Assembly (NCBI GenBank): GCA_021796435.1
Contig: JAJYXM010000016.1
Coordinates: 374,625-438,624 of the forward strand
DNA: 64,000 nucleotides
Direction of reading: 5' to 3'
Source: a bacterium
GTDB lineage: Bacteria; Patescibacteriota; Patescibacteriia; 2-12-FULL-60-25
Shown: in pieces, positions 1 to 64,000 of the stretch
Layout: each line of letters begins with the position of its first letter
Position numbering within the stretch: position 1 is the first letter of the stretch
The notes under the pieces: generated by a model
What the model was told of the DNA's origin: nothing
Databases searched by the model: none
The model's input: the letters and a program-made list of their open reading frames with translations, nothing else
Program-made: the position numbers and the translations under genes

Positions 1-292
1 TGTAACCTCTCGTAAGGTCCCTAAGGAGGTTGGCTATGCCAAGCGTTGCTCTCAGTCTCAAATCCTCGAACATTCAGCTGGTCCCGCTTCGACTTTCCGT
101 GTTCTTCGGTTCGCCGGAAGGACGGACCGTAGTGCGCATCCTGCTCTTCGCGCTCCTCATCTTCGGCATCGCAATTGGCGCCGAGGACTGCGTCGGCTAG
201 ATCTCCCTCGCCAAGCTCAGCCACCCTCGGTCCGCCAGGATCGAGGGATTACTCTTGGTTACGGGAGCATGGGCTTGGGTTATAGATGGGGG

Positions 293-322
293 TTGACTAA
301 ACAGTTGGCATCAGGCAATATA
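293..322 (+). promoter_or_regulatory. Putative sigma70-type promoter upstream of the tRNA cluster (TTGACT-17-CAATAT)
   Basis: TTGACT at 293-298, 17-nt spacer, CAATAT at 316-321, about 25 nt upstream of the first tRNA-like sequence. Read by eye. Confidence 0.3.
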
Positions 323-345
323 CGCTCACAATTTAAGACCACCAT

Positions 346-416
346 GGGTGCGTGGTGTAGCCCGGTTAACACGCCCCGGTGTCCACCGGGGAGATCGAGG
401 GTCAGTCTCGCATCCA
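346..416 (+). pseudogene. tRNA-Asp-like diverged duplicate (pseudo-tRNA; acceptor, D-arm and variable region conserved, no T-arm)
   Basis: 31 nt at 343-373 are identical to 448-478 (catGGGTGCGTGGTGTAGCCCGGTTAACACG), and AGATCGAGGG is also shared. The anticodon region is replaced by CCCCGGTGTCCACCGGGG (6-bp stem, 6-nt loop). The T-arm is missing: 12 nt where 17 are needed. A 3' strand CGCATCC could still pair with the acceptor 5' strand. Confidence 0.45.
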
Positions 417-450
417 TATAAAAACTAAAGAGAGTCCATAGTCCACGCAT

Positions 451-528
451 GGGTGCGTGGTGTAGCCCGGTTAACACGTCTCCCTGTCACGGAGAAGATC
501 GAGGGTTCGAATCCCTTCGCACCCGCCA
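451..528 (+). tRNA. tRNA-Asp (anticodon GTC), CCA encoded
   Basis: Hand-folded cloverleaf. Acceptor GGGTGCG/CGCACCC. D stem GTGT/ACAC with loop AGCCCGGTTA. Anticodon stem TCTCC/GGAGA with loop CTGTCAC, giving GTC. Variable AGATC. T-arm GAGGG-TTCGAAT-CCCTT. Discriminator G, then CCA. Confidence 0.85.
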
Positions 529-558
529 TCGCGTCAAACGCGATTACCAGAACATAAG

Positions 559-581
559 ACCGACGTTAAACGTCGGTTTTA
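559..581 (+). terminator. Intrinsic terminator after tRNA-Asp
   Basis: ACCGACG-TTAAA-CGTCGGT hairpin followed by TTTT. Confidence 0.6.
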
Positions 582-709
582 TGTATGAGGAAGGATTCGA
601 ACCAGGGAAGGGTGAAACCGTGAGGTTTCGCTTGCTGGGGGTGACCGAGCGCAGCGAGGACGAGAGGGGCGGAAGCCCCTATCGGGAGGAGCAGAGCGAC
701 GACGTGAGC

Positions 710-728
710 AATCCCTTCGCACCCGCCA
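710..728 (+). repeat. 19-nt direct repeat of the tRNA-Asp 3' end (AATCCCTTCGCACCCGCCA), exactly 200 bp downstream of the tRNA copy
   Basis: Identical to 510-528. att-core-like scar. Confidence 0.6.
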
Positions 729-737
729 TAAGAAAGA

Positions 738-761
738 CCTCGCCATCAGGCGGGGTTTTTC
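738..761 (+). terminator. Intrinsic terminator downstream of the 3'-end repeat
   Basis: CCTCGCC-ATCA-GGCGGGG hairpin followed by TTTTT. Confidence 0.55.
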
Positions 762-833
762 GTAATATGACGTATGAACGTGTCGTTTGTGCTAGCGGGA
801 TGTATAATACAGAAATCAATAACAACTAATTAT

Positions 834-1151
834 ATGCATTTGCAGCAATCCAGTGATGCCCAAGCAAAGATGTTTCTTGAGTTGGCGGAAGCTCTGTATG
901 AGGAGTCAGCGGATGAAGAAGGAGTGCCACTTAGGGCTACAATTGATTTCGATGATGCGCAGAGGATAAAGGAGATCCAAGGAGTTTATGTGGATGACCA
1001 ACCGCGGATAATCGGAGCTGATGCCATAGAACGTCTGAACAAGATAGCCGAGCAGATCCAAAAAATGTCGGATGGCCACGACTTGTCTCGTCTCCAGATA
1101 GTTGTACAGAATGGAGAAGCGGATATCGTCCCTACGTATAGAGATCAGTAG
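834..1151 (+). CDS. Hypothetical small acidic protein (about 105 aa)
   Basis: ORF preceded by a TATAAT box at 803-808. No recognisable domain. Start chosen at the internal ATG downstream of the -10 box. Confidence 0.4.
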   Translation: MHLQQSSDAQAKMFLELAEALYEESADEEGVPLRATIDFDDAQRIKEIQGVYVDDQPRIIGADAIERLNKIAEQIQKMSDGHDLSRLQIVVQNGEADIVPTYRDQ

Positions 1152-1167
1152 AGGAAATTTCTTGTCT

Positions 1168-1644
1168 ATGAAAAAAATCATGCTCGTAATCTTGGTGGTC
1201 ATTCTAGTCGGTGGGGTGGGGTTTTTATTTTGGTATAGATTTCGCCCCGATACATCGCCGATAAGGGCAGAAGAGCTCACGCCGGGCACTGCCCAACACC
1301 TCGTCGACGGCATGCTGCATCCTTATGCTTGCGTCGAACCTACGCCACAACTCGTCGCCAGATGCAGGGCAGCAGGCGGTACGGTGCAGTATAACGTGAC
1401 CAGCATCGGTCTGGGCGTCCAAAATACGCTCGGTTGCTATCCGGAAGGCGATACGACCGACGAAGGCAAGAGTTGCACTCTCGGCATACAGTGCCAAGGC
1501 GAGTGCATCTGGATGGCCGGCGATTTGCTCAACGGGAACGAATCCAAGACCTGCAGCAGACACAAGAAGCCGTATTTCATCTATCCGGAAACACGTCTTC
1601 CCAAAGATGCCCAAGGTTTGTGCGCGGATCTGGAACGATCATAA
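1168..1644 (+). CDS. Hypothetical membrane-anchored cysteine-rich secreted protein
   Basis: GAGGAAA RBS 10 nt upstream. N-terminal TM helix (MKKIMLVILVVILVGGVGFLFW), then a domain with about 10 Cys. Confidence 0.5.
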   Translation: MKKIMLVILVVILVGGVGFLFWYRFRPDTSPIRAEELTPGTAQHLVDGMLHPYACVEPTPQLVARCRAAGGTVQYNVTSIGLGVQNTLGCYPEGDTTDEGKSCTLGIQCQGECIWMAGDLLNGNESKTCSRHKKPYFIYPETRLPKDAQGLCADLERS

Positions 1645-1769
1645 GGATCTTAAGGGCTGCAAACATTGCGACGGCATTGATCCAATAAAGACAGGAATTT
1701 AAGAGTGTTAATGACATGAAAACAAGATCACCCCGCGGACGAGATCGTCGGCGGGGTGGAGGGGTCGGG

Positions 1770-2336
1770 TCATGGCAAGAGGAGCGCGGCGCGCATGATG
1801 TCGCTTACCTGGTGATCGGCGCTGGTTTCGACGGACAACGTGTCTGTCACGAGGACCGTACGTACGCCAGCGGCTCTGCCGGCCCGGATGTCGGATTCCA
1901 TGTCGCCGATCATGAATGAGCAGCTCATGTCGATGCCGTGTTTTTTTTGCGCGGCAAGGAGCATCCCGGGGGCGGGCTTTCGGCACGCGCAGTCGCCATC
2001 GGGTCGATGCGTGCAGACGTATACGTCATCCAGGGGTAATTCACCTACCCGTGCCATCATCCGGGCGAACTCTGACGAATCGATGTGCCCGGTCGCGACG
2101 TCGGGTTGATTCGTCACAAGGATACGCAGATAGCCTTTTCGGCCTATGATCTCGAGAGCTTCCCTGACGCCGGGCTTGAAGTTGAGCTCAAGAAGGTTGA
2201 AGGGTGCGGTCCAGCGGATCGGCACGCCGTTGGGGCGGAATCCATCACCTCTATCGACGAGGTGGTTCAGTACACCGTCCCGGTCGATGAAAGCAGCTTT
2301 GATTACGTGTTTGGGAAGATCCACGGTCACCTCCAA
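1770..2336 (-). CDS. gmhB: D-glycero-D-manno-heptose-1,7-bisphosphate phosphatase (HAD-IIIA, GmhB-like)
   Basis: FIDRDGVLN HAD motif I. C-x-H-x6-C-x-C zinc motif (CTHRPDGDCAC). IGDMESD motif. Confidence 0.7.
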   Translation of the reverse strand: MEVTVDLPKHVIKAAFIDRDGVLNHLVDRGDGFRPNGVPIRWTAPFNLLELNFKPGVREALEIIGRKGYLRILVTNQPDVATGHIDSSEFARMMARVGELPLDDVYVCTHRPDGDCACRKPAPGMLLAAQKKHGIDMSCSFMIGDMESDIRAGRAAGVRTVLVTDTLSVETSADHQVSDIMRAALLLP

Positions 2337-2757
2337 TGAGGCTGAAACTAACAGGAAGAGATTGATTCGTCAATCGTCTTTTGGTTTATGTTATACTTTT
2401 TCTGCGCCAATCCACGAAGGGCAAACGAGCCAAATCCCCCTTGGCCGGCAGGAATCTCGCTGGACCCGAGAAGGAGACTGCCAAAAATTTCAGAAACAAA
2501 AGAGGCTCGAGTTGGAATGGCGAATCATTTTTGGGCAAAGAAGATGGCCCTACCCACCCACCGTCGCTGGTTTCTACGGCCAGTGGCTCATTGTCCTGCG
2601 GGTGCTTTATGCACGTCCGCCGTCTAACTTCCCCCCTTTCCTAGATCCGCTCGCAATGGGCGGATTCTCGTATCTTGGAGAAGTATCCGCTTCATTATTT
2701 TTTCAGATTGCATCAATTGTGCGGTTCTAGGCTTTGTGTTCTAATGTCCATAAGCAT

Positions 2758-3414
2758 ATGGGCAACAAATTCGAATTTAAAGGCGATTCATCGTACTTAG
2801 GCCACATGGAAAGCGGCATGTTCCATCCGCAGAGTAACGAACCTGCCTTGGGCGAAACTCCGGGTACATTGCGTTGTGCGATGGCGAACGCCATCCTTTT
2901 TGCTCGTAACCAGAATAAAGCCATAAAATGCGAATTGAACGGTGCCGTCGTCCAAGTGAAACCGGATGATACGGTCGAACTGGTGGCTCAAAAACAACGC
3001 GATGCGGTTGGATCACCCGGATATCTTGCAGCTCAAGAAAGACGAACGCAGATGTTCAATTCTAGGATAGACCAAGAATTATCGGATCTCCGGGAAGAAT
3101 TGGAGAGCCTGGACTTCGCCGACGAAGGTGCGATCATGGATTGGATGATGGATTATCTGGCGACGGTCGAAGTGAGCGGCAAGCGGGATATCGGCGGAAA
3201 GGAGATCCGGGGACTCTTCGGCAAGAACGGGTATGAATCCGACGGCGTGCTCGAGGAAAACGTAATACCGGCGGCTAAGCCACGCGCCATCATCGGTCAA
3301 TTCTTGGCTTTCCTGGATCAGGGCAAGAAACCTTCCAGGGTGTTGACTGTCGCTATCGCCCAGTGGAAAAGGGAGAGTAAAGGATCGAGTCGCTTCGCTT
3401 CAGGCCTGAATTGA
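2758..3414 (+). CDS. Hypothetical protein
   Basis: Long ORF with no recognisable motif. The start is uncertain (ORF opens at 2734). Confidence 0.4.
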   Translation: MGNKFEFKGDSSYLGHMESGMFHPQSNEPALGETPGTLRCAMANAILFARNQNKAIKCELNGAVVQVKPDDTVELVAQKQRDAVGSPGYLAAQERRTQMFNSRIDQELSDLREELESLDFADEGAIMDWMMDYLATVEVSGKRDIGGKEIRGLFGKNGYESDGVLEENVIPAAKPRAIIGQFLAFLDQGKKPSRVLTVAIAQWKRESKGSSRFASGLN

Positions 3415-3527
3415 GGATTAGACGGTACGACATCAGCTTCGGGTAAGACGGGAGAAACAGGGGCTACACTGGAGTCGAGTTGTGTCTCGACAAGATATGT
3501 ATTAAAGTCTGGAAAAGAAGCAAACAT

Positions 3528-4664
3528 ATGTCTACGACATATAAAAAGCGGGTCAGCCAAATCCTCGAGGGTACGGGCATAACGCTGAACGGCTCGGAGC
3601 CATGGGACATCCATGTATCTGATGAGCGGTTTTATCCTCGTGTCTTGTCGGACGGGTCGATCGGACTCGGCGAGTCATATATGGACGGCTGGTGGGAGTG
3701 CGATCGGATCGATGAAGCGGTTTCCCGTCTTCTCCGATACGACATACCTTCAAGGCTGAAGATAAATCCTGCCTTGGTATGGAGCGTAGTCAGCGCCAAG
3801 CTCACGAACAGACAGAGCGAAAAACGCGCTTTCCACATCGGCCAAGTACATTACGATATAGGCAATGACCTGTATCAAACCATGCTCGATAAGCGGATGA
3901 CGTACACCTGCGGTTATTGGAAATCGGCGGAAGAACCGAATCGGGCGATTACCCTGGATGAGGCGCAGGAAGCCAAACTAGATCTGGTATGCCGTAAGAT
4001 TGGGTTGAAGGCGGGTCAGCGGGTGCTTGATATCGGTTGCGGCTGGGGGAGCTTCGCGAAGTTCGCCGCGGAAAGATACGGGGCAGAGGTCGTAGGCGTC
4101 ACCGTCTCAAAGGAACAACAGAAGCTCGGAAAGGAATTGTGCAGCGGGTTGCCGGTAGAGATTCGTCTGCAGGACTATCGCGATGTCAATGAATCCTTCG
4201 ACCACGTCGTGTCTTTGGGCATGATCGAACACGTGGGCTGCAAGAACTACCGAACGATGTATCAGGTCGTCGACAGGTGCATGAAGGATGACGGTCTTTT
4301 CCTGCTGCATACGATCGGAGGGAACAAGTCAGCCCATACGACCGATCCTTGGATAGAGAAATACATCTTCCCCAACAGCATGCTGCCGTCAGTCAAGCAG
4401 TTGGCGGCTGCGGCGGAACGGATTTTCGTGATGGAGGATTGGCATAACTTCGGTACCGATTATGACAGGACGTTGATGGAATGGGACCGTAATTTCGAAA
4501 CGCATTGGGATTCGCTGAAAGACAGATATGACGAGCGCTTCCGCCGCATGTGGCGTTATTATCTGCTGGCTTGCGCCGGTTCGTTCCGTTCACGCGAAAA
4601 TCAGTTGTGGCAAATCGTGTATTCCAAAAAAGGCGTGCTCGGCGGATACGTGGCTGTCCGCTGA
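3528..4664 (+). CDS. cfa: Cyclopropane-fatty-acyl-phospholipid synthase (class I SAM methyltransferase)
   Basis: VLDIGCGWG SAM motif I. Cfa-family sequence throughout (NDLYQTMLD..., LHTIGGNKSAHTTDPWIEKYIFPNSMLPS). Confidence 0.8.
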   Translation: MSTTYKKRVSQILEGTGITLNGSEPWDIHVSDERFYPRVLSDGSIGLGESYMDGWWECDRIDEAVSRLLRYDIPSRLKINPALVWSVVSAKLTNRQSEKRAFHIGQVHYDIGNDLYQTMLDKRMTYTCGYWKSAEEPNRAITLDEAQEAKLDLVCRKIGLKAGQRVLDIGCGWGSFAKFAAERYGAEVVGVTVSKEQQKLGKELCSGLPVEIRLQDYRDVNESFDHVVSLGMIEHVGCKNYRTMYQVVDRCMKDDGLFLLHTIGGNKSAHTTDPWIEKYIFPNSMLPSVKQLAAAAERIFVMEDWHNFGTDYDRTLMEWDRNFETHWDSLKDRYDERFRRMWRYYLLACAGSFRSRENQLWQIVYSKKGVLGGYVAVR

Positions 4665-4695
4665 GATCGAACTAATTTTCTAAACTGATAAGAAC

Positions 4696-5475
4696 ATGGA
4701 TAGTCTTCATGCATATGGTCAACCGCCCTATACAGTAGCCGTGATCCACGGAGGGCCAGGAGCTAATGGTGAGATGGCTCCGGTGGCTGAAGAACTTTCA
4801 TTGGATTTTGGCGTTCTTGAACCATTGCAGACCGCGTCATCGATCGATGGGCTTGTCGAAGAGCTGAAGAAGACCGTCGAGACGAAGGCTGTGGCGCCGG
4901 CGGTGCTGATCGGACATTCTTGGGGTGCTTGGTTGGTGTGTATTTTCGCGGCGCGTCATCCAGCGCTTGTGAGGAAGCTCATCCTTGTAAGCAGTGCGCC
5001 ATTCGAAGCCGGCGGTGATGTTTCGATCGACGAAACGCGTCTGAGCCGTTTGGTCGCCGATGAAAAGGCGGAACTGGAGACGCTTTGGAATAATATGGGG
5101 GAGCCAAATGGTGACAGCCCGGAAAAGGTAAAAAAATTTTTGGATCTCCTGACGAAGGCAGACTCGTATGATCCGATGCCGAGCGACGCGATCATCGATT
5201 TCCGTTTCGATATTTTTAATAAAGTTTGGCCGGAAGCCGCGGCTTTGCGGCAGAGCGGAGAACTGTTGGAGATAGTGAAGACGATCAAGTGTCCGGTGGT
5301 CGCGATCCATGGCGATCATGATCCACACCCTGCCGAAGGAGTGAGTAAGCCGCTGTCTAAGTCAATTAAAGATTTTAGGTTCGTATTGTTGAAGCACTGT
5401 GGGCACAGGCCGTGGATAGAAAGGGAGGCAAGAGATGAGTTTTATCGCTTGCTGAAAAATGAGTTGGAGACCTAA
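4696..5475 (+). CDS. Alpha/beta-hydrolase fold protein
   Basis: GHSWG nucleophile elbow. Conserved His near the C-terminus (HCGH). Confidence 0.55.
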   Translation: MDSLHAYGQPPYTVAVIHGGPGANGEMAPVAEELSLDFGVLEPLQTASSIDGLVEELKKTVETKAVAPAVLIGHSWGAWLVCIFAARHPALVRKLILVSSAPFEAGGDVSIDETRLSRLVADEKAELETLWNNMGEPNGDSPEKVKKFLDLLTKADSYDPMPSDAIIDFRFDIFNKVWPEAAALRQSGELLEIVKTIKCPVVAIHGDHDPHPAEGVSKPLSKSIKDFRFVLLKHCGHRPWIEREARDEFYRLLKNELET

Positions 5476-5524
5476 AGATCTTAAACTCAAGCTTGTAAAA
5501 AGAAACTCCCTGGTCAGGGGAGTC

Positions 5525-6343
5525 TCAGATCATCTCGACTGCCGCATCGGCAGGGGGTTCGTATTTCATCTCGCAGAAGTTATCCATGATCAACTCTTCA
5601 CCCAGCGGCTGACCGGTTTTGGTGTCGCGGCGTTCGCGGAATATCCTGTTCGCCCGGAAATTCTTGCCGTCTATCTTGCGGCGTAGGTAGCGGTGGTCGC
5701 GTTCGTTGATGTGATAGCGTTCGGGGATGTCTTTTTCGGAGCGTATCTCTCCTTTAAGATGTTGATCCGTGACCCAAACGGAGATCTGGAATGTCTGGTC
5801 GGTCGGATTGTAGCACTGCAAGTCTACGTAATTATAGAAGAGGGTAGCGCCGGTGCCGAACGGTACGGTGCGGCCGGAGTCGGGGAAGGCATCGAAGCCG
5901 TGATGGAAACGCTCGGTAACGATGAGCGGCGTATGCAAAAACATCCAGTGCAACAAGTTGGCCATCTGGCATAACCCACCGCCGATGCCCGAAGTCACTT
6001 CGCCATTGGCCAAAAGCAGACCTTCGACATAGCCTTTATTTTTGGTAGGGCGTCCGACCAGTTTCCAGAGCGAAAATGTTTCGTGGGGCCGGATAGTGAC
6101 AGAATTGATATGGCGAGACGCTAGCCTTAGGTTTGTGATTTTGTTGCGTTGGAGGCGTAGGTCGGTCGAGCCGAGTTTGCGGATCAAGAGCGACTGGTGA
6201 CGGAAGATAGTGACGGGCAATAGGTCTGAAACGCGGCGATGAGCGTATCTTTTGGAATCCAAATGCCAAGCCAAACGTCGCTTGGCTTGGAGACCAAGTG
6301 AACAGGCTGGTGCAATTTTGGGGAATCGTTTGGCTAAGCTCAT
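5525..6343 (-). CDS. VanW-family protein
   Basis: GGGLCQ motif and overall VanW-like sequence. Confidence 0.6.
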   Translation of the reverse strand: MSLAKRFPKIAPACSLGLQAKRRLAWHLDSKRYAHRRVSDLLPVTIFRHQSLLIRKLGSTDLRLQRNKITNLRLASRHINSVTIRPHETFSLWKLVGRPTKNKGYVEGLLLANGEVTSGIGGGLCQMANLLHWMFLHTPLIVTERFHHGFDAFPDSGRTVPFGTGATLFYNYVDLQCYNPTDQTFQISVWVTDQHLKGEIRSEKDIPERYHINERDHRYLRRKIDGKNFRANRIFRERRDTKTGQPLGEELIMDNFCEMKYEPPADAAVEMI

Positions 6344-6496
6344 AAAAATAATGCGCTAATTTAGCACTATTTTGTTGTTTTGTCAACCGAATATATCTCG
6401 GTTCTTGGTTATATAACGGGTAAGTAGCGCATTCTTGACAAAAAGGCGTGTTTTTCCTATTGTTTGATTATCAATAAACGTTGATTATGTATCAAT

Positions 6497-8320
6497 ATGT
6501 TAGATAAGCTTTTTGGATCCAAGACACGAGTCGTCATCTTGTCTTTATTCTTCTCTGACCCCGGACAAGAGCTGTATATCCAAGAAGTCATCAAACGTAC
6601 GGGTTTGGATCCAGCCAGCGTCCATCGCGAGCTGACTAAATTGAAGGAGCTCGAGATTCTGGCGTCACGAGATAACGGGAACCAGAAGAATTTTTACCTC
6701 AACAGCAAGAGTCCGTATCTTGATGGACTGAAGAATCTGCTCAAGACCTATGAAGCCGAGTCCCATAAGGACGCTTTTTTCCTGTTCGAGGAATTCTTCG
6801 GTTACGGCCCACAGATCGCGGCGGATTTCATGAATGTCGCGGTCTCGAACGCTTTGTTCGAAAAGCTTGGGCTGAAGAGCAGGCTGACCAAGACGATCAC
6901 GATCTACGAAGATGAGTATTGGAAAGCCCATTTCATCAAGCAGGAATTCGATGATGTTTCGCGGGAGATCGTCGATCTGATGATCCAGCGTCCGGAATTC
7001 TTCGTGGATTTCAACCGCGAGTTGATGGCTTGCTCGAATGAGTTGATGGATTTTTCGAATAGCGTCCTGGCCACCAACCTTTCGGGAATGACCGATATCC
7101 GATTGGGTGAATTGTATGAGAAGGCATTTTCCCTGTATGAGAAGGCGCATATGATGGGTTGGCCGCAGAACGCAGCTGATTTCGGACAGGGCATGCTGAG
7201 CAAGTATTTGAGGCAATATCTCTCGGACAGGCTGGGGCTTGGGCGGCAAGGCGAGTTGAATGACCTGTTCATAGCCCTGACTACTCCTGAGGAAGAAAGC
7301 TATGCCCAGAAGGAATGGCGCGAGTTGGTGAAGATATATGACCGCATCAGTTCCGATCCAGTCGCCCGGCAACTCTTCGCAGGTTCAGATCTGCATCTGA
7401 TAACGGAAGAATTGCCGCAAAAGAACGAGGCTATCCATGCATCGATAAGGAAGCATGCCAAGGAATTCGGTTTTTTGGGTTATGGGGCGACTGGACCTGC
7501 CTGGAACGAAGATTATTTCATCGATATCCTGGCGAGTTTCGCCCGACAAGGGAAACGAGCGGATGCCTTGTCTGAAGAAGCGGGTCAGAACAGGAAAGCG
7601 TCGCAGAAGACCCTGGCTGATTGGGAGCTTGCGGCGGGATTGGATGAAAAGCATAAAGCGATCTTCAACATAGCCCGAAGCTTCGTGTTCACGAAAGGTT
7701 TCCGTAAAGATGTGATGTTCCATCATTGGTGGGTAATGGAGAACGTATTGCGGGAAATAGGAAGACGGAAGTATCTCTCGCTCAAGCAGGTCAGGTTCAT
7801 GCATCCGCGTGAGATCTCCGCCCTGATGAAAGGCCTGAAAGTGGACACGAGCGATTTGAGCCAAAGGCCGAAGTTCAGCGTATTCTTTTCCGATGGTACC
7901 TATGATTCCGATGTCATCTTGATCGGCGAGAAGGCAAAGGATTTCCTTTCCCGTTTCGAGTTCGTGACGGATGCGCAAGTCGCAGTGAACGAGCTGCATG
8001 GCGAATGCGCGTCACCGGGCAAGGTGAGGGGTTTGTGCAAGATCGTGAATAGCGTGGCTGATATGGCGAAGATGGAGAAAGGCGACATACTCATCTCCTT
8101 GGCGACCAGTCCTGAATTGGTGCCGGCCATCAAGCAGGCGGCGGCGATCGTGACGAATGCCGGCGGCATCACTTGCCATGCGGCGATCATCTCGCGCGAG
8201 CTGGCCATCCCGTGCGTCATCGGGACGAAGAACGCGACCAAGGTCTTGAGGGACGGCGATCTGGTGGATGTGGACGCGGGTCATGGCAAGGTCAGCATCC
8301 TCGAGAGGTCGGCGACATGA
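6497..8320 (+). CDS. Winged-HTH fused to a C-terminal PEP-utilising enzyme mobile (phospho-His swivel) domain
   Basis: The N-terminus LFGSKTRVVILSLF...YIQEV is paralogous to the protein at 53126. The C-terminus GGITCHAAIISRELAIPCVIGT is a PEP-utilisers mobile-domain signature. The central ~400 aa are unassigned. Confidence 0.6.
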   Translation: MLDKLFGSKTRVVILSLFFSDPGQELYIQEVIKRTGLDPASVHRELTKLKELEILASRDNGNQKNFYLNSKSPYLDGLKNLLKTYEAESHKDAFFLFEEFFGYGPQIAADFMNVAVSNALFEKLGLKSRLTKTITIYEDEYWKAHFIKQEFDDVSREIVDLMIQRPEFFVDFNRELMACSNELMDFSNSVLATNLSGMTDIRLGELYEKAFSLYEKAHMMGWPQNAADFGQGMLSKYLRQYLSDRLGLGRQGELNDLFIALTTPEEESYAQKEWRELVKIYDRISSDPVARQLFAGSDLHLITEELPQKNEAIHASIRKHAKEFGFLGYGATGPAWNEDYFIDILASFARQGKRADALSEEAGQNRKASQKTLADWELAAGLDEKHKAIFNIARSFVFTKGFRKDVMFHHWWVMENVLREIGRRKYLSLKQVRFMHPREISALMKGLKVDTSDLSQRPKFSVFFSDGTYDSDVILIGEKAKDFLSRFEFVTDAQVAVNELHGECASPGKVRGLCKIVNSVADMAKMEKGDILISLATSPELVPAIKQAAAIVTNAGGITCHAAIISRELAIPCVIGTKNATKVLRDGDLVDVDAGHGKVSILERSAT

Positions 8321-8355
8321 TTTTCAGGTAACGAAAAAATGGATATACTAATCGT

Positions 8356-9156
8356 GTGCGACTTTTGATTCCCTTAGTTTTCCTTTTGGAGGCCGTATTA
8401 TTGGCCATGGTCTTGTCGACCAACAATCCGAACCTAGACCAGAAGGATCATGCCGGTGGAGCGGCTACGTCAGTCGTCTCTGCCGTCGGACAGACGCAGA
8501 TCGAGGAAGCGATGCCGGTTCCCGTCGAGAAAACCAAAGAGACGGAAACGCCAAGCGTCCAAACCGTTCCGCAAAAGTTGGTTCTTCCTGTACCTTTCGT
8601 GACCGAAGCTCCTGAAGGCAGCTGGAAAAGCCCTTGGATCAACGCTTGCGAAGAAGCGAGCATGGTCATGGTGGACGGTTTCTATTCAGGTAAGGAATCT
8701 GTCGAACCGGCTGATGCGGCCAAGAAGATGCGTGAGTTGTTCGTCTATCAGAACGATATCTGGGGTTCGAACGCGAATTCCGACGCGGATCGGACGCTAA
8801 AGATAATCGAGGACAATTTCACAACATATGGCGCCCGAGCTGTGATTAATCCGACGATCGACGGAATCAAAGCGGAACTTCGCGCTAGACATCCCGTCAT
8901 TTCGCTGCATTACGGGAAGGATCTGCAGAACAAGAATATCCCGTTCGCCACGTACGGTTCGTATTACCATATGTTGGTCATCATCGGATATGACGATGAG
9001 ACGCAGGAATTCATCACCAATGATGACGGCGACATGAAGACCGGCGCAGGACATCGTTATGGTTACGATCTCCTCATGCATAGCCTGCATGATTATGACT
9101 TTGCGACCAAGAAAACCGACAAACCGGCGACGGTGCTCTTCACTTTCCCGAAATAA
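8356..9156 (+). CDS. Secreted papain-like peptidase, C39-like family
   Basis: GTG start with a signal-peptide-like N-terminus. WINACEEASMVM (catalytic Cys) and YHMLVIIGYDD (His) motifs. Confidence 0.5.
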   Translation: MRLLIPLVFLLEAVLLAMVLSTNNPNLDQKDHAGGAATSVVSAVGQTQIEEAMPVPVEKTKETETPSVQTVPQKLVLPVPFVTEAPEGSWKSPWINACEEASMVMVDGFYSGKESVEPADAAKKMRELFVYQNDIWGSNANSDADRTLKIIEDNFTTYGARAVINPTIDGIKAELRARHPVISLHYGKDLQNKNIPFATYGSYYHMLVIIGYDDETQEFITNDDGDMKTGAGHRYGYDLLMHSLHDYDFATKKTDKPATVLFTFPK

Positions 9157-9197
9157 AAAGAATACGAAAGTATCGATGTGGTATAATATCCCAAAAT

Positions 9198-10418
9198 ATG
9201 CCACGCAAAATATCCGTCAAGAAACCCTCTAAGCCCGTTCCGGCGCAAAAGCTGACTCCAGCTCCGGCCCCGGTCTCTTTGCGCATGCCGGAGATGCCGA
9301 CGCTTACCGAGCAGCTTAAGCCGGCTGTGGCGGTTACACCAAAAAAACCACGAAGGGTGAGCGTGCTTTTAGCGTTGTTCGCCTTTCTGTTGGCTATCGG
9401 ATTATTAGTCATGGCATATGCGGTCTATCTCACCCAGCTGAATCTGACTTATACGACGGAAGAGAACCAGTCTTTGCGTCAAGGCATAGCCATAATGCAG
9501 AAGGAAGCCGCTCTATCCGGTATCAGCGGCAGCATGACGACGACCAGCGGCATAGGTGACGGTACGCTTTCCGCGCAGCTGAAGAGTGCGCAAGATCTGC
9601 AGAACCTGGTGCTACAGAAGTTGTCTGACGACTGGAAGAACGATCCTGGTTTGAGTCGGGGGCTCGGAGATGCCTTGGATGAGAAATATCTTTTTCCGAA
9701 CGTTTCCGATACGGGTGAAAATGATGCTCCGCCGGCAAACGGAACGCATTACTATAGCTTGCCTTCGAACGGCGGGGACAAGATATTGAGGGCTTACTTC
9801 ATCTGCACGAGCGCAGTCGCCACTGCTGATGCTCCAGTCTGTGGGAGATGGGAAGAGGAGCTGTGGGTATACGACACAAAGACGCAAGGCTTGGCTTATG
9901 TGGCGAGGCTGCAATCGGTCATAGGATCCAATTTCGAATATATCGATATGCCCTTCGCTTGGAGCAAGGATGACCGCTGGCTCATAGTGAAAGATGTGAT
10001 CCTGGGCTTGGGTGCAGGCGGCAGCGCGACGAGGCCGGCGTACAGGACTTTGGATATAGCGAAAGGCGATAACGTGAACGAACAGAAGCCGGTTTTCCTC
10101 GCCACGGATTCCGCTGATTTCTACGATACGTTCGGCAAGGTGATCTATCTTGATCAAGGCGATAAGTCGGTCAAATATATCCAGCCTGGACCGCCGAACA
10201 ACAGCAAGGTGGTATATAAGAATATCTTGGGCGGGCAGACAAAGGTCTTGTTGGAAGATCCGGATACGGAATATGAGTTGACGGGCATAGATTCCGAGAA
10301 GAAAGTTGAGACGTACCAGGCGACGAAATATACATTCGATGACAAGTGTCCGCGCGCCGACGGCAACCAGGATTGCGCAAAGAAGGAAACGACTGACGGT
10401 GAGATTGAGTTGCCGTAA
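9198..10418 (+). CDS. Hypothetical membrane-anchored protein with a Pro-rich N-terminus
   Basis: Single TM (VLLALFAFLLAIGLLVMAYAVYL). No known domain. Confidence 0.45.
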   Translation: MPRKISVKKPSKPVPAQKLTPAPAPVSLRMPEMPTLTEQLKPAVAVTPKKPRRVSVLLALFAFLLAIGLLVMAYAVYLTQLNLTYTTEENQSLRQGIAIMQKEAALSGISGSMTTTSGIGDGTLSAQLKSAQDLQNLVLQKLSDDWKNDPGLSRGLGDALDEKYLFPNVSDTGENDAPPANGTHYYSLPSNGGDKILRAYFICTSAVATADAPVCGRWEEELWVYDTKTQGLAYVARLQSVIGSNFEYIDMPFAWSKDDRWLIVKDVILGLGAGGSATRPAYRTLDIAKGDNVNEQKPVFLATDSADFYDTFGKVIYLDQGDKSVKYIQPGPPNNSKVVYKNILGGQTKVLLEDPDTEYELTGIDSEKKVETYQATKYTFDDKCPRADGNQDCAKKETTDGEIELP

Positions 10419-10468
10419 GTATAAACGAATATAAGAAACACCTCGGTAATTAGAACCGGGGTGTTTAC

Positions 10469-10497
10469 GTATAAAGGATTGACAAAACTGCAGAATT
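10469..10497 (+). promoter_or_regulatory. Putative promoter TTGACA-17-TATGTT
   Basis: Consensus -35, 17-nt spacer, -10-like hexamer, about 90 nt upstream of the 10586 gene. Confidence 0.4.
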
Positions 10498-10585
10498 GAT
10501 TTATGTTTTGCCATCGCTTGATCATCGATCGGCGCTGGGCCGGGAAATGTCTTGGTTGGCACTTTCAACGTAGGAAGGGAAAGCT

Positions 10586-11215
10586 ATGAGTACCATTAAA
10601 GGTTTGGTCAACCTCCCGCACGGTGGGATGTACGCGACGACCGAGGCGGTTCTGCATGAACTCTTCAGTACGATTGGCGACATGGGCTATGTCGCGAAGC
10701 CCAGGCAGACCGACGGGCATGATCCGCTCCATCCCGAGTGGGTAATCGAGCCAGGAGAGGGATCTTCAGGCAGGGGTTCGAAATATGTGCACGAGGCTTG
10801 GCACTGGGCTCCACTCGAGCCTGACCCTAAGCTGCACGAGATCATGCTGACGTCGATAGGGATGCCCTATGACTGTGGGATGTATCTGCAGGATGATACC
10901 CCGGGTTTCCACGAAATCCATCTTACGCGCCTGCGTTTGTTCGTCGCCGGACTCACGAAGCTCGACATCGCGGCGTGGGATGCGATGGTCGCACGGACGC
11001 CGAAGTCGGGTCCGGAGTTCATCCGCGGCATGGCGGCGTTCTGCCATCCGGACGCGGTCGTGACCGACGTACCGAACGAGGGCAACCTCTTCGTAGCGCT
11101 CGGACGCGCGCTGTCGGGCAGGAAGCCGTCGCGACGCGAGATGGAGGCGGCCGGTAATGCCTGGAGACGGCGCGACCGCGGTCCGGCTCTGCATAAGCTC
11201 GTCGATGACCGCTGA
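10586..11215 (+). CDS. Hypothetical protein (GC-rich gene)
   Basis: RBS GGAAGGGAAAG upstream. No recognisable domain. Confidence 0.45.
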   Translation: MSTIKGLVNLPHGGMYATTEAVLHELFSTIGDMGYVAKPRQTDGHDPLHPEWVIEPGEGSSGRGSKYVHEAWHWAPLEPDPKLHEIMLTSIGMPYDCGMYLQDDTPGFHEIHLTRLRLFVAGLTKLDIAAWDAMVARTPKSGPEFIRGMAAFCHPDAVVTDVPNEGNLFVALGRALSGRKPSRREMEAAGNAWRRRDRGPALHKLVDDR

Positions 11216-11283
11216 AGAAGTCCGAATCTGCTTGAGGCTTGGGAGAAATCCCAAGCCTCTTCTCTTTATGCTAAGCTATCGGC

Positions 11284-12270
11284 ATGCCAGCACAAAAAAT
11301 CAGTTTGCCGCAGGACGAGGGAATTCAGAAGGATCCGATCGAATGGTGGTATTGGAGTGGTCATGCCAAAGGTATGGACGGTAATACCTATTCCTTCATG
11401 TTGGCCTTGTTCAAGGTGCGACCGTTGCCCTACCGAAAAGTCCCCGCGGTCTGGTTCGTGCATTCTTTGGTGTCATGCATCGATACGGGAGAGTTCGAGC
11501 CGCATATCGAATTCTTCCTGAAAGGATTGGATCGGGGCAGCTTCAGCGGCAAGCAATTCAAGGCGAGCGTCAAGGAAAGGCTGAAGGTCGGTAAAAAAGG
11601 CGAGGGCAACTATCATATCCAGACGCCGCGCATGGAGTTCGATCTGCACGCATTGAAACCGGTGATGTTGGTGGGTGGGACGGGAAACGTGGATCTGAAA
11701 AGCTCAACCACGACTTATTATTCTTGGCCGCGGATGTCGGCTAAAGGCAGGTTACGCTTGAAGGGAAGCGCCCCATGGGTAGACGCCGAGGGCATGGTCT
11801 GGATGGACCATCAATGGAGCCCTATTTCTTTGCACGGCGAACACGTGTGGCGTTGGTTCTGTTTCCAGCTGGACGATGGGACCGACGCGATGTGTTTCGA
11901 ATATGGACGCAAGAAGCGCGCAGCCATGGTGACCTTATCCGATGGCCACGGCGGCACGACCTTCAGCCACAAGGTGGATATCATACCTTTGGGCGAGAGC
12001 TGGATCAGCCCCACGACAGGGGCGGCCTATCCTTTGGAATGGAAGATCACTGCGCCGGAGTTGGATTTCGAAGTGACATGCCGAGCTCGGGTAAAAGAAC
12101 AGGAGATGCTGTTCGGTCTGATGAACTATTGGGAGGGGCCTTTGGCCGCTGAAGCTATGCTTAACGGTAAAAAAACCGAAGGCTCGGGTTTCATGGAACT
12201 GGTCGGGTTTCCGAGGCGTCGATCATTGCCTGCGGTAGCCATGGAAGGCTTGAAGAGATTGTTCAAGTGA
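11284..12270 (+). CDS. AttH/CrtC-like lipocalin-fold protein
   Basis: N-terminal IEWWYWSGH motif typical of the AttH/CrtC family. Confidence 0.5.
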   Translation: MPAQKISLPQDEGIQKDPIEWWYWSGHAKGMDGNTYSFMLALFKVRPLPYRKVPAVWFVHSLVSCIDTGEFEPHIEFFLKGLDRGSFSGKQFKASVKERLKVGKKGEGNYHIQTPRMEFDLHALKPVMLVGGTGNVDLKSSTTTYYSWPRMSAKGRLRLKGSAPWVDAEGMVWMDHQWSPISLHGEHVWRWFCFQLDDGTDAMCFEYGRKKRAAMVTLSDGHGGTTFSHKVDIIPLGESWISPTTGAAYPLEWKITAPELDFEVTCRARVKEQEMLFGLMNYWEGPLAAEAMLNGKKTEGSGFMELVGFPRRRSLPAVAMEGLKRLFK

Positions 12271-12282
12271 TCGCAAACGTCT

Positions 12283-12573
12283 CTACATCTTATCCGCCAC
12301 TCCGTCTATCTTGGCGGCGAGGATGAAATCATTCTGCGATAATCCATCGATCTGATCGGTGGTGAGGACTATCGTGACCAGGAACCTTTCGTTCCTAATT
12401 TCCGGATAATGTTTTTCGGCTGTCGCGATTTCGCCGATTCCATTGACGAAAAACAGGACGTCAGAGGAATTCTCGAACTCGAATTTTTTTTGGACTTTTT
12501 TTCCGTCCGCGGAGATGATCCAGTCGCCGGCTTGTTTGGCCAAAGCCAATGCCTCCTGTCTTTCCAATGGCAT
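12283..12573 (-). CDS. Pterin-4a-carbinolamine dehydratase (PCD/DCoH-like)
   Basis: EALALAK...WIIS...KKFEFENSSDVLFFVNGIGEIATAEKHYPEI...THD-like pattern. Start placed at the internal Met (MPLERQ). Confidence 0.65.
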   Translation of the reverse strand: MPLERQEALALAKQAGDWIISADGKKVQKKFEFENSSDVLFFVNGIGEIATAEKHYPEIRNERFLVTIVLTTDQIDGLSQNDFILAAKIDGVADKM

Positions 12574-12697
12574 CGTCCAAGGCAGGATCGGTATGCAGTG
12601 TCGTTTCCGCAGATCGTTTGCGCCGGGCATATGGCATCATGATAGGCCGTGCGCACGGAAGTGCCAATAATCGCGGTTTCTGCTATGCTTTCCGCAT

Positions 12698-13114
12698 ATG
12701 GCCTATTGGCTGCTCAAAATGGAACCCGCTAAGTATTCGTGGGAACAACTGGAGAAAGACGGCGAAACTCTGTGGACCGGTACCCGGAACTATCAGGCGC
12801 GGAATCATCTGCGCGAGATGAAGAAGGGGGATTCCGTATTCGTCTATCATTCAGGTGAAGAGAGGATGATCGTAGGTCTGGCCCAAGTCGTCGGTGAGGC
12901 CGTAGCTGATCCGACGGCTTCGAGCGGCGATTGGTCGGCCATCACGATCAAGTCCTTGAAGCCGTTGAGTCGGGTCATTTCGTTGGATGAGATCAGGAAC
13001 ACGTATGGGTTGTCGGTCATGCCTTTGGCCAGCCAATCGAGGCTGACTGTACATCCGGTGAGCGAAGCCCAGGCGGCGATGCTGCTCAAGATCGGCAAGA
13101 CCGTGATGGGTTGA
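12698..13114 (+). CDS. EVE (PUA-like) domain protein
   Basis: MAYWLLKMEP...YSW...W.GTRNYQARNHLR.MKKGD...YHS... is the classic EVE pattern. Confidence 0.65.
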   Translation: MAYWLLKMEPAKYSWEQLEKDGETLWTGTRNYQARNHLREMKKGDSVFVYHSGEERMIVGLAQVVGEAVADPTASSGDWSAITIKSLKPLSRVISLDEIRNTYGLSVMPLASQSRLTVHPVSEAQAAMLLKIGKTVMG

Positions 13115-13145
13115 TTTTTTAGGGTTTTTCAGGTTAAATATCCGC

Positions 13146-15212
13146 ATGAAGAAAGCACAAAAGATAGCTTTGGGTTGTTTTGCGGCCGTCATTTTTTTCC
13201 TGTTCGCCGAATGGTTTTGGTCGTTGGGCGCAGTCGCATCGGTGGATGTGGCGCAAGTTAGGGTCGAGAAGGTCAATGCGACGGTCGAGATCAGGAAAGC
13301 CGGGGAAAAGGATTGGCGAGCGGTGGATACGGCGGTTGAGGTCAGCGAAGGCGATACGGTGCGCACCGACGCGGTCGGCAAAGCAGAAATTCGCTGGGGC
13401 GACCGTGGAGTGACGCGTCTGGATAGCGGCACGGAAGCCGTCATCGATAAGTTACCCGTCGATCTGCCTGTACTTACCAAGATGTCCGTCGGTCTGAGGT
13501 TGGATTCAGGAAGAGTCTGGTCGCGCGTCATGAAGCTCTTGGATCTGGACAGCACCTTCGAAGTCCGGACGAACGAGGTAGCGGCAACGGTACGTGGCAC
13601 TTCCTTCGGGGTTATCGATTCCGCAGAAGGCGCGGACGTGGTTGTCACGGATTCTGCGGTCAGCGTCATGCCTGCTTCGGGAGAGGGACAGCTTTCCATC
13701 GTCCGCGAGGGGCGCGTCGCCAGGTATTCGACCAGCGGCATGTTGGCAGGCATGCGTGATTTGACGGAACAGGACGAATGGCCGAACGAAAACCGCGCCT
13801 TGGATGAAAAATACGATAATGAGTTGCGTCAAGAATGGACGCAGCGTGCGAAGAAACTACATATCGCGGTCCCGGATTGGTTGGTTCTGATGTCGGAGAA
13901 TCTGCATCTGAGTTTGGCGAAAGGCGAACAACGCAGAGTGTTGGCTTCCGAGTACATCAGACGCGATTTGGCGGCATTCGCTTTGGATCCGGCTCGATAT
14001 GCTTCCGCGGAAGGTTTTCGCAATCGGAACAAGCAGGCTTTGCCGCTGGTCCTGTCGGGTAAAGAAAGGGATAATTTCCTACTGGAGATTTCTCGGACGT
14101 TATTTTTGTTGCGCGGCCAGGAAAAGCGCATTCTCCCGGCTGAAAAAGCTCTCGTGGATTTACGATCCAGTCTGTTCGCGACAGAGGATAACGGCGAGTC
14201 TTTCGCACGCGCTTTGGATTATGACGACCGGATAGATGACATTGTCCAGGCGTTGAAGAGCGGGGATCAGAAAGCACGCGTGGAGAAAACGACCGTGGCC
14301 GGTGAATTGGAACAATGGCTGGGCAGACTGGCGATCAAACAAGATTATGAGAAGCCAGATGAGAATATTTGGCTCAAGGTCTCGGCTTTGTATGAGCGGG
14401 TGAAGGAAGATGGCTCGGCGCCGCAAGATGCCGCGAACGAGGATACAACGACTTCTACGGAACAGTCCTTGGATGATCTGATTGAACCTGCAGAACCAGC
14501 GATGGATCAGGCGCCGGTTACGGTGGGGCAGTCCACAAACGAAAAACCTAGCGTAGCCGGTACGACGGAACTTCCTTGCACCTATCAGACATTGACCTTA
14601 GCGGCGACTCCGTCTTCCGGCATAACCATCGGGGATAAGGTCACGTTGACCTTGCTGGCGGCCTGCGCCAACGGAAAAGTCGACGACGTTACGGCGCGTT
14701 CCGTGTTCTATCCTGTGGAGAAAAACGCGGGTCGGATTTCGGGCAATATCTTCTACCCCGGAATCGCGGGCAGCGTCATACTCATCGGTTCGATGACGGA
14801 GAGCGGCGTGAGCCGGACAGCGGAAGCGACTATCGTCGTAGCTCAAGCGACCAGGACTCTCGAATCGGTCCAGGTGACCGCATCCGGACCCACATCGCTC
14901 TCTACGGGGCAAAGCGTTCCTGTGGATGCTGTCGCGATATATTCGGATGACCGTTCGCAGGATGTGACGCAACAATGCAGGTGGTCGACCAGCGATCCCA
15001 AGATGGCCGCGGTGATGGAGCAGAGGATGACTGCACTGACCGGCGCCGGACAAGTCGATGCGATATGCACCTATACCGAAGGCGGAAAGAGCGTCTCCGG
15101 AGCCTTGACCTTCACCATCAGCATAGAATCGGCGGCGCAGCCCTCCAGCGGAACGGTCCCTTCGAACTTGAACTATTCCATTAACCTGTTAAGCATCCCG
15201 CCATTACGTTGA
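13146..15212 (+). CDS. Membrane-anchored FecR-domain protein with C-terminal Big_2 Ig-like repeats
   Basis: N-terminal TM. FecR-like beta region (FEVRTNEVAATVRGTSFGV). Three C-terminal Ig-like repeats. Confidence 0.5.
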   Translation: MKKAQKIALGCFAAVIFFLFAEWFWSLGAVASVDVAQVRVEKVNATVEIRKAGEKDWRAVDTAVEVSEGDTVRTDAVGKAEIRWGDRGVTRLDSGTEAVIDKLPVDLPVLTKMSVGLRLDSGRVWSRVMKLLDLDSTFEVRTNEVAATVRGTSFGVIDSAEGADVVVTDSAVSVMPASGEGQLSIVREGRVARYSTSGMLAGMRDLTEQDEWPNENRALDEKYDNELRQEWTQRAKKLHIAVPDWLVLMSENLHLSLAKGEQRRVLASEYIRRDLAAFALDPARYASAEGFRNRNKQALPLVLSGKERDNFLLEISRTLFLLRGQEKRILPAEKALVDLRSSLFATEDNGESFARALDYDDRIDDIVQALKSGDQKARVEKTTVAGELEQWLGRLAIKQDYEKPDENIWLKVSALYERVKEDGSAPQDAANEDTTTSTEQSLDDLIEPAEPAMDQAPVTVGQSTNEKPSVAGTTELPCTYQTLTLAATPSSGITIGDKVTLTLLAACANGKVDDVTARSVFYPVEKNAGRISGNIFYPGIAGSVILIGSMTESGVSRTAEATIVVAQATRTLESVQVTASGPTSLSTGQSVPVDAVAIYSDDRSQDVTQQCRWSTSDPKMAAVMEQRMTALTGAGQVDAICTYTEGGKSVSGALTFTISIESAAQPSSGTVPSNLNYSINLLSIPPLR

Positions 15213-15213
15213 T

Positions 15214-16830
15214 ATGGATAAACAAAAATTTTTCGTCACGACGCCAGTATATTACGTCAACGACAAACCGCACATCGGTTCGACATATACCACGGTCGTG
15301 GCTGATGCTTTGGCGCGGGCGTATCGTTTGCGCGGTGTGCCGACGATGTTCCTGACCGGGACGGACGAGAACAGCCAAAAGAACCTCGAAGCTGCGGAAA
15401 AAGCCGGAGCGAAGGATCTGCCGACTTATCTGGACAGCATGGCGGATATTTGGCGGAACACCTGGAAAGAATTAGGCATCTCGTTCGATGATTTCATACG
15501 CACGACGGAGCAGAGGCATCTGGTCGCGGTGGATAAGTTTTGGCGAGCCGTCGCGGCTTCGGGAGACATCTACAAAGCCGAATACGAACGCGAGTATTGC
15601 GTCGGTTGTGAATCGTTCAAGACGGCAAGCGAATTGGTGGAGGGCAGGTGTCCATTGCATCCCAACCGTCCGCTCGAGAAGGTACGCGAAGAGAATTATT
15701 TCTTCCGGGCGTCAAAATACAAGGAAGAACTGCTCAAGCTCCTGGCCGACAAGCCGGATTTCGTGCAGCCGAAGAGCCGTTTGAACGAAATAAGGAGTTA
15801 TATCGAGATGGCGTTCGAGGATTTTTCGATTTCCCGTGAATCCAAGAAGCTGTCTTGCGGCATACCTGTGCCCGATGACGGAAGCCAACGCATCTACGTG
15901 TGGTTCGACGCTTTGATCAATTACATGTCGGCCGTAGGCTATGGTTCGGATGAGGAGATGTTCGCCAAGTGGTGGCCGGCGGATCTGCATCTCGTGGGGA
16001 AAGACATAATCAAGTTCCATTGCGCCTTATGGCCGGCGATGATCATGAGCGCGGCCAAATCCGACCCAAGCTTGAGGAACGAAGACGGAACGCCGAAGTT
16101 GCCGGAGCGCGTTTTCGCCCACGGTTTCTTCACCATCGATGGTCAGAAGATCAGCAAGTCATTGGGCAATGCCGTCGACCCCCTTGATCTGGCCAAGGAA
16201 TATCCATTCGATGCGATCAGATATTTTTTGCTGCGCGAGATTCCGTTCGGTGAAGACGGTGATTTCTCTTTCGCCAGATTACGCGAGCGGTATTCGGGTG
16301 AGCTGGCGAACAAGCTGGGCAATCTGGTCAATCGGACCTTAGCCATGAGCGCCAAATATTTCGACGGTAAAGTGCCGGAGGTGGATATCGCGCAAGCTGC
16401 AGGAATCAGCGGAGAGACGTGGAAAGGAAAAGCTGGACTGCGGAAATTGTGGGAAAACGTCGAAAACGAATTGACCAAGAACAGATTGGATCTGATGCTC
16501 GAAGCGATCTGGAATTCAGACGGCGCTTCGCTCATCGCCGCGGATAAGCTGGTGGAAGAGACGAAGCCGTTCAAGCTCATCAAAGAAGATCCGGAGAAGA
16601 CGGCATTGGTCCTATATGCCTTGTTGGAAGGTTGTAGGCAGTTCGCCTGGATGATCGAACCGGTCATGCCCAACATCGCGAAAAGCATCATCGAACAATT
16701 GGGTCAGGATGTCGCGGCGGAAAGGGCAAAGGGTCTGGAGAATCTGAAGGAATGGGGCGGGCTGGCACCGGGAAGCGCGTTGAAGACTGGCACAGTGCTG
16801 TTCCCGCGTTTGGAGGAAGAAAAAGAGTAG
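15214..16830 (+). CDS. metG: Methionyl-tRNA synthetase (short form, no C-terminal tRNA-binding extension)
   Basis: PVYYVNDKPHIGS (HIGH-type). KISKS (KMSKS). CxxC...C zinc knuckle (CVGCESF...RCPLH). Confidence 0.85.
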   Translation: MDKQKFFVTTPVYYVNDKPHIGSTYTTVVADALARAYRLRGVPTMFLTGTDENSQKNLEAAEKAGAKDLPTYLDSMADIWRNTWKELGISFDDFIRTTEQRHLVAVDKFWRAVAASGDIYKAEYEREYCVGCESFKTASELVEGRCPLHPNRPLEKVREENYFFRASKYKEELLKLLADKPDFVQPKSRLNEIRSYIEMAFEDFSISRESKKLSCGIPVPDDGSQRIYVWFDALINYMSAVGYGSDEEMFAKWWPADLHLVGKDIIKFHCALWPAMIMSAAKSDPSLRNEDGTPKLPERVFAHGFFTIDGQKISKSLGNAVDPLDLAKEYPFDAIRYFLLREIPFGEDGDFSFARLRERYSGELANKLGNLVNRTLAMSAKYFDGKVPEVDIAQAAGISGETWKGKAGLRKLWENVENELTKNRLDLMLEAIWNSDGASLIAADKLVEETKPFKLIKEDPEKTALVLYALLEGCRQFAWMIEPVMPNIAKSIIEQLGQDVAAERAKGLENLKEWGGLAPGSALKTGTVLFPRLEEEKE

Positions 16831-16831
16831 G

Positions 16832-17140
16832 ATGGGTACGCCGAAGTTCACACGCGTCAAAGAGGATTTCGTCTGCGGGCATTGCGGTTTGCATGTCGAG
16901 GGTTCTGGCTATACCAACCATTGCCCTAAGTGCCTGTGGAGCAAGCATGTGGACATAAACCCGGGCGATCGCGCCGCGGAATGCGGAGGTATGATGGAAC
17001 CTGTCGGTTTCAGGGTGGAGAAAGGGGAGTATGCGATATTGCATCGTTGTACGGTTTGCGGTCATGAAAAATGGAACAAGACGGACAAGGCAGATGATTT
17101 TGATGAGATCCTGAAATTATCGAGAAGCTTGCCATCCTGA
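16832..17140 (+). CDS. RNHCP-domain zinc-ribbon protein
   Basis: CGHCG...YTNHCPKC...CTVCGH motifs. ATG lies 1 nt after the metG stop. Confidence 0.55.
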   Translation: MGTPKFTRVKEDFVCGHCGLHVEGSGYTNHCPKCLWSKHVDINPGDRAAECGGMMEPVGFRVEKGEYAILHRCTVCGHEKWNKTDKADDFDEILKLSRSLPS

Positions 17141-17183
17141 ACTTGATTCAGGATTCAGGAGTCGCATTAGCACTCTGCGGGTA

Positions 17184-17232
17184 TAACCCCACCCAACCTC
17201 CCCTTAAGATAAGGGGAGGAGCGGAGGGGTTA
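17184..17232. terminator. GC-rich nested palindrome between convergent genes (bidirectional terminator-like)
   Basis: TAACCCC...CCTCCCCTTAAGATAAGGGGAGG...GGGGTTA, a 9-bp inner stem inside a 7-bp outer stem. Confidence 0.45.
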
Positions 17233-17371
17233 CTTAGAAACTAGAATCCTAGCTTATTCGTATGCCGGCAAGGGAGAACGGTGCAGGGGCTGTGATTATA
17301 ATTGGAACACCCCGCAGCGAGAGAGCCAGGACGGCTTTCGCTACGGGGTGTTGTCGCGTTGAACGCGATGA

Positions 17372-18880
17372 TTAGGGTGTGTAACAGACTTGGCAGGCGG
17401 TCACGTCGTATGTGTTCACGCCCACGGAGGCGGGAGCAGTCGAGCAGGCAAGACGCGCAGCGTTTCGGCTGTGCGCATTTCCCTTGTCGACGTATCTTGC
17501 CGGGTCCTCGTTGCCCAAGTAGTAGTTGAGCAACGAGGCGGTCACTGGCACGCACGTCTCGACGCCCGGGGTTGCAGTTGCGGTTGCGACGGTGGGAGTG
17601 GTCGCGGTGGGGGTCGGCTGGGACGAAGCGTGGACGCCCTCGGCGAGCTTGAATGCGCCGAGGATGAGCCCGAGCACGATGACCACGCCGATCACCGTGA
17701 ATACGATACGAGTGAAGCGCTTGCTGGAGCTGCTCGGCCGGCCACCCTTGCTCAGCCGATCGATCTCGGCATTGAGCTCGAGCAGCGTTGCCGTGTGCTC
17801 GGCAGCGAGTCGGGCGCGTTCTGACCGGGGCGCCGATGCCCGCGCCTCCTTGTATTCCGCGTTGATTCGGATGAGGTCGGCTCGGAGAGAGGTAATCTGC
17901 TTGAGGCGCAACTCCTCTTCCAGCCTCTCTTTCTCCGCCTCGGCTTTGGCTTCCTCCTTCTTGCGGTTCGCCTCGGCCTGGTCGAACAGGGAACGGTCGG
18001 CAGCCTCTTTCAGCTGCCTTTGACGTTCCTCCTGTTTGGCGAGGCGTGCGGCTTCTGCGTCCGCGGCAGCCTTGGCTTTCGCTGCGTCCGCGGCCTCTTT
18101 GGCCTTGGCGGCGTCAGCGGCAGCCTTGGCTGCTTCGGCCAACTTCGTGTCGGAGGCAGGTCTGGTCGCATCACCGAACCCTCCAGCCGCAGCTTCGCCG
18201 ACCTTCATGATGATCTCGGTCGGTGTGGTGCCGCGTCGGCTCACTGTGGAGCCGCTGGTCGTGGCGGGCGCCGGTTTGGCGCTCGCGCTTGCCTTGGCGG
18301 GTTCCACCTTCTTGGGTGGATCCGGAGCCTTGGCGACGAGAACGGGTGCGGGCGTCCTGGGCGCTTCGACCGTCCGTGCGGCCGGGTCGACCTTGGGAGG
18401 TGCTACGGCGGGCTTCGACAGCTCGTCGACAATTCCCTCAGCGACCTTCAAGGCAGTATCAATGGAATCGCCGCGCCTGCGGGCAGCGGCGTAAGCCATG
18501 AAGCAGATCACGGCCAGGACACAAACACCCTGGTCTGCAGTGAGCTTTCCTGCCTCGACGGCAGGCTTCACCTTGCGCGCCTTCTCGAGCGCTGCGGTGA
18601 TCCACTGCGTCGGGGTCGGGGTGTCGTTCCCTGCATTGTTGCGTGCCGCTGCCACTACGGCTTTGGCGAAATCGGCGGGGACGATGATGCCGAAGTCGAG
18701 TTTCTTCGTCTCGCCAGAAGGCTCGAGCTCGATGAACTCCTTGAACTGGGTCTCATCGAACGCGATGTCGAATCCGACTTCCGGAGTCGGAGCCGGCTCG
18801 GCTGGCGGAGCGGTGATGACGGCTGGCGGAGCGGGCGGAGGCGCGACGATCCCGGCGGGACCTTTGCGAGGCATAACCAT
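17372..18880 (-). CDS. Hypothetical Ala/Lys/Pro-rich coiled-coil membrane protein
   Basis: AAGGAG RBS 6 nt upstream of ATG at 18880. Central (AAKAK) repeats and a TM near the C-terminal third. The overlapping + strand ORFs are low-complexity shadows. Confidence 0.55.
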   Translation of the reverse strand: MVMPRKGPAGIVAPPPAPPAVITAPPAEPAPTPEVGFDIAFDETQFKEFIELEPSGETKKLDFGIIVPADFAKAVVAAARNNAGNDTPTPTQWITAALEKARKVKPAVEAGKLTADQGVCVLAVICFMAYAAARRRGDSIDTALKVAEGIVDELSKPAVAPPKVDPAARTVEAPRTPAPVLVAKAPDPPKKVEPAKASASAKPAPATTSGSTVSRRGTTPTEIIMKVGEAAAGGFGDATRPASDTKLAEAAKAAADAAKAKEAADAAKAKAAADAEAARLAKQEERQRQLKEAADRSLFDQAEANRKKEEAKAEAEKERLEEELRLKQITSLRADLIRINAEYKEARASAPRSERARLAAEHTATLLELNAEIDRLSKGGRPSSSSKRFTRIVFTVIGVVIVLGLILGAFKLAEGVHASSQPTPTATTPTVATATATPGVETCVPVTASLLNYYLGNEDPARYVDKGNAHSRNAARLACSTAPASVGVNTYDVTACQVCYTP

Positions 18881-19119
18881 GGACGTTCTCCTTTTTCGGG
18901 GGTGGAGCCCAACTCTCTTGGAGAGAGGTCGAGCATTCTGTTACACGTTGTGAAGAGCAAGTTAAGCGTTCTGTAAGTCAAAAAGAGACATTACTAGAAC
19001 GTGTAAAAATAGCATAAAACGAGGTTTTTGTCAAGGTTTTGGTTAACAGCCTAATTTGTCTAAATTAACATACGTCGGTCTTGTACCAATTTGACCTAAA
19101 AGCTATTATGATTTGACGT

Positions 19120-20685
19120 ATGGCTGCAAAAATTAAGTCCGAAAGGCTTTCAAAAGGGCCTGTTGTGGTGATTGTTTGGGATGGTTTCGGCATAAGCTCC
19201 AATAAAGAAGGCAATGCGGAATATTATGCCAAGATGCCTGTTTGGCATAAGCTTTTGGCGGAATATCCAGATTCTTTGCTTTGGGCTGATGGAATCAATG
19301 TAGGCTTGCCGCCGGGACAGCCGGGAAATTCCGAAGCAGGACATGCCACGATCGGAGCCGGCAGACCGGTCGAGACTGATCAGGTCGCCATAGATCGTTC
19401 GATACGCGACAAGTCTTTCGAGAATAACCAGGCTTTGATGCAAGCCGCGGCGCACTGCTTACGCAACAAGAGCACGTTGCACATGATGGGTCTTTTGACA
19501 GACAACAAAAGCGGTCATGCATCGCCTTATCATGTAGATGCCTTGATCGAATTCGCAGCGACGTTCGATCTGCCGCGCGTCGGCCTGCATCTGTTCACGG
19601 ATGGACGAGACACCTCTCCGTTCCGTGCGGCTTCCCTGATCGCCGAGCTGGAAAGGAAATTGCCGAGCAACTTCAAGATCGCCACCGTGATGGGACGTTT
19701 TTATGCGATGGACAGAAATAAGTATTGGGAACGTACGGCAATGGCGTATGCCGCGTTGACCTCGGGTCTGGGCGTAGTCGCGGAATCGGCGACTGATGCC
19801 ATAACGAATGCCTATACGCGCGGAGAAAGCGATGAATTCATCACGCCCACGGTCATCTGTCCGGACGATTACTGCGAAGCGCCGGTCATGGACAACGACG
19901 CGATGATCTTCTGGAATCTGCGTTCAGACCGTGCGCGTCAGCTGACCAAGCCTTTCGTCATGCCTGATTTCGAGAAGAAAGAGCATCATTCCTTCAGGCG
20001 TAAGGCCAAGCTGAAGAATCTGATGTATGTCACCATGACCGAATTCGCCAAGGATCTGGACAGCGTCATCTCGGCTTTTCCGCATCGCGAGGTCCCGGGT
20101 ACGATCGTGGAAGCCCTGCGTTACGATAAGCAGATGTATATCGCCGAGAGCGAGAAGTTCTCGCAAGTGACTTATTTCTTGAACGGCGGTTACGATAAGC
20201 CGAGGTTCCATGAGGAACGTATCCGTATTCCGTCAAGACGTGTCGCACGTTATGACCATTCGCCGCGCATGAAGGCTGATGAGATCGCCAGGAACGTAGT
20301 CAAATCCATCGGCGAGAAGTATGATTTTATCCTTGTGAATTTCGCGAATGCGGATATGGTCGGGCATACGGGTAACCTGAAGGCAGGCATCAAAGCCTGT
20401 GAAGCTTTGGATGATGCCTTGGGTGTGATCTGGAAGAAATTGAATAAGGTAAAGGGCACGTTGATCGTGACGGCTGATCATGGGAACGTCGAACGCATGA
20501 TCTCACCTTCCGGCGGAGCGGATACGGAGCATGACATGAGTCCGGTGCCTTTTCTTGCGGCAGGGGATTGCGTAAAATCAAAGAAGGCCCAGCGAGGGAC
20601 GCTCTCCGACATCGCTCCGACCGCGCTGTGGCTGTTGGGCGTCGAAAAACCTAAAGAGATGACAGGGCATAATCTGCTAAGATGA
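19120..20685 (+). CDS. gpmI: 2,3-bisphosphoglycerate-independent phosphoglycerate mutase (iPGM), copy 1
   Basis: VVVIVWDGFG, GNSEAGHATIGAGR (phospho-Ser region), TADHGN. Confidence 0.8.
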   Translation: MAAKIKSERLSKGPVVVIVWDGFGISSNKEGNAEYYAKMPVWHKLLAEYPDSLLWADGINVGLPPGQPGNSEAGHATIGAGRPVETDQVAIDRSIRDKSFENNQALMQAAAHCLRNKSTLHMMGLLTDNKSGHASPYHVDALIEFAATFDLPRVGLHLFTDGRDTSPFRAASLIAELERKLPSNFKIATVMGRFYAMDRNKYWERTAMAYAALTSGLGVVAESATDAITNAYTRGESDEFITPTVICPDDYCEAPVMDNDAMIFWNLRSDRARQLTKPFVMPDFEKKEHHSFRRKAKLKNLMYVTMTEFAKDLDSVISAFPHREVPGTIVEALRYDKQMYIAESEKFSQVTYFLNGGYDKPRFHEERIRIPSRRVARYDHSPRMKADEIARNVVKSIGEKYDFILVNFANADMVGHTGNLKAGIKACEALDDALGVIWKKLNKVKGTLIVTADHGNVERMISPSGGADTEHDMSPVPFLAAGDCVKSKKAQRGTLSDIAPTALWLLGVEKPKEMTGHNLLR

Positions 20686-22262
20686 ATATGAGACCGAAAC
20701 CTGTAGTGTTGATCGTAGTGGATGGTTTGGGCATAGCTCCGCCTGCCGACGGTAATGCCGTCGTCGAGGCGGAGATGCCGAATTTCAGGCGCTATGTCGA
20801 AAGTTATCCGGCGATGACCGTGCTGGCTTCTGGTTCGGCTGTGGGTCTTTCCTGGGGCATGATGGGTAATTCCGAGGTGGGGCACTTGACCATCGGAGCC
20901 GGTAGGATCTTCTTCCAAAGCATCCCGCGCATCAGTTTCGCCATCGAGAACGGAGAATTCTACACGAACAAAGTCTTTTTGGACGCCATCACGCACTGCA
21001 AGAAGACGGGCGGTAAGATACATCTGATGGGGTTGGTCTCGCCTGGCGGCGTGCACTCATCGGATGCGCATCTGCATGCATTGCTCGATCTCTACAGCCG
21101 CCAGAAATTCGATAAGGTATTCATCCACGCTTTCCTTGACGGACGCGACACCATCTTCAACAGTGCATTAGGTTTCATCCATGATCTGGAAGAGAAGATA
21201 AAAGAATACAAGGTCGGCAAGATAGCGACTGTCTGTGGGCGCTATTTCGCCATGGATCGCGATAACCGTTGGGACCGCATACAGAAGGCCTACGACGCCA
21301 TGACCAAAGGAATCGGCGATCTATTGGCGCCGTCCGCGAGCGAAGCGATACAGCATTGGTATGACCAGAAAGTCTACGACGAAGAAATTCCGCCGACGGT
21401 CATAGAGAAGGGCGGTAAGCCCGTGGCTATAGTGGAAGCTGGCGACGCGGTGATATTCTTCAATACCCGTCCTGATCGTGCGCGTGAAATCACCAAAGCC
21501 TTCGTGCTGCCGAGTTTCGAGAAGTTCCCGCGCGAGCAGATAAAGGATCTATATTTCGGGACCATGACGGAATACGAAAAGGATCTCCCGGTGTCCGTGG
21601 CTTATCCGCCGTTGGCCATAGACAATTGCCTGGCGAAGGTCGTCTCGGATGCCGGTCTGCGCCAGATGCATATCGCGGAGACGGAAAAATACGCCCACGT
21701 GACCTTCTTCATGAACGGCATGGTCGAATCCGAATTCCCTGGCGAGGACAGGGTCATCATCCCGAGTCCACGCGTCTCGACTTATGACAAAGCGCCGGAG
21801 ATGTCGGCGCCGCTCATCGCAGATCGTGTCGTCGAGGAGGTCTCGAAGGGTAGTTACGATCTGATCATCCTGAATTTCGCCAATCCTGACATGGTCGGGC
21901 ATACGGGCGACGAAAAGGCGACAGTCGAGGCGTGCCAGACGGTCGATAAATCCATCGCGAGGATAGTGGATGCAGTCTTGGCTGTTGGGGGAGTCGTACT
22001 CATCACAGCGGATCACGGTAATGCCGAAGAGGTGAAGAATCTGATGACAGGCGATATGGACAAGGAACATTCGACTAATCCCGTGCCTTTCATCATCATC
22101 GGAAAACAATTCGAAGGCGTACGCGCGCCTATCGGCGACGTGGTGGGAGGGGACCTTTCGTTGACTACACCGGTCGGCATGTTGGCTGACGTGGCGCCGA
22201 CGATATTGAAGATCATGGAACTGCCGCAGCCAGCGGAAATGACAGGAAAGCCGTTGATCTGA
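20682..22262 (+). CDS. gpmI: 2,3-bisphosphoglycerate-independent phosphoglycerate mutase (iPGM), copy 2, tandem paralog
   Basis: VVLIVVDGLG, GNSEVGHLTIGAGR, ITADHGN. Start overlaps the copy-1 stop (ATGA). Confidence 0.8.
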   Translation: MNMRPKPVVLIVVDGLGIAPPADGNAVVEAEMPNFRRYVESYPAMTVLASGSAVGLSWGMMGNSEVGHLTIGAGRIFFQSIPRISFAIENGEFYTNKVFLDAITHCKKTGGKIHLMGLVSPGGVHSSDAHLHALLDLYSRQKFDKVFIHAFLDGRDTIFNSALGFIHDLEEKIKEYKVGKIATVCGRYFAMDRDNRWDRIQKAYDAMTKGIGDLLAPSASEAIQHWYDQKVYDEEIPPTVIEKGGKPVAIVEAGDAVIFFNTRPDRAREITKAFVLPSFEKFPREQIKDLYFGTMTEYEKDLPVSVAYPPLAIDNCLAKVVSDAGLRQMHIAETEKYAHVTFFMNGMVESEFPGEDRVIIPSPRVSTYDKAPEMSAPLIADRVVEEVSKGSYDLIILNFANPDMVGHTGDEKATVEACQTVDKSIARIVDAVLAVGGVVLITADHGNAEEVKNLMTGDMDKEHSTNPVPFIIIGKQFEGVRAPIGDVVGGDLSLTTPVGMLADVAPTILKIMELPQPAEMTGKPLI

Positions 22263-22279
22263 TTAGGGTATTTTCTTTG

Positions 22280-22335
22280 CTGCGGAACTCCCCCGCCCTT
22301 CGCGAAAGGCGGGGTCAGACTTTCCGAGCCGCAGA
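22280..22335. repeat. REP-like GC-rich nested-palindrome element, copy A
   Basis: GCTGCGGAACTCCCCCGCCCTTCGCGAAAGGCGGGGTCAGAC...CCGCAG. 40 of 42 nt identical to 62337-62378. Inner 7-bp stem with a palindromic TTCGCGAA loop. Outer CTGCGG/CCGCAG arms. Confidence 0.6.
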
Positions 22336-22384
22336 AGCTGGTACGATCCGATCAGTCAAGAAAAGCAAGTAGAAAAATAATAGT

Positions 22385-23218
22385 ATGCCTGAATTGCCGG
22401 AGGTAGAGACTATAACCAGACAGCTGGATGAAGCATTGGCGGGAAAAAGAATCGAGTCCGTCGAACTTTTGAGGTCCGGGAGGGAGGAACCGGTGGGAAA
22501 AAAGTTCGTCGCATGTTTGACGGGCAAGAAGATCAAGAAGATAGAACGTCGCGCTAAGCTTGTCGTGTGGCGTTTTGCTGACGGGTCGGTCATGTTTACG
22601 CATCTCAAGATGACGGGACGCTTAGTCTTGGCGGATAAAGGGATCAAACCCGGTAAGCACGACCGGGCGATATTCGGCTTTTCGGTACGCGGTACGAAGA
22701 ACGCGGCACGAGACGTTTTAGTCTGGTCTGACGTACGACAGTTCGGTTTCATGAAATGCCTTTCGGCGGATGAGGCGAGGAAAGTCTTGGACGCATATGG
22801 ACCTGAACCTTTGGAGATCAGCGTCAAGGAATTCGCGGATCGACTCTTGAAGCCGAAGACACGTAAGGTGAAAGTAGCTTTGATGGATCAGTCGACCATC
22901 GCAGGGATCGGCAATATCTATGCTGACGAGGCTCTGTTCCGGGCTGGAATAAGACCGACTCGTCCATTGGGCAAGCTGACGGCTAAGGAACGTTCGGAGA
23001 TCGCGAAACAGGTCCAAAAATTGCTGAAGCTCTCGATCAAACACCGTGGGACAAGCGCGAACGACTATGTGGATGCGTCCGGCAAGCAAGGGAATTTTCT
23101 TAAGCTGCTGCAGGTTTACGGCAAAGGCGGGGAAAAGTGCGTGAAGTGCGGTACGCCGATAAAACGAATCGTCATCGGTCAACGTGGGACGCATTATTGT
23201 CCCAGATGCCAGAAATGA
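22385..23218 (+). CDS. mutM: Formamidopyrimidine-DNA glycosylase
   Basis: MPELPEVE N-terminus. C-terminal zinc finger CVKCG...CPRC. Confidence 0.85.
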   Translation: MPELPEVETITRQLDEALAGKRIESVELLRSGREEPVGKKFVACLTGKKIKKIERRAKLVVWRFADGSVMFTHLKMTGRLVLADKGIKPGKHDRAIFGFSVRGTKNAARDVLVWSDVRQFGFMKCLSADEARKVLDAYGPEPLEISVKEFADRLLKPKTRKVKVALMDQSTIAGIGNIYADEALFRAGIRPTRPLGKLTAKERSEIAKQVQKLLKLSIKHRGTSANDYVDASGKQGNFLKLLQVYGKGGEKCVKCGTPIKRIVIGQRGTHYCPRCQK

Positions 23219-23534
23219 TCGAGAAGTAGAGGAGTTATCCTCATTTTTTTCTTGTTTTTGATTTACGCATGTGCGTATTTTTTATAAGGATGTTTTTTCT
23301 GATTCCTTGTGGATAAAATCACAAGCTGTTGTTTTGAAATTAGGGCAATGAAAGTAAATGAAAACAGGCTTTTTTTGGCAAAGAGCACTTTAGGAGCGAT
23401 ACGTGGACACGAGCGTTGTCGTGGTGTCTTAGGGTATCTATACTTTGCACGCACCTACGTGTTCTTTTTCGTTTGGTCGTCACTTTCGTAGGTGGGGTGC
23501 ACGACTGTCCGCGACAGATGAAGAGGTTGAGGCT

Positions 23535-24398
23535 ATGCAGACATCGATCCGTAGTACCATCGTAGCAGTGGGCATCGCGGCTCTGGGTTTTGCCGCCATC
23601 GATTGCGGCGGCAAGGTCGAGACGAGTCCCGAGACGGACGTAACCGCCAGTAGCCAGCAGTCGCTGGCCTTCGACGAATACGGAAAGGATGCGGTCAGCG
23701 GTACCTTCACCGACGGCGACAACAAGCTCATCTTCATCAGCAAGTGGAGCGAAGGCGACAAGAGCGTGGACTTCCTGGCGGACGGCCAGCCCGTGGGCAG
23801 CGTAGGTTACGCGGCATCGAGCGGGCTCTTCACGGCGGACGCGGAGCTTACGCCGATCGGCAAACAGCTGATCCTCGGGCTCATCTCGAACCTGAAGACG
23901 CTCGACGAGAACGGGATCGCTGCGACCTTCGGTGACGACGTCAGCCAGACCGCGATGGGTCTGCTCTTCAACTATGCCTCGCACTACGCTTCGGCGCCTC
24001 TCGCGCGGGCGGTGCACTACGAGAAGGTTTGGCCGATCGACGGCGCGATGACGGTCAAGTCATACGGCGGCGAGGGCATCAAGTACCTCTGGGAGTGCAG
24101 CCGCAAGTCGTCGTACAAGTACTCGACGGCGGAGTGGACCGATTCTCGCGGCTATGAATCCGCGTACACCACGTGCGGTACCTGGGCTCCGGAGTGCGAA
24201 GGCCGTTGCGGTGCGGGTTGCCCGTGCAACTCGTGGTATTGCGTGAACCGCTATTACACGAAGGACTGCTTCGACCACGACGTGTGCCTGGACAACAATC
24301 CGGGCGACGGACACAACGATCCTTTCGCGCCGAATTGCGGTGACGAGTGGGGCGACGCTTCCGACGACGTGCTGTTCGGATCCTCCAGCGGTTGGTGA
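23535..24398 (+). CDS. Hypothetical secreted (lipo)protein with a Cys-rich C-terminus (GC-rich gene)
   Basis: RBS GAGGTTGAGG. Signal peptide with IDCGG near its end. About 12 Cys in the last 90 aa. Confidence 0.5.
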   Translation: MQTSIRSTIVAVGIAALGFAAIDCGGKVETSPETDVTASSQQSLAFDEYGKDAVSGTFTDGDNKLIFISKWSEGDKSVDFLADGQPVGSVGYAASSGLFTADAELTPIGKQLILGLISNLKTLDENGIAATFGDDVSQTAMGLLFNYASHYASAPLARAVHYEKVWPIDGAMTVKSYGGEGIKYLWECSRKSSYKYSTAEWTDSRGYESAYTTCGTWAPECEGRCGAGCPCNSWYCVNRYYTKDCFDHDVCLDNNPGDGHNDPFAPNCGDEWGDASDDVLFGSSSGW

Positions 24399-24473
24399 GC
24401 GCGAGCTGCGCACGCCGACGTCAGACCCCTAAAGAAGAACCGCATCATCCATCTTTGATGATGCGTCCTGCGG

Positions 24474-24510
24474 CCCGGTGAGCATCCTGCCCCACCGGGT
24501 TTTCCTTTTT
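24474..24510 (+). terminator. Intrinsic terminator
   Basis: CCCGGTG...CACCGGG hairpin followed by TTTTCCTTTTT. Confidence 0.6.
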
Positions 24511-24525
24511 CCCGATCGATTGCAT

Positions 24526-24548
24526 ATGATGTCTTAAAATGACATCAT
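24526..24548. promoter_or_regulatory. Perfect 8-bp inverted repeat (ATGATGTC-N7-GACATCAT) immediately upstream of nth; candidate operator
   Basis: Perfect palindrome 7 nt before the nth start codon. Confidence 0.35.
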
Positions 24549-24554
24549 AACCAG

Positions 24555-25208
24555 ATGAACTCGCAAAGCAATGCTGCGAAAACCGTGGCTATACTAATGA
24601 AACGTTATCCGCAGAAAGCGGACATGGATTTAGGTAACCCGGCGGATTCCTTGATCGCGACCATCTTTTCCGCCCGGACGACGGATGCGCAGGTGCTTAA
24701 GATGTTTCCGGCTTTCAGGCAGAGATTCCCGGATTGGAAGAGCCTAGCGCGCGCGAAAGAGTCGGATATCGCGAAATCGATCAACACGATCGGCTTGTAT
24801 CGCAATAAGGCAAAGTCCGTGAAAGCTTTGGCAAAGATGATAATCCGAGATTACGATGGTCGTGTGCCTAAGACGATGGATGAATTGGTGACGTTACCGG
24901 GCGTCGGACGTAAGACCGCAAGCTGTATCTTGTCGGCATGCTTCGATGTGCCGGCGGTGGCCGTCGATACTCACGTGTTCCGTATCGCGCATCGTCTGGG
25001 TTGGTCGAAAGGCAAGACACCGGAGAAAGTCGAGGCAGACATCAAGAAATTGCTGCCGCAGAAGATGTGGGGCGAGGTGAACCGTACGATGGTGCGTTTC
25101 GGACGTGAGATCTGCATCGGCGGAAAGAAGCCGAAGTGCTGGATGTGCCCAGTAGCCGAGTGGTGCGCGTATAAGCCGAAGACGAAAGAGCCTACGGAAA
25201 GACGTTGA
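24555..25208 (+). CDS. nth: Endonuclease III
   Basis: HhH-GPD LPGVGRKTA motif. Fe-S cluster C-x6-C-x2-C-x5-C at the C-terminus. Confidence 0.85.
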   Translation: MNSQSNAAKTVAILMKRYPQKADMDLGNPADSLIATIFSARTTDAQVLKMFPAFRQRFPDWKSLARAKESDIAKSINTIGLYRNKAKSVKALAKMIIRDYDGRVPKTMDELVTLPGVGRKTASCILSACFDVPAVAVDTHVFRIAHRLGWSKGKTPEKVEADIKKLLPQKMWGEVNRTMVRFGREICIGGKKPKCWMCPVAEWCAYKPKTKEPTERR

Positions 25209-25255
25209 ATTTCGGATTTCGTTTACCGAATGCTAAACTGATTACGCACAAGGAT

Positions 25256-25816
25256 ATGATTAGTGCATCTTTAGATTTGTTTTCTGTGAGCCTGATCCAA
25301 GATATTTTTTTGGCTAACCCGATGTCTAAAGCGGTCGCCGTATTTTTGGCGCGTTGGGCGATTTATCTGTTTCTGATCCCTATCCTTTATTTCGTGAAGA
25401 CGAGGAAGCAGGACCTGCATCACGCCGTCGCCGAAGCCGCTTGGGGTGGAGGTGTCGCGTTGATACTCACGACCGTGATGGCTTATTTCCTCCAAAGGCC
25501 TCGTCCTTATATCGACGCGTCGGGGATCGCGTTGCTGATCCCGTCGCCGCTCAACACATCATTCCCTTCCGGGCACACCGCGGCGTCATTCGCTATCGCG
25601 TTCGCCATCCTGTATGCCGATAAGCGCTGGGGGATTTTCGCTCTGGTGTTGGCTTGTTCGATAGCGCTTGGTAGAATCGCAGTCGGAGTGCATTATCCGA
25701 GCGACATAGTCGGAGGTGTGTTGGTCGGTTTCGCCAGTTTCGCGTTGGTCAGGTTCATGCATGGCGAATTGACGCGTCGCGATGTCGCGCCACATAACGG
25801 CAAAGCAAAAAGATGA
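25256..25816 (+). CDS. PAP2-family phosphatase (undecaprenyl-diphosphatase/phosphatidate-phosphatase-like)
   Basis: PSGHTAASF and GVHYPSDIVGG PAP2 motifs. Start uncertain: a TTG at 25205 overlapping the nth stop is an alternative. Confidence 0.65.
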   Translation: MISASLDLFSVSLIQDIFLANPMSKAVAVFLARWAIYLFLIPILYFVKTRKQDLHHAVAEAAWGGGVALILTTVMAYFLQRPRPYIDASGIALLIPSPLNTSFPSGHTAASFAIAFAILYADKRWGIFALVLACSIALGRIAVGVHYPSDIVGGVLVGFASFALVRFMHGELTRRDVAPHNGKAKR

Positions 25817-26841
25817 AAAAGATGATATTCGTGTTGGCGTTGATCCTGCTTTTTACGGCGGGCTTTTTTTCTTGGTTCGCGCCGGCGGCTTGGCTGTCCA
25901 AACCTGACCAGAATGCCCAGAGCATGAAGTTCACGGTCCCGGAGGGCGCGACGGCCGGTGAAGTGGGGCAGGCGTTGCAGCAAAGAGGGGTCATCGCTTC
26001 GGCTTGGGGATATGGCCTTTACATCAAGATGGATGCTACGGCGCAACGCCCGAAGGCAGGCGATTATCAGGTGAAGACGGGAATGAGTTACCGCAGCCTT
26101 GCGCGGCTCTTCGCTTTAGGCCCGGAGAGGAACGAGATAGGGGTGAAGATAATCGAAGGTTGGAACCTAAGCGATGAAGAGGGCGCTTTGGCGAAGTTGG
26201 GCGTGGCAGGTAAGGACTTCCGTGCGTTGACGGGTAACTATAAGGCCAGACAACCTTATGCCTCCAGTCTGAAAAATGACTATCTGTTCTTGTCGGAGTT
26301 GCCTGAAGGAGCGTCGCTCGAAGGTTTTTTGTTCCCGGATACGTATCGCGTGTGGCAAGACCAGCTGCCGGAAAGCCTGGTGCGTAAGCAATTGACGCAG
26401 TTCTCTAAGGTCTATGACGAAATTTCTCCGGAGCTGAAGAAGCAGGGGAAGGGCCTGGATGACGTCATCATCCTTGCCTCCATCGTGGAGCGCGAGGCGA
26501 CGGATCTGGCGGATAAGAAGATGATCGCAGGAATATACCTGAATCGCATCAAGCGCGGGATGCTGTTGCAATCCGATGCGACGGTGAATTACGTGACCGG
26601 CGCCGGACGTGCCAGACCGACTTTGGATGATTTGGCCGTCGATTCACCATTCAATACCTATAAATATAAGGGCCTGCCTCCGGCACCGATCTGCAACCCG
26701 GGCAAGGATTCGATCATGGCAGCGTTGGATCCTACGCCGTCGGATTATCTATACTATCTGCACGATGCCGACGGAAAAAGCTACTACGCCAAGACCCTGG
26801 ATGAACATATCAAAAATCGTTATAAGGCTTACGGGGAGTAA
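25813..26841 (+). CDS. mltG: Endolytic murein transglycosylase MltG (YceG-like)
   Basis: N-terminal TM. YceG-like sequence including ...LYYLHDADGKSYYAKTL.... Confidence 0.75.
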   Translation: MKKMIFVLALILLFTAGFFSWFAPAAWLSKPDQNAQSMKFTVPEGATAGEVGQALQQRGVIASAWGYGLYIKMDATAQRPKAGDYQVKTGMSYRSLARLFALGPERNEIGVKIIEGWNLSDEEGALAKLGVAGKDFRALTGNYKARQPYASSLKNDYLFLSELPEGASLEGFLFPDTYRVWQDQLPESLVRKQLTQFSKVYDEISPELKKQGKGLDDVIILASIVEREATDLADKKMIAGIYLNRIKRGMLLQSDATVNYVTGAGRARPTLDDLAVDSPFNTYKYKGLPPAPICNPGKDSIMAALDPTPSDYLYYLHDADGKSYYAKTLDEHIKNRYKAYGE

Positions 26842-26965
26842 TCCGTAGTTATTATCAGATTCCTTTGTTTTTACTTGTTTTTGATATTCTTAGGTTGACA
26901 TTTTCAACAGTTCTAGTTAACTTTACCCATTCCATTTACGGAATGAGGCTCTTTCCACGAAAGGG

Positions 26966-28276
26966 TTGGCCATGCTCTGTTATCTCCCGGAGGAAGTGAC
27001 GGTCAGGAATTCCAAGGGTAGTCTGACGGCAGTACTTGGCAGGTTGCCTTGGGGCGGGGACCATATGGTCCTGAAAGACGGTGCGCTCGAGCAGCCGCCG
27101 GGCAAGAACGGCGAGGTGCTCGTACCCGCCGGATCATTCTGGCGCAGCAACGCAGAGCTGAGGTCGCGGACCAAGGGCAAGTCCACGCATGCGCAACTCG
27201 TCGATCTGTACGAGCTGGAGCTTGCAGGCCGGCATACGCTGCTCTTCGAGAAGTTCGACAAGGATGAGATGCGGCAGCGGATCGCGGCGCAACGGGATTT
27301 CTCGATCTTCATGCTGAACTTCCCGGCGACGACGGAGGACGAGCGCCGCCTGCTTTTCGAGACGCATTACGGTCTGGCGGGTAAGCTCGCCAAGGTCCGT
27401 GACAGCGACAAGATCGCAGCGCGCGAGATGATGCATGCAGCGTTTAGCCTCCTCGATTCGAGCGGCCGGCCGAACCCGGTAGCGAAGGCCATGCAGAGCG
27501 GCGGCGCCATCGGGCGCTTCAAGACGCGCAGCGCACGGGCGACGGCCATCGCTGATTTCGAGGAGTGGCGCACCAGAAAGGTCGTCGAGGTGATCGACGA
27601 CCATCTGTATCTGTATGGGCGCCTGTGGATGGCGCTCAGCATGGCACAGAGGTCAGGAGTGGCTGACGTCGCGGAGAGGATTTTCACGGAAGACACCTAC
27701 TTGAGGATCGGCCCGGACAACTGGCTGAGCGACGTACGAGGTCAGGATGGGTTGCGCGCAGCCGCGCAGGTCATCCGATCCTTCATCGATCCGCTCTCGA
27801 CCATCCAGGTGTTGCCGTTCCGCAAGAACACAGCGCATGTGCTGAAGGAGCTCAGGCTCGCGCAGCAACTCTGCGAGCAGGGCAAAAGGCTGGAGCTCGT
27901 CTCCCTGTTGCGCAAGACGCGTCGCGGCTTGCGCTGGGTCTTCGCCCTGCATGCACTACAGCATGACGTGAACATGCCTCTCTCATTGCTTTTGGACGCC
28001 CTGCGCAAGCTCTACTCCAAGAATCTCGTGGAGGATGGTACCGGGCGGCGTAGGGTCGTGATCCCTCGTTCTGCGGCGCCGGATCACTTCGCCGTGATCG
28101 AGAGCGCTCTCGAGTCGGTCAGGACCAGGATCGAAGAAAAGTGCAACGAGGACGACCTCGACCACAAGATCAAGAAGCAGGTCGAGATCTACCTCGCCAC
28201 AGCGCAGGTGGCCCTCGCCGAGGACAACTGGACAGTGGCCCAGAAGAACATAGTCAAAGCGGCCAGGCTCATGTAG
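26966..28276 (+). CDS. Hypothetical protein (GC-rich)
   Basis: RBS AAAGGG. No recognisable domain. Confidence 0.45.
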   Translation: MAMLCYLPEEVTVRNSKGSLTAVLGRLPWGGDHMVLKDGALEQPPGKNGEVLVPAGSFWRSNAELRSRTKGKSTHAQLVDLYELELAGRHTLLFEKFDKDEMRQRIAAQRDFSIFMLNFPATTEDERRLLFETHYGLAGKLAKVRDSDKIAAREMMHAAFSLLDSSGRPNPVAKAMQSGGAIGRFKTRSARATAIADFEEWRTRKVVEVIDDHLYLYGRLWMALSMAQRSGVADVAERIFTEDTYLRIGPDNWLSDVRGQDGLRAAAQVIRSFIDPLSTIQVLPFRKNTAHVLKELRLAQQLCEQGKRLELVSLLRKTRRGLRWVFALHALQHDVNMPLSLLLDALRKLYSKNLVEDGTGRRRVVIPRSAAPDHFAVIESALESVRTRIEEKCNEDDLDHKIKKQVEIYLATAQVALAEDNWTVAQKNIVKAARLM

Positions 28277-28296
28277 CCCAGCCGCCCTCATGGCAC

Positions 28297-28340
28297 GCGC
28301 CGCCCACCGAATCTGGTGAGGCGGCGCTCTTCAAATTTAT
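28297..28340. terminator. Bidirectional terminator-like hairpin between convergent genes
   Basis: GCGCCGCC...GGCGGCGC 8-bp stem followed by TCTTCAAATTTATTTCTT. Confidence 0.45.
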
Positions 28341-29350
28341 TTCTTAAATTTTTTGGCTATCCACTTGGCGAGCCTGTAGATCACATACAGGATGAGTAGG
28401 ATAGGCAAGAGCAGGCCGATGCCGTAGAAAAACGCTGCGATGAGGAAATCGACTAGGCCTTGCAGGGCGATGACGAGTCCGCGGAAAGACAGCCGTATCG
28501 TCTCCAGCGGTTTCCAGGTGCGTGTGGGTATCTCGATCTGGGTTTCCTCGGTGATGGTCAGATTAAGCGTAGCGTAATCCGTCTTGTCGGTCAGATAACG
28601 CAACTGTCCCTGCATCTGTTCGATGCGTGTGCGGACTTGGCTCAAAGCACTCGTGACTTTCAGCGTATCCTCCACGGTCTTGGCTTCTTTGAGGATGTCG
28701 AGATATTGCGCTTCTTCGGCTTGGGCGGCTTTCAGGCGCGCATTCAGGTCCACGAACTGATCCGTCACGTCATCCGCATTGGATGATTCGGAAAGGACCA
28801 CGACCGAGAGTTTCTTCGCTGCGGCAACGAGCTCGTCGAATTTATCCGAGGCGACACGGATGGTGATGTAAGCGGTCTTTACTCCGGCGTTATCCTGCAG
28901 ATTGGAGCTGGCGACGAACCCGCCGTATTGCGTAGCGAGTCCCTTGGCTTCTTCCAGACGTTTCTCCGTATTATCGACGCGGATCGACAGATATCCGTTG
29001 CGGATGATCTTCTGTCCGACATTGGCGCGTTCTTCGGCGGTTGCGCCGCTGCCTCCATAGTACGGCATGATCTCCGGCATGGCGGAATCCATCATGTCGT
29101 AGGCCGGACTTGGCGCTGCGCTCGGGGCAATGGCTTTGCTCGAGACGATCCCACCGGAGACGGAGTAATCCATCATCCCCATTCCGGTTCCGGCGGTCTG
29201 GAGGCTATTGCGGGATGAGGAAGTGGTGCCGAAAGACCAGGCGAGAATTAAGATGACGATAAATGAGACGACGATCGTACCGATGATCGTCAAAACCACG
29301 GTGCGTCCGGTATGCGGACGGACCGGAGGGGGCGTGTTTGGTGTAGGCAT
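28337..29350 (-). CDS. DUF4349-like membrane protein
   Basis: N-terminal TM, central coiled-coil region, C-terminal TM pair with a KKFKK tail. Overall DUF4349-like layout. Confidence 0.45.
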   Translation of the reverse strand: MPTPNTPPPVRPHTGRTVVLTIIGTIVVSFIVILILAWSFGTTSSSRNSLQTAGTGMGMMDYSVSGGIVSSKAIAPSAAPSPAYDMMDSAMPEIMPYYGGSGATAEERANVGQKIIRNGYLSIRVDNTEKRLEEAKGLATQYGGFVASSNLQDNAGVKTAYITIRVASDKFDELVAAAKKLSVVVLSESSNADDVTDQFVDLNARLKAAQAEEAQYLDILKEAKTVEDTLKVTSALSQVRTRIEQMQGQLRYLTDKTDYATLNLTITEETQIEIPTRTWKPLETIRLSFRGLVIALQGLVDFLIAAFFYGIGLLLPILLILYVIYRLAKWIAKKFKK

Positions 29351-29511
29351 ATGTGGATAGGATAGCAGGAAATGGGCGAGGGGACGAGGGAAGTGTTTTT
29401 GAGATAGGGGAACGGCATTTTGCCGAAGAACGAGGTATTTAGTGTAACGTCATCGGAACACCTGAAGTTTTATCCAATAACGTTCGCGACTATAAGACCG
29501 AGCGGCTGTAT

Positions 29512-30312
29512 TTAAAATTCACAAGTACCAAACTGTCCTCCTTCTATAATTTCATCAATTACCTTTCCCTTCCATACAATGCCTAATTGTGCATGTATTT
29601 CACTTTGTCCAATTCTTCCTGAATAAACACCAAGAAACCCTCTTATTCTGCCAATAATTGAGTCATCTTTCATTAAGCCATTTTCCATTTTATGAATACC
29701 AATTCGCTGGAAAATTACAGGGGAACCTGAAAGGCCAGATCTTGTTGCAGTATCAACTAGTAACTTTGGTAATTGGTCTTCATCTACATCAGGTTCTGTC
29801 GCGATACTACCTTTCTTCCAAATTGGTAATCCCAAATATCGAAAATCTTCAAATGGATATCCAAGAATAAATACTTCATCTGATACTTCAGGTGGAATAT
29901 CATTTTCAAAATCATAATTATTTATTGGAAAATAATGAAAAGCTTCATTTTGTGTTAATTTTATAGCCACTACATCAACTTTGTTTTTATATGCAGGATG
30001 TACCAACCAACATGGTTTTTGAAATTCATCATCATGGTAAAGGTTGATTATTGTTTTGTTTGCACTACCGTCTTTTTGTTTTAATCTGAAGTAAGTAACA
30101 AAAACTGTAGGGATCCCAGAGTGTTTAGAGAGTGGTTCGCCTGAAATAGGATTTCTTCCAGTGGCATTATGCCAGTTAGTAATTAAATAGATTTCTTCAT
30201 TGTATTTATAGAGAAAAGAAGAGGCGGTCGAAAATATTGCATCACTATCAGAACGCCCTATTGCGATTTGGTGTGTAACTTGGGAAAGGTAATCTGGTTT
30301 AATTATATTCAT
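29512..30312 (-). CDS. Cytoplasmic trypsin-like (S1/chymotrypsin-fold) serine protease, encoded in an AT-rich islet
   Basis: LITNWHNA (His), VDVVAIKL (Asp) and TRSGLSGSPVI (GDSGGP-like Ser) triad motifs. No signal peptide. GC visibly far below the flanks. Confidence 0.55.
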   Translation of the reverse strand: MNIIKPDYLSQVTHQIAIGRSDSDAIFSTASSFLYKYNEEIYLITNWHNATGRNPISGEPLSKHSGIPTVFVTYFRLKQKDGSANKTIINLYHDDEFQKPCWLVHPAYKNKVDVVAIKLTQNEAFHYFPINNYDFENDIPPEVSDEVFILGYPFEDFRYLGLPIWKKGSIATEPDVDEDQLPKLLVDTATRSGLSGSPVIFQRIGIHKMENGLMKDDSIIGRIRGFLGVYSGRIGQSEIHAQLGIVWKGKVIDEIIEGGQFGTCEF

Positions 30313-30546
30313 ATTTCAACTTACGCTAATTAAAGCCCCCCAAATGTCTGACAACGTTTCCCGATGAAGCGAAGTTTTTGATTTTCTTCCTTGATTTTAA
30401 TTAATTAAGAAAAGAAAAGCAAAAATTTGGGTCGAAAGAAAAGTATATTCCTTATTAATATTTCTCTTTAAGCGAAGCGCAAGAGAAAGTTTAAATTAAG
30501 ATATTTTTCTGGAGCCGCTTATCGCGGTGTTAGATGATGTAAATTT

Positions 30547-30921
30547 TTATTTTTTAATATTAAATGCTTTAATAAACGATGATTCTTCAATTTTTGAAGT
30601 ATTAATACCTAGATCTTTACACATTGCTTTAAACAATTCGTATAACCTATCGTTAGCTAAGTGATTTTGACCAGATGTTAATGTGTCGTGTAGATTTTTT
30701 ACCTTATTTTGAATATCTGGTGAATTAGAAAAGACAACAAATATTTCATTTAGTGTTTTAGTGAAATTATCTCCAGACAAATTATATCTGTATCCAACGA
30801 AATTTCTTAAAACATCCATTTTTGTTCTTTTTTTATCTGAACGTTTATGGTAAAAAATCGAAATAAGAACGCCGATAATACCAGATATTAACGATGATGT
30901 TATTATTAAAAATGTGTTCAT
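30547..30921 (-). CDS. Small single-pass membrane protein (124 aa), partner of the islet protease
   Basis: N-terminal TM (FLIITSSLISGIIGVLISIFY), then a basic stretch and a helical soluble domain. Extremely AT-rich. Confidence 0.45.
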   Translation of the reverse strand: MNTFLIITSSLISGIIGVLISIFYHKRSDKKRTKMDVLRNFVGYRYNLSGDNFTKTLNEIFVVFSNSPDIQNKVKNLHDTLTSGQNHLANDRLYELFKAMCKDLGINTSKIEESSFIKAFNIKK

Positions 30922-31095
30922 AAAATTAAAAAATAAAAATTTATTTCATCTAACTAGCTTTTATACGACATTTTTACCCATAAGCGTCCAGCTTCTGCAT
31001 CTTAGGCGAAATATCGGTGGCGGTAAAGGTGGGTTTCGTTGCGGGTCGTGGACAGGATTTTTTTGCCAAATAACACTGTTTTTTAGCTGTCTCCT

Positions 31096-31842
31096 CTAAT
31101 TTTCAACGTATCCTCCATCCACGACAAAGGTCGAGCGGGTGATGAAACTGGCGTCATCCGAGACTAAGAACATGATCGCCTGTGCTATCTCTTCGGGTTT
31201 GCCGAACCTGCCAAGCAGTATCTTCTTCGTTTCGCTTTCCACGTAATCCTTATCAAGGTCTTTGTTTATTTCGGTTTCGACCCAGCCCGGCGCGACTGCG
31301 TTGACTCGGATGGTCGGCGCGAGTTGCGTCGCAAGATTCTTGGTCAAGCTGATGACGCCGGATTTCGATGCATCATAATCCATGGAGTCGGGACTCAACG
31401 TGTCGATTCCGTTCGTAGAAGCGATGTTCACGATGTTGCCTGAACCGTTCTTGAGCATATGCTGCGAGGCATATTTAGAACATAGGTATGTACCGATGAG
31501 GTTGACGTCTAGAGTCCTCTTCCATTGTTCGACGGTTCGTTCCTCAAAAGGGACGTCATAGACGATGCCTGCGTTGTTGACCAAGATATCGATCTTACCG
31601 AAAGCCTCGATACATTTTTCGACCATGGATTTAACCTGGTCTTCTTGGGCGACGTCGGCCTGTACGATCATCGCTACGCCATTCATTTTTACAATCTCGT
31701 CAGCTACCTCTTGGGCCCGTTGTTTTTCTTTCTCGAAGTTTATGACCACTTTTGCGCCTTCTTTGGCGAAAAGCAGGGCGGTGGCTCTGCCGATGCCTCG
31801 GCTCGCGCCTGTTATGAGCGCGACTTTGTCGTTCAGTTTCAT
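31096..31842 (-). CDS. Short-chain dehydrogenase/reductase (3-oxoacyl-ACP reductase FabG-like)
   Basis: TGASRGIG Rossmann motif. NNAG. YxxxK catalytic motif (YDASK). Confidence 0.75.
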   Translation of the reverse strand: MKLNDKVALITGASRGIGRATALLFAKEGAKVVINFEKEKQRAQEVADEIVKMNGVAMIVQADVAQEDQVKSMVEKCIEAFGKIDILVNNAGIVYDVPFEERTVEQWKRTLDVNLIGTYLCSKYASQHMLKNGSGNIVNIASTNGIDTLSPDSMDYDASKSGVISLTKNLATQLAPTIRVNAVAPGWVETEINKDLDKDYVESETKKILLGRFGKPEEIAQAIMFLVSDDASFITRSTFVVDGGYVEN

Positions 31843-31976
31843 AAAATGTTTAGTCTATCCTTAGCTTAGTCGAATTATGTGGTGTGGTAAAGATAGATTG
31901 GCGAAATAGCTGATGGTTTTAGATCCCGGCTCGCGCGACGCTTGGCCGGGATGACATATTGGGTTAACATGGCGCC

Positions 31977-34142
31977 ATGTCGGTTTTCGTATTACAGGAT
32001 GGCGGCGTGCCGGTTTCACGCCGTATAGATTATTCCCGTGAATTGAATCAGGAACAGCTGGATGTGGTGCTGAACGGCGATGGGCCGTGCTTGGTGTTGG
32101 CTGGAGCCGGGTCGGGCAAGACACGCACCGTGACGTATCGCGTGGCCTATCTTCTGGAGCAGGGCGTAGATCCGCAATCCATCATGCTCCTGACCTTCAC
32201 CAACAAGGCGGCGCGCGAGATGATGCAGCGCGTCGAATCCCTGCTTGGCCAGACGGCGCGCGGCGTGTGGGGCGGGACGTTCCATTCGACGGCGAACCGC
32301 ATCCTGCGATCGGGGCATGCCGTGTCAGATTATGGACGCAACTTCACGATCCTGGACCAGGAAGATTCGCAGAGCCTGATCAAGGCTGTGATGAAGGAAC
32401 TGAAGATCGATCCGAAAGCGCGCAGGTTCCCGACCGCTGCGGTGCTGCAGAATGTAGTATCTTTCGCGCGTAACACGCTGCAGAGCGTGGGGAGCGCCTT
32501 GGAACTTAAGCATGAGAATTTTTTGCCGCTCCTGTCCGATATCGAAGCCGTGGCCGAAATCTATGCGCGGCGCAAACGTGAAGCGAACGTGATGGATTTC
32601 GATGATCTGCTCGCCAATTGGCTCGGCCTGCTGAACCATCCCGATATCGGTCCGGCGATTGCCGGTCGGTTCAAGTATGTCCTGGTCGATGAGTATCAGG
32701 ACACGAATGCGATCCAGGCGGCGATCATCCGACAATTAGGTGGGGTGCATGGGAATGTACTCGTCGTCGGTGACGATGCGCAGTCCATCTACGCCTTCCG
32801 CGGCGCGGATGTGAAGAACATACTGGATTTCCCGAACGAGTGGCCGAAGGCGAAGATCTTCAAGCTGTTGACGAACTACCGCAGCGCGCCGGAGATACTC
32901 GAGCTCGCCAACGAATCGCTGCAGCACAACACCAAGCAGTTCCAAAAGGATCTGCGGGCCGTACGAGGGGCGGGCGTCAAACCGAACATGGTCGCCGTCG
33001 CTTCGGCCAGTCAGGAAGCGCGTTATGTCGCGGAACAGATCCTGTCTTTGCGTGCGCAAGGCACGGCTCTCGGCAACATGGCCGTACTCTTCCGTTCGTC
33101 GGCGCATTCGCAGGCGTTGGAATTCGAATTGATGAAACGCGACGTGCCGTATGAATACCGCGGCGGCATGAAGTTCTTCGAGCGCGCCCACATCAAAGAT
33201 GCGTTGTCGCATCTGCGGGTCATCCATAACGTACATGATGAAGTCGCTTGGTTGCGCATCCTGAATCTGCAGACGGGAATCGGCGCAGCGACGGCCGGAA
33301 CTTTGGTCAACCGTATCCGGGGCATGGAAAGCATCGAGATGGTCTTGGATAAGGCGGGTCAGGAATTGCCGTCACGCGCGACACAGGGATTCCAAGTCTT
33401 GGTCGAGATGGAGCGCGACATGCTGGCGCAAGCGCCGGCTCCGGCTTTCATGCTACGTACTTTCTTGCAGTCGCCATACCGCGATTATCTTGAGCGTGAA
33501 TATCCTGATTGGCGTGATCGTTTCGAGGATCTGGAGCAATTGGTCGTGTTCGCCGAGAACTATCATGATCTTTCGTCTTTTTTGGCGGACATCGCATTGT
33601 ACGATGAGGTGGCGGCGAAGCGTGAAGAGGCCGATGCTTCGGGGGAAAGCGAGAGGATAATCCTTTCCACCATACATCAAGCCAAAGGTCTTGAGTGGGA
33701 TACGGTGTTCATCATCCATCTGGCGGATTCGTTCTTCCCGAACAAGCGGGCTATGGGCGAAGAAGGGGGGATAGAGGAAGAACGGCGTCTGTTTTATGTC
33801 GCTGTGACACGTGCCAAGCAACGGTTGTTCTTGTGTTATCCAGTGACTGCAGGATATGACGCGCTCATGTTCAATCAGCCGTCGCTTTTTATTGAAGAGC
33901 TTTCGCCGCGCTTGATGGAGAGGATCGAAGTCAGGGAAGAGGGGGCGAGTCGTACCGCGTACCGCGCACCGCGTACGTCAGATGATTGGAGTTGGGATGA
34001 AGGTTACGAAGAACCATCGATCGAAATAGATAGGTACGGGAACAGGAATCAGGGTTCGGCGAGCAAGACGGTGTGGAAGTCGTCGACGAGTAATGACAAG
34101 AAGAAACCCTCGTCATTCTTGAGGGATGTAGATGAGTTGTAA
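31977..34142 (+). CDS. uvrD: UvrD/PcrA-type superfamily-1 DNA helicase
   Basis: LNQEQLDVV...GPCLVLAGAGSGKTRT (Walker A). DEYQDTN. Other SF1 motifs. Confidence 0.8.
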   Translation: MSVFVLQDGGVPVSRRIDYSRELNQEQLDVVLNGDGPCLVLAGAGSGKTRTVTYRVAYLLEQGVDPQSIMLLTFTNKAAREMMQRVESLLGQTARGVWGGTFHSTANRILRSGHAVSDYGRNFTILDQEDSQSLIKAVMKELKIDPKARRFPTAAVLQNVVSFARNTLQSVGSALELKHENFLPLLSDIEAVAEIYARRKREANVMDFDDLLANWLGLLNHPDIGPAIAGRFKYVLVDEYQDTNAIQAAIIRQLGGVHGNVLVVGDDAQSIYAFRGADVKNILDFPNEWPKAKIFKLLTNYRSAPEILELANESLQHNTKQFQKDLRAVRGAGVKPNMVAVASASQEARYVAEQILSLRAQGTALGNMAVLFRSSAHSQALEFELMKRDVPYEYRGGMKFFERAHIKDALSHLRVIHNVHDEVAWLRILNLQTGIGAATAGTLVNRIRGMESIEMVLDKAGQELPSRATQGFQVLVEMERDMLAQAPAPAFMLRTFLQSPYRDYLEREYPDWRDRFEDLEQLVVFAENYHDLSSFLADIALYDEVAAKREEADASGESERIILSTIHQAKGLEWDTVFIIHLADSFFPNKRAMGEEGGIEEERRLFYVAVTRAKQRLFLCYPVTAGYDALMFNQPSLFIEELSPRLMERIEVREEGASRTAYRAPRTSDDWSWDEGYEEPSIEIDRYGNRNQGSASKTVWKSSTSNDKKKPSSFLRDVDEL

Positions 34143-34214
34143 ATCAGAGTTTTGACTTTCCGTATAACATGAAATAGGCTTGAGTCGTTCCTTTCAGTTG
34201 TGGAGGAGGATGCT

Positions 34215-34586
34215 ATGCCGATCACATGCGCTGAGTGTCAGACGGAGCTCTCCATGGGTTTCAACTTTTTTGTGGCCCACCAGGTCATGTTGACCGGGGA
34301 AGTCGCGGAGCTGCCTGATCCTGAAGACAAGACGCGGACGGCCAACGCTTTCGTCTGCCCGGGTTGTCTGGCCAAGGTGCCGGATCACGCCAAGCACGTC
34401 GAGGCGAAGCGCGCCAGACAGCCGCATTGGCACTCGATCATCGCGATTGCGCCTGTCGATACGGCCAAATGCGACTATTCGGCGTTCGGCAAGGCGCCGG
34501 TCACCGGAGAATACACGTTCGTCAAACTCGGCGTGTTCAAGCGACGGCTGCCCAAAGCCATGCTGGAGATCACGAAGAACTTCTAG
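34215..34586 (+). CDS. Hypothetical zinc-ribbon protein
   Basis: GGAGGAGG RBS 5 nt upstream. CAEC...CPGC cysteine pairs. Confidence 0.45.
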   Translation: MPITCAECQTELSMGFNFFVAHQVMLTGEVAELPDPEDKTRTANAFVCPGCLAKVPDHAKHVEAKRARQPHWHSIIAIAPVDTAKCDYSAFGKAPVTGEYTFVKLGVFKRRLPKAMLEITKNF

Positions 34587-34600
34587 AGGCGAGGGAGGAC

Positions 34601-35665
34601 ATGATGAATATATATCACGAGATGTTTCGCGGTCTGGACAAGGCACAGATCAAGGCCAAACTCGCACTCGTAAGCCGTGTAATCTACGGAGCCTTCGGCT
34701 CGTACGAAGCATTCGTCGCTACCCTCGAGAACAGTGAGGTTGGTCTTTCGCCTGATGAGTTGCTTGCTTGCGCCAAGTGGCGAGAGGCTAATTCGGATTG
34801 GCCGCCGACGAAGCTGTATCGAAGGTACGCCGAGGTTGGCGGGAACCGCGACGAGTTTTACGCCCATCTGCTCCGTCGACACCATCTGCTGGATTTGCGT
34901 GAACATTTTCCGGAACGGGTCACGCCGAAGTTGCTGAAGGAGTTCGGTTGGTTTTGGTTCGAAGAGGCGCTTGCGAATCACGTGCACGGGTTCAATCCGG
35001 CTTACGAAGCATTCCGTGATGCCGGGTACAAGCGGGGAATGGTCGAGATCCGTCGGGCCGCGATCGATTGCTGCGATCTTGGGTTCATCAAGAGATACGG
35101 CATCGCACTCGGCTCCCGCGAGAAGTCCTGGATAGCCAGGGACCTTGCCGAAAACGCGAGGGGTAATGAGCCGGCGGATGTCTGTCGGTTTTTGGTGGAA
35201 AACGGTTTCACCCGCCATTACCGCAGATTCCTGGAAACCGCGAGTCTGTCTGAGACGCGTTATTCGACCTATCTGTACTTCTCAGAGATCCTGGGGGTCG
35301 AATCGACCACTGAGTTCTTGGAGGAGGAGCTGTATCCGGTCGTGGAGAATGAAGCCGACAAGTTTGATCTCTGCAGTGAGCTCCACCGGCGTAACCCGCG
35401 TAAGTGGGAAAAAGAGCTGAAGATGCTGGCAGCCCGACGGCGGATGCGCTCTCTGGAGTGCGGCGAGCCGGTAAAGGCTGATAAGATGGCCAAGATCTGC
35501 GATACGCCCTTGACGGTCGAGGAGCTGCTCGGCATCCACGCGCGTTACATCCTCGACGAGAGACTGGTCATGCGCACCAAGGCCGTCCAGGCGCTGGACA
35601 TGGCAACCAAGATCGTCGCCAAGCAGGCGGGTGCCGCCAAGCCCAAGAAAGCGAAGGCGGCGTGA
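34601..35665 (+). CDS. Hypothetical helical protein with a Lys/Ala-rich histone-H1-like C-terminal tail
   Basis: GAGGGAGG RBS, then ATG at 34601. The ORF-track extension to 34364 overlaps the upstream gene and was trimmed. Tail KQAGAAKPKKAKAA. Confidence 0.5.
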   Translation: MMNIYHEMFRGLDKAQIKAKLALVSRVIYGAFGSYEAFVATLENSEVGLSPDELLACAKWREANSDWPPTKLYRRYAEVGGNRDEFYAHLLRRHHLLDLREHFPERVTPKLLKEFGWFWFEEALANHVHGFNPAYEAFRDAGYKRGMVEIRRAAIDCCDLGFIKRYGIALGSREKSWIARDLAENARGNEPADVCRFLVENGFTRHYRRFLETASLSETRYSTYLYFSEILGVESTTEFLEEELYPVVENEADKFDLCSELHRRNPRKWEKELKMLAARRRMRSLECGEPVKADKMAKICDTPLTVEELLGIHARYILDERLVMRTKAVQALDMATKIVAKQAGAAKPKKAKAA

Positions 35666-35783
35666 CAAAGCATCAGGGCGAGGCGATATGTCTCGACCCT
35701 GCATCAACGAAGCGACTCGTGGCTCAACGGGTCGCTTTTCCGTTTCAGATGACTTGAGGTTCTATTTGGCATACAATCTCCAC

Positions 35784-36356
35784 ATGATTTATTTCCTTTG
35801 GTTTGTCCTGATCGCATTGATCGTATCGACGACGACATCGCTCGCGTTGATCCTGAATGAGACGTGGCGCATCACGATCAGGCGCGGCGTGCCGGCGGTG
35901 TCATCTTCTTGGCCGGTGGTGGATAAGGTCATTAAAGCACAAGTTTTTCCTCGTGAAGGACTTATTTTGGATTTGGGTTGTGGTACGGGTTGGGCGTTGC
36001 GGAGGATTTGGCGTGCGGGATACAACGGACCGTTCATCGGATATGAGACGGCGTTGTTGCCGTATCTTGTCGGTAGATCCTGGAATTGGATCACGCGCGC
36101 GCCGGTGAAGATTGTGAGGCAGGATTTTTCCGCAGCGCCGTTCGAGAAGGCGAAGGGTATATATCTTTTCCTTTTGCCGCGGATGCTGCCGGAAGTCGGC
36201 AAGATGATCGCAACAAAATCTCGCGTCGGTACGGTCGTGGTTTCGGCGGAGTTCGCGATCCCGGGATGGGAAGCGGAGAAGGTACTGGAAGCCAGAGGTG
36301 TGACCGCACGGCAAGCGAAAATCCATGTTTACCGCGTGAAAGCCCAGGAATCTTGA
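35784..36356 (+). CDS. Membrane-anchored class I SAM-dependent methyltransferase
   Basis: N-terminal TM. ILDLGCGTGW motif I. Alternative start at 35688. Confidence 0.55.
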   Translation: MIYFLWFVLIALIVSTTTSLALILNETWRITIRRGVPAVSSSWPVVDKVIKAQVFPREGLILDLGCGTGWALRRIWRAGYNGPFIGYETALLPYLVGRSWNWITRAPVKIVRQDFSAAPFEKAKGIYLFLLPRMLPEVGKMIATKSRVGTVVVSAEFAIPGWEAEKVLEARGVTARQAKIHVYRVKAQES

Positions 36357-36388
36357 GTTTTTACGGGTAAAATGGTAAAGAATCATGC

Positions 36389-37375
36389 ATGAGATCAGCC
36401 AGGACAAGGCTTCCCGGGCATCCGGATAAGGCGTGTGATTTGGTCGTCGAAGCGATAGTGGACGAATATCTGCGTCGTGATCCAGAGTCGCGATTGAGCA
36501 TCAACGCCATAGGTGGGCGTGGTGCTATTTTTGTTTGTGGTGACGTGAAGAGTGATGCGGATTTCGACGTCACCTCGATCGTGAGACAGACTTTGGGTAA
36601 GGCTGGGGTGATCCAGGAGTTCGAGCCCTTCATCGCCATCGAGCAGGTCGCGCCGGAACAACGGGAGCAGATGACTACGGGTCCGGCCGAAAGCGTCACC
36701 GTAGTGGGATATGCAACGCAGGATACGGTCGATATGTTGCCGCGACCGGTTTCGTTGTCGCGCGTGATCGCTAAACGATTGTACGATCTGAGGACGGGCG
36801 ATGAGACGTGGTTTTGGCTAGGTGCGGATGGCGAGGTCGCGGTACATGAGGAGGGTAACGACGTCTATGTTCGTCTTTTGATAGAACACGGAAGCCACGA
36901 CTTGAGCTTGGCGAGGAACAAACTGACGGAAGTCGTACGCGCTCTGGCGCCGGAGGCGAAGATAAAGATCAATCCGCTCGGCCCGAACGAAGTGCGTGGG
37001 TTGCATAATGTGTCCGGAGCATCAGGCAAAGACATGTCGGCGTATGGTCCGATGTTGCCGGCGGTGCGCGGAGGGATCGGATATGATTTGCGGCATCCGG
37101 AAAAATCCGGCGCTTGGTTGGCTCGTGCAGCGGCACGAAAGCTGGTGGCCCAAGGCGCGAAGTCGGCCATGGTGCAGCTGGTCTACGAAGCCGGTGACTC
37201 GTTCCCGTCGCATATCACGGCGCGTGACGAGAAAGGTAACGACCTTTCGTCGTCTTTGGATAAAGAGGAACTATCGATCAAGCGCGTACTCTCCGATTGG
37301 CAGAGGCCGGGCCTGAATTCAGAGGCGGCTCTGTGGGGATTCGCCGGTCAAGCTGGGTTGCCTTGGGAAGAATAG
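36389..37375 (+). CDS. Divergent, truncated S-adenosylmethionine synthetase (MetK)-like protein
   Basis: GHPDK signature, GYAT.DT.DMLP and INP.G blocks collinear with MetK. GAGDQG, DTYGG and GGGAFSGKD are replaced (PAES, SAYGP, GGIGYDLRH). 328 aa against about 385 for canonical MetK. Confidence 0.55.
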   Translation: MRSARTRLPGHPDKACDLVVEAIVDEYLRRDPESRLSINAIGGRGAIFVCGDVKSDADFDVTSIVRQTLGKAGVIQEFEPFIAIEQVAPEQREQMTTGPAESVTVVGYATQDTVDMLPRPVSLSRVIAKRLYDLRTGDETWFWLGADGEVAVHEEGNDVYVRLLIEHGSHDLSLARNKLTEVVRALAPEAKIKINPLGPNEVRGLHNVSGASGKDMSAYGPMLPAVRGGIGYDLRHPEKSGAWLARAAARKLVAQGAKSAMVQLVYEAGDSFPSHITARDEKGNDLSSSLDKEELSIKRVLSDWQRPGLNSEAALWGFAGQAGLPWEE

Positions 37376-37400
37376 TTCGGTCTGCTAGAATGAAGCGGTT

Positions 37401-38177
37401 ATGAAAAATAATTGGTTAGCCTATACATCCATCTCGCTCTTATTATTGTTCGGCGCCGGATGCTCCAATGATAATCCGACCGAATTGGACAGACCGTTGC
37501 AGGCCGGAGGAACGGATCAGAGCCAAAACGGGTTGGTCGAACCTCCGCCGAGTCCGCCTCAAGAACAAACTAATAGCGAAGAACAAAATATGTCACAAGC
37601 CAATCCGAGCGATATAACCAATGCCGAAGAGAAAGCGGCCGACGCGACCAGCACGCAGCCTGAAGTCAAGGATGAGCCTTTAGCCTTCCCTGGAGTATTG
37701 CCGAGCGCAGAAATCACGAATAAACAGATCAGGGTCAAGACGTCCAAGGGCGATATCGTTTTCGAGTTGTTGCCCAAGGAAGGGCCGAATGCCGCGTCCA
37801 ATTTCGTCTATCTGGCCAAACGTAAATTCTACGACGGTCTGATGTTCCATCGTGTAGTGCCGCACTTCGTGATCCAGGGCGGCGATCCTTTGACGCGTTA
37901 TCCGCAGGATCCGTATCATCCGTACGGTTCAGGCGATCCCGGCTACAAATTCGCGGACGACAAAGTCACGCAATGGTATACGACGGGGACCGTGGCGATG
38001 GCCAATTCCGGCCCGAACACGAACGGTTCGCAGTTCTTCATCATGCTGGAGACGCCCAACTGGGACATGCCCAAAAGCTATTCGATCTTCGGACGTGTGA
38101 CCAAGGGTATGGACGTGGTCGGCAAGATCGCAGTCGGCGATAAGATAATATCCGTCACAGTGGAGCCGAAGAAGTGA
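37401..38177 (+). CDS. Cyclophilin-type peptidyl-prolyl cis-trans isomerase lipoprotein
   Basis: Lipobox LLFGAGC. FHRVVPHFVIQGGDP and MANSGPNTNGSQFFI motifs. Confidence 0.8.
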   Translation: MKNNWLAYTSISLLLLFGAGCSNDNPTELDRPLQAGGTDQSQNGLVEPPPSPPQEQTNSEEQNMSQANPSDITNAEEKAADATSTQPEVKDEPLAFPGVLPSAEITNKQIRVKTSKGDIVFELLPKEGPNAASNFVYLAKRKFYDGLMFHRVVPHFVIQGGDPLTRYPQDPYHPYGSGDPGYKFADDKVTQWYTTGTVAMANSGPNTNGSQFFIMLETPNWDMPKSYSIFGRVTKGMDVVGKIAVGDKIISVTVEPKK

Positions 38178-38209
38178 CGTAAAGCCGTTTTTCGGTGTAA
38201 AATGATGGT

Positions 38210-38464
38210 ATGAAGAAATCATCCATCATTTTGGTTTTGGGGCTTTTATTGGTCGCGGCGGGTTTTTTGGTATATTTCGCGTCACGTAGCGAAAATCAGC
38301 CGCAAGAGCAGGCGATGACCACGGAAAAGACGGAAGAAGCCACGCAAGCTACGGGCACGGAGGCGCCTTATGGCGATTACTCTTTGGTCGAAGGCGGGGT
38401 AGCCACGTCGGAACATTTCATGCTCGAATCGACTCCGCAGAACGCTAAGAAAAACGACAAATGA
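38210..38464 (+). CDS. Small hypothetical membrane/secreted protein
   Basis: Signal/TM N-terminus. No domain. Confidence 0.4.
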   Translation: MKKSSIILVLGLLLVAAGFLVYFASRSENQPQEQAMTTEKTEEATQATGTEAPYGDYSLVEGGVATSEHFMLESTPQNAKKNDK

Positions 38465-39612
38465 TTATGCAAAAGGTGAATAAATTAGTCCTAGCTATAA
38501 TCGGCCTGATCGGATTAGCCGGTCTTTTGGCTTTATTCGTCGTTTGGCGCAACCAGCTGATGTCGCCAACGAACCAAGCGAAAGAGCCGATGACGCAAAA
38601 AGTCGAGGAGACGGCTGAGCGACAAGACGAAAAAGAAAAAGGGACTGGAGTCGAAGCGCTAAGCGCGGAGGCATGCAGGACAAACGGTGGGACGTGGAAT
38701 GACTGCGGAAGTCTGTGCAGGGGCAAACCAGCCGGGACGGTATGTGCACAGATCTGTGTCCCACAGTGCGAGTGCAGGAGCCAGGACCAATGTCAGAGCG
38801 GGTATGCCTGTACTGAATTTTTGAGTGATGGTGTGGGGATCTGTACGGCGAAACAGAACGGAGAAGAAACCTCTACGGTTAATCCGGACGAGTGGGCAAA
38901 TAAGGAATACAGAAGTTCGGACGGTGTGACGAGCGTCGTGTTGCCGGAAGAGACGCTCTTCAATCCATTCACCTTCTACGGCACTTCGACGGCTTTCGAG
39001 AATATGATCTCGTGGACAGTCGTACAGTCAGATGACCTGGAGGTGGCTCGCGGAAACGCATATGTTAACAGCCCTGATATCGGGATACCGGGATCTTTCA
39101 AAGTAAAAGGTTATTACGAAAGATTGCCTACGGCCGCTTCGGGTACGTTGAATGTCTTCGAAGCTTCGGCGAAAGACGGCACGCCGATCCATGCAGTCGT
39201 CATCCCCGTGAACCTGATGGTGATGGAAAAATCAAACACCAGGACGCTGCAACTGTATTTCGGCAACAGCAAGAAGAACCCTGACATGTTGGATTGCGGA
39301 AAAGTCTATCCCGTCAAACGAGTCGTGCCGGATGATGAGTATGAGCCCGAAGTGCTGATGCATTATCTTTTGGCTGGTCCGACGGAAGAGGAGAAGAAGG
39401 CGGGATATTTCACTAGCCTTCCTGAATACATCTCGGATCCCGAAGTGTCGGGCGATGAGCTGAAATTCAAGGAAGATCTCGAGGCAGGAGTCGCCGGATC
39501 CTGCAGGGTAAGCGCCATCAGGGCGCAGATCATCGAGACGTGGAAGAACGAATATAAAACCGATCCAGTCATCTCCATCGACGGCAGGACCGAAGATATA
39601 TTGCAACCGTGA
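38461..39612 (+). CDS. Membrane-anchored GerMN/Gmad2-like domain protein with a Cys-rich insert
   Basis: N-terminal TM. 10-Cys module. C-terminal LQLYFGN...PVKR...LLAGPT...G.FT.LP matching GerMN. Confidence 0.5.
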   Translation: MIMQKVNKLVLAIIGLIGLAGLLALFVVWRNQLMSPTNQAKEPMTQKVEETAERQDEKEKGTGVEALSAEACRTNGGTWNDCGSLCRGKPAGTVCAQICVPQCECRSQDQCQSGYACTEFLSDGVGICTAKQNGEETSTVNPDEWANKEYRSSDGVTSVVLPEETLFNPFTFYGTSTAFENMISWTVVQSDDLEVARGNAYVNSPDIGIPGSFKVKGYYERLPTAASGTLNVFEASAKDGTPIHAVVIPVNLMVMEKSNTRTLQLYFGNSKKNPDMLDCGKVYPVKRVVPDDEYEPEVLMHYLLAGPTEEEKKAGYFTSLPEYISDPEVSGDELKFKEDLEAGVAGSCRVSAIRAQIIETWKNEYKTDPVISIDGRTEDILQP

Positions 39613-40037
39613 ATATGCTTTTTCTAGGAGCGGCATCAGGGGTAATAGCGGCATCGATCATGCTGCTTTTCTCCCATCTGGCGCCGTTCTTCGGAGCCGG
39701 GAATTTCGTCCGTGATCTGGACGAACCCAGGGTCTTCGGGAAAGAGATATCGTACCGTGAGGCGCATTATCTCGGCGTATTGCTGCATGTCATGTTCTGC
39801 TTGGTCTCCGGCGGGCTGTTCGGCGCTTTCTTCGACGCCGGTCTGATCAGCGGGGTAGGGTTCTTGAGTGTCATGGGTTGGAGCCTTGTTGCGTTCTTAT
39901 TCTATGGTGGTGTGTTGATGCCGCTCGAAGGGCACGGCGTCTTCGGCGTCAAAGAGGATGCATGGTTTCCGGTCGATCTGTTCTTGACGAACGTGCTTTG
40001 GGGAGTATTGTTCTGGTGGATCATAAATTTGTGGTGA
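39609..40037 (+). CDS. Hypothetical integral membrane protein (4 TM)
   Basis: Hydrophobic throughout. ATGA overlap with the upstream gene. Confidence 0.45.
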   Translation: MNMLFLGAASGVIAASIMLLFSHLAPFFGAGNFVRDLDEPRVFGKEISYREAHYLGVLLHVMFCLVSGGLFGAFFDAGLISGVGFLSVMGWSLVAFLFYGGVLMPLEGHGVFGVKEDAWFPVDLFLTNVLWGVLFWWIINLW

Positions 40038-41140
40038 AAAAACATCTGCTTTTGGCCTTGTTCATGGTCTCGGGTCTGATGCTGGGGACGGTTTTGATGT
40101 TGTTGCCTTTGGTCGGTTTCACCCGAGCCGATACTTTGCCGCGGCAGATGGCCGAAATACCACAGGTAGTGACGCCGGTGTTGACGTTTTTCCATACTTT
40201 GCCGCAAGCCGCGGAGGCCGAACGCGGCATCCATGATGTTTCTCTGCTTTTCGTCGGCGACATGATGTTCGATCGTACAGTTGCGACCAGGATGAAGAAC
40301 GCCGGCTCGAGCTATTATCCTTTCGGTAAGATATCAGGATTCCGCGACGGGACATTCGGGCATGTGGACTTGCTCGTCGGCAACCTGGAAGGGCCGGTGA
40401 CCGGGAAAAAAGCAGCGCCGCTTAAAAGCATCGACTTCAGTTTCGATCCGTTCATGGCTAAAGTACTTAAAGATGAGGGTTTCGATGCCGTGTCTCAAGC
40501 GAACAACCACACCTTGGATCAAGGGCGTAATGGAGCGGATGAATCGCGCAAGACGCTGCAAGAGAACGGATTGAGCGTCTTCGGTGATGAAGTCAGGGAC
40601 GATGCGGAGGATTCCTTGACCATATTGCAGGCCAACGGCAGGAAGATCGCGCTCGTCGGATTCAACATCACCGATAACGCCCTGGACAAGGATGCGGCGC
40701 GCGCATCAATCGACCAGGCCCTGATCAAGGCGGATAAGACAGTGGTATTCATACATTGGGGCAACGAGTACAAGGATAAACCGAACGCGGATCAAATCGC
40801 GTTGGCGCATTGGTTCATCGATCTGGGTGCCGATGCGGTGATCGGCGGTCATCCGCACTGGATGCAGGGTATCGAATCATACGACGGAAAACCGATCGTC
40901 TATTCCCTGGGTAATTTCATCTTCGATCAGGATTGGTCGGAAGAGACAGGCTATGGGCTATCCGTCGTCCTGAATTTCGGCGACAAACGAAGCTCGTTGG
41001 ACCTTTATCCTATCCACATCGAGGCGAGTCAGCCGACGGTGCTCACCGGGGCTGTACGAGATGTGAGGCTGGAGAAGCTGGCGCAGATCTCAGATGCCGC
41101 GCTGCAGGACGGGATCAAGAGCGGGACTCTGGAATTCTGA
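40034..41140 (+). CDS. CapA/PgsA-family metallophosphoesterase (poly-gamma-glutamate/capsule synthesis-like)
   Basis: GTG start overlapping the upstream stop. GNLE, NNH, HWG.E and GGHPH motifs. Confidence 0.6.
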   Translation: MKKHLLLALFMVSGLMLGTVLMLLPLVGFTRADTLPRQMAEIPQVVTPVLTFFHTLPQAAEAERGIHDVSLLFVGDMMFDRTVATRMKNAGSSYYPFGKISGFRDGTFGHVDLLVGNLEGPVTGKKAAPLKSIDFSFDPFMAKVLKDEGFDAVSQANNHTLDQGRNGADESRKTLQENGLSVFGDEVRDDAEDSLTILQANGRKIALVGFNITDNALDKDAARASIDQALIKADKTVVFIHWGNEYKDKPNADQIALAHWFIDLGADAVIGGHPHWMQGIESYDGKPIVYSLGNFIFDQDWSEETGYGLSVVLNFGDKRSSLDLYPIHIEASQPTVLTGAVRDVRLEKLAQISDAALQDGIKSGTLEF

Positions 41141-41214
41141 TGTTGGTCTGATGCGAGTCTGGACAGCCGGCTCTTTTTCGGTTATGGTCGAATGACCCTG
41201 GCCAGGAGGTGATA

Positions 41215-41454
41215 ATGTCTGAAAGGTCCAGACGCGGGGTGACACTGCGCAGCAATCACGTATCCATCGCAGCTTCAGCCGCGTATTTCCGTGAGCACGA
41301 GCCGAGTACCGGGACCAGAACCCGGGAGGACAACGAAGTACGCGAAGACGGCGTATGCAGCGAATGCGGCAGGACGATGTCGAAGCTAAACCTCTGCGTC
41401 TGCGGCAAATGCATCGTAAGATGCTGTACGTGTCCCACCTGCGGCTATCGTTGA
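41215..41454 (+). CDS. Small Cys-rich zinc-ribbon protein (79 aa)
   Basis: AGGAGG RBS 5 nt upstream. CSEC...CVCGKC...CCTCPTC. Confidence 0.5.
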   Translation: MSERSRRGVTLRSNHVSIAASAAYFREHEPSTGTRTREDNEVREDGVCSECGRTMSKLNLCVCGKCIVRCCTCPTCGYR

Positions 41455-41504
41455 CCAGCAGGGCTTCCATATTTAGCGCATTAAGGCGCGCGTTCCATCT
41501 CTTA

Positions 41505-41538
41505 CATCCCAGCTTGCCGAAGCTGGGATAACTCTTTT
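41505..41538 (+). terminator. Intrinsic terminator
   Basis: ATCCCAGCTT-GCCG-AAGCTGGGAT perfect 10-bp stem followed by AACTCTTTTT. Confidence 0.65.
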
Positions 41539-41659
41539 TGGAATTTTTTTTCTATTCCCGATTCCTGCTTTCGTGGGAATGAGAAAAAAGGGGTCAGGAC
41601 GACGTAAGGCAGTGAATCATCTTTTTGCCTAAGTTTCGCCGGTTGTCTATCATGGCCTG

Positions 41660-42886
41660 ATGCGAGTTCTGCAGGTCAGCGAATTTATCGAGATCGTAAA
41701 CGGCATACTGCGCGAGACCTTGAGCGGGGAGGCTTTTGCCGTCGAAGGCGAGATATCCGGATATCGGGTGAATCAAGGGCAATGGGTGACTTTCGATCTC
41801 AAGGATGATAAATCGTTACTCAACATATTCATGCCTTTGTGGAATCTCGATGTGCCTTTGGAAGACGGCGCACGCGTCAAGGTCTATGGGATGCCGCGGA
41901 TTTATCCCAAGTACGGAAAATTCTCCATCTCCGCAGAACGCGTAGAGCTTTCTGGCGAAGGGGCGTTGAAGAAAGCTTTGGCCGCATTGCGTCTCAAGCT
42001 AGAAAAGGAAGGGATGTTCGACGCAGCCAGGAAAAGGGAATTGCCGCGATTCCCCCGACGCATCGCGCTCATCGCTTCGCGCGAAAGCGCGGCATACGGA
42101 GATTTCATCAAGATACTGGGCGAAAGGTGGGGCGGTCTGGAGATAGATTCGTATCACGTCTTGGTCCAGGGCCAGCGCGCACCGCAAGATATCGTGCAGG
42201 CGATCGAATCGGCGAACTCCCACCCCCTTTCGTTCCCCCTCGGGCAGGGGGAGAGTAATTATTATGACGTACTCGTGATGACGCGCGGCGGAGGCTCGCT
42301 CGAAGAACTGATGGCGTTCAACGACGAAAAAGTCGTGCGTGCAATCCACGGTTCAAAAATCCCTACGTTGGTCGCCATCGGACATGAGCGTGATCTGACT
42401 TTGGCCGAAGAGGCGGCTGATGTGCGTGGGTCGACCCCGACGGATTGTGCACGTCGTCTAGTCCCGGATAAGCGCGATGTGCTGTACGAGTTGGCGATGA
42501 CGATGGAAAAGATAGAAGGCTATGTGGTCGCCGAGCTTGAGTCGAAACATGTCATATTGGAGCGGGCCATGAGCGCGCCTGGAGTTTGGATCACCGGAAG
42601 GAAAATCGAGTTGGAAGGCGCAAGCGCCAGAGTCGTATCATCCGTCGATTCCTGGTTGGATCAGCTCAAGCAGGGGCTGACGGGCAAGATGCGGTTGTTA
42701 CAGTCCTTGGATCCGAAAGCAGTCCTGCGACGGGGTTATGCGGTGGTCATGGATAAGGCAGGAAAAGCCGTGGCTTCAGCCAAGTCGCTGAAGGCAGGGG
42801 ATGCGGTGAAGCTGCTTTTGCAGGATGGCGAGGTTGGGGCTACTATTGATGGTGGCGAAACGAAGATTCAGCCGAAATTGTTATGA
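41660..42886 (+). CDS. xseA: Exodeoxyribonuclease VII large subunit
   Basis: N-terminal OB-fold (VEGEISGYRVNQGQWVTFDLKD) and XseA catalytic region. Confidence 0.8.
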   Translation: MRVLQVSEFIEIVNGILRETLSGEAFAVEGEISGYRVNQGQWVTFDLKDDKSLLNIFMPLWNLDVPLEDGARVKVYGMPRIYPKYGKFSISAERVELSGEGALKKALAALRLKLEKEGMFDAARKRELPRFPRRIALIASRESAAYGDFIKILGERWGGLEIDSYHVLVQGQRAPQDIVQAIESANSHPLSFPLGQGESNYYDVLVMTRGGGSLEELMAFNDEKVVRAIHGSKIPTLVAIGHERDLTLAEEAADVRGSTPTDCARRLVPDKRDVLYELAMTMEKIEGYVVAELESKHVILERAMSAPGVWITGRKIELEGASARVVSSVDSWLDQLKQGLTGKMRLLQSLDPKAVLRRGYAVVMDKAGKAVASAKSLKAGDAVKLLLQDGEVGATIDGGETKIQPKLL

Positions 42887-43509
42887 ATGATAAGGATATA
42901 TCGGAAAAACAGGCCATCCTACAATCGGAGGCGAAGAAAGTGTTGGATGCGTTGGGAATACTTACGTTTCTGTCTGAATTCGGTCGGGTTGAGGTCGTTG
43001 GTAGTTACGCTCTTGGACTCATGACCTGGCGAGACGTTGATATCGATTTGGCTGTAGATGAGATCAGGGAAGACGATTTTTTTCAGGCAGTTCGTTTTAT
43101 GTTCGGTCGTGAGTCCATCAAACGGTTGGTCTTAGCGGATAACCGGAACGTCGAATCGGATCTTGCTGATCGGGGCATTCCTGCGAGCCTCTATCTAGGC
43201 GTCTTTGTAGCCGCTGTAGATGGAGGGGAATGGAAAATTGATATCCGATTTGTAGAGGGTGGGGATATTAGGACAAAAAACTATCTTGAACAGATAAAGA
43301 GCAGGTTAACAGATGAGAAGCGACTAAAAATCCTTGAAATCAAAGATGCAGTTTGTTTACATCCGAAATATCAGAAAAAGGAAATTTGCGGGGTTGATGT
43401 CTACACTTCAGTCCTAGATGATGGCGTCACGGATGTCGAGGGCTTTGAAAAATTTCTCGCTAGAAAAGGAATTGAATTATCGTCTGACGAACTTGGAGAG
43501 ATGGCTTAG
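42883..43509 (+). CDS. Nucleotidyltransferase-fold (Pol-beta superfamily) protein inserted between xseA and xseB
   Basis: VVGSYALGLMTWRDVDIDL matches the hG[GS]x9-13Dh[DE]h motif. GC about 40%, below the flanks. ATGA overlap with the xseA stop. Confidence 0.5.
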   Translation: MNDKDISEKQAILQSEAKKVLDALGILTFLSEFGRVEVVGSYALGLMTWRDVDIDLAVDEIREDDFFQAVRFMFGRESIKRLVLADNRNVESDLADRGIPASLYLGVFVAAVDGGEWKIDIRFVEGGDIRTKNYLEQIKSRLTDEKRLKILEIKDAVCLHPKYQKKEICGVDVYTSVLDDGVTDVEGFEKFLARKGIELSSDELGEMA

Positions 43510-43551
43510 ATCCCGGCTCGATGACCGGGATGACATAATAAACGACAAAAT

Positions 43552-43761
43552 ATGACAGCAAAAAAAGAAGCGAAAGAAATAGACATGGGTAAAGGTTTCG
43601 AGGAGCTCGAAAACATCGCTACCTGGTTCGAGAGCGGTGAGACGGATTTGGATCAGGGTCTGCAGAAATTCGAGCGGGCTTTGGAGATCGCCTCCACGCT
43701 CAAGAAGAAGCTGTCCGATGCAGAGAACAAGATAAAAGAGATCAAAAAAAAATTCGAATAA
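43552..43761 (+). CDS. xseB: Exodeoxyribonuclease VII small subunit
   Basis: FEELENIATWFESGETDLDQGLQKFERALEIASTLKKKL is the canonical XseB sequence. Confidence 0.8.
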   Translation: MTAKKEAKEIDMGKGFEELENIATWFESGETDLDQGLQKFERALEIASTLKKKLSDAENKIKEIKKKFE

Positions 43762-43776
43762 TAATTTAATAACTAT

Positions 43777-44118
43777 ATGTATCTACTTTTAAGATGGCTC
43801 ATCAGCGCGGGATCGGTCATGGCAGCGGCATATCTGGTGCCAGGCGTGCACGTGGCTAATCTGTGGAGCGCTTTGATCGCGGCGCTCGTCATAGGTCTCA
43901 TCAACGCATTGATCAGGCCTTTGATACTTCTGCTCACCTTGCCGGTAAATATCCTGACCCTCGGACTTTTCACCTTGGTCATCAACGCTTTGATGTTCTG
44001 GTTGGCTTCATCCATCGCAAAGGGTTTTGACGTCTCCAGTTTCAGTGCAGCGTTCTGGGGCGCTTTGGTCTATTGGTTGGTTTCATGGATCGCTAACGGC
44101 TTGTTGGGTAAGGAATGA
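43777..44118 (+). CDS. Small 4-TM membrane protein resembling phage-holin family 4 (PF04020-like)
   Basis: LINALIRPLILLLTLPVNILTLGLFTLVINALMFWL pattern. Confidence 0.4.
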   Translation: MYLLLRWLISAGSVMAAAYLVPGVHVANLWSALIAALVIGLINALIRPLILLLTLPVNILTLGLFTLVINALMFWLASSIAKGFDVSSFSAAFWGALVYWLVSWIANGLLGKE

Positions 44119-44633
44119 GCGTCACAGCATCGAAAAAGAGTCTTATCTGGTCGATTGTCGTCTCGACGGCGTTTTGTCTAACCTCGGTGTGGTTCGTCTT
44201 CGGTCCTTTGATAACCGCCTATCAGCACAAATCGACATGGACCAGGGCGGCTGCGACTATCGAGGACGTCGGTTATTCGAGGTATTACGGCATCACAAAC
44301 AGGACGCAGCTGATACATCATCTGATCCCTCAATATCAAGTCAGACTAAGATATGTCTATGCCTTTGGAGGCAAGACCTATGTGGGATATGCGCATAAGT
44401 CATTGATGATATCGGAAGCCCGAGCCGAAGGGTTCGTCGGCAACTTTGAGGGCAAGGGCATCGAGATAGCGGTGGACCCGCAGAATCCAATGCATAGCGA
44501 AATCCTGGGGATAGTTGATTTTGAAGGTTATCTACCGCTGCTCGTCCTCAGCTTGATCCTGTTATCTTTGAGTCTGTATAACTATTCATTAGCCAAGAAG
44601 AATCTATGGCGAAACAAAGCGAAAAACCAATAG
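44115..44633 (+). CDS. DUF3592-like membrane protein (TM, beta domain, TM), paralog 1
   Basis: Two-TM layout shared with 45312 and 46208. Confidence 0.4.
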   Translation: MSVTASKKSLIWSIVVSTAFCLTSVWFVFGPLITAYQHKSTWTRAAATIEDVGYSRYYGITNRTQLIHHLIPQYQVRLRYVYAFGGKTYVGYAHKSLMISEARAEGFVGNFEGKGIEIAVDPQNPMHSEILGIVDFEGYLPLLVLSLILLSLSLYNYSLAKKNLWRNKAKNQ

Positions 44634-45307
44634 TGCTGTCCGTCGGCGGTTCCTTGGTCGTGCCGAAAGATGGGATCGCCATCGACTATCTGCGTGAATT
44701 GAATAAGTTCATCCGTAGCCAAATCAAAAACGGAAAACGTTTCATCATCGTCATCGGCGGAGGGTATACGGCGCGACAATATCAGAGCGCGGCGAAAAGC
44801 ATCGTGAAGCTGATGGATGACGATGCGGACTGGTTGGGCATACATTCTACCAGGCTCAATGCACAGCTTGTGCGCACGATATTCAAGGACATCGCTAATC
44901 CACGCATCTGCAAAGATCCGACCAAACGCATGTCCTGGAACGAGCCGGTACTAGTCGCGGCAGGTTGGAAGCCAGGATGGAGCACGGATTATGTGGCGGT
45001 ACGTCTGGCGCGAAAATATGGTGCAGAAAGAGTCGTAAACCTGACCAATATCGACGCTGTTTATGACAAGGATCCGGCGCGGTATGATGATGCGGTGGCG
45101 ATAAAACGTATCGCATGGAAAGATTTTAGGAAGATCGTGGGCGATAAATGGTCGCCGGGAGCGAATGCGCCGTTCGATCCGATAGCCTCGAAACTAGGCC
45201 AGAGGTGGGGGCTAGAGGTCATCATCGCATCAGGGCATGATCTGAAGAACGTCAAATCTATAATCGAAGATAAGAAATTCAATGGAACCGTCATAGACGG
45301 GGAATAA
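44606..45307 (+). CDS. pyrH: UMP kinase, archaeal-type (amino-acid-kinase family)
   Basis: IVLSVGGSLVVP...IVIGGGYTARQY...IHSTRLNAQL... collinear with archaeal PyrH. 28-nt overlap with the upstream gene. Confidence 0.7.
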   Translation: MAKQSEKPIVLSVGGSLVVPKDGIAIDYLRELNKFIRSQIKNGKRFIIVIGGGYTARQYQSAAKSIVKLMDDDADWLGIHSTRLNAQLVRTIFKDIANPRICKDPTKRMSWNEPVLVAAGWKPGWSTDYVAVRLARKYGAERVVNLTNIDAVYDKDPARYDDAVAIKRIAWKDFRKIVGDKWSPGANAPFDPIASKLGQRWGLEVIIASGHDLKNVKSIIEDKKFNGTVIDGE

Positions 45308-45311
45308 AAAT

Positions 45312-45767
45312 ATGAATTGGCAACGCATCATAATGGGGATAATAGGCGCGGCTTTGTTGGTAGGCGCGGGATATTTTACCTATCACCAATATCAATTCCA
45401 GAAGAGCGCCCTTGTCACCAAAGGCCGTGTGACGGCACAGGCAGAACACAGCGGCAGCAAGGGAAGGACGATGTACGCGCCGAAGGTCAGCTTCAAGGCG
45501 GCAGACGGCAACACATACGAATTCACCTCCAAACTGTCCTCATCATCACCGAGCTATGGGGTAGGCGAGACGGTGGAAGTGCAGTATGACCCGGCCGATC
45601 CCAAGAACGCGGAAGTGAAAAGTTTCTTGGCTGCCTGGCTCGTGTCGATCGTTTTCCTCATCATGGGCGGATTCATGTTCTTCTTCAGCGTGTTTGGAGG
45701 CAAATTCTATCAGAAGAAAAACATCGGAACACCGAAAGCGATGACGGATAATAATCCGGCGCAGTAA
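45312..45767 (+). CDS. DUF3592-like membrane protein, paralog 2
   Basis: N-terminal TM, beta-rich middle, C-terminal TM. Confidence 0.4.
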   Translation: MNWQRIIMGIIGAALLVGAGYFTYHQYQFQKSALVTKGRVTAQAEHSGSKGRTMYAPKVSFKAADGNTYEFTSKLSSSSPSYGVGETVEVQYDPADPKNAEVKSFLAAWLVSIVFLIMGGFMFFFSVFGGKFYQKKNIGTPKAMTDNNPAQ

Positions 45768-45781
45768 GGCATAAAAAAGCA

Positions 45782-45807
45782 GACCTGACACCCCAGGGTA
45801 TCAGGTC
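45782..45807 (-). terminator. Terminator hairpin (T-run on the minus strand) shared by convergent genes
   Basis: GACCTGA...TCAGGTC 7-bp stem. The minus strand continues TGCTTTTTTATGCC. Confidence 0.5.
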
Positions 45808-45827
45808 GAGCGACGACGACTGCATAT

Positions 45828-46100
45828 TCAGTTCTCCGGTTTGGGTTCCTCGGGCGGGAGTGATCCGTCCGCATCGTCATAGGTCAGGTTGACCAGCTTT
45901 TCCTGGTCGAGATCGGCGATCACCTCCAGTCGCTTGTCGAAGATGAACATCTTGAATCCTCTGCCTAGAGTACGGAAGAGGTACATGTAGAGGATGACCC
46001 CGCGCATGAATAGGTCGCGCAGGCTGGCCGCACGCGTTTCGTCGGCCATGTGTTGAAGCTGTTCCGCCAGATGATCCGGCACCTCGATCGTGATCTTCAT
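45828..46100 (-). CDS. Ribbon-helix-helix (CopG-like) small protein
   Basis: MKITIEVPDHLAEQLQ is a beta-strand-first RHH pattern. Start placed at the internal Met. Confidence 0.4.
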   Translation of the reverse strand: MKITIEVPDHLAEQLQHMADETRAASLRDLFMRGVILYMYLFRTLGRGFKMFIFDKRLEVIADLDQEKLVNLTYDDADGSLPPEEPKPEN

Positions 46101-46207
46101 CGGACACCTACCTTCCACGAATGAATGAACTTTCCATAGGATGAGGTCGCTGCGCGGATATGTCAAAGTCAGTTGTCTTAAGGACGGTTTCGTATTAATG
46201 TCACCAA

Positions 46208-46651
46208 ATGAACGAAAAACATATTCCTTGGATAGTAGGTGCGACGGGAATCGTCTCTTTACTCGTAGGGATACTTTTGACGCTCCAGACTAGCCACAGT
46301 CTGAAGGGCATGGAAGTCGGGAAGGGGAAGGTGATCTCCAGTGTGCTGATAGGCGGAGGGAAGAGCCGTGGCCAGAGGATCGATGTGCATTTTGAGTCAA
46401 AAGAAGGGAAGGTCTACAGAATTACCGACACTGTGCCGTCATTCGTCGAAATCCCCGATATAGGCCAGCAGGTCGAAGTCCTGTATCAACCCGGCCAGCC
46501 GCAGCAAGCACAGGTCAAGAATACCCTGGTCCAATGGTTTTATCCGATATTCTTCAGCGGAATGGGATTATTCCTGCTCGCCTCTTCAGCTCTGTTTTTT
46601 GTGTTGTTCAGCAAGCTTTTTCCGCCTAAGAAGGCTCTTGACATAGGTTGA
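46208..46651 (+). CDS. DUF3592-like membrane protein, paralog 3
   Basis: Same TM, beta, TM layout. Confidence 0.4.
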   Translation: MNEKHIPWIVGATGIVSLLVGILLTLQTSHSLKGMEVGKGKVISSVLIGGGKSRGQRIDVHFESKEGKVYRITDTVPSFVEIPDIGQQVEVLYQPGQPQQAQVKNTLVQWFYPIFFSGMGLFLLASSALFFVLFSKLFPPKKALDIG

Positions 46652-46659
46652 GATTCCTG

Positions 46660-46845
46660 TTATTTTGCTGCCAACACTCTAAGGTCCTGAGACAGCAGGT
46701 GCTCCAAAAAAGGAGCTTAATCACCACGTAGAACGTGGCATAGCCTGCCGAGGCGCATCAGTTCGATTCCAGATTCCGGCCTACGCCGGAACAGCGGAAC
46801 TAGGATTGGAAGCCCACAGGAAGCCTGTGGGTGTTTTTATCCCAA
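46660..46845 (+). promoter_or_regulatory. Structured leader upstream of rplJ (candidate ribosomal-protein L10 leader with attenuator terminator)
   Basis: Hairpins CCACG-TAGAA-CGTGG and CCGGC-CTAC-GCCGG, plus a terminator CCCACAGG-AAG-CCTGTGGG followed by TGTTTTT. All within 60 nt of the rplJ RBS. Confidence 0.35.
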
Positions 46846-46874
46846 AGGTCGAACGTTAAAAGAAAGAAATATTT

Positions 46875-47561
46875 ATGCCAAAAACAAGACAACAGAAAGA
46901 AGCGGAGATCAGCGACCTGGTACAAGAGTTCAAAGGTGCCAAATCGGTCGTGTTCGCCGACTATCAGGGTTTGACCGTGGCTAAGGCAGACGAGTTGCGT
47001 AACAAAGCGCGCGAATCGGGTGTCCGCTATCTGGTCGCCAAGAAAACCCTCTTGTCCAAGGCGGCCAAACAAGCAGGTTTCGAGTTGGACACTTCCAAAC
47101 TGACCGGCATGTTGGGCGCCGCTTTCGGCAAAGAGGATGAAGTCGCTCCGGCCAAGGTGCTCGGTGACATGACCAAGGATACTCCGATCAAACTGGTCGG
47201 TGGCATCTTCGAAGGCCAGGTCGTCGGTGCCGATAAGGCCATCGCACTGTCCAAGCTGCCCTCCAAGCAGCAATTGCTCGGTCAGTTGGTCGGTACCATG
47301 TATGCTCCGGTCTCGGCTTTCGTCCGCGCCTTGAACGCAATCCGTGAATCGATGGAGAAGGGTTCTCCGGCAGCTGCCGAGGTAACAACTCCTGAAGAGA
47401 AGAAGGAAGAGCCAAAGGCGGAAGAAAAGTCCGTTGAAGAACCTAAGACCGAAGAAAAGCCAGCCGAGCCAGAAGCCACACCGGAAGTCTCCGGTGATGC
47501 GCCTGCCGCTTCGGCCGAAACGACTGAAGCTCCCGCAGCGGATGTACCGCCTGCGGCGTAA
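46875..47561 (+). CDS. rplJ: 50S ribosomal protein L10 with an acidic Ala/Pro/Glu-rich C-terminal extension
   Basis: SVVFADYQGLTVAKADELR...LVAKKTLL is the canonical L10. About 55 extra low-complexity residues at the C-terminus. Confidence 0.85.
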   Translation: MPKTRQQKEAEISDLVQEFKGAKSVVFADYQGLTVAKADELRNKARESGVRYLVAKKTLLSKAAKQAGFELDTSKLTGMLGAAFGKEDEVAPAKVLGDMTKDTPIKLVGGIFEGQVVGADKAIALSKLPSKQQLLGQLVGTMYAPVSAFVRALNAIRESMEKGSPAAAEVTTPEEKKEEPKAEEKSVEEPKTEEKPAEPEATPEVSGDAPAASAETTEAPAADVPPAA

Positions 47562-47591
47562 GATAATTCACAGGAAGATAAACCAAAAATT

Positions 47592-47990
47592 ATGTCTGAC
47601 GAAATGAAGAACGTCGAAGTGCCGGAGAAATTCAAGGCCTTCGTCGAATCAATCGAGAAACTCTCCGTCCTCGACTTGGCCGAATTGGTCAAGGTCCTGG
47701 AAGATAAGTTCGGCGTATCCGCCGCCGCTCCGGTCATGATGGCCGCAGCAGGCGCCGGTGCAGCCGCAGCTGAAGAGAAGACCTCATTCGATGTCGAATT
47801 GGCGGAAGCCGGCGGCAACAAGATCGGTGTCATCAAGGTCGTGCGCGAGGTGACTGGTTTGGGTCTCAAAGAGGCCAAGGACTTGGTCGATGGCGCGCCT
47901 AAGATGATCAAGGAAGGTGCCGATAAGGCCACAGCTGAAGAGATCAAGAAGAAGATCGAAGACGCTGGAGGCAAAGCGAACCTCAAATAA
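47592..47990 (+). CDS. rplL: 50S ribosomal protein L7/L12
   Basis: [17 protein letters not shown]...[25 protein letters not shown]... is the canonical sequence. Confidence 0.9.
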
Positions 47991-48011
47991 CCAAAGGTTT
48001 TAGAAGAAAAG

Positions 48012-48037
48012 AGGCGTCCTGCGGGGCGTCTTTTTTC
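48012..48037 (+). terminator. Intrinsic terminator after rplL
   Basis: AGGCGTCC-TGCG-GGGCGTCT (8 bp, two G-U pairs) followed by TTTTTT. Confidence 0.6.
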
Positions 48038-48151
48038 GTATCCGGCATCTTGACCTGTGGCTGTAAAAATGGTGGTGTAATGGGGGTCTTTGGTATGCTT
48101 AAGACGGTACATTTCATCGCCTAGCAACTCTGGCGCCAGACAGGAGGTAGC

Positions 48152-50251
48152 ATGCTGGTCCTAAAGGTCGTTTTCAGGTCGCTGCTTCATGGCGCATATC
48201 GCGTCAGACGCAGCCTGCCGGCAGCGTTCGTCTGCTGCATCACGGCACTTCTCGCGCTTGTCGCGAGCGAGCGGGTCACATCTGCGGCGCAATCAGGGTA
48301 TTGCATCAGAACCCTCGGCGAGACCGATGAAGGTTATCGCGTCATGGTTGAGGGACATACCGGGTGCGATATCTACAGGGCGTTCCGGGAGCATCCGCAG
48401 CGCGACGAGCAGGGCAACGTGTTGCCCGACCAGATCCAGATGCGCAGCATGTATGCCGCTAACCTGCTGAAGCAGGCTGACGGCACCTACGTCGAAGGGG
48501 CGATCAGGCGTCAGTGCACGCCTGACGGGAAGCCCAGTCCTGATCATGACGAGGAAGAGATCAGGACCTGCAAACATCTCACCTTCTACTACCCTTTCCC
48601 GAGCGTCGCGTTCATCGTACCGAAGGCGCGCGTGTACACTCCGGCTGAGAATAGGGTGAGGCAAGCGGCGGAAGAAGCCGAGAAAGCCAAGCGCGATGCC
48701 GCTGCAGCCAAGGCGGCGGAAGAAGCGCGTCAGGAGTCGGAAGCTTTCAAGCGCGCCGCCAAGGCGGAAGACGAGCTTAAGCTCGAGCGCAAGAGGTCGG
48801 CTGGCCTGCAAAGCGAGCTGAACGACATCGCGGACAAAGCCTGGCGCGTCGCGACCTTCCCTGAATTGGCGGGTGCGTTCATCTGCGCTTTGGCCTATGC
48901 ATTGCTGGCTTCGATGCTGGCGGCCCATTATCGCTTCAAGCTGCGGCCATTGACGGTCGATGGTTATGGCTATCCTGATCCGCTCGCTGCCGTGCAGGAG
49001 CTGAACATGAAGCTCCTGGCACTGCGTGATGAAGTCGCACGCTGGCGTAGGGCCGATTCAGATCGGAGAAGCCTTGAGGCAGCTGAGCAGAAGAAGGGAA
49101 GCCAAGAGCTCCAGGATCTCCAGCAGCGAGCGGAAGCAGCTGAAGCGGAAGCTCTCGCCCTCAAGAAAGAGAACGAGGGTATGAAGAGCAATCTGGAAGC
49201 CCTGCGGAAAGCGCGCGCGAGCGAATCGGGCGGTACGCCTGCGACTGTGAAGCTTCTGGAAGAACGTCTCTCTACCGCGACCATGCAGTACAACGAGCTG
49301 GATGGGCTGCATAAAGGGCTCCAGGAAACGCGGCGTCGACAGGCTGTAGAGATCCAGCGGCTCCAGCAGGAGAACGATGAGGTGCGTGCATGTATGGCGC
49401 GCGTCGAGACCGAGAAACAGGGTCTGTCCGATCGTCTGAAGGCAATCCAAGACGAGCGATTGGCGGAGAATAGTGCGAGTTGGCACCTCGCATCTGTCGC
49501 TGACCCTGAAGAGGCAGTGACGCAGGTCAGGACGCCAAGCAGGGACTCGGTGACGCCGGATTCAGTTGCTGACGCGATCGGGTTCGCCAAACAGGAAGCG
49601 CGACCGCAAGAACCGGAAGAGCTCTTCGCCGGCCTGGCACAGGAGCTGACGGATGCGCGTAGAGAACGCGATCTGTTCCGTGGTGGCTTGCTCAGGATCT
49701 CCGGCCTGCTTTCTTGGGTAGAGGATCTTGAAGCCGAATCGTTCGATGTGCTGCGCACGAAGACTGACAAGATCATCGTAGCGGTGACGGACGCTTGCCG
49801 TAATTGGGCATCGACCGGGCATCCGACGACGGCCAGCGAAGTGCAGGTGGAGAGCAATATCCCCACGGTCAGCGCTTCAGAGGTCGTACGCATCGCGAAG
49901 ATGTCCGATATGCTGCAGGAGAGAGCGGTGGATATCCAGGCTTTCCGCGGCATCATGGGTGACGTTTCGACGGCATCAGTCGGGCAATGCCTCAAGGCCT
50001 GCATCCATGAGTGGGCCATCAGGTCGGAGGGCGAACCTTTGGCCTTTGTCCTCGAAGAGCCTCATGAGGCATTCGATCTGAACAGACTCCTGCTATCCCA
50101 CTTGGGCTTTGGCCCCAGGTTTTCTTCCACGGTGACATCAAGGTTTGCGGAAGCGGTGGATCGAGTCCATCTCGCGTGTGCTCCGGAATTCAGCCGTAGA
50201 GCCGTGAGTGGATCGGTGCCTCCGTCGGCCGTACCTCAAGTAGCCGGATAG
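48152..50251 (+). CDS. Hypothetical large coiled-coil protein (GC-rich)
   Basis: N-terminal hydrophobic segment and long Ala/Glu/Arg coiled-coil stretches. No catalytic motif. Confidence 0.5.
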   Translation: MLVLKVVFRSLLHGAYRVRRSLPAAFVCCITALLALVASERVTSAAQSGYCIRTLGETDEGYRVMVEGHTGCDIYRAFREHPQRDEQGNVLPDQIQMRSMYAANLLKQADGTYVEGAIRRQCTPDGKPSPDHDEEEIRTCKHLTFYYPFPSVAFIVPKARVYTPAENRVRQAAEEAEKAKRDAAAAKAAEEARQESEAFKRAAKAEDELKLERKRSAGLQSELNDIADKAWRVATFPELAGAFICALAYALLASMLAAHYRFKLRPLTVDGYGYPDPLAAVQELNMKLLALRDEVARWRRADSDRRSLEAAEQKKGSQELQDLQQRAEAAEAEALALKKENEGMKSNLEALRKARASESGGTPATVKLLEERLSTATMQYNELDGLHKGLQETRRRQAVEIQRLQQENDEVRACMARVETEKQGLSDRLKAIQDERLAENSASWHLASVADPEEAVTQVRTPSRDSVTPDSVADAIGFAKQEARPQEPEELFAGLAQELTDARRERDLFRGGLLRISGLLSWVEDLEAESFDVLRTKTDKIIVAVTDACRNWASTGHPTTASEVQVESNIPTVSASEVVRIAKMSDMLQERAVDIQAFRGIMGDVSTASVGQCLKACIHEWAIRSEGEPLAFVLEEPHEAFDLNRLLLSHLGFGPRFSSTVTSRFAEAVDRVHLACAPEFSRRAVSGSVPPSAVPQVAG

Positions 50252-50282
50252 ATGGTCCGAAGAAAAAACCATCCGAACTCAA

Positions 50283-50322
50283 ATCCCCGATGCGGACACG
50301 CCTCGGGGATTCGTTTATTTCG
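50283..50322. terminator. Bidirectional terminator-like hairpin
   Basis: ATCCCCGA...TCGGGGAT 8-bp stem followed by TCGTTTATTTCG. Confidence 0.45.
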
Positions 50323-50342
50323 TACCTAGGTTGGATCTTGGT

Positions 50343-50861
50343 TCAAGCCTTCGGCTGCTGTTTTTCGAGCTCGGTCTTGATCAGTCCTACGATATTTTCT
50401 GCATCAGGGTGAGGTAGGACGTAATTGTTCTTGGATCCGCGACAGAGCAGCAAAATGGCTTGCGGTGCGCCCATCCAGGGATAGGCCGGTTCATAGGCCG
50501 CCAGTATCCTTACCGGAAGAGGTGTCCTGGGGATATCTATCTGCACGGCTGACGCACTGTCGTTCGGGAAGTCCGGAGTCGGTATGCAACGCACCTCTTC
50601 GATCACGGAAAACGGGAAATGTGAGATGCCTACGCCCTGGCGTATGTCGACTCCTTTGTCGTCTATGGTCAAGATGAAGAAAGACGAGACCATGGCCCAG
50701 ATGCCGAGGAAACTGAATATCAGGGCAGAACCTAATGGTTTAGTCTCGATATCCTGGTGGCGCATCGCGGCCATCGCGACGGGAAAGAATGCAATGACGA
50801 AACTGGCGAAGCTCAAGGCGATATATGGCCAAGCGATCGTCTTAGATCGGTAGACCTTCAT
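50343..50861 (-). CDS. Hypothetical membrane protein
   Basis: Two N-terminal TM helices. No domain. Confidence 0.45.
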   Translation of the reverse strand: MKVYRSKTIAWPYIALSFASFVIAFFPVAMAAMRHQDIETKPLGSALIFSFLGIWAMVSSFFILTIDDKGVDIRQGVGISHFPFSVIEEVRCIPTPDFPNDSASAVQIDIPRTPLPVRILAAYEPAYPWMGAPQAILLLCRGSKNNYVLPHPDAENIVGLIKTELEKQQPKA

Positions 50862-50863
50862 AT

Positions 50864-52987
50864 TTAGGGTAAGGGGACCACGAGCAGCCGGTTGCCGTCT
50901 ATAACTAGGATGCGCTTGCCGGATTCGTCGACCGACACGTCGCGCAGTTCATGGAATTCGGGTGAAGTGATCTGGGCTTTCAGCGTGCCGCTTTTGTCGA
51001 AGACCAGGATGCGTTTTTCCGTCAGGTCAGTGATCACCAAAAGCGATGAGTCCGTCTCCGTCCAGAGCGATGAAGCGGCTTTGAGCGGCGGGTCGATCGT
51101 CGGCAAGCTGAAACTGACTTGACCGCCGGAGAGGAACTGCATGAGCTGGCCGTCATTCTTCAGCACGTATACGTTGGAATCGATGGCCAAGGAGACTGCA
51201 CCGTTCAAACTGACGTCGCTGGCTTTGATATAGGAGACTTCGCCGCTGAAGCCGCCGCCGACTGCGTTGTAGCGCCAGATCTGGTTGCCGTTGGCATCAA
51301 GACTGTAGATGCGGTTGGCGTAAAGATATGTGTCCTGTACCGGCGTCTTAGTCGTGCTCCAATTGAGCGTCTTGAGCAGATCGGTGGTTTTGCTCAAAGA
51401 GTACATCTTGCCGTCTTTCGTAGCGAAATAGATCGAGTCCTTGCCTTCGTTGGCCGAGACCACGGGTTCTCCGCTTGCCGGGATATTTATAGGTTTGATG
51501 GATTTGTCAGCTAGGCTGATCTTCAGGATGTTGTTACTGGATTTATCCGCCACATAGGCCGTATCCTTCATGAGGAGCAGGCCAGAGAGGCTGCCGGAAG
51601 GCGTACCTTCGGGGAGGGAGTAGAGCACGCTGACGTTATCCGCTTTGACCACCTTCTTGAGTTTTTCCTTTAGCGTGAGCAAGTCTTGATTGACCTTGTC
51701 CAATCTGGCTTTGCGATCAGCATCATTCTGGTCTGAAGCGAGGCTTGCGACAATCTTGTCGGCTTGGTCGATCTCATTACGGGCACGCAGCTCGTTGCCG
51801 TACACCAAGTCGGACTCGGCTCGGTTGCGGTTGTCGACGGCCGTGTCGTAAGTCGAATTCCAGGCAGCGATCTCGGCGGCGACGCGTTTGGAATGTTGCC
51901 ACCAATAATATCCGATGATGGAACCCGTCAGGACGATGCCGACGGCGGCGATGATGAGTTTATGTTTGCGCGTCAGGGCGCTGCGGTAACCGGCGTTCAT
52001 GCTGCGCAGGCTGGCCATCGCGACCGGATCCGCCGGTTCGCGTTTTTTGGCCAAACGGCCGATGGCCCCAATGGTTTTTTTTGCGCCGGTCTGGATCAAT
52101 GCGAACAATTTAGCGGCGAGTTCCTTGCCTCCCTTCAGCCCATCCAGGGGAGTGAGTACCGGAGCCAGATTCTGTTCGGCTTCCTCTTCGGCTTCCTGAA
52201 GCTTGTGTATGGAGTCGGTGCTCGCGTCAGTCTCCGGGAGCTCATCTTTCTTCAGTTCCAGGGTGAGTTGCGGTTCCTGTGGTTTCGTCTCGTAGCAGGC
52301 GATGATGGCGGCGACGAAATCATCCGGAATGCCGCGACGTTCCAGGTCGTGTTTGAGTTCCATGGCTGCCGTCACCGGTGGCATGGCAGTCAGCCGTTCG
52401 GCGATACGGAGTTCACCGCGCAAGCGGTCGAGGTTCGAGCTGCCCGCGATGAGCATGTCGCCTGGGTGGACGTCTCCGCAGACGATGGAGGAAAAAGGTT
52501 TCTGCGGATCGGTGTGCGCCGGCTGTTCGAGCGAACCGAAGATATCGAAAGCCTTGAAACTGCCGTCGGTTTGCTTCTGCAGGAAGGTGTTCATCAGGCG
52601 GCCGGTGCCGGTGAAGCACATGTGGCCTTCCGAAAGCTCTATGACGTAGATGTTGATGCGTTGCCATTGCAGCGGAGCGGCTTCTTCATCGACGAATCCG
52701 GCGGCCGTCTCGTTGAGTTGTTGAACCAGTTTCTCGAATCGTGCGAGTGGATCTTGATCGACTTGGCTGACCAGATGGCGAGTCCGTTCAGCTGCGGAGT
52801 TCAGGGCATCCAAAAGACGCTCATAAGCATAGAGCGTGGATTTGATGTCGGCGATCACCAAAAGCGTCGGTCCGACTTTAGGGCGACTTGGGTTGTCGAA
52901 ACGAAAAATGCCGACGATGGTGTCGTCGCTTAGGCTTTTGGCCACCTCGAGTTCGGCAATTCGGAATTGTTGTTTTTCGTCGCTCAT
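50864..52987 (-). CDS. Large membrane protein: cytoplasmic N-terminal domain, TM, extracellular beta-propeller-like repeats
   Basis: TM at AVGIVLTGSIIGYYWW. C-terminal repeated Y/W-rich beta-strand motifs. Confidence 0.5.
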   Translation of the reverse strand: MSDEKQQFRIAELEVAKSLSDDTIVGIFRFDNPSRPKVGPTLLVIADIKSTLYAYERLLDALNSAAERTRHLVSQVDQDPLARFEKLVQQLNETAAGFVDEEAAPLQWQRINIYVIELSEGHMCFTGTGRLMNTFLQKQTDGSFKAFDIFGSLEQPAHTDPQKPFSSIVCGDVHPGDMLIAGSSNLDRLRGELRIAERLTAMPPVTAAMELKHDLERRGIPDDFVAAIIACYETKPQEPQLTLELKKDELPETDASTDSIHKLQEAEEEAEQNLAPVLTPLDGLKGGKELAAKLFALIQTGAKKTIGAIGRLAKKREPADPVAMASLRSMNAGYRSALTRKHKLIIAAVGIVLTGSIIGYYWWQHSKRVAAEIAAWNSTYDTAVDNRNRAESDLVYGNELRARNEIDQADKIVASLASDQNDADRKARLDKVNQDLLTLKEKLKKVVKADNVSVLYSLPEGTPSGSLSGLLLMKDTAYVADKSSNNILKISLADKSIKPINIPASGEPVVSANEGKDSIYFATKDGKMYSLSKTTDLLKTLNWSTTKTPVQDTYLYANRIYSLDANGNQIWRYNAVGGGFSGEVSYIKASDVSLNGAVSLAIDSNVYVLKNDGQLMQFLSGGQVSFSLPTIDPPLKAASSLWTETDSSLLVITDLTEKRILVFDKSGTLKAQITSPEFHELRDVSVDESGKRILVIDGNRLLVVPLP

Positions 52988-53125
52988 GAGCCGTGGTTTC
53001 CGCAGGGCGAATGTACTGCGAAGTATACGTTATGCAAGCATTTAAGTCTATCCTAGACGACTGTGAGGCAAAACGCACACCCCTTGTCAAGAGCCGTTTA
53101 TGCAGGCAGTATGGAGGCATGGAAT

Positions 53126-53713
53126 ATGCTTGAACACTTATTTGGCTCAAGAACTAGACTAAAATTGCTCATGTTGTTCATACAGTCACCCGACGAGGTG
53201 TTTTATGTGCGCGAATTGACCCGTCGCGTGGGCACGCAGATCAATGCCGTCAGACGAGAAATCCAGAACCTAAGCGGCATAGGATTGATAATGGAAGGCG
53301 CCTCAAAGGACGATGAAGCCAAGTTGCCTGGCTTGAAGCGTAAGTACTACACGGCCAACATGGATTTCCCGCTCATGCAGGAAGTCCGGGCTTTGTTGCT
53401 CAAGGCTTATGCCTTGATGGAATGGAAGTTGGAGGACCGCATCAAGTCTTTGGGGGACATCCGGTTTCTTGCGCTCATGGGCTATTTCATCGGACAGACC
53501 AACCAGCCGGTCGATGTGTTTGTCGTCGGCGAGGTAAGCAAGTCGGAGCTGAAGGAACTGATGAAGCAAGCCGAAGAAAAATTGGGCGCAGAGATCAACT
53601 ATACGGTCATGACCTCGCAGGAGTATGCTTACCGTAAGGAGATGGCCGATCGTTTCCTGGAGGGTATACTGAAAGCGCCAAAGAGCGTGGTCATCGACAA
53701 GTTGGATAAGTAA
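53126..53713 (+). CDS. Winged-HTH regulator-like protein, N-terminus paralogous to 6497..8320
   Basis: GGAGG RBS. MLEHLFGSRTRLKLLMLF...FYVRELTRRVG aligns with MLDKLFGSKTRVVILSLF...LYIQEVIKRTG. Confidence 0.5.
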   Translation: MLEHLFGSRTRLKLLMLFIQSPDEVFYVRELTRRVGTQINAVRREIQNLSGIGLIMEGASKDDEAKLPGLKRKYYTANMDFPLMQEVRALLLKAYALMEWKLEDRIKSLGDIRFLALMGYFIGQTNQPVDVFVVGEVSKSELKELMKQAEEKLGAEINYTVMTSQEYAYRKEMADRFLEGILKAPKSVVIDKLDK

Positions 53714-53717
53714 CCAA

Positions 53718-54113
53718 GTGACTATGGGTTGGCTTTTCATCGAGACGACCAGACCGGGTGAGTTCCGGTTGGGGTTATTGACGCCAAAGGACGTCAAGGT
53801 GAAGACCTTCAAAGGACGTTCGAATTCCGTATTGACGCGCCTGTCGTCTTTGGTGAAGCGGACGGCGCTCAGTAGACTGAACGGCATCTGCGTAGTCTGC
53901 GGTCCTGGTTCTTTCACCTCGGTGCGCACGGGTGTACTCATCGCGAACATCCTGGCGCGCAAACTCAAGAAACCGTTAGTTGGGATCAATGCCGAACAGG
54001 CGCAAGACATAGCCGAGTTGGTCGCCAAACTGTCGCATGGCAAGCTAAAGCGAAGTACATACGTCAAACCCATGTATGACGCCGAGCCTAATATAACGTT
54101 GCCTTCAGCATGA
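53718..54113 (+). CDS. tsaB: Short TsaB/YeaZ-like t6A-synthesis protein
   Basis: CVVCGPGSFTSVRTGVLIANILA matches the TsaB GPGSFTGxRiG block. 131 aa. Confidence 0.55.
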   Translation: MTMGWLFIETTRPGEFRLGLLTPKDVKVKTFKGRSNSVLTRLSSLVKRTALSRLNGICVVCGPGSFTSVRTGVLIANILARKLKKPLVGINAEQAQDIAELVAKLSHGKLKRSTYVKPMYDAEPNITLPSA

Positions 54114-55618
54114 ATACGGAGAGGTTGAAAATGCGTTTCTACGAGATCCTGCCCGGCGCATTAGTCTGGCTGACGCTCATCGCGTCGGTTGTTTTGTCTT
54201 TCTTCCAACCGCTGTGGGTCATCTATTTCGTGGTGGTGTTCGATCTATATTGGCTCTTCCGCGTGGCTTACTACATGCCATTCCTATTGATCTCTTGGTG
54301 GCGTTATCGCACTGCGCTCAAGAAGGACTGGCAAGCTGTAGCGGAAAAAGCGCCCGGGTATGATGAAGTGAGACATCTGATTTTCTTGCCGACGGTGAAG
54401 GAGGACGTTACGGTCGTCCGCGAGACATTGAACACATTATTCAAAAGTCCATATCCTGCGGATCACATGATAGTGGTCCTGGCGGGAGAAGGTCGGGCCC
54501 ACGATCATTTCGTACCGATAGCGGAGGCGATGCGGAAAGAGTTCGGCGATAAGTTCATGAAGCTGCTGATTACGGAGCATCCGGTCGGTTTGCCCGAAGA
54601 GATCAGCGGCAAAGGGTCGAACCTGAATTGGTCTGGTCATCAAGTCTTGCCTCTAGTGACGGAGGAGCTCGGTCTCGATCCGGATAAGGTAATAGTCTCT
54701 TCATTCGACGTGGATACGCTCGTGCATCCGCAATATTTTTCTTGCCTGACTTATTTATATCTGACTACGCCGGAACCGACGCGCAGCTCTTTCCAACCGA
54801 TCCCTCTCTACAACAACAACCTGTGGGATTCTCCGGCCGCTGTGCGCGTCGCCATGTTCGGTACGACCTTCTGGCTGATGACCGAATTATCGCGTCCGGA
54901 AGGCATGATGACGTTCTCTTCGCACTCGATGAGTCTGCGCATGCTGATCGATGTGGATTTTTGGCAGAAGGATATCGTCAGCGAAGACTCAAGGATTTTC
55001 CTGCAGGGACTGATGCATTATCACGGACGCTATCGGGTGACGCCGATGTATCTGCCGGTCTCGATGGATACGGTCATGACGGGGGATTACTGGAAGGCAT
55101 TATGGGCTTTGTATAAACAATTGAGACGTTGGGCTTGGGGGGTCGAGAATTTTCCGTACATGATGCGTGAGTTCTCGAAAGACAAGGAGATGCCATGGAA
55201 CCTTAAGGTATTCTTCATCTTCAAACAGCTCGAAGGCATGTATACCTGGGCCACGGCGCCGATCTTGATTTTCGTCCTCGGGCGCATGCCCTTTTGGGTT
55301 GCCCCTGATGCTTTCCGCGAATTCGCCGTGTTCCAGAACACGCCATTCATGCTCCAATGGCTGATGCGCTTCGCCATGGTCGGTGTTTTCGTCTCGGCCG
55401 GTCTGGCTTTTACCTTGTTGCCTCCAAAACCTTCGCACATCGCACGTCGTCAATATGTCGTGGTGACCATCCTGCAGTGGGTTCTGTTGCCGATTACTTT
55501 CGTGATTTTCGGAGCCATCCCGGCCATCGATGCCCAGACAAGACACATGCTTGGCGGGAAGTGGCGTTTAGGGTTTAATGTGAGTCCGAAGAGGGCAGGC
55601 AAGGTCGGAAAGGAGTGA
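54110..55618 (+). CDS. Integral-membrane GT2 glycosyltransferase (cellulose-synthase-like)
   Basis: Multiple TM helices. D...D.D. QLRRWAWG (QxxRW). Confidence 0.6.
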   Translation: MNTERLKMRFYEILPGALVWLTLIASVVLSFFQPLWVIYFVVVFDLYWLFRVAYYMPFLLISWWRYRTALKKDWQAVAEKAPGYDEVRHLIFLPTVKEDVTVVRETLNTLFKSPYPADHMIVVLAGEGRAHDHFVPIAEAMRKEFGDKFMKLLITEHPVGLPEEISGKGSNLNWSGHQVLPLVTEELGLDPDKVIVSSFDVDTLVHPQYFSCLTYLYLTTPEPTRSSFQPIPLYNNNLWDSPAAVRVAMFGTTFWLMTELSRPEGMMTFSSHSMSLRMLIDVDFWQKDIVSEDSRIFLQGLMHYHGRYRVTPMYLPVSMDTVMTGDYWKALWALYKQLRRWAWGVENFPYMMREFSKDKEMPWNLKVFFIFKQLEGMYTWATAPILIFVLGRMPFWVAPDAFREFAVFQNTPFMLQWLMRFAMVGVFVSAGLAFTLLPPKPSHIARRQYVVVTILQWVLLPITFVIFGAIPAIDAQTRHMLGGKWRLGFNVSPKRAGKVGKE

Positions 55619-55650
55619 GGCGGCATCCGACCAAGAATAAGGGTTAAAGC

Positions 55651-56703
55651 ATGCAAGAAGCGAAGAAAACAATCATCAATGTAGTCACCTGGAACGGGCT
55701 GGCATATCTGCCCAATTTTTTTGCATCCCTGGATGAGCAGACGTATCGGGATTTCACGGTGTCGGTGGTGGATAATGCTTCGGACGACGGGACTCTTGCT
55801 TGGTTGGAGAGTGAACGGCCGGACACGGCTTTATTGCGGAATTTCAAGAATCAGGGGTTTGCCCGAGCGAATAATCAGGCGATCACCTTGGCTTTATCGC
55901 GTTGGCCTGAAGAGACCTGGAAAGACCATTACATCCTGATCGCTAACCAAGATCTGGAGCTTGCGCCGGATTGTCTTCGTCAGTTGGTGGCGGCTTTGGA
56001 TGCTGATCCTGATTTAGCCGGAGTCCAACCAAAGTTGCTGCAAGCGAGTTTCGTGGCTGAGACGGACGGTACGCGCGAAACGGAACGCGGGAACGCCATC
56101 GATTCCGTAGGCATAGTCCTGACCAAGGCACGTCGAGCCTATGAGCGCGGAGCAGGCGAGACAGATCGCGGGCAATACGATGTCGCTTGTGAAGTTTTTG
56201 CCCTGACCGGCGCTCTGGCGATGTACCGCGCATCGGCTTTGGCTGAGGCGAAGCTTGCAGGGGAATTCTTCGATGAGGACTTCGGATCGTATAAGGAGGA
56301 CATAGATTTGGGTTGGCGCATGCGTAGGTTGGGCATGCGTGTGAGCTTGGTGCCAGGGGCAGTAGCTTGGCATCATCGTAGCGCGGCGAGCTCCAAGCAG
56401 GGGCTACTTTGGCTGAAAGCCTTTTTTCGACGTTTCAGGAAACCTAAGAGGATAAATTTCGCCTCTACGCGGAATCACTGCTGGCTGACCTGGAAGAACG
56501 ATGAGACGATCGATCGTCTGATCCACGCTTTCTGGATCGTGCCTTATGAGACCGGTAAGTTCATTTCGTATATCTTCACCCCGAGTTCGTTCAAGGCGAC
56601 TTTTGCGGCGTGGGGTGGTTATCTCAAGATGAAACGTAAGCACAAAGAGCTGGCGCAGAGGACTAAGGTGTCAGGATCGGAGATGCGCAAGTGGTACGTA
56701 TGA
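55651..56703 (+). CDS. GT2 glycosyltransferase
   Basis: VVTWNGLAYLP...VVDNASDDGT is GT-A N-terminal DxD region. Confidence 0.65.
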   Translation: MQEAKKTIINVVTWNGLAYLPNFFASLDEQTYRDFTVSVVDNASDDGTLAWLESERPDTALLRNFKNQGFARANNQAITLALSRWPEETWKDHYILIANQDLELAPDCLRQLVAALDADPDLAGVQPKLLQASFVAETDGTRETERGNAIDSVGIVLTKARRAYERGAGETDRGQYDVACEVFALTGALAMYRASALAEAKLAGEFFDEDFGSYKEDIDLGWRMRRLGMRVSLVPGAVAWHHRSAASSKQGLLWLKAFFRRFRKPKRINFASTRNHCWLTWKNDETIDRLIHAFWIVPYETGKFISYIFTPSSFKATFAAWGGYLKMKRKHKELAQRTKVSGSEMRKWYV

Positions 56704-57542
56704 GCGAGGCTTATCCAGTGAAGGTCACGTTCGTCACCGTGGCTTATCGGACGCCGGACCTTATCCGGACGTTGCTTTCAGGTATCGAAAAGTTGGGTTT
56801 CGATTTTCCCTTCGAGTACATATTGGTGAACAACGCACCGGGTGACGGGACGAGCGAGATGGCGCGCGAGAGATTTCCCTGGGTGAAGGTATTGGACGCG
56901 CCGGGAAACGTTGGTTTCGCCGGTGGACATAATATCGCGTTCCGTGAAGCACGGGGTGAGTACATCATGTTCATCAACCCTGATCTGATCGTGTTCAAAG
57001 GCGAGATGGAGAAATTGCTGGCAGCGGCGGAGCGTCTGCCTAAGTCCGGCATCGTCGGTCCGCGCCTCATGTATCCCAACCATGAGATGCAGCGCTCGTT
57101 CCATCGTTATCCGAAGCTCATGACGCCGGTTTATCGCCGTACGTTCCTGGGGCGTACATCATGGGGGAAGCGACACGTGGACTGGTACTTCATGCGGGAT
57201 GTGGATGAGAAAAAGACGATAGATGTAGACGGCATCTTCGGGGCGGCGTGTCTGATCAGACACGATGTGCTTAAGGAGGTCGGATTTTTCGATGAGCGCT
57301 ATTTCATGTATTTCGAGGATGTGGATCTATGTAGACGCACACGCGAGAAGGGCTGGCGCGTAATCTATTTTCCAGACGCGGTTTTCGTGCATTATCACAC
57401 GCGCGAAAGCAAAGTTTCTCGCCCTTGGCTCATCCTGACCAACCGCCTGGCTCGCGCACATATCTCAAGCGCGGTAAAATACTTCTGGAAGTTCCGCGGC
57501 AAGGCTCTGCCTGCCGTGCCCGAGCCGATACATGAAACATAA
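56700..57542 (+). CDS. GT2 glycosyltransferase
   Basis: FVTVAYRTPDL...LVNNAPGDGT. ATGA overlap with the upstream gene. Confidence 0.65.
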   Translation: MSEAYPVKVTFVTVAYRTPDLIRTLLSGIEKLGFDFPFEYILVNNAPGDGTSEMARERFPWVKVLDAPGNVGFAGGHNIAFREARGEYIMFINPDLIVFKGEMEKLLAAAERLPKSGIVGPRLMYPNHEMQRSFHRYPKLMTPVYRRTFLGRTSWGKRHVDWYFMRDVDEKKTIDVDGIFGAACLIRHDVLKEVGFFDERYFMYFEDVDLCRRTREKGWRVIYFPDAVFVHYHTRESKVSRPWLILTNRLARAHISSAVKYFWKFRGKALPAVPEPIHET

Positions 57543-59748
57543 AGCCCCAAATTTTTTGACCTGTCCGATATATCCGGATTCACCTTCGCCTGAAAAGCAT
57601 GAGGAAGAGGTTAGGCGTGCCGAAGCCGCAAAAGAAACGCCTAAGGCCAATAGCCCTGTGCCGCAGGAGTCTTTCGCGTTGAGGCCCGTGCTTCAAACGG
57701 GTGCGTCCCAAGACAACGCAAAGCACCCAGGTCACGCATCGGATGACAGGCGGGGGTCAACCGAAGGGAAGAAGGCCGGTGGGGCGGGCCCGAAATTCGG
57801 AGTGAGAAAATTGATCTTGGCGGGAGTCCTGGCCGTCATATTGATCGTGGCTATCTTTACGGTTCCGGCTGTCGTAGCCGGCGTGCAGGCTTTGATACGT
57901 TTCAATTCCGCAAAGGTGGCTTTGAATGATGCGGCTGATAGCCTCAAGAAATTGGATGTCGGAGGTGCTGCGGATAAATTGGATGAAGCACGCAACGAAC
58001 TCACTGCGGCGCAGGACAACCTGAAGGGCGTCGGTTTTTGGCGGGATATGCCGGGTGTCGGCGTACAGATCAAAGGTTTGGAGGGCGCGACGGCAGCGGG
58101 TATCAGTACACTTGATGGGGTAGGCGATCTGTTGCAGGTGTTCCGCGTAGTGACTGATGCTTTGCAGGTCGGTGCGGAGGCCGAAGGCAGTGTGCCGCAA
58201 GTCGGTGCGACCCGGAGCTTCGGCGATCTGTCGCCGCAGGAAAAGCATGACATGCTGCAGAAGCTGAATGACGCGCTGCCTAAATTGCGTTTGGCACGGG
58301 ACAACATCGATTTGGCCATGGAACTCTGGAGCCGTGTCCCGCAGGATGAGCTTTATGCGCCGCTCAAGAGCGCACTCAAACCTTTGGCCGATAATCTGCC
58401 AGTTCTGCGCCAAGCGCTCGATCAGTCGGTGCCTTTGGCGGAAGTGTTGATCCCGCTCGCCGGTTATCCCAACCAGATGCATTATCTGTTGCTTTTGCAG
58501 AACACCGACGAGATACGTCCTACCGGTGGTTTCATCGGCAATATCGGCCTCATGACATTGGATGCCGGAGAGATGACGGATATCTCATTCGCCGATGTCT
58601 ATAAACTGGACGGTCCGGCGGAAGGAAGATGGAAGGCAGCGCCGCCCTTACCCATCAAAGAACGGTTGGGCTTGTCGACATGGTATTTCCGTGACGCCAA
58701 CTGGTCGCCTGATTTCCCCACTTCAGCCGAGACCTTGTTGGATTTCTATTCCGGTGAGCTTGCGTCGTATGGCGTCAAGGATCCGAATCCTCCGACAGCG
58801 GTCATTGCGTTGAATCCGTCCTTCTTCAAATCGTTGTTGCATCTGACGGGTGCGTTGGAGGTGGATGGGAAGATCTTCGACGAGAACAACTTCTTCGATC
58901 AGATACAGTACGAAGTGGAGCAGGGATTCTTCAAGGAGGGCGTGCCGGTTTCGGAGCGCAAAGCCATCATCTCGAAGTTGGGTGAACAGATGGTATCCAA
59001 GATAGAAGCATTGCCGGCAGCGCGTTGGGGGGATCTCTTGGATATCGCGACGAAATCCTTGGAGCGCAAACAGATCATGGCATATGCGCGTGATCCCGCC
59101 GTGCTTTCGGTCTTGGACAAGCGCGGTTGGACGGCGCGGGCCAAACCGACACAAGACGACTATCTCTGGATCGTGGATGCGAACCTGGCGGCGCTCAAGA
59201 CCGATGGTGTGATGGACAAGAACGTGAAGTATGAACTTGATGCGACCGATCCGCAGGGTCCGGTGGCGACCGTCACCCTGACATATAAGAACACGAACAA
59301 GATCATCGACTGGAGATATACGCGTTACAGAAGCTATACGCGCGTCTATGTGCCTGACGGCAGCCAGTTGATATCATCTTCCGGTGCCATGAAGGACGAC
59401 CGCTATAAGACAGGGGGTGTCGCGGTGCCGGGTCGCGTGGATGTGACGCATGAGTTGGGCAAGACCGTGTTCGGTGCGTTCTGGTCCATCGAACCGGGAC
59501 AGACGGGTACGCTCCAATACAAATACCGCCTTCCGTCGTCGGTCGCGGAGAAAGCCTCGCAAGGCGGATACATACTGGATTGGCAAAAGCAATCAGGAGC
59601 GGATAAAACGGGATTGACTCTTGACCTCAAATTCGGTAAGAACATAGTGTCTGCCGTACCGGGAGAAGACCAGGAAAAGTGGGGAGATAACCGGTATCAG
59701 TATGTGACGGATTCGTTGGTCGACAGGACGTTCGAGATAAAATTTTAG
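57532..59748 (+). CDS. DUF4012-domain membrane-anchored protein
   Basis: N-terminal TM. Conserved NTDEIRPTGGFIGNIG motif typical of DUF4012. Confidence 0.6.
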   Translation: MKHKAPNFLTCPIYPDSPSPEKHEEEVRRAEAAKETPKANSPVPQESFALRPVLQTGASQDNAKHPGHASDDRRGSTEGKKAGGAGPKFGVRKLILAGVLAVILIVAIFTVPAVVAGVQALIRFNSAKVALNDAADSLKKLDVGGAADKLDEARNELTAAQDNLKGVGFWRDMPGVGVQIKGLEGATAAGISTLDGVGDLLQVFRVVTDALQVGAEAEGSVPQVGATRSFGDLSPQEKHDMLQKLNDALPKLRLARDNIDLAMELWSRVPQDELYAPLKSALKPLADNLPVLRQALDQSVPLAEVLIPLAGYPNQMHYLLLLQNTDEIRPTGGFIGNIGLMTLDAGEMTDISFADVYKLDGPAEGRWKAAPPLPIKERLGLSTWYFRDANWSPDFPTSAETLLDFYSGELASYGVKDPNPPTAVIALNPSFFKSLLHLTGALEVDGKIFDENNFFDQIQYEVEQGFFKEGVPVSERKAIISKLGEQMVSKIEALPAARWGDLLDIATKSLERKQIMAYARDPAVLSVLDKRGWTARAKPTQDDYLWIVDANLAALKTDGVMDKNVKYELDATDPQGPVATVTLTYKNTNKIIDWRYTRYRSYTRVYVPDGSQLISSSGAMKDDRYKTGGVAVPGRVDVTHELGKTVFGAFWSIEPGQTGTLQYKYRLPSSVAEKASQGGYILDWQKQSGADKTGLTLDLKFGKNIVSAVPGEDQEKWGDNRYQYVTDSLVDRTFEIKF

Positions 59749-59798
59749 TCGTTTTCGGCGCATCATGCACGGTGAGCTGTGAGTGAGTAGCAATATTT

Positions 59799-60803
59799 AT
59801 GTTCTCAAAAAAAATTGGAATCGATCTGGGCACGACAACGGTGCTCGTTTATATCCCCAAAAAGGGGATCGTATTGAACGAACCTTCGGTGGTGGCGGTG
59901 TCTTTGGCCGATAAGCGCGTCTTGGCCGTGGGTAAGGAAGCGAAAGAGATGCTCGGCCGCACCCCTGATACGATCGTGGCACGACGTCCGCTCAAAGATG
60001 GCGTCATCGCCGACTATCGGACGACCGAGGCGATGCTGCGATATTTCATCAATAAAGCCGTGGGCGGCGTAAGGCTGTTCCGACCCGAAGTCATGGTCGC
60101 GGTCCCGGGCGGCATCACATCGACCGAACGGCGCGCCGTCATCGATGCGACGATCTCCGCGGGCGCACGGGCCGCCTACATCATCAAAGAACCGGTCGTG
60201 GCGGCCATCGGTGCGGATATCCCGATCGGTTCCGCTTCGGGCCACATGATCGTCGATATCGGCGGCGGCACTTCGGAGATCGCGGTCATCTCGCTCGGCG
60301 GAATAGTGTCCTCTTCTTCTGTACGTATCGGCGGCAACAAGATCGACTTGGCGATACAGGAGCACGTCCGCAGGAAGTATGGATTGGCGATCGGCGAACG
60401 TTCAGCGGAAGAGATCAAGATACGCATCGGTTCCGCTCTGTATCTGGAAGAGAAGATGGAGATGCAGGCCAAGGGTCGTGACATGATCACGGGTCTGCCG
60501 CGCATCATAACCGTGACGAGCGATGACGTGACAGATGCCATACAGCACGAACTGCAAGGCATCATCGAAGCCGTCAAAGATGTGTTGCATGCCACGCCTC
60601 CGGAGCTTTCAGCTGACGTGATGGAAAAGGGCATGGTGATGTCCGGAGGTACTTCGCAACTGCGCAATCTCGATCGTCTGATCTCGGAAGCCACGGGCGT
60701 GCCTGTATTCATGGCCGATACGCCGCAGCTTTGCGTGGCCAAGGGGACAGGCATCGCTTTGGAGAATCTGGAGAGCTATAAGCGATCGATTTTCAGTTCG
60801 TAA
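59799..60803 (+). CDS. mreB: Rod-shape-determining actin homolog MreB
   Basis: IGIDLGTTT, actin-fold phosphate motifs, IVDIGGGTSEIAV. Confidence 0.85.
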   Translation: MFSKKIGIDLGTTTVLVYIPKKGIVLNEPSVVAVSLADKRVLAVGKEAKEMLGRTPDTIVARRPLKDGVIADYRTTEAMLRYFINKAVGGVRLFRPEVMVAVPGGITSTERRAVIDATISAGARAAYIIKEPVVAAIGADIPIGSASGHMIVDIGGGTSEIAVISLGGIVSSSSVRIGGNKIDLAIQEHVRRKYGLAIGERSAEEIKIRIGSALYLEEKMEMQAKGRDMITGLPRIITVTSDDVTDAIQHELQGIIEAVKDVLHATPPELSADVMEKGMVMSGGTSQLRNLDRLISEATGVPVFMADTPQLCVAKGTGIALENLESYKRSIFSS

Positions 60804-60879
60804 GGATCAAGGGCGCGAAGGAGTCCCGTGCATTGACGCGCGGGCTTTTTTGGTCTACTTTCCCAGCGGAGGTAATGGT

Positions 60880-61629
60880 ATGCCTGCACCCAAGAAATCA
60901 CGCCGCAAGCTCTTCGACCCGACGTCTGACAAGCCGTACGAGCTGAGCCGCAGCAAGCTCGACCTGTTGATGCGCTGTCCAAGGTGTTTCTACCTGGACC
61001 GTCGCCTCGGCATCAAGCGTCCTTCCAGTGCGCCGTATACGCTCAATAACGTCGTCGACACGCTCCTCAAGAAGGAGTTCGACATCCATCGCGTCGACGG
61101 TTCGCGCCATCCGCTCTTTGATCAGTACGGTATCGATGCCGTACCATTCGAGCACGAGGAATTGGACACCTGGCGCGACAACTTCAAAGGCGTGCGTCAC
61201 CTTCATCCCGGCACCAACCTGATCCTCACCGGCGCCGTCGATGATCTCTGGGTTAGGCCTGTCGCCAAGAAGTTGGTGGTAGTGGACTACAAGGCGACGG
61301 GTAAGGAAGCGACGGTGACCGCTCTCGACGATAGCTCATGGCACGATGGTTACAGGCGGCAGATGGAGATCTACCAATGGCTCCTGCGCCGCAACGGGTT
61401 CGACGTCGACGACACGGGATATTTCGTCTATTGCACGGGAAAGGCTGACCGGTCGGCCTTCGACGGCAAGATCGAATTCGATATCGCGGTGATCCCTTAC
61501 GTCGGCGACGACAAGTGGGTCGAGCCGCTCGTGCGCAAGGCCAAGCGGATCCTCATGGCGGATGCGCCTCCTGCATCCGCCAAGGCCTGCGAGTACTGCA
61601 GCTATGTCTCACAGGCGTCCGGCGTCTAG
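60880..61629 (+). CDS. PD-(D/E)xK nuclease with four Fe-S-type cysteines (Cas4/RecB-nuclease-like), stand-alone
   Basis: GAVDDL (motif II), VVVDYKATG (motif III), QMEIYQW (QxxxY). N-terminal CPRC and C-terminal CEYC cysteine pairs. GGAGG RBS upstream. Confidence 0.5.
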   Translation: MPAPKKSRRKLFDPTSDKPYELSRSKLDLLMRCPRCFYLDRRLGIKRPSSAPYTLNNVVDTLLKKEFDIHRVDGSRHPLFDQYGIDAVPFEHEELDTWRDNFKGVRHLHPGTNLILTGAVDDLWVRPVAKKLVVVDYKATGKEATVTALDDSSWHDGYRRQMEIYQWLLRRNGFDVDDTGYFVYCTGKADRSAFDGKIEFDIAVIPYVGDDKWVEPLVRKAKRILMADAPPASAKACEYCSYVSQASGV

Positions 61630-61642
61630 CCGAAACGACATC

Positions 61643-61685
61643 GAGCCCCGGTCAGCACAAACTGTGCGCCGGGGCTCTTGCTTTT
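61643..61685 (+). terminator. Intrinsic terminator
   Basis: GAGCCCCGG...CCGGGGCTC 9-bp stem followed by TTGCTTTT. Confidence 0.6.
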
Positions 61686-61746
61686 AATAAGCAAACGAAC
61701 GGAGGTTGTCCGTTCGTGAGTGCGACATGAGTCGTCGCGGAGTGGG

Positions 61747-62271
61747 TCAGCTGCGCCTCGGCATCTTTAGGCCGTTCGCGTTTAAGACATCGAGGTCGAA
61801 GCAGACGGCCATGATGGCATCGCCTTGGCTTACGGGGAAGTAGTAGTCAAGGAAATTCCTGTCCTGGACGACTAACGGACTGCCCGCGTCCAAAGACTGC
61901 AGCAGATCGCGGTAAGCCTGGACGTAGAGGTGTTCATCCACCATCAAGCGGCAGAAAAAAGCTTGTGCTTCGGTCAGCGTCGATATGTCGGCCAGGGTAG
62001 TGTTGGCCGAGTAGTCGTGTGCCGCTTGGCATTTCCACCAGACGTTCACGATGGGATGACGTTCATCGCGTGTTCCGACATCAGGGTCGGTCGAGCTGCG
62101 TTCGTACAGCAGGGAGATGAGGAACGCATTCTCATCCGCATGTCCGAAATGCATCCGTAGGACGCGTTTCCCGGCGAAGTGGACGGCCAGGATATCGGCG
62201 TAGCAGAGGGTGATGGTTGGAGCTGAACGACTGACTGGGCGAAAAGTACGTTCTTGCATGGCGACGGGCAT
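61747..62271 (-). CDS. Hypothetical protein
   Basis: The ORF-track N-terminal extension runs through the repeat element. Trimmed to the internal ATG (MPVAMQERTF). Confidence 0.4.
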   Translation of the reverse strand: MPVAMQERTFRPVSRSAPTITLCYADILAVHFAGKRVLRMHFGHADENAFLISLLYERSSTDPDVGTRDERHPIVNVWWKCQAAHDYSANTTLADISTLTEAQAFFCRLMVDEHLYVQAYRDLLQSLDAGSPLVVQDRNFLDYYFPVSQGDAIMAVCFDLDVLNANGLKMPRRS

Positions 62272-62312
62272 ACAGTAGGCACGATGTAGGTTGGGGGTCA
62301 AGAGAGGGGGGT

Positions 62313-62412
62313 GACCAGATGAAAATGGTTTTTTGGGCTGCGGAACTCCCCCGCACTTCGCGAAAGGCGGGGTCAAACAGTCCTCGCCTCAAAAAACCAT
62401 TTTCATCTGGTC
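62313..62412. repeat. 100-nt palindromic element: 22-nt perfect inverted arms enclosing REP-like core copy B
   Basis: GACCAGATGAAAATGGTTTTTT at 62313-62334 and its exact reverse complement at 62391-62412. Core 62337-62378 is 40 of 42 nt identical to 22280-22321. Confidence 0.6.
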
Positions 62413-62514
62413 TTAGAAAGGAAAGAAAAAGGCTGCGGGGCGAGAGTCTCGTTCTTGAAAAATAGTTCGTTTTACGGTACAAGCGTGTTGGCTCTTTTTT
62501 TTACGGAGGTTGTG

Positions 62515-63198
62515 ATGGATGACGACGACCATGAGACCGACGATGAGGGTCGGGCAGGGAATTCCGGCTGGCCCTTCAGCTCGCTTGTCGGCGTGGCGCC
62601 GATAACTTTCCTTACGTTCGCATTGAGCGTGTGGGTGCTGAACCTGATCCGGTTCAAGTGGCAGATAGATTTGCCGGCTGATTGGCTATTGGATTGGATG
62701 CTGTTCATCTTCCTGCCATACTTGTGCATCGCTGGGGCCGCGAACAATGGGATCGTCCCACGCGTCTCTGGCCCGGCTTTCATCTGGGTGACGCGATTAA
62801 TGCTGCTGGCGAACACGTCCGCGATCCTGTCTTTTCCCGTGTTCCATGCGTGGACGTTCGGTCCGGATCATTGGGATTGCTTCAGGGACCCCGGTATATG
62901 GAAAGAACATCATCCCGAGGTCACAGGTAAAGTCAGCGGTTATCTGTGCGACCCGAATATGCGCGAATGCGTCGTCGGCGTCCTTGCGGAACCAAAGTCG
63001 GCGTATAAGGTAGAGATGGATGTGTTGCCTTGGTATGAGCCGCACTTCGCCGTCGATGAGGAAGACTGCAGGAATATGGTCGCACGACCGTTCAGCGGTG
63101 AGGCTTTGCCAGCCATCGGGCGCCGAGTCGTCATCAAGCGTGAACTCTGCACGACCCTACGCCGACTTCCGCCTGGCACTTTCCGTGTTTCGCCTTAG
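62515..63198 (+). CDS. Hypothetical integral membrane protein with an acidic N-terminus
   Basis: GGAGG RBS 4 nt upstream. Three to four TM helices. Confidence 0.45.
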   Translation: MDDDDHETDDEGRAGNSGWPFSSLVGVAPITFLTFALSVWVLNLIRFKWQIDLPADWLLDWMLFIFLPYLCIAGAANNGIVPRVSGPAFIWVTRLMLLANTSAILSFPVFHAWTFGPDHWDCFRDPGIWKEHHPEVTGKVSGYLCDPNMRECVVGVLAEPKSAYKVEMDVLPWYEPHFAVDEEDCRNMVARPFSGEALPAIGRRVVIKRELCTTLRRLPPGTFRVSP

Positions 63199-63277
63199 TT
63201 GTAGCACGGTGTATCGCCGTTCCGGATCCTTTCGGGGCGGCGTTTTCTTTATCATGCTATAATCGCCTTGATTATGT

Positions 63278-63379
63278 CCCGTTAGAAGTCCGACGGGACG
63301 CATAAGCATGCCTCAGTCGAAGAGGACTTAAGTCTGGAGTGATTGTCTGTCGAGATTTTAACTTAATACTTCTAACGGG
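63278..63379 (+). promoter_or_regulatory. 5' UTR element with mutually exclusive helices upstream of the GT4 gene
   Basis: CCCGTTAGAAGT at 63278-63289 can pair with the local ACGGG at 63293-63297, or with the distal perfect complement ACTTCTAACGGG at 63368-63379, which ends 2 nt before the start codon. A TATAAT box sits at about 63257. Confidence 0.35.
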
Positions 63380-63381
63380 AT

Positions 63382-64000
63382 ATGATGATCGGAATAGAGG
63401 CGACGCGCGCCAACAAACCCGGCAAAACCGGGGTAGAATGGTACGCTTGGCATATAATCCAAGAGCTCAAGACCCTGACCGCCGGCGACGGGAATTCATG
63501 GATCCTTTATTCGAATAAGCCGTTGACCGGGGGGTTGGAGAAGTTACCGGAAAATTGGTATGAAGTGCGGCTAAAATGGCCGCTGCCTTACGGTTGGACG
63601 CAGATCCCTTTTTCATACGAGCTCCATCGGCACAAGATAGATGTCTTGTGGATGCCGGGGAGCACATTGCCGAGGATTTTTCCGGCCAAGACGGTCGTGA
63701 CCGTCCATGACATCGGCTTCCATCGCTTGCCTCATCTGTACAAAAAACGTCAGGTCCATATCCACGAACGGGCGATGAAGGAGATCGCGAAAAAGGCGGC
63801 GCGAGTGATCAGCGTCTCGGAATTTTCCGGACGCGAGATCTCCGAAGCCTATGGGATTAACTCGAATAAAATCGCCATCGCCTATAACGGCATAGATCAT
63901 GGGACGTATAAACAGATCAAAGATGGGGATGCGGTGGAAGAGAGATTATGGCGCTATCGCGTCAACCAACCGTTCTTTTTGGCCATCGGCAGACAGGAGG
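63382..64000 (+). CDS. GT4-family glycosyltransferase, 5' portion (runs off the window)
   Basis: GIE..R..KP.GTGVEWY N-terminal GT-B domain typical of GT4 mannosyl/glucosyltransferases. No stop before the window end. Confidence 0.55.
   Translation, partial: MMIGIEATRANKPGKTGVEWYAWHIIQELKTLTAGDGNSWILYSNKPLTGGLEKLPENWYEVRLKWPLPYGWTQIPFSYELHRHKIDVLWMPGSTLPRIFPAKTVVTVHDIGFHRLPHLYKKRQVHIHERAMKEIAKKAARVISVSEFSGREISEAYGINSNKIAIAYNGIDHGTYKQIKDGDAVEERLWRYRVNQPFFLAIGRQE

Follow-up and report, generated by a model that had tools for sequence, protein, structure and literature searches.

The window, by which we mean the whole 64-kb stretch of patescibacterial DNA analysed, contains a single tRNA called by ARAGORN, a tRNA-Asp(GTC) gene whose sequence is found identically at 15 metagenome loci. 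The gene is preceded by a promoter-like block and a degenerate copy of itself, and is followed by a non-coding insert of 181 bp (529-709) bounded by a 20-nt repeat of the tRNA 3' end (Table 1). Within the promoter-like block a promoter scanner made its own call (TTGGCA-16-CACAAT at 305-332); it found none between the two tRNA copies, the single site lying upstream of the degenerate copy, which probably shares a transcript with the real tRNA. In L111, the closest relative found (pyruvate kinase 92% and FtsZ 94% identical), the block is 84% identical, with TTGACT and GGCAATATACGCTCACAA both kept. Apart from these two decorations the locus is mostly ordinary, with a single functional tRNA-Asp, a dead copy of it and no mobile genes.

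Table 1. Features of the tRNA-Asp locus, in window coordinates. TLR, tRNA-linked repeat; T1 and T2, first and second terminator-like hairpins.
Feature	Position	Strand	Evidence
Putative promoter and leader block	294-342	+	TTGACT 294-299, ~17 nt, CAATAT 317-322
Degenerate tandem paralogue of tRNA-Asp, tRNA-like	346-416	+	Repeat comparison, fold, presence in L111
GC hairpin CCCCGG-TGTCCA-CCGGGG in place of the anticodon arm	374-391	+	Perfect 6 bp, 6-nt loop
tRNA-Asp(GTC), CCA encoded	451-528	+	ARAGORN; Rfam tRNA 67 bits
Direct repeat copy 1, spanning tRNA A58-A76 and the base that follows	510-529	+	Repeat comparison, shuffles
Small hairpin TCGCGTCAAACGCGA, directly 3' of CCA	529-543	+	Fold
T1, 16-bp palindromic hairpin with A and T runs on its flanks	552-584	.	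94% complementary; -28.8 kcal/mol, z -5.4
Imperfect inverted copy of the tRNA 3' part, TGAGGAAGGATTCGAACC vs GGTTCGAATCCCTTCGCA	586-603	-	83% complementary
TLR-like element body	592-728	+	Sub-threshold full-length Rfam RtT match, folds
Direct repeat copy 2, displaced tRNA 3' end	710-729	+	Repeat comparison, shuffles
T2, intrinsic terminator with T-run, GACCTCGCC-ATCA-GGCGGGGTTTTT	737-761	+	-21.7 kcal/mol, z -5.4

An earlier, sequence-only reading had described an identity of 343-373 with 448-478 that takes in the acceptor and D arms of the tRNA, together with a recurrence of the last 19 nt of the tRNA (510-528) at 710-728. Repeat comparison within the window bears out both. The 5' repeat is exact over 31 nt, covers the acceptor 5' strand and D arm of the true gene, and continues at 90% similarity to 41 nt, with a further stretch (384-402 against 488-506) 84% alike; the 3' repeat is exact and one base longer, 510-529 being identical to 710-729. 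Chance matches in shuffled sequence are expected at 0.00-0.01 for both repeats, even with three mismatches allowed. The two repeats are separate features with different histories. Both could in principle stem from contigs mis-joined at shared k-mers, and Logan contigs of the same sample do break exactly at the 31-mer repeat, one stopping at 372 and another beginning at 449. A break at a true repeat is, however, what a k=31 graph is expected to give, and the independent Logan assembly of SRR13201255 reproduces the window from 449 onward, with the tRNA, insert and second repeat in one contig at 100% identity. The degenerate copy and tRNA stand in the same order in L111, an independent second genome, and the 3'-repeat arrangement recurs in L086 and L088, which come from two other samples; we consider an assembly artefact extremely improbable.

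The upstream copy folds (-33.3 kcal/mol, z -2.4) with a 7-bp acceptor stem, in which its acceptor 3' strand, CGCATCC (409-415), still pairs with GGGTGCG. The CCA is gone and, as the earlier reading had it, the anticodon arm has become a perfect GC hairpin. The T arm, which had been described as lost, is rather truncated: the T-stem 5' strand is retained to 402, and the remainder is ~4 nt shorter, leaving ~13 nt in place of 17. The copy might still have been a functional tRNA of another isotype, a counter-case raised with the original reading; this is rejected, as ARAGORN makes no call and the Rfam tRNA model gives no match at E<=10 in a 103-nt search, and the loop has 6 rather than 7 nt. The claim that each piece is followed by its own terminator holds for the tRNA (552-584) and the 3' repeat (737-761); the upstream copy has none.

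L111 carries the same promoter block, degenerate copy and tRNA, while in 8-10 more distant lineages the tRNA-Asp is single. The degenerate copies of the two genomes agree at 59/60 positions over the first 60 nt, and the GC hairpin is identical at 18/18 against 55% for the neighbouring spacer. In being a tandem copy with 42 identical tRNA-derived positions that has lost its CCA, intact T arm and anticodon loop geometry, 346-416 resembles ordinary tRNA pseudogenes and tandem paralogues. It differs from them in that its divergence from the true tRNA is uneven (about 10 of 17 positions changed within the anticodon arm, against 0 of 42 in the tRNA-derived sequence on its flanks; Fisher p 3e-7), and in that the new arm pairs perfectly and is conserved in a second genome. 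Together these features hint at constraint or gene conversion rather than free decay. We propose that the tRNA-Asp was duplicated in tandem before the lineage of the window split from its closest sampled relative, and that the promoter-proximal copy would then have decayed into a tRNA-like leader, keeping its acceptor pairing and D arm and acquiring a new GC hairpin and a crippled T arm. Since it is a full-length paralogue and is present in L111, which has no 3' repeat, the 5' duplicate lies outside any att scar, to which the earlier reading had assigned it; the counter-case then offered, that relatives would be arranged alike without mobile DNA nearby, is borne out by L111 for the 5' half only. 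The idea that the degenerate copy and the second 3' repeat are halves of one tRNA split by a tRNA-carrying insertion was also rejected, as the copy has an acceptor 3' strand of its own and its counterpart in L111 retains the T-loop TTCGAA, which marks it as a full-length copy.

Downstream of the tRNA the order is a stable-RNA 3' end, T1, ~125 nt, the last 19 nt of the tRNA (A58 to CCA) and T2. T1 forms the left part of the insert; it was called on the minus strand by the terminator scan and resembles a bidirectional terminator. The inverted copy of the tRNA end that follows it has stronger versions in L088, L100 and L102. In the predicted folds GGGAAGG/GGGTG (605-614) is able to pair with CCCTTC...CACCC (714-724), leaving GCCA free. 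The element body shares its right-end motif, GAGCGACGACGTGAGC, with L088 (p ~0.007); the score of this motif abutting the repeat in both was reached by 37 of 5000 shuffles and by none of 3591 other window pairs. A multicopy MITE was considered and rejected, with no second copy of the insert in the window or in 1.6 Mb of fetched loci, a search that covered ~80 kb of this genome.

Comparison with related tRNA-Asp loci, proposed as a check on the earlier reading, separates the two decorations: L111, which has the 5' copy, is without the 529-709 insert, and L086/L088 have the 3' repeat. In L111 the tRNA-Asp is followed directly by a terminator resembling T2. Window 710-760 is 78% identical to the tRNA 3' end plus terminator of L111 and 82% identical to that of L091, with GCGGGGTTTTT common, and T2 is probably the ancestral terminator of the tRNA-Asp. 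The empty site of L111 sits in an inverted cassette, and the before/after comparison is not perfectly clean. Counterparts of the downstream element are present in 2-3 Patescibacteria lineages besides that of the window. In L086/L088 the tRNA-Asp is followed by T1, then 155 nt, the exact 19-mer and T2, the repeats being spaced 174 nt apart; the version in L100 is longer and degenerate. Across 58 tRNAs in the 1.6 Mb of fetched loci, the arrangement was found only at this tRNA-Asp (window and L086/L088) and at E. coli tyrT/tyrV.

These comparisons bear on the possibility that the locus once held three tandem tRNA-Asp genes, of which the first became 346-416 and the third decayed until only its last 20 nt were left. 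Arrays of tandem tRNAs are common, and the upstream copy is truly a decayed tandem paralogue. Decay would have to account, however, for a third copy that is identical at 20/20 positions and loses all identity in one step within the T-loop, with no residual similarity to the tRNA 5' two-thirds in 651-709. L111 has the first copy and not the third, and a 200-nt interval with T1 and an inverted tRNA-end copy is unlike a tRNA spacer. We regard a decayed array as very improbable.

[quoted passage not shown] E. coli TLRs have been known since 1978 and were defined as a family of repeats, and those of the tyrT/tyrV type encode RtT RNA (Rfam RF00391); the older literature on TLRs and RtT (Egan & Landy 1978; Rudd 1999; Bosl & Kersten 1991) is summarised in the same source (PMC8144298). 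The window element shows this hallmark. The stretch 529-729 lies immediately 3' of the tRNA-Asp (451-528) on the same plus strand, and its last 19 bp are those of the tRNA 3' end (chance 0.01), starting at A58 as in RtT. The RtT model aligns to 592-728 over its positions 1-130 with 28.7 bits (E 0.009), short of the gathering score of 45, and at the gathering threshold RtT has no match anywhere in the 64-kb window. For comparison, true RtT units score 133-137 bits with this model and the accepted TLR rrB gives a partial match of 17 bits; the L086 and L100 elements give no match.

The likeness to the tyrT/tyrV units extends to most of the architecture. Both elements lie directly downstream of a tRNA in the same orientation, are of similar size (174-200 bp in Patescibacteria, 178 bp in E. 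coli), have a 5' part that complements the T-stem and the acceptor 3' strand of their tRNA (tRNA-Tyr in E. coli), and close with its last 19 nt from the same position, T-loop A58 (AATCC...), through CCA. They share a purine-rich interior, GAGCGA motifs and a central GC hairpin, as well as the full-length alignment to the RtT covariance model. The differences are that the tRNA is tRNA-Asp in Patescibacteria and tRNA-Tyr in Enterobacterales; that the window has a single unit and E. coli 3.14 tandem units; that a strong hairpin terminator, T1, follows the tRNA in the window and is missing from the tyrT units; and that the window scores below the Rfam gathering threshold, with its L086 and L100 sister elements undetected. 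There is also no conserved tpr-like ORF in the Patescibacteria elements. A tpr-like short peptide was considered and rejected: L088 and L102 start MRGRMR and MWRGRTR as in E. coli, whereas L100 is frame-shifted and the window differs, and any conservation in this region would be at the nucleotide level.

The E. coli rrnB region provides a second point of comparison, with the order 5S end, T1, TLR, 18-nt repeat, T2. It shares with the window a stable-RNA 3' end, T1, ~110-125 nt, an exact repeat of 18-20 nt and T2; the upstream gene is 5S rRNA in E. coli and a tRNA in the window, and the rrB element has no detectable sequence similarity to that of the window. The E. coli rrB RNA is made via T1 read-through and processed near the repeat, and RrA/B/F bind Hfq and CsrA via GGA motifs (PMC8144298); such partners are neither known nor implied for the window element. 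The architectural match to TLRs is a direct observation, as are the repeats, hairpins and presence or absence in relatives on which we draw. Common descent with the E. coli TLRs is unproven, because the cores are not significantly similar in unanchored alignment: the window element against an E. coli unit gives z 2.5, not significant, and pairwise alignment of the window, L088, L100 and E. coli unit cores finds no significant similarity. In a multiple alignment the three Patescibacteria elements diverge too far for a covariation analysis. Convergence, or a likeness of architecture alone, may account for the resemblance to the E. coli TLRs. TLRs have no agreed origin, and the tRNA-linked ones no known function (PMC8144298); placing the element among them therefore gives it a name but no explanation.

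The sequence-only reading had taken the locus for an integrase att-site scar. Tyrosine integrases give rise to attL/attR duplications at tRNA 3' ends, and the gene-less derivatives of their islands are CIME-type remnants. An island or prophage would accordingly have integrated at an att site spanning the tRNA-Asp T-loop to the 3' end and later suffered an internal deletion, leaving a CIME-like remnant in which the intact tRNA is attL, 710-729 is attR and the ~180 bp between them come from the ends of the island. Part of this stands: the 3' repeat bounds inserted DNA that is missing from the closest relative, with an intact tRNA on the left and the displaced 3' end and original terminator on the right. 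A reconstituted tRNA with a displaced 3' core fits because the L111 terminator, directly after its tRNA-Asp, resembles the one now past the second repeat. In relatives the tRNA-Asp is moreover an insertion hotspot, as had been suggested for the window, with true integrase islands at the same tRNA. Contig Ga0265297_10000356 (L108/L101) spans 12.4 kb from the tRNA-Asp to a 26-nt repeat and encloses a Phage_integrase (2.8e-27, tyrosine), SNase, reverse transcriptase and DUF4145; L089 has HicB/HicA, the end of a HicAB island, and then a 27-nt tRNA end; and L091 has an AT-rich segment, the tRNA end and a T2-like terminator.

The window insert departs from these islands in its gene content, its size and its boundary. 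It is non-coding, and no integrase is found from -16.7 kb to +63 kb, either by Pfam, which covered the ORFs near the locus and so a part of those in the window, or by a tblastn search for the L108 integrase, which returned nothing at E<1 in the window or in L110. The absence of an integrase from the window is as the earlier reading had it; the upstream integrase that it allowed for does not appear in the 16.7 kb of upstream sequence, where no recombinase or mobile gene was found. Identity in the islands of L101 and L089 (26-27 nt) begins at G52/G53, with (G)GTTCG, and in L091 with TTCG, whereas in the window, L088 and E. coli RtT it begins with AATCC, at A58 in the window and RtT, 5-6 nt further into the T-loop. 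The insert has no sequence similarity to the L108/L101 island ends and, unlike an att scar, carries an inverted partial tRNA-end copy at its left end. Separate lineages have units of similar size that share a right-end motif and contain an inverted motif of the tRNA end, which is not expected from independent random deletions. A search for attP did not find the 19-mer in 2.9 million viral contigs. BLAST of phage records with the first 3 kb of the window, the insert and an E. coli RtT unit, and of E. coli genomes with window 300-800, gave only unrelated tRNA-Asp genes, short chance matches and, in a Salmonella record that is filed with the phages, an annotated RtT RNA. We consider an att scar possible but unlikely. 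For annotation, a short 3'-end repeat beside a tRNA is on its own no proof of a prophage or island scar.

Taken together, our data favor, with a probability of roughly 60%, one tRNA-Asp transcription unit with two unrelated decorations, a decayed tandem copy upstream and a TLR-like element downstream; the insert is a probable TLR-type element linked to the tRNA. The element, 181 bp of non-coding DNA, separates the tRNA from what is probably its original terminator, and a 20-bp copy of the tRNA end stands on either side of it. We infer the transcription and processing of this element, as well as the mechanism that first created the duplication. The RNA of TLRs arises by T1 read-through transcription and subsequent processing (PMC8144298). 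By analogy with the E. coli TLRs, read-through of T1 in the window would give a transcript ending at T2. Because the last 19 nt of this transcript, with the CCA, match those of tRNA-Asp and can pair with the internal complement, it may be trimmed and protected in the manner of a tRNA 3' end. What remains would be a stable by-product, an RNA of ~120-190 nt for which no function is known. As DNA, the 200-bp unit could readily be deleted or amplified through its 20-bp direct repeats, which would explain both why only some relatives have it and why E. coli carries 3.14 copies in tandem.

The presence of the same architecture in a distant, reduced-genome phylum and its absence from a closely related genome suggest that the TLR architecture can arise or spread outside enterics and that it acts as an insertion/deletion unit bounded by a tRNA 3' end. 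A more far-reaching interpretation, which we regard as improbable, is that TLR/RtT-type units are cross-phylum small non-coding elements at stable-RNA 3' ends with a fixed A58 start, and that the upstream copy is a selected leader RNA. If this were true, each unit, inserted or copied, would bring its own terminator and inverted tRNA-end copy, and the filled window and its empty 92%-identical relative would be the first before/after evidence for the gain or loss of a discrete unit. Under this view the upstream copy, whose GC hairpin is conserved, would be no pseudogene.

None of the 14 best Patescibacteria-type loci in a tRNA scan around homologues of the CMAS methyltransferase, a gene near the tRNA-Asp, has a tRNA-Asp nearby; the homologues in the underlying synteny scan, at 80 loci, belong to many phyla and are 56-71% identical, and the scan assigns the source organism to Patescibacteria/Uhrbacteria-like bacteria. 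Hairpins directly after the CCA, like that at 529-543, are also seen in L085, L090 and L116.

The only tRNA gene in the window is a tRNA-Asp(GTC) gene with an encoded CCA end (ARAGORN; Rfam tRNA model, 67 bits), and both repeats that the sequence-only reading had described around it are present. Upstream, 31 nt are exactly identical (343-373 and 448-478); the similarity stretches to 41 nt at 90%, with a second block at 384-402 against 488-506 (84% identical). Downstream, the recurrence of the tRNA 3' end noted at 710-728 is exact over 20 nt (510-529 and 710-729). A search that tolerates up to three mismatches finds two occurrences of each pattern in the 64 kb and no more, where dinucleotide-preserving shuffles lead us to expect 0.00-0.01. 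The Logan assembly of SRR13201255, independent of the window assembly, matches the window from 449 on, insert included, with 100% identity; its contigs stop and start at the 31-mer repeat, as a k=31 graph does at a real repeat. Two independent structural changes are present at one tRNA gene, and the relatives show how they are distributed.

Features of the tRNA-Asp locus and its surroundings (window coordinates)
Feature	Position	Strand	Remarks
54-aa hydrophobic ORF	36-200		strong AAGGAGG ribosome-binding site
Hairpin after the 54-aa ORF	224-247		
tRNA-Asp cassette	288-761		L111 16441-16708
Degenerate tRNA-Asp copy	346-416		
tRNA-Asp(GTC)	451-528	+	CCA encoded
Extra DNA	529-709		
T1	552-584		strong predicted hairpin, 16-bp palindrome; fold z-score near -5.4
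Inverted tRNA-end copy	586-603 vs 504-521		83% complementary
T2	737-761		strong predicted hairpin, GC stem and T-run; fold z-score near -5.4
158-aa protein and HAD phosphatase	1152-2435		missing from L111 syntenic region
Conserved 230-nt segment	2436-2666		L111 17455-17686
218-aa protein, CMAS, alpha/beta hydrolase	2667-5518		missing from L111 syntenic region
Weak trypsin-like ORF	29512-30312	-	in low-GC region 30000-32000
Short-chain dehydrogenase gene	31096-31842	-	in low-GC region 30000-32000

The upstream feature is a degenerate tandem paralogue of tRNA-Asp, complete and not a mere 5' fragment. After the 31 identical bases it carries CCCCGG-TGTCCA-CCGGGG, a 6-bp stem with a 6-nt loop, in place of the anticodon arm; past this hairpin 11 bases (AGATCGAGGGT) match the true tRNA again, a 7-bp acceptor stem is still formed by CGCATCC (409-415) and the 5' strand GGGTGCG, and ATA stands where the true tRNA has CCA. 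The perfect GC hairpin had been recognized correctly, but the T-arm that was thought lost is shortened, its T-loop and T-stem 3' strand being about 4 nt shorter. The possibility, raised as a refuting outcome, that this copy is a functional tRNA of another isotype found no support: ARAGORN makes no call there, and Rfam gives no tRNA match at E<=10 even with a search space of only 103 nt.

The closest relative found (L111, GCA_031082005.1; pyruvate kinase 92% and FtsZ 94% identical to those of the window) has the promoter-like block, the degenerate copy and the tRNA as in the window, while more distant relatives sharing the FtsZ...PK(-PPDK) neighbourhood (loci L093, L098, L099, L100, L113, L114, L116 and L118) have a single tRNA-Asp. 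From this comparison, the duplication is limited to the window/L111 clade and older than their split. Between the two, the first 60 nt of the copy differ at 1 position and the novel GC hairpin is identical (18/18), with 84% identity in the promoter block and only 55% in the T-arm remnant and spacer. Against the true tRNA, the window copy has about 10/17 differences in the anticodon arm and 0/42 elsewhere (Fisher p 3e-7). Divergence this uneven is a hint of constraint or of gene conversion, and there is some sign of constraint on the copy. Because the only promoter-like site found lies upstream of the copy, in a block kept in L111, the tRNA-Asp precursor probably carries the copy as its 5' part.

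Downstream of the tRNA the two genomes differ. In L111 the tRNA 3' end is not repeated: immediately after the tRNA comes GCAGAAATCCCGCGAAAGCGGGGTTTTTGATT, which aligns with the second repeat and T2 of the window (710-760, 78%, with GCGGGGTTTTT in common) and not with T1. Since the terminator of L111 matches T2, the sequence between the two repeats is extra DNA inserted between the tRNA 3' end and the original terminator, with a 20-bp duplication at its borders. A T2-like terminator (82%) also follows an orphan tRNA 3' end in a further relative locus, L091.

A 19-mer scan of JGI metagenomes returned 25 loci, 17 with a tRNA-Asp, identical to that of the window in 15. The same arrangement was found in L086/L088 (two samples, same sequence), where a terminator hairpin comes after tRNA-Asp, then 155 nt, then the exact 19-mer with another terminator behind it; the repeat spacing is 174 nt. 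The form in L100 is longer, about 285 nt, and its end is degenerate; in L102 and L105 only the left-end motif is present, and L106 possibly carries the element, its contig ending within the region. All of these have, just after T1, an inverted imperfect copy of the tRNA 3' end, as in the window, and a long palindrome of tRNA end and inverted tRNA end is also seen among relative loci. Divergence of the interiors is too great for an unanchored alignment to reach significance; window and L088 nevertheless both have GAGCGACG..GTGAG abutting the repeat, at a score reached by 37/5000 shuffles and 0/3591 other window pairs. The element is single-copy in all sequence examined. In L102 and L105 the tRNA terminator is followed by TGGCGGGGGAGAACGCGGATCCGGATC, the entire tRNA 3' end, CCA included, in inverted form and at ~70% similarity, and a second direct repeat was not found within 5-13 kb; the palindrome formed by tRNA end, terminator and inverted end can thus exist without the direct repeat. 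In another relative, seen in L085 (~620-760) and L090 (same sequence, minus strand), tRNA-Asp and a post-CCA hairpin (CGTCGCTCGCGAGCGACG) precede a 28-nt unit, CAGCGAACGAGGTCGAGTTGCCTCTTTC, present five times in tandem, without spacers and therefore not CRISPR-like.

[quoted passage not shown] The E. coli tyrT/tyrV units are 178 bp each, end in 19 nt of the tRNA-Tyr 3' end (AATCCTTCCCCCACCACCA), and have a repeat that starts at the same tRNA position, A58, as that of the window. The structured part of their RtT RNA opens with GGGGAAGGAT, complementary to its tRNA-end repeat; the same complementarity to tRNA-Asp is seen in the window (GGGAAGG / GGGTG, 605-614) and L088 (CGAAGGG). The TLR at rrnB lies between T1 and T2 of that locus, is made by T1 read-through and is processed near the repeat (PMC8144298), and the order of parts in the rrnB sequence equals that of the window. 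Among 58 tRNAs in 1.6 Mb of fetched loci, a 3' tail repeated downstream was found only at this tRNA-Asp (window, L086/L088) and at E. coli tyrT/tyrV.

The RtT model (RF00391; Rfam, E-value mode) matches 592-728 over its full length with 28.7 bits (E 0.009), below the gathering score of 45. Genuine RtT units reach 133-137 bits and the accepted TLR rrB gives only a 17-bit partial match, so that a full-length match of this score is within the range that a distant TLR could give; it counts against homology that the L086 and L100 elements both escape the model. On its architecture rather than its RtT score, the downstream feature is probably of the TLR kind, in a phylum new for it. The tRNA-linked TLRs have no known function, and an early claim for RtT in the stringent response was withdrawn (PMC8144298). 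One promoter would serve the degenerate copy and the tRNA, and read-through of T1 would yield the element, ending at T2. Its tRNA-identical 3' end, paired to the internal complement, would receive the same trimming and protection as the end of a tRNA, giving a stable by-product RNA. Through the 20-bp repeats the 200-bp unit would be lost or amplified; for the first duplication, site-specific recombination in the T-loop and some replication or repair event are both conceivable origins.

The main rival, that the insert is a decayed island remnant, draws on islands at tRNA-Asp in relatives, which establish that this gene is a real att site in the group. On Ga0265297_10000356 (85074-97530; L108 3818-5065, L101 4104-4129) a distance of 12.4 kb separates tRNA-Asp from a 26-nt repeat (GGTTCGAATCCCTTCGCACCCGCCAT), and between them are a tyrosine integrase (Pfam 2.8e-27), an SNase-domain protein, a 693-aa reverse transcriptase and DUF4145; this looks like a defence island. 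In L089 (582-1144) a HicB/HicA toxin-antitoxin pair is directly followed by an orphan 27-nt tRNA-Asp 3' end and terminator; this is probably the right end of another. Within the T arm, however, the starts of the island repeats (G52/G53 in L101 and L089) precede by 3-7 nt those of the repeats of the window, L088 and E. coli RtT; insert and island ends have nothing in common, and the 19-mer is absent from viral contigs. Nor is there an integrase near the window tRNA-Asp: tblastn with the relative's integrase has no match in the window, as had been supposed, or upstream, and the 16.7 kb upstream, where one had been thought possible, and the first 12 kb downstream encode no recombinase or transposase. 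We consider an island remnant unlikely. The earlier att-scar interpretation is partly supported, in that a displaced 3' core does bound extra DNA; its link to an integrase is not.

The 16.7 kb upstream encode a giant surface protein, YbeY, DAGK, FtsA, FtsZ, NrdR, an HtrA-like protease, pyruvate kinase, PPDK and a DNA-alkylation-repair protein, and the first 12 kb downstream small hypothetical proteins, a HAD phosphatase, CMAS, a hydrolase, VanW and others. The closest matches of the CMAS methyltransferase (65-71%) are MAGs labelled Patescibacteria or Candidatus Uhrbacteria, as are the pyruvate kinase homologues. The tRNA-Asp cassette (promoter block, degenerate copy, tRNA and terminator) is inverted in L111 relative to the FtsZ-PK-PPDK cluster, and its orientation also varies in L088, L114 and L116/L117; it seems to flip repeatedly among relatives. 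Just upstream of the promoter block lies the 54-aa ORF, at whose position L111 has a different gene; its exact protein is recorded in several assemblies, including contigs >1 Mb. The tRNA repeat bounds neither of the gene blocks missing from L111, and the scatter of the best CMAS matches (56-71%) over many phyla suggests acquired genes. The 230-nt segment between the blocks is 87-92% identical to L111, against ~77-78% for flanking protein genes. It has no Rfam match, no fold signal on either strand (z -0.2, +1.0) and weak codon periodicity in its differences (13/7/7), with one frame open throughout, within a doubtful 194-aa ORF (2146-2730). Farther on, GC falls to 0.395, from ~0.54 elsewhere, in a region that also has an apparently non-coding gap.

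What the first reader, a model, noticed from the sequence alone, without database searches (positions are those of the whole stretch)
35784..37375. Truncated, active-site-diverged MetK-like protein next to a membrane SAM-methyltransferase
The ORF at 36389..37375 keeps the MetK GHPDK signature and is collinear with MetK through the GYAT..T.DMLP and INP.G blocks. It replaces the flexible GAGDQG loop, the DTYGG block and the GGGAFSGKD lysine block, and it is about 55 aa short at the C-terminus. It directly follows a membrane-anchored class I SAM methyltransferase (ILDLGCGTGW). Either it is a minimal AdoMet synthetase feeding the adjacent methyltransferase, or a MetK-derived protein with a new function.
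Basis: partly seen in the sequence, partly recalled or inferred. Interest (0 to 1): 0.55.

Follow-up and report, generated by a model that had tools for sequence, protein, structure and literature searches.

The report
Catalytically dead MetK ortholog in Uhrbacteria
This gene descends directly from MetK, the enzyme that makes the universal methyl donor SAM. It is well folded and strongly conserved across a lineage of ultra-small (CPR) bacteria, but it has lost almost every residue needed to make SAM, so the protein must do something else and the cell must get SAM another way.

Summary
The ORF 36389..37375 (328 aa) is real. It has a confident methionine adenosyltransferase (MAT) fold (AF2 pLDDT 95; Foldseek TM 0.82-0.87 to solved MATs).

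It keeps only 3 of the 15 residues (H14, D16, K17) that are 100% invariant in 57 canonical MATs. In its clade (~328 aa, Candidatus Uhrbacteria) the lost positions are not replaced by anything conserved.

It is not C-terminally truncated. It ends in the MAT ..LPWEE motif. Most of its shortness is shared with fully canonical compact CPR MATs of about 346 aa.

Synteny (YceG-UvrD-[gene]-cyclophilin) and an NJ tree show it is the positional ortholog of the lineage's own metK. Relatives form a continuum from 15/15 through 12-14 and 9 down to 0-4 residues kept.

It is under strong purifying selection (dN/dS 0.05).

The neighbouring membrane methyltransferase is real, but this type is adjacent in only 8 of 53 clade loci.

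Verdict: not a minimal AdoMet synthetase. It is a MetK-derived pseudoenzyme or repurposed protein whose function is unknown. Whether a second MAT exists elsewhere in these genomes could not be tested.

The parts
36389..37375 (+). MetK-derived, catalytically degenerate MAT-fold protein (328 aa)
   Evidence: ORF. Pfam and NCBIfam. AF2 pLDDT 95.3. Foldseek to solved MATs, TM 0.82-0.87. 3 of 15 active-site residues kept. dN/dS 0.05.
36416..36430 (+). Retained GHPDK motif (residues 10-14; E. coli G13-K17)
   Evidence: Within the clade H is 82-86% and D 93-97% conserved. K is not conserved (27%).
36677..36694 (+). TGPAES, the remnant of the GAGDQG gating-loop motif (D118 -> E; variable in the clade)
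37013..37051 (+). SGASGKDMSAYGP, in place of the canonical (D)xGLTGRKxxVDTYGG block (D238 -> V, R244 -> K, K245 -> D, 2-residue deletion)
37073..37105 (+). GIGYDLRHPEK, in place of AFSGKDPSKVDR (K265 -> Y, K269 -> H, D271 -> E)
37361..37372 (+). C-terminal PWEE, equivalent to the E. coli P366-W367-E368 motif. It shows that the C-terminus is not truncated.
   Evidence: W326 is 96% conserved in the clade and 95% in canonical MATs.
35784..36356 (+). Membrane-anchored small class I methyltransferase-like protein (190 aa). A lineage-restricted neighbour, not a conserved partner.
   Evidence: This type is present in 8 of 53 clade loci.
37401..38177 (+). Cyclophilin-type PPIase with a lipoprotein-like signal sequence. 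The most conserved downstream neighbour.
   Evidence: Pfam 8.5e-38. Present downstream in 52 of 53 clade loci.
31977..34142 (+). UvrD/PcrA-type helicase, upstream synteny anchor
   Evidence: 46 of 53 clade loci. It also lies upstream of canonical 15/15 MATs in L092, L093 and L094.
25813..26841 (+). YceG (MltG), distal synteny anchor shared with loci that carry a canonical MAT

Best explanation
SHOWN
- The gene is the direct, same-locus descendant of this CPR lineage's metK.
- It still folds as a compact three-domain methionine adenosyltransferase.
- It has lost the triphosphate-binding lysines and arginine, the metal ligands, the methionine-binding residues, the adenine-stacking phenylalanine and the gating loop.
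- None of these positions is re-fixed within the clade.
- It is a single-copy, intact gene under strong purifying selection in dozens of Uhrbacteria species.

INFERRED
- It no longer makes S-adenosylmethionine.
- Most likely it works as a non-catalytic MAT-fold protein, a pseudoenzyme. It probably still pairs through the flat beta-sheet face.
- What remains of the fold (the N-terminal loop and helix, PGHPD..CD..DEYLRRDP, and the GG.G..FV.GD, ADFDV, EPF and WFWLG segments) would serve as a binding or scaffolding surface for a partner or a non-nucleotide ligand.
- The cell, which does encode SAM-using enzymes, would obtain SAM by uptake from its host or community, or from an unrelated synthase.
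- The adjacent methyltransferase is a lineage-specific neighbour in a tightly packed gene string, not a dedicated client.
For: 1. Active site.
- All 15 panel residues are 100% invariant in 57 diverse canonical MATs.
- The query keeps H14, D16 and K17 only.
- Clade consensus fractions at the lost sites are 0.13-0.70.
- Canonical MATs of any length (296-453 aa) keep 13-15; clade members keep 0-4.
- Even archaeal MATs keep His14, Phe230 and Asp163/Asp238 equivalents (PMC3853416). Here F230 -> N and D238 -> V.

2. The metK equivalog model TIGR01034 scores 89.8 bits against a cut-off of 309.4.

3. Fold is intact: pLDDT 95.3, pTM 0.92; TM 0.82-0.87 to solved MATs at 23-25% identity.

4. Orthology.
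- Canonical 15/15 MATs P0424, P0504 and P0495, and the 12/15 protein P0490, sit in the same YceG-UvrD-[MAT]-...-cyclophilin-C39-like-holin-AA_kinase-L10 neighbourhood.
- The NJ tree nests the clade inside compact CPR MATs, with a graded series 15 -> 10-14 -> 7-9 -> 0-4.

5. Selection.
- dN/dS is 0.05 against the 89%-identical ortholog in L007, similar to UvrD (0.03) and the PPIase (0.055).
- Intact ~328-aa ORFs are found in 53 fetched species-level loci.

6. Acceleration. The window's UvrD is 53% identical to that of L093, but the MetK-like protein is only 33.5% identical to L093's MAT. That MAT is 48.6% identical to E. coli MetK.

7. SAM is needed. A cyclopropane-fatty-acid synthase (CMAS, 2.5e-90) lies at 3480..4664.

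8. No second MAT homologue was seen in the 64-kb window or within +-8 kb in any of 86 loci.
Against: - The rest of the roughly 1-1.5 Mb genomes could not be scanned, so a second MAT cannot be excluded. That includes a canonical one, an archaeal-type one, or one below the top-120 display limit.
- No partner or ligand was identified.
- No 3D coordinates were available to map the conserved residues.
- H14, D16, D163 and an acidic residue at E55 are still 82-93% conserved in the clade. Some residual ligand or metal binding at the old site is therefore possible.
- Many 'clade-specific' motifs (DEFLRRD, ADxD, D/E..L...E) already exist in the canonical 15/15 relatives. They do not prove a new site.
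- The NJ tree uses simple BLOSUM62 distances and is vulnerable to long-branch effects.
Confidence: 0.55

Rival explanations
1. Repurposed enzyme. The remodelled cleft between subunits catalyses a different reaction or binds a different small molecule. The basic triphosphate site is gone, while acidic residues (D13, D17, D52, D58, D60, E79, E85, D147) stay conserved, which would suit a cationic substrate or a metal.
For: - H14 (82%), D16 (93%), D20 (95%), D/E at E55 (about 90%) and D163 (85%) are retained.
- D58, D60, E79 and F81 are 99-100% conserved and E85 92%.
- By strand periodicity, E79, F81 and E85 face the same side as Q98 (inference).
- The sister ~345-aa group keeps every triphosphate and adenine residue but has lost the methionine and metal residues. 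This suggests a change of substrate before the total loss.
Against: - No new polar residue is fixed at any former catalytic position.
- Several of the conserved acidic residues are inherited from canonical relatives.
- No operon partner suggests a pathway.
Confidence: 0.2
2. Prozyme-like regulator. The dead protein forms a heterodimer with a canonical MAT encoded elsewhere in the genome and tunes its activity, as the dead AdoMetDC paralog does in trypanosomes.
For: - MAT active sites are built across a dimer interface (PMC3853416).
- A pseudoenzyme partner is known in SAM metabolism (PMC6221367, listed).
- The fold and the sheet face are conserved.
Against: - The gene sits at the ancestral metK position. 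It is not a duplicate.
- No second MAT was found in the window, in +-8 kb of 86 loci, or on the same long contigs among the closest 240 canonical CPR MATs.
Confidence: 0.12
3. Still a methionine adenosyltransferase: a minimal enzyme with an unorthodox active site that supplies the neighbouring methyltransferase.
For: - GHPDK is kept in this particular protein.
- The cell needs SAM.
- The gene is the only MAT homologue seen so far.
Against: - 12 of 15 invariant residues are lost and variable within the clade, including all four lysines and both Mg/K ligands.
- The gating loop is lost.
- It falls far below the equivalog cut-off.
- Compact CPR MATs of 323-353 aa keep 15/15, so small size does not require these losses.
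- Methyltransferase adjacency is not conserved.
Confidence: 0.05
4. A gene in slow decay after SAM import made metK dispensable, as in Rickettsia. It would have no function of its own.
For: - Graded loss of catalytic residues across relatives.
- Long branches.
Against: - dN/dS is 0.05.
- Intact ORFs of constant length are found in 53 species-level loci.
- 53 positions are at least 90% conserved.
- The fold prediction is very confident.
Confidence: 0.03

Closest known systems
Bacterial MetK / methionine adenosyltransferase (EC 2.5.1.6; TIGR01034; Pfam PF00438, PF02772, PF02773)
   Same: - Same three-domain fold (TM 0.82-0.87).
- Collinear from GHPDK to the C-terminal PWE.
- Shared structural glycines and prolines, and R279, N225 and W367 equivalents.
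   Different: - 12 of 15 invariant active-site residues are replaced.
- The gating loop is lost.
- 56 aa shorter than E. coli MetK.
- 89.8 bits against the 309.4 cut-off.
Compact CPR-type MATs (about 323-353 aa, e.g. P0424, P0157, P0162; Sung-, Giovannoni-, Liptonbacteria and relatives of Uhrbacteria)
   Same: - Same short architecture. They lack the E. coli insertions and the C-terminal tail.
- P0424-type genes occupy the same YceG-UvrD-...-cyclophilin locus.
- Shared lineage motifs such as DEFLRRDP.
   Different: - They keep 15/15 active-site residues.
- The query has about 18 further small deletions and 3/15 residues.
The ~345-aa 'methionine adenosyltransferase domain-containing proteins' of other Uhrbacteria (e.g. 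P0435 = L082, P0479 = L068)
   Same: - Same lineage, and the same position upstream of the cyclophilin gene.
- They share the ADFD and EPF motifs.
   Different: - They keep 9/15: all triphosphate and adenine residues (H14, D16, K17, K165, F230, R244, K245, K265, K269).
- They have lost the methionine and metal residues.
- The upstream neighbour is LexA rather than UvrD.
AdoMetDC prozyme of trypanosomatids (a catalytically dead paralog in SAM and polyamine metabolism; PMC6221367)
   Same: A conserved, selected, catalytically dead relative of an essential enzyme of SAM metabolism.
   Different: - The prozyme is a duplicate that activates its live paralog.
- Here the gene is the positional ortholog itself, and no live partner was found.
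- This is an analogy only. Nothing was tested.
metK erosion in Rickettsia, which carry a SAM transporter (recalled from the literature; not retrieved here)
   Same: A host-dependent, reduced-genome bacterium in which SAM synthesis appears to be dispensable.
   Different: Rickettsial metK copies become pseudogenes. This gene stays intact under purifying selection.

Membership tests
Methionine adenosyltransferase (MetK, EC 2.5.1.6) | Three-domain MAT fold | tested here: met
   AF2 pLDDT 95.3. Foldseek against PDB: the top 50 hits are all MATs, TM 0.79-0.87.
Methionine adenosyltransferase (MetK, EC 2.5.1.6) | Passes the curated family models (Pfam N, M and C domains; NCBIfam TIGR01034 equivalog) | tested here: not met
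   N domain 57.3 against 33.1 (pass). M domain 31.1 against 29 (marginal pass). C domain 19.5 against 25 (fail). TIGR01034 89.8 against 309.4 (fail).
Methionine adenosyltransferase (MetK, EC 2.5.1.6) | Triphosphate-binding and catalytic residues H14, K165, R244, K245, K265, K269 | tested here: not met
   Only H14 is kept. K165 -> E, R244 -> K, K245 -> D, K265 -> Y, K269 -> H. All are 100% invariant in 57 canonical MATs and variable in the clade.
Methionine adenosyltransferase (MetK, EC 2.5.1.6) | Metal ligands D16 and D271 (Mg2+) and E42 (K+) | tested here: not met
   D16 is kept. D271 -> E (49% E in the clade). E42 -> N (variable).
Methionine adenosyltransferase (MetK, EC 2.5.1.6) | Methionine and adenosine contacts E55, Q98, D118, F230, D238, D163 | tested here: not met
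   E55 -> D, Q98 -> V, D118 -> E, F230 -> N, D238 -> V. Only D163 is kept. The roles of H14, F230, D163 and D238 are taken from PMC3853416.
Methionine adenosyltransferase (MetK, EC 2.5.1.6) | Flexible gating loop with the GAGDQG motif | tested here: not met
   TGPAES in the query. No conserved motif in the clade.
Methionine adenosyltransferase (MetK, EC 2.5.1.6) | Forms SAM from ATP and L-methionine | not testable with these tools
   Needs an enzyme assay or complementation.
metK orthologous group of the Uhrbacteria lineage (evolutionary membership) | Same genomic position as canonical metK in related genomes, and nested in their clade | tested here: met
   Synteny with L090, L092, L093 and L094. 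NJ tree.
Pseudoenzyme (a selected, catalytically inactive homologue of an enzyme) | Loss of catalytic residues together with purifying selection and an intact fold | tested here: met
   (loss). (dN/dS 0.05). (fold).
Pseudoenzyme (a selected, catalytically inactive homologue of an enzyme) | Demonstrated lack of activity and a defined non-catalytic role | not testable with these tools
   Needs biochemistry and interaction mapping.
Class I SAM-dependent methyltransferase (neighbour gene 35784..36356) | Rossmann-like methyltransferase domain with glycine-rich motif I | tested here: inconclusive
   Motif LDLGCGTG is present. Pfam hits are below threshold (18.3 against 27). PDB hits to small lysine methyltransferases are at E 1e-5.

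The most novel reading that the evidence does not exclude
A whole candidate phylum-level lineage (Uhrbacteria) has turned its only metK into a selected non-catalytic protein, although metK is normally essential. These bacteria would then be SAM auxotrophs that depend on a host or community for the cofactor. The graded series 15/15 -> 9/15 (triphosphate and adenine site kept, methionine site lost) -> 0-4/15 would record a stepwise exaptation of the MAT fold to a new, still unknown function.
Probability: 0.4. Interest if true: 0.75.

Novelty: new variant of a known kind. Interest (0 to 1): 0.6.

Why it matters
- MetK is close to universal and essential, and its active site is among the most conserved known.
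- A conserved, selected ortholog with that site erased is unusual.
- It gives a concrete marker for SAM dependence in uncultivated CPR bacteria.
- It provides a natural series of intermediates for studying how an essential enzyme fold is repurposed.
- It flags an annotation problem. JGI calls these proteins 'S-adenosylmethionine synthetase', so metabolic reconstructions of Uhrbacteria would wrongly credit them with SAM synthesis.

Tried and rejected
1. Functional coupling to the adjacent methyltransferase.
- Rejected as a family feature. The window's methyltransferase type occurs in 8 of 53 clade loci, sometimes downstream or on the other strand.
- A second, unrelated methyltransferase/spermidine-synthase-like 478-aa gene occurs in 12 of 53.
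- It is odd that 20 of 53 clade loci and 0 of 26 intermediate loci carry some methyltransferase-like neighbour. This is confounded by shared ancestry and was left open.

2. C-terminal truncation. Rejected.

3. Operon logic from neighbours. UvrD, LexA, DinB, cyclophilin lipoprotein, Gmad2, PGA_cap and XseAB form a housekeeping string with no pathway signal.

4. A change in overall charge that would hint at nucleic-acid binding. None found: median pI is 5.6 against 5.8.

5. Co-occurrence with a canonical MAT.
- I used matching longest-contig lengths as a proxy.
- The only matches were the intermediates themselves (P0435 = L082, P0479 = L068) and one chance match of 32,602 bp.

6. Synteny with Parcubacteria canonical MATs (L087-L089). 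None found; they are too distant to be informative.

7. Literature. Seven full-text searches found nothing on a degenerate MAT in CPR.

8. The afdb50 fold library was unavailable.

9. The promoter and terminator scan gave nothing decisive.
Full report
**What is at the coordinates**

The window is a 54% G+C contig from an uncultivated Patescibacteria (CPR) bacterium.
- An identical protein (P0001) occurs on several metagenome contigs, including one of 1.52 Mb.
- ORF 36389..37375(+) encodes 328 aa.
- It matches Pfam S-AdoMet_synt_N (2.5e-15) and S-AdoMet_synt_M (31.1 bits against a threshold of 29). The C-terminal domain is below threshold.
- It scores 89.8 bits against the NCBIfam metK equivalog, whose cut-off is 309.4.
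- phmmer against PDB sequences finds only methionine adenosyltransferases (best 7e-24). The alignment runs from residue 8 to the last residue.
- An AlphaFold2 model built on 62 homologues is very confident (pLDDT 95.3, pTM 0.92).
- Foldseek places the model on solved MATs with TM 0.82-0.87 at 23-25% identity.

So the protein is a genuine, well-ordered member of the MAT fold.

- Kept: GHPDK, GYAT..DMLP and INP.G.
- GAGDQG has become TGPAES.
- ..GRKxxVDTYGG has become ..GKDMS--AYGP.
- GGGAFSGKDPSKVDR has become RG-GIGYDLRHPEK.

The claim of a 55-aa C-terminal truncation is wrong.
- The protein ends ..GLPWEE, the counterpart of E. coli ..FPWEK.
- Its shortness comes from small internal deletions and the absence of the ~15-aa E. 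coli tail.
- About 38 of the 56 missing residues are also missing in compact CPR MATs of 346-353 aa that are otherwise canonical.

The upstream gene is a real, small class I methyltransferase-like protein.
- It has an N-terminal membrane helix and the ILDLGCGTGW motif.
- Statistical support for the fold is weak but consistent.

**How dead is the active site**

I used a panel of 15 residues, in E. coli numbering: H14, D16, K17, E42, E55, Q98, D118, K165, F230, D238, R244, K245, K265, K269, D271.
- Their roles are established knowledge. His14, Phe230 and Asp163/Asp238 are described in PMC3853416 as conserved in all MAT structures, including archaeal ones.
- Independently of any recollection, all 15 are 100% invariant in 57 diverse canonical representatives.
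- Canonical MATs of any length from 296 to 453 aa keep 13-15 of them.
- The query keeps three: H14, D16 and K17.
- Across 142 members of its clade the former catalytic positions carry no consensus. The top-residue fraction is 0.13-0.70.
- In the most divergent representatives even H14 and D16 change.

This pattern fits relaxed constraint on ATP, methionine and metal binding. It does not fit an alternative way of building the same site.

**Where the gene came from**

The family is restricted to Candidatus Uhrbacteria and unnamed Patescibacteria MAGs.
- 115 species-level genomes matched one peptide pattern, and 80 loci were fetched.
- Titles reading 'uncultured Gammaproteobacteria' belong to automated TPA bins and are evidently mislabelled.

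In 79 loci with a full-length gene, two groups appear.

| Group | Loci | Panel residues kept | Typical length |
|---|---|---|---|
| Query clade | 53 | 1-4 | ~328 aa |
| Intermediates | 26 | 8-14 | ~345 aa |

A search seeded with the intermediate P0139 shows a continuum in this lineage.
- 15/15: 9 proteins.
- 10-14: 30 proteins.
- 9: a large, uniform group of 50 proteins. It keeps every triphosphate and adenine residue but has E42Q, E55V, Q98P, D118G, D238N and D271G.
- 4-8: 30 proteins.

An NJ tree nests the query clade at the tip of this series, on branches two to three times longer than canonical ones.

Synteny settles the relationship.
- Window order: YceG (25813..26841), UvrD (31977..34142), two small genes, the methyltransferase, the MetK-like gene, a cyclophilin lipoprotein, then further on holin_4_2, AA_kinase and L10.
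- The fully canonical P0424 lies in YceG > UvrD > Kelch > MAT > ... > cyclophilin > ... > C39-like (L093).
- P0504 (15/15) lies in YceG > ... > UvrD > ... > MAT (L094).
- P0495 (15/15) lies 3 kb downstream of a UvrD that is 52% identical to the window's (L092).
- P0490 (12/15) lies in LexA < MAT > ... cyclophilin ... C39-like, holin_4_2, AA_kinase, L10, L7/L12 (L090).

The query gene is therefore the positional ortholog of the lineage's own metK. It was altered in place.

**Is it still functional as a gene**

- Against the 89%-identical ortholog in L007, dN/dS is 0.05 (dN 0.062, dS 1.24). This is comparable to UvrD (0.031), the PPIase (0.055) and XseA (0.045).
- ORF length is constant across the clade, and 53 positions are at least 90% conserved.
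- The protein has nevertheless evolved fast. The window's UvrD is 53% identical to L093's, while the MetK-like protein is 33.5% identical to L093's MAT. That MAT is 48.6% identical to E. coli MetK.

The gene is therefore selected, but for something other than the ancestral chemistry.

**Neighbours**

Across the clade the stable neighbours are UvrD upstream (46 of 53 loci) and the cyclophilin gene downstream (52 of 53). The gaps are often 25-250 bp.
- The window's methyltransferase type is present in 8 of 53 loci, upstream, downstream or inverted.
- A different 478-aa gene with a weak methyltransferase/spermidine-synthase-like N-terminal domain is present in 12 of 53.
- Neither occurs in the 26 intermediate loci.
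- The other neighbours (LexA, DinB, enolase, pseudouridine synthase, Gmad2, PGA_cap, XseA/B) are housekeeping genes.

I find no operon logic that assigns a pathway. The idea that the gene 'feeds' the methyltransferase has no comparative support.

**What it most likely does**

Shown: MAT fold, in-place descent from metK, erased active site, strong purifying selection.

Inferred: it does not make SAM.
- My best guess is a non-catalytic MAT-fold protein that retains the sheet-to-sheet pairing of MATs and offers a binding or scaffolding surface.
- The conserved parts are the N-terminal PGHPD..CD..DEYLRRDP loop and helix, the GG.G..FV.GD hairpin, ADFDV, EPF...E and WFWLG.
- Several of these motifs are already present in the canonical relatives. 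They speak for preservation of structure more than for a newly built catalytic site.
- A repurposed cleft that binds a cationic ligand or a metal remains a serious rival, because H14, D16, D20, D/E55, D163, D58, D60, E79 and E85 stay conserved.

The cell needs SAM. A cyclopropane-fatty-acid synthase (2.5e-90) lies at 3480..4664. It must therefore import SAM or make it with another enzyme.

**The main gap**

I could not scan whole genomes.
- There is no second MAT homologue in the 64-kb window or within +-8 kb in 86 loci.

This is suggestive, not proof. An archaeal-type or more distant MAT elsewhere would shift weight to a prozyme-like role.

**Known or new**

- Seven full-text searches returned nothing on degenerate MATs in CPR bacteria.
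- NCBI labels these proteins 'S-adenosylmethionine synthetase N-terminal domain-containing protein'.
- JGI calls them 'S-adenosylmethionine synthetase'.

I rate this a new variant of a known kind: a pseudoenzyme or exapted derivative of MetK. Interest is moderate to high, because the ancestral enzyme is essential and near-universal, and because a graded natural series of intermediates is available.

Noticed in passing
L060-L086 (e.g. L082 7977-9014, L068 2924-3958); proteins P0407-P0479: A large, uniform sister group of ~345-aa MAT homologues in other Uhrbacteria. It keeps all triphosphate and adenine residues (H14, D16, K17, K165, F230, R244, K245, K265, K269). It has fixed E42Q, E55V/I, Q98P, D118G, D238N/G and D271G/S/A. 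This looks like an ATP/triphosphate-binding MAT derivative that no longer binds methionine. NCBI sometimes names these proteins plain 'methionine adenosyltransferase'.
   Followed up: partly
L003 4532-5968, L004 4518-5966, and homologues in 12 of 53 clade loci: A 478-484-aa protein with no Pfam hit above threshold. It has a weak methyltransferase/spermidine-synthase-like N-terminal domain (residues ~56-164) and an uncharacterised ~300-aa C-terminal part. It recurs immediately upstream of the dead MetK gene or just downstream of the cyclophilin gene. Together with the window's methyltransferase type, 20 of 53 clade loci have a methyltransferase-like neighbour, against 0 of 26 intermediate loci.
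   Followed up: partly
window 3480-4664 (+): A strong cyclopropane-fatty-acyl-phospholipid synthase (CMAS, 2.5e-90). This is a SAM-consuming enzyme in a genome whose metK ortholog appears to be dead.
   Followed up: partly
window 19120-20685 and 20682-22262 (+): Two tandem genes for cofactor-independent phosphoglycerate mutase (iPGM_N plus Metalloenzyme), overlapping by 4 bases. This is an unusual duplication for a reduced genome.
   Followed up: no
window 30001-32000 (ORFs 29512-30312(-), 30547-30921(-), 31096-31842(-)): A low-GC stretch (39.5% against about 54% elsewhere). It covers a weak trypsin-like peptidase ORF, a 124-aa membrane protein and an SDR. The related contig L002 differs from L001 in gene content just here, which suggests a variable or acquired island.
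   Followed up: no
window 37401-38177 (+): The conserved downstream cyclophilin has a lipoprotein-type signal (..LLLLFGAGC..) and a long low-complexity linker, so it is extracytoplasmic. It is adjacent to the cytoplasmic MetK-like gene in 52 of 53 clade loci. In loci with a canonical MAT it lies 1.7-4.4 kb away.
   Followed up: partly
window 34215-34586 and 34601-35665 (+): A 123-aa protein with CxxC pairs (zinc-ribbon-like, weak GFA hit) and a 354-aa protein with no family match. Both were found only in the window's closest relatives (3 loci).
   Followed up: no
L011, L013, L020, L031 and many other loci: Many GenBank TPA bins titled 'uncultured Gammaproteobacteria bacterium' carry typical Uhrbacteria gene strings. 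The organism labels are evidently wrong.
   Followed up: no
window 11284-12270 (+), 5525-6343 (-), 59799-60803 (+): A CrtC/lipocalin-like protein, a VanW-like protein and MreB. These were recorded while screening the window for other SAM-related genes. No archaeal-type MAT and no obvious SAM transporter was found among the 40 window ORFs scanned against Pfam.
   Followed up: no
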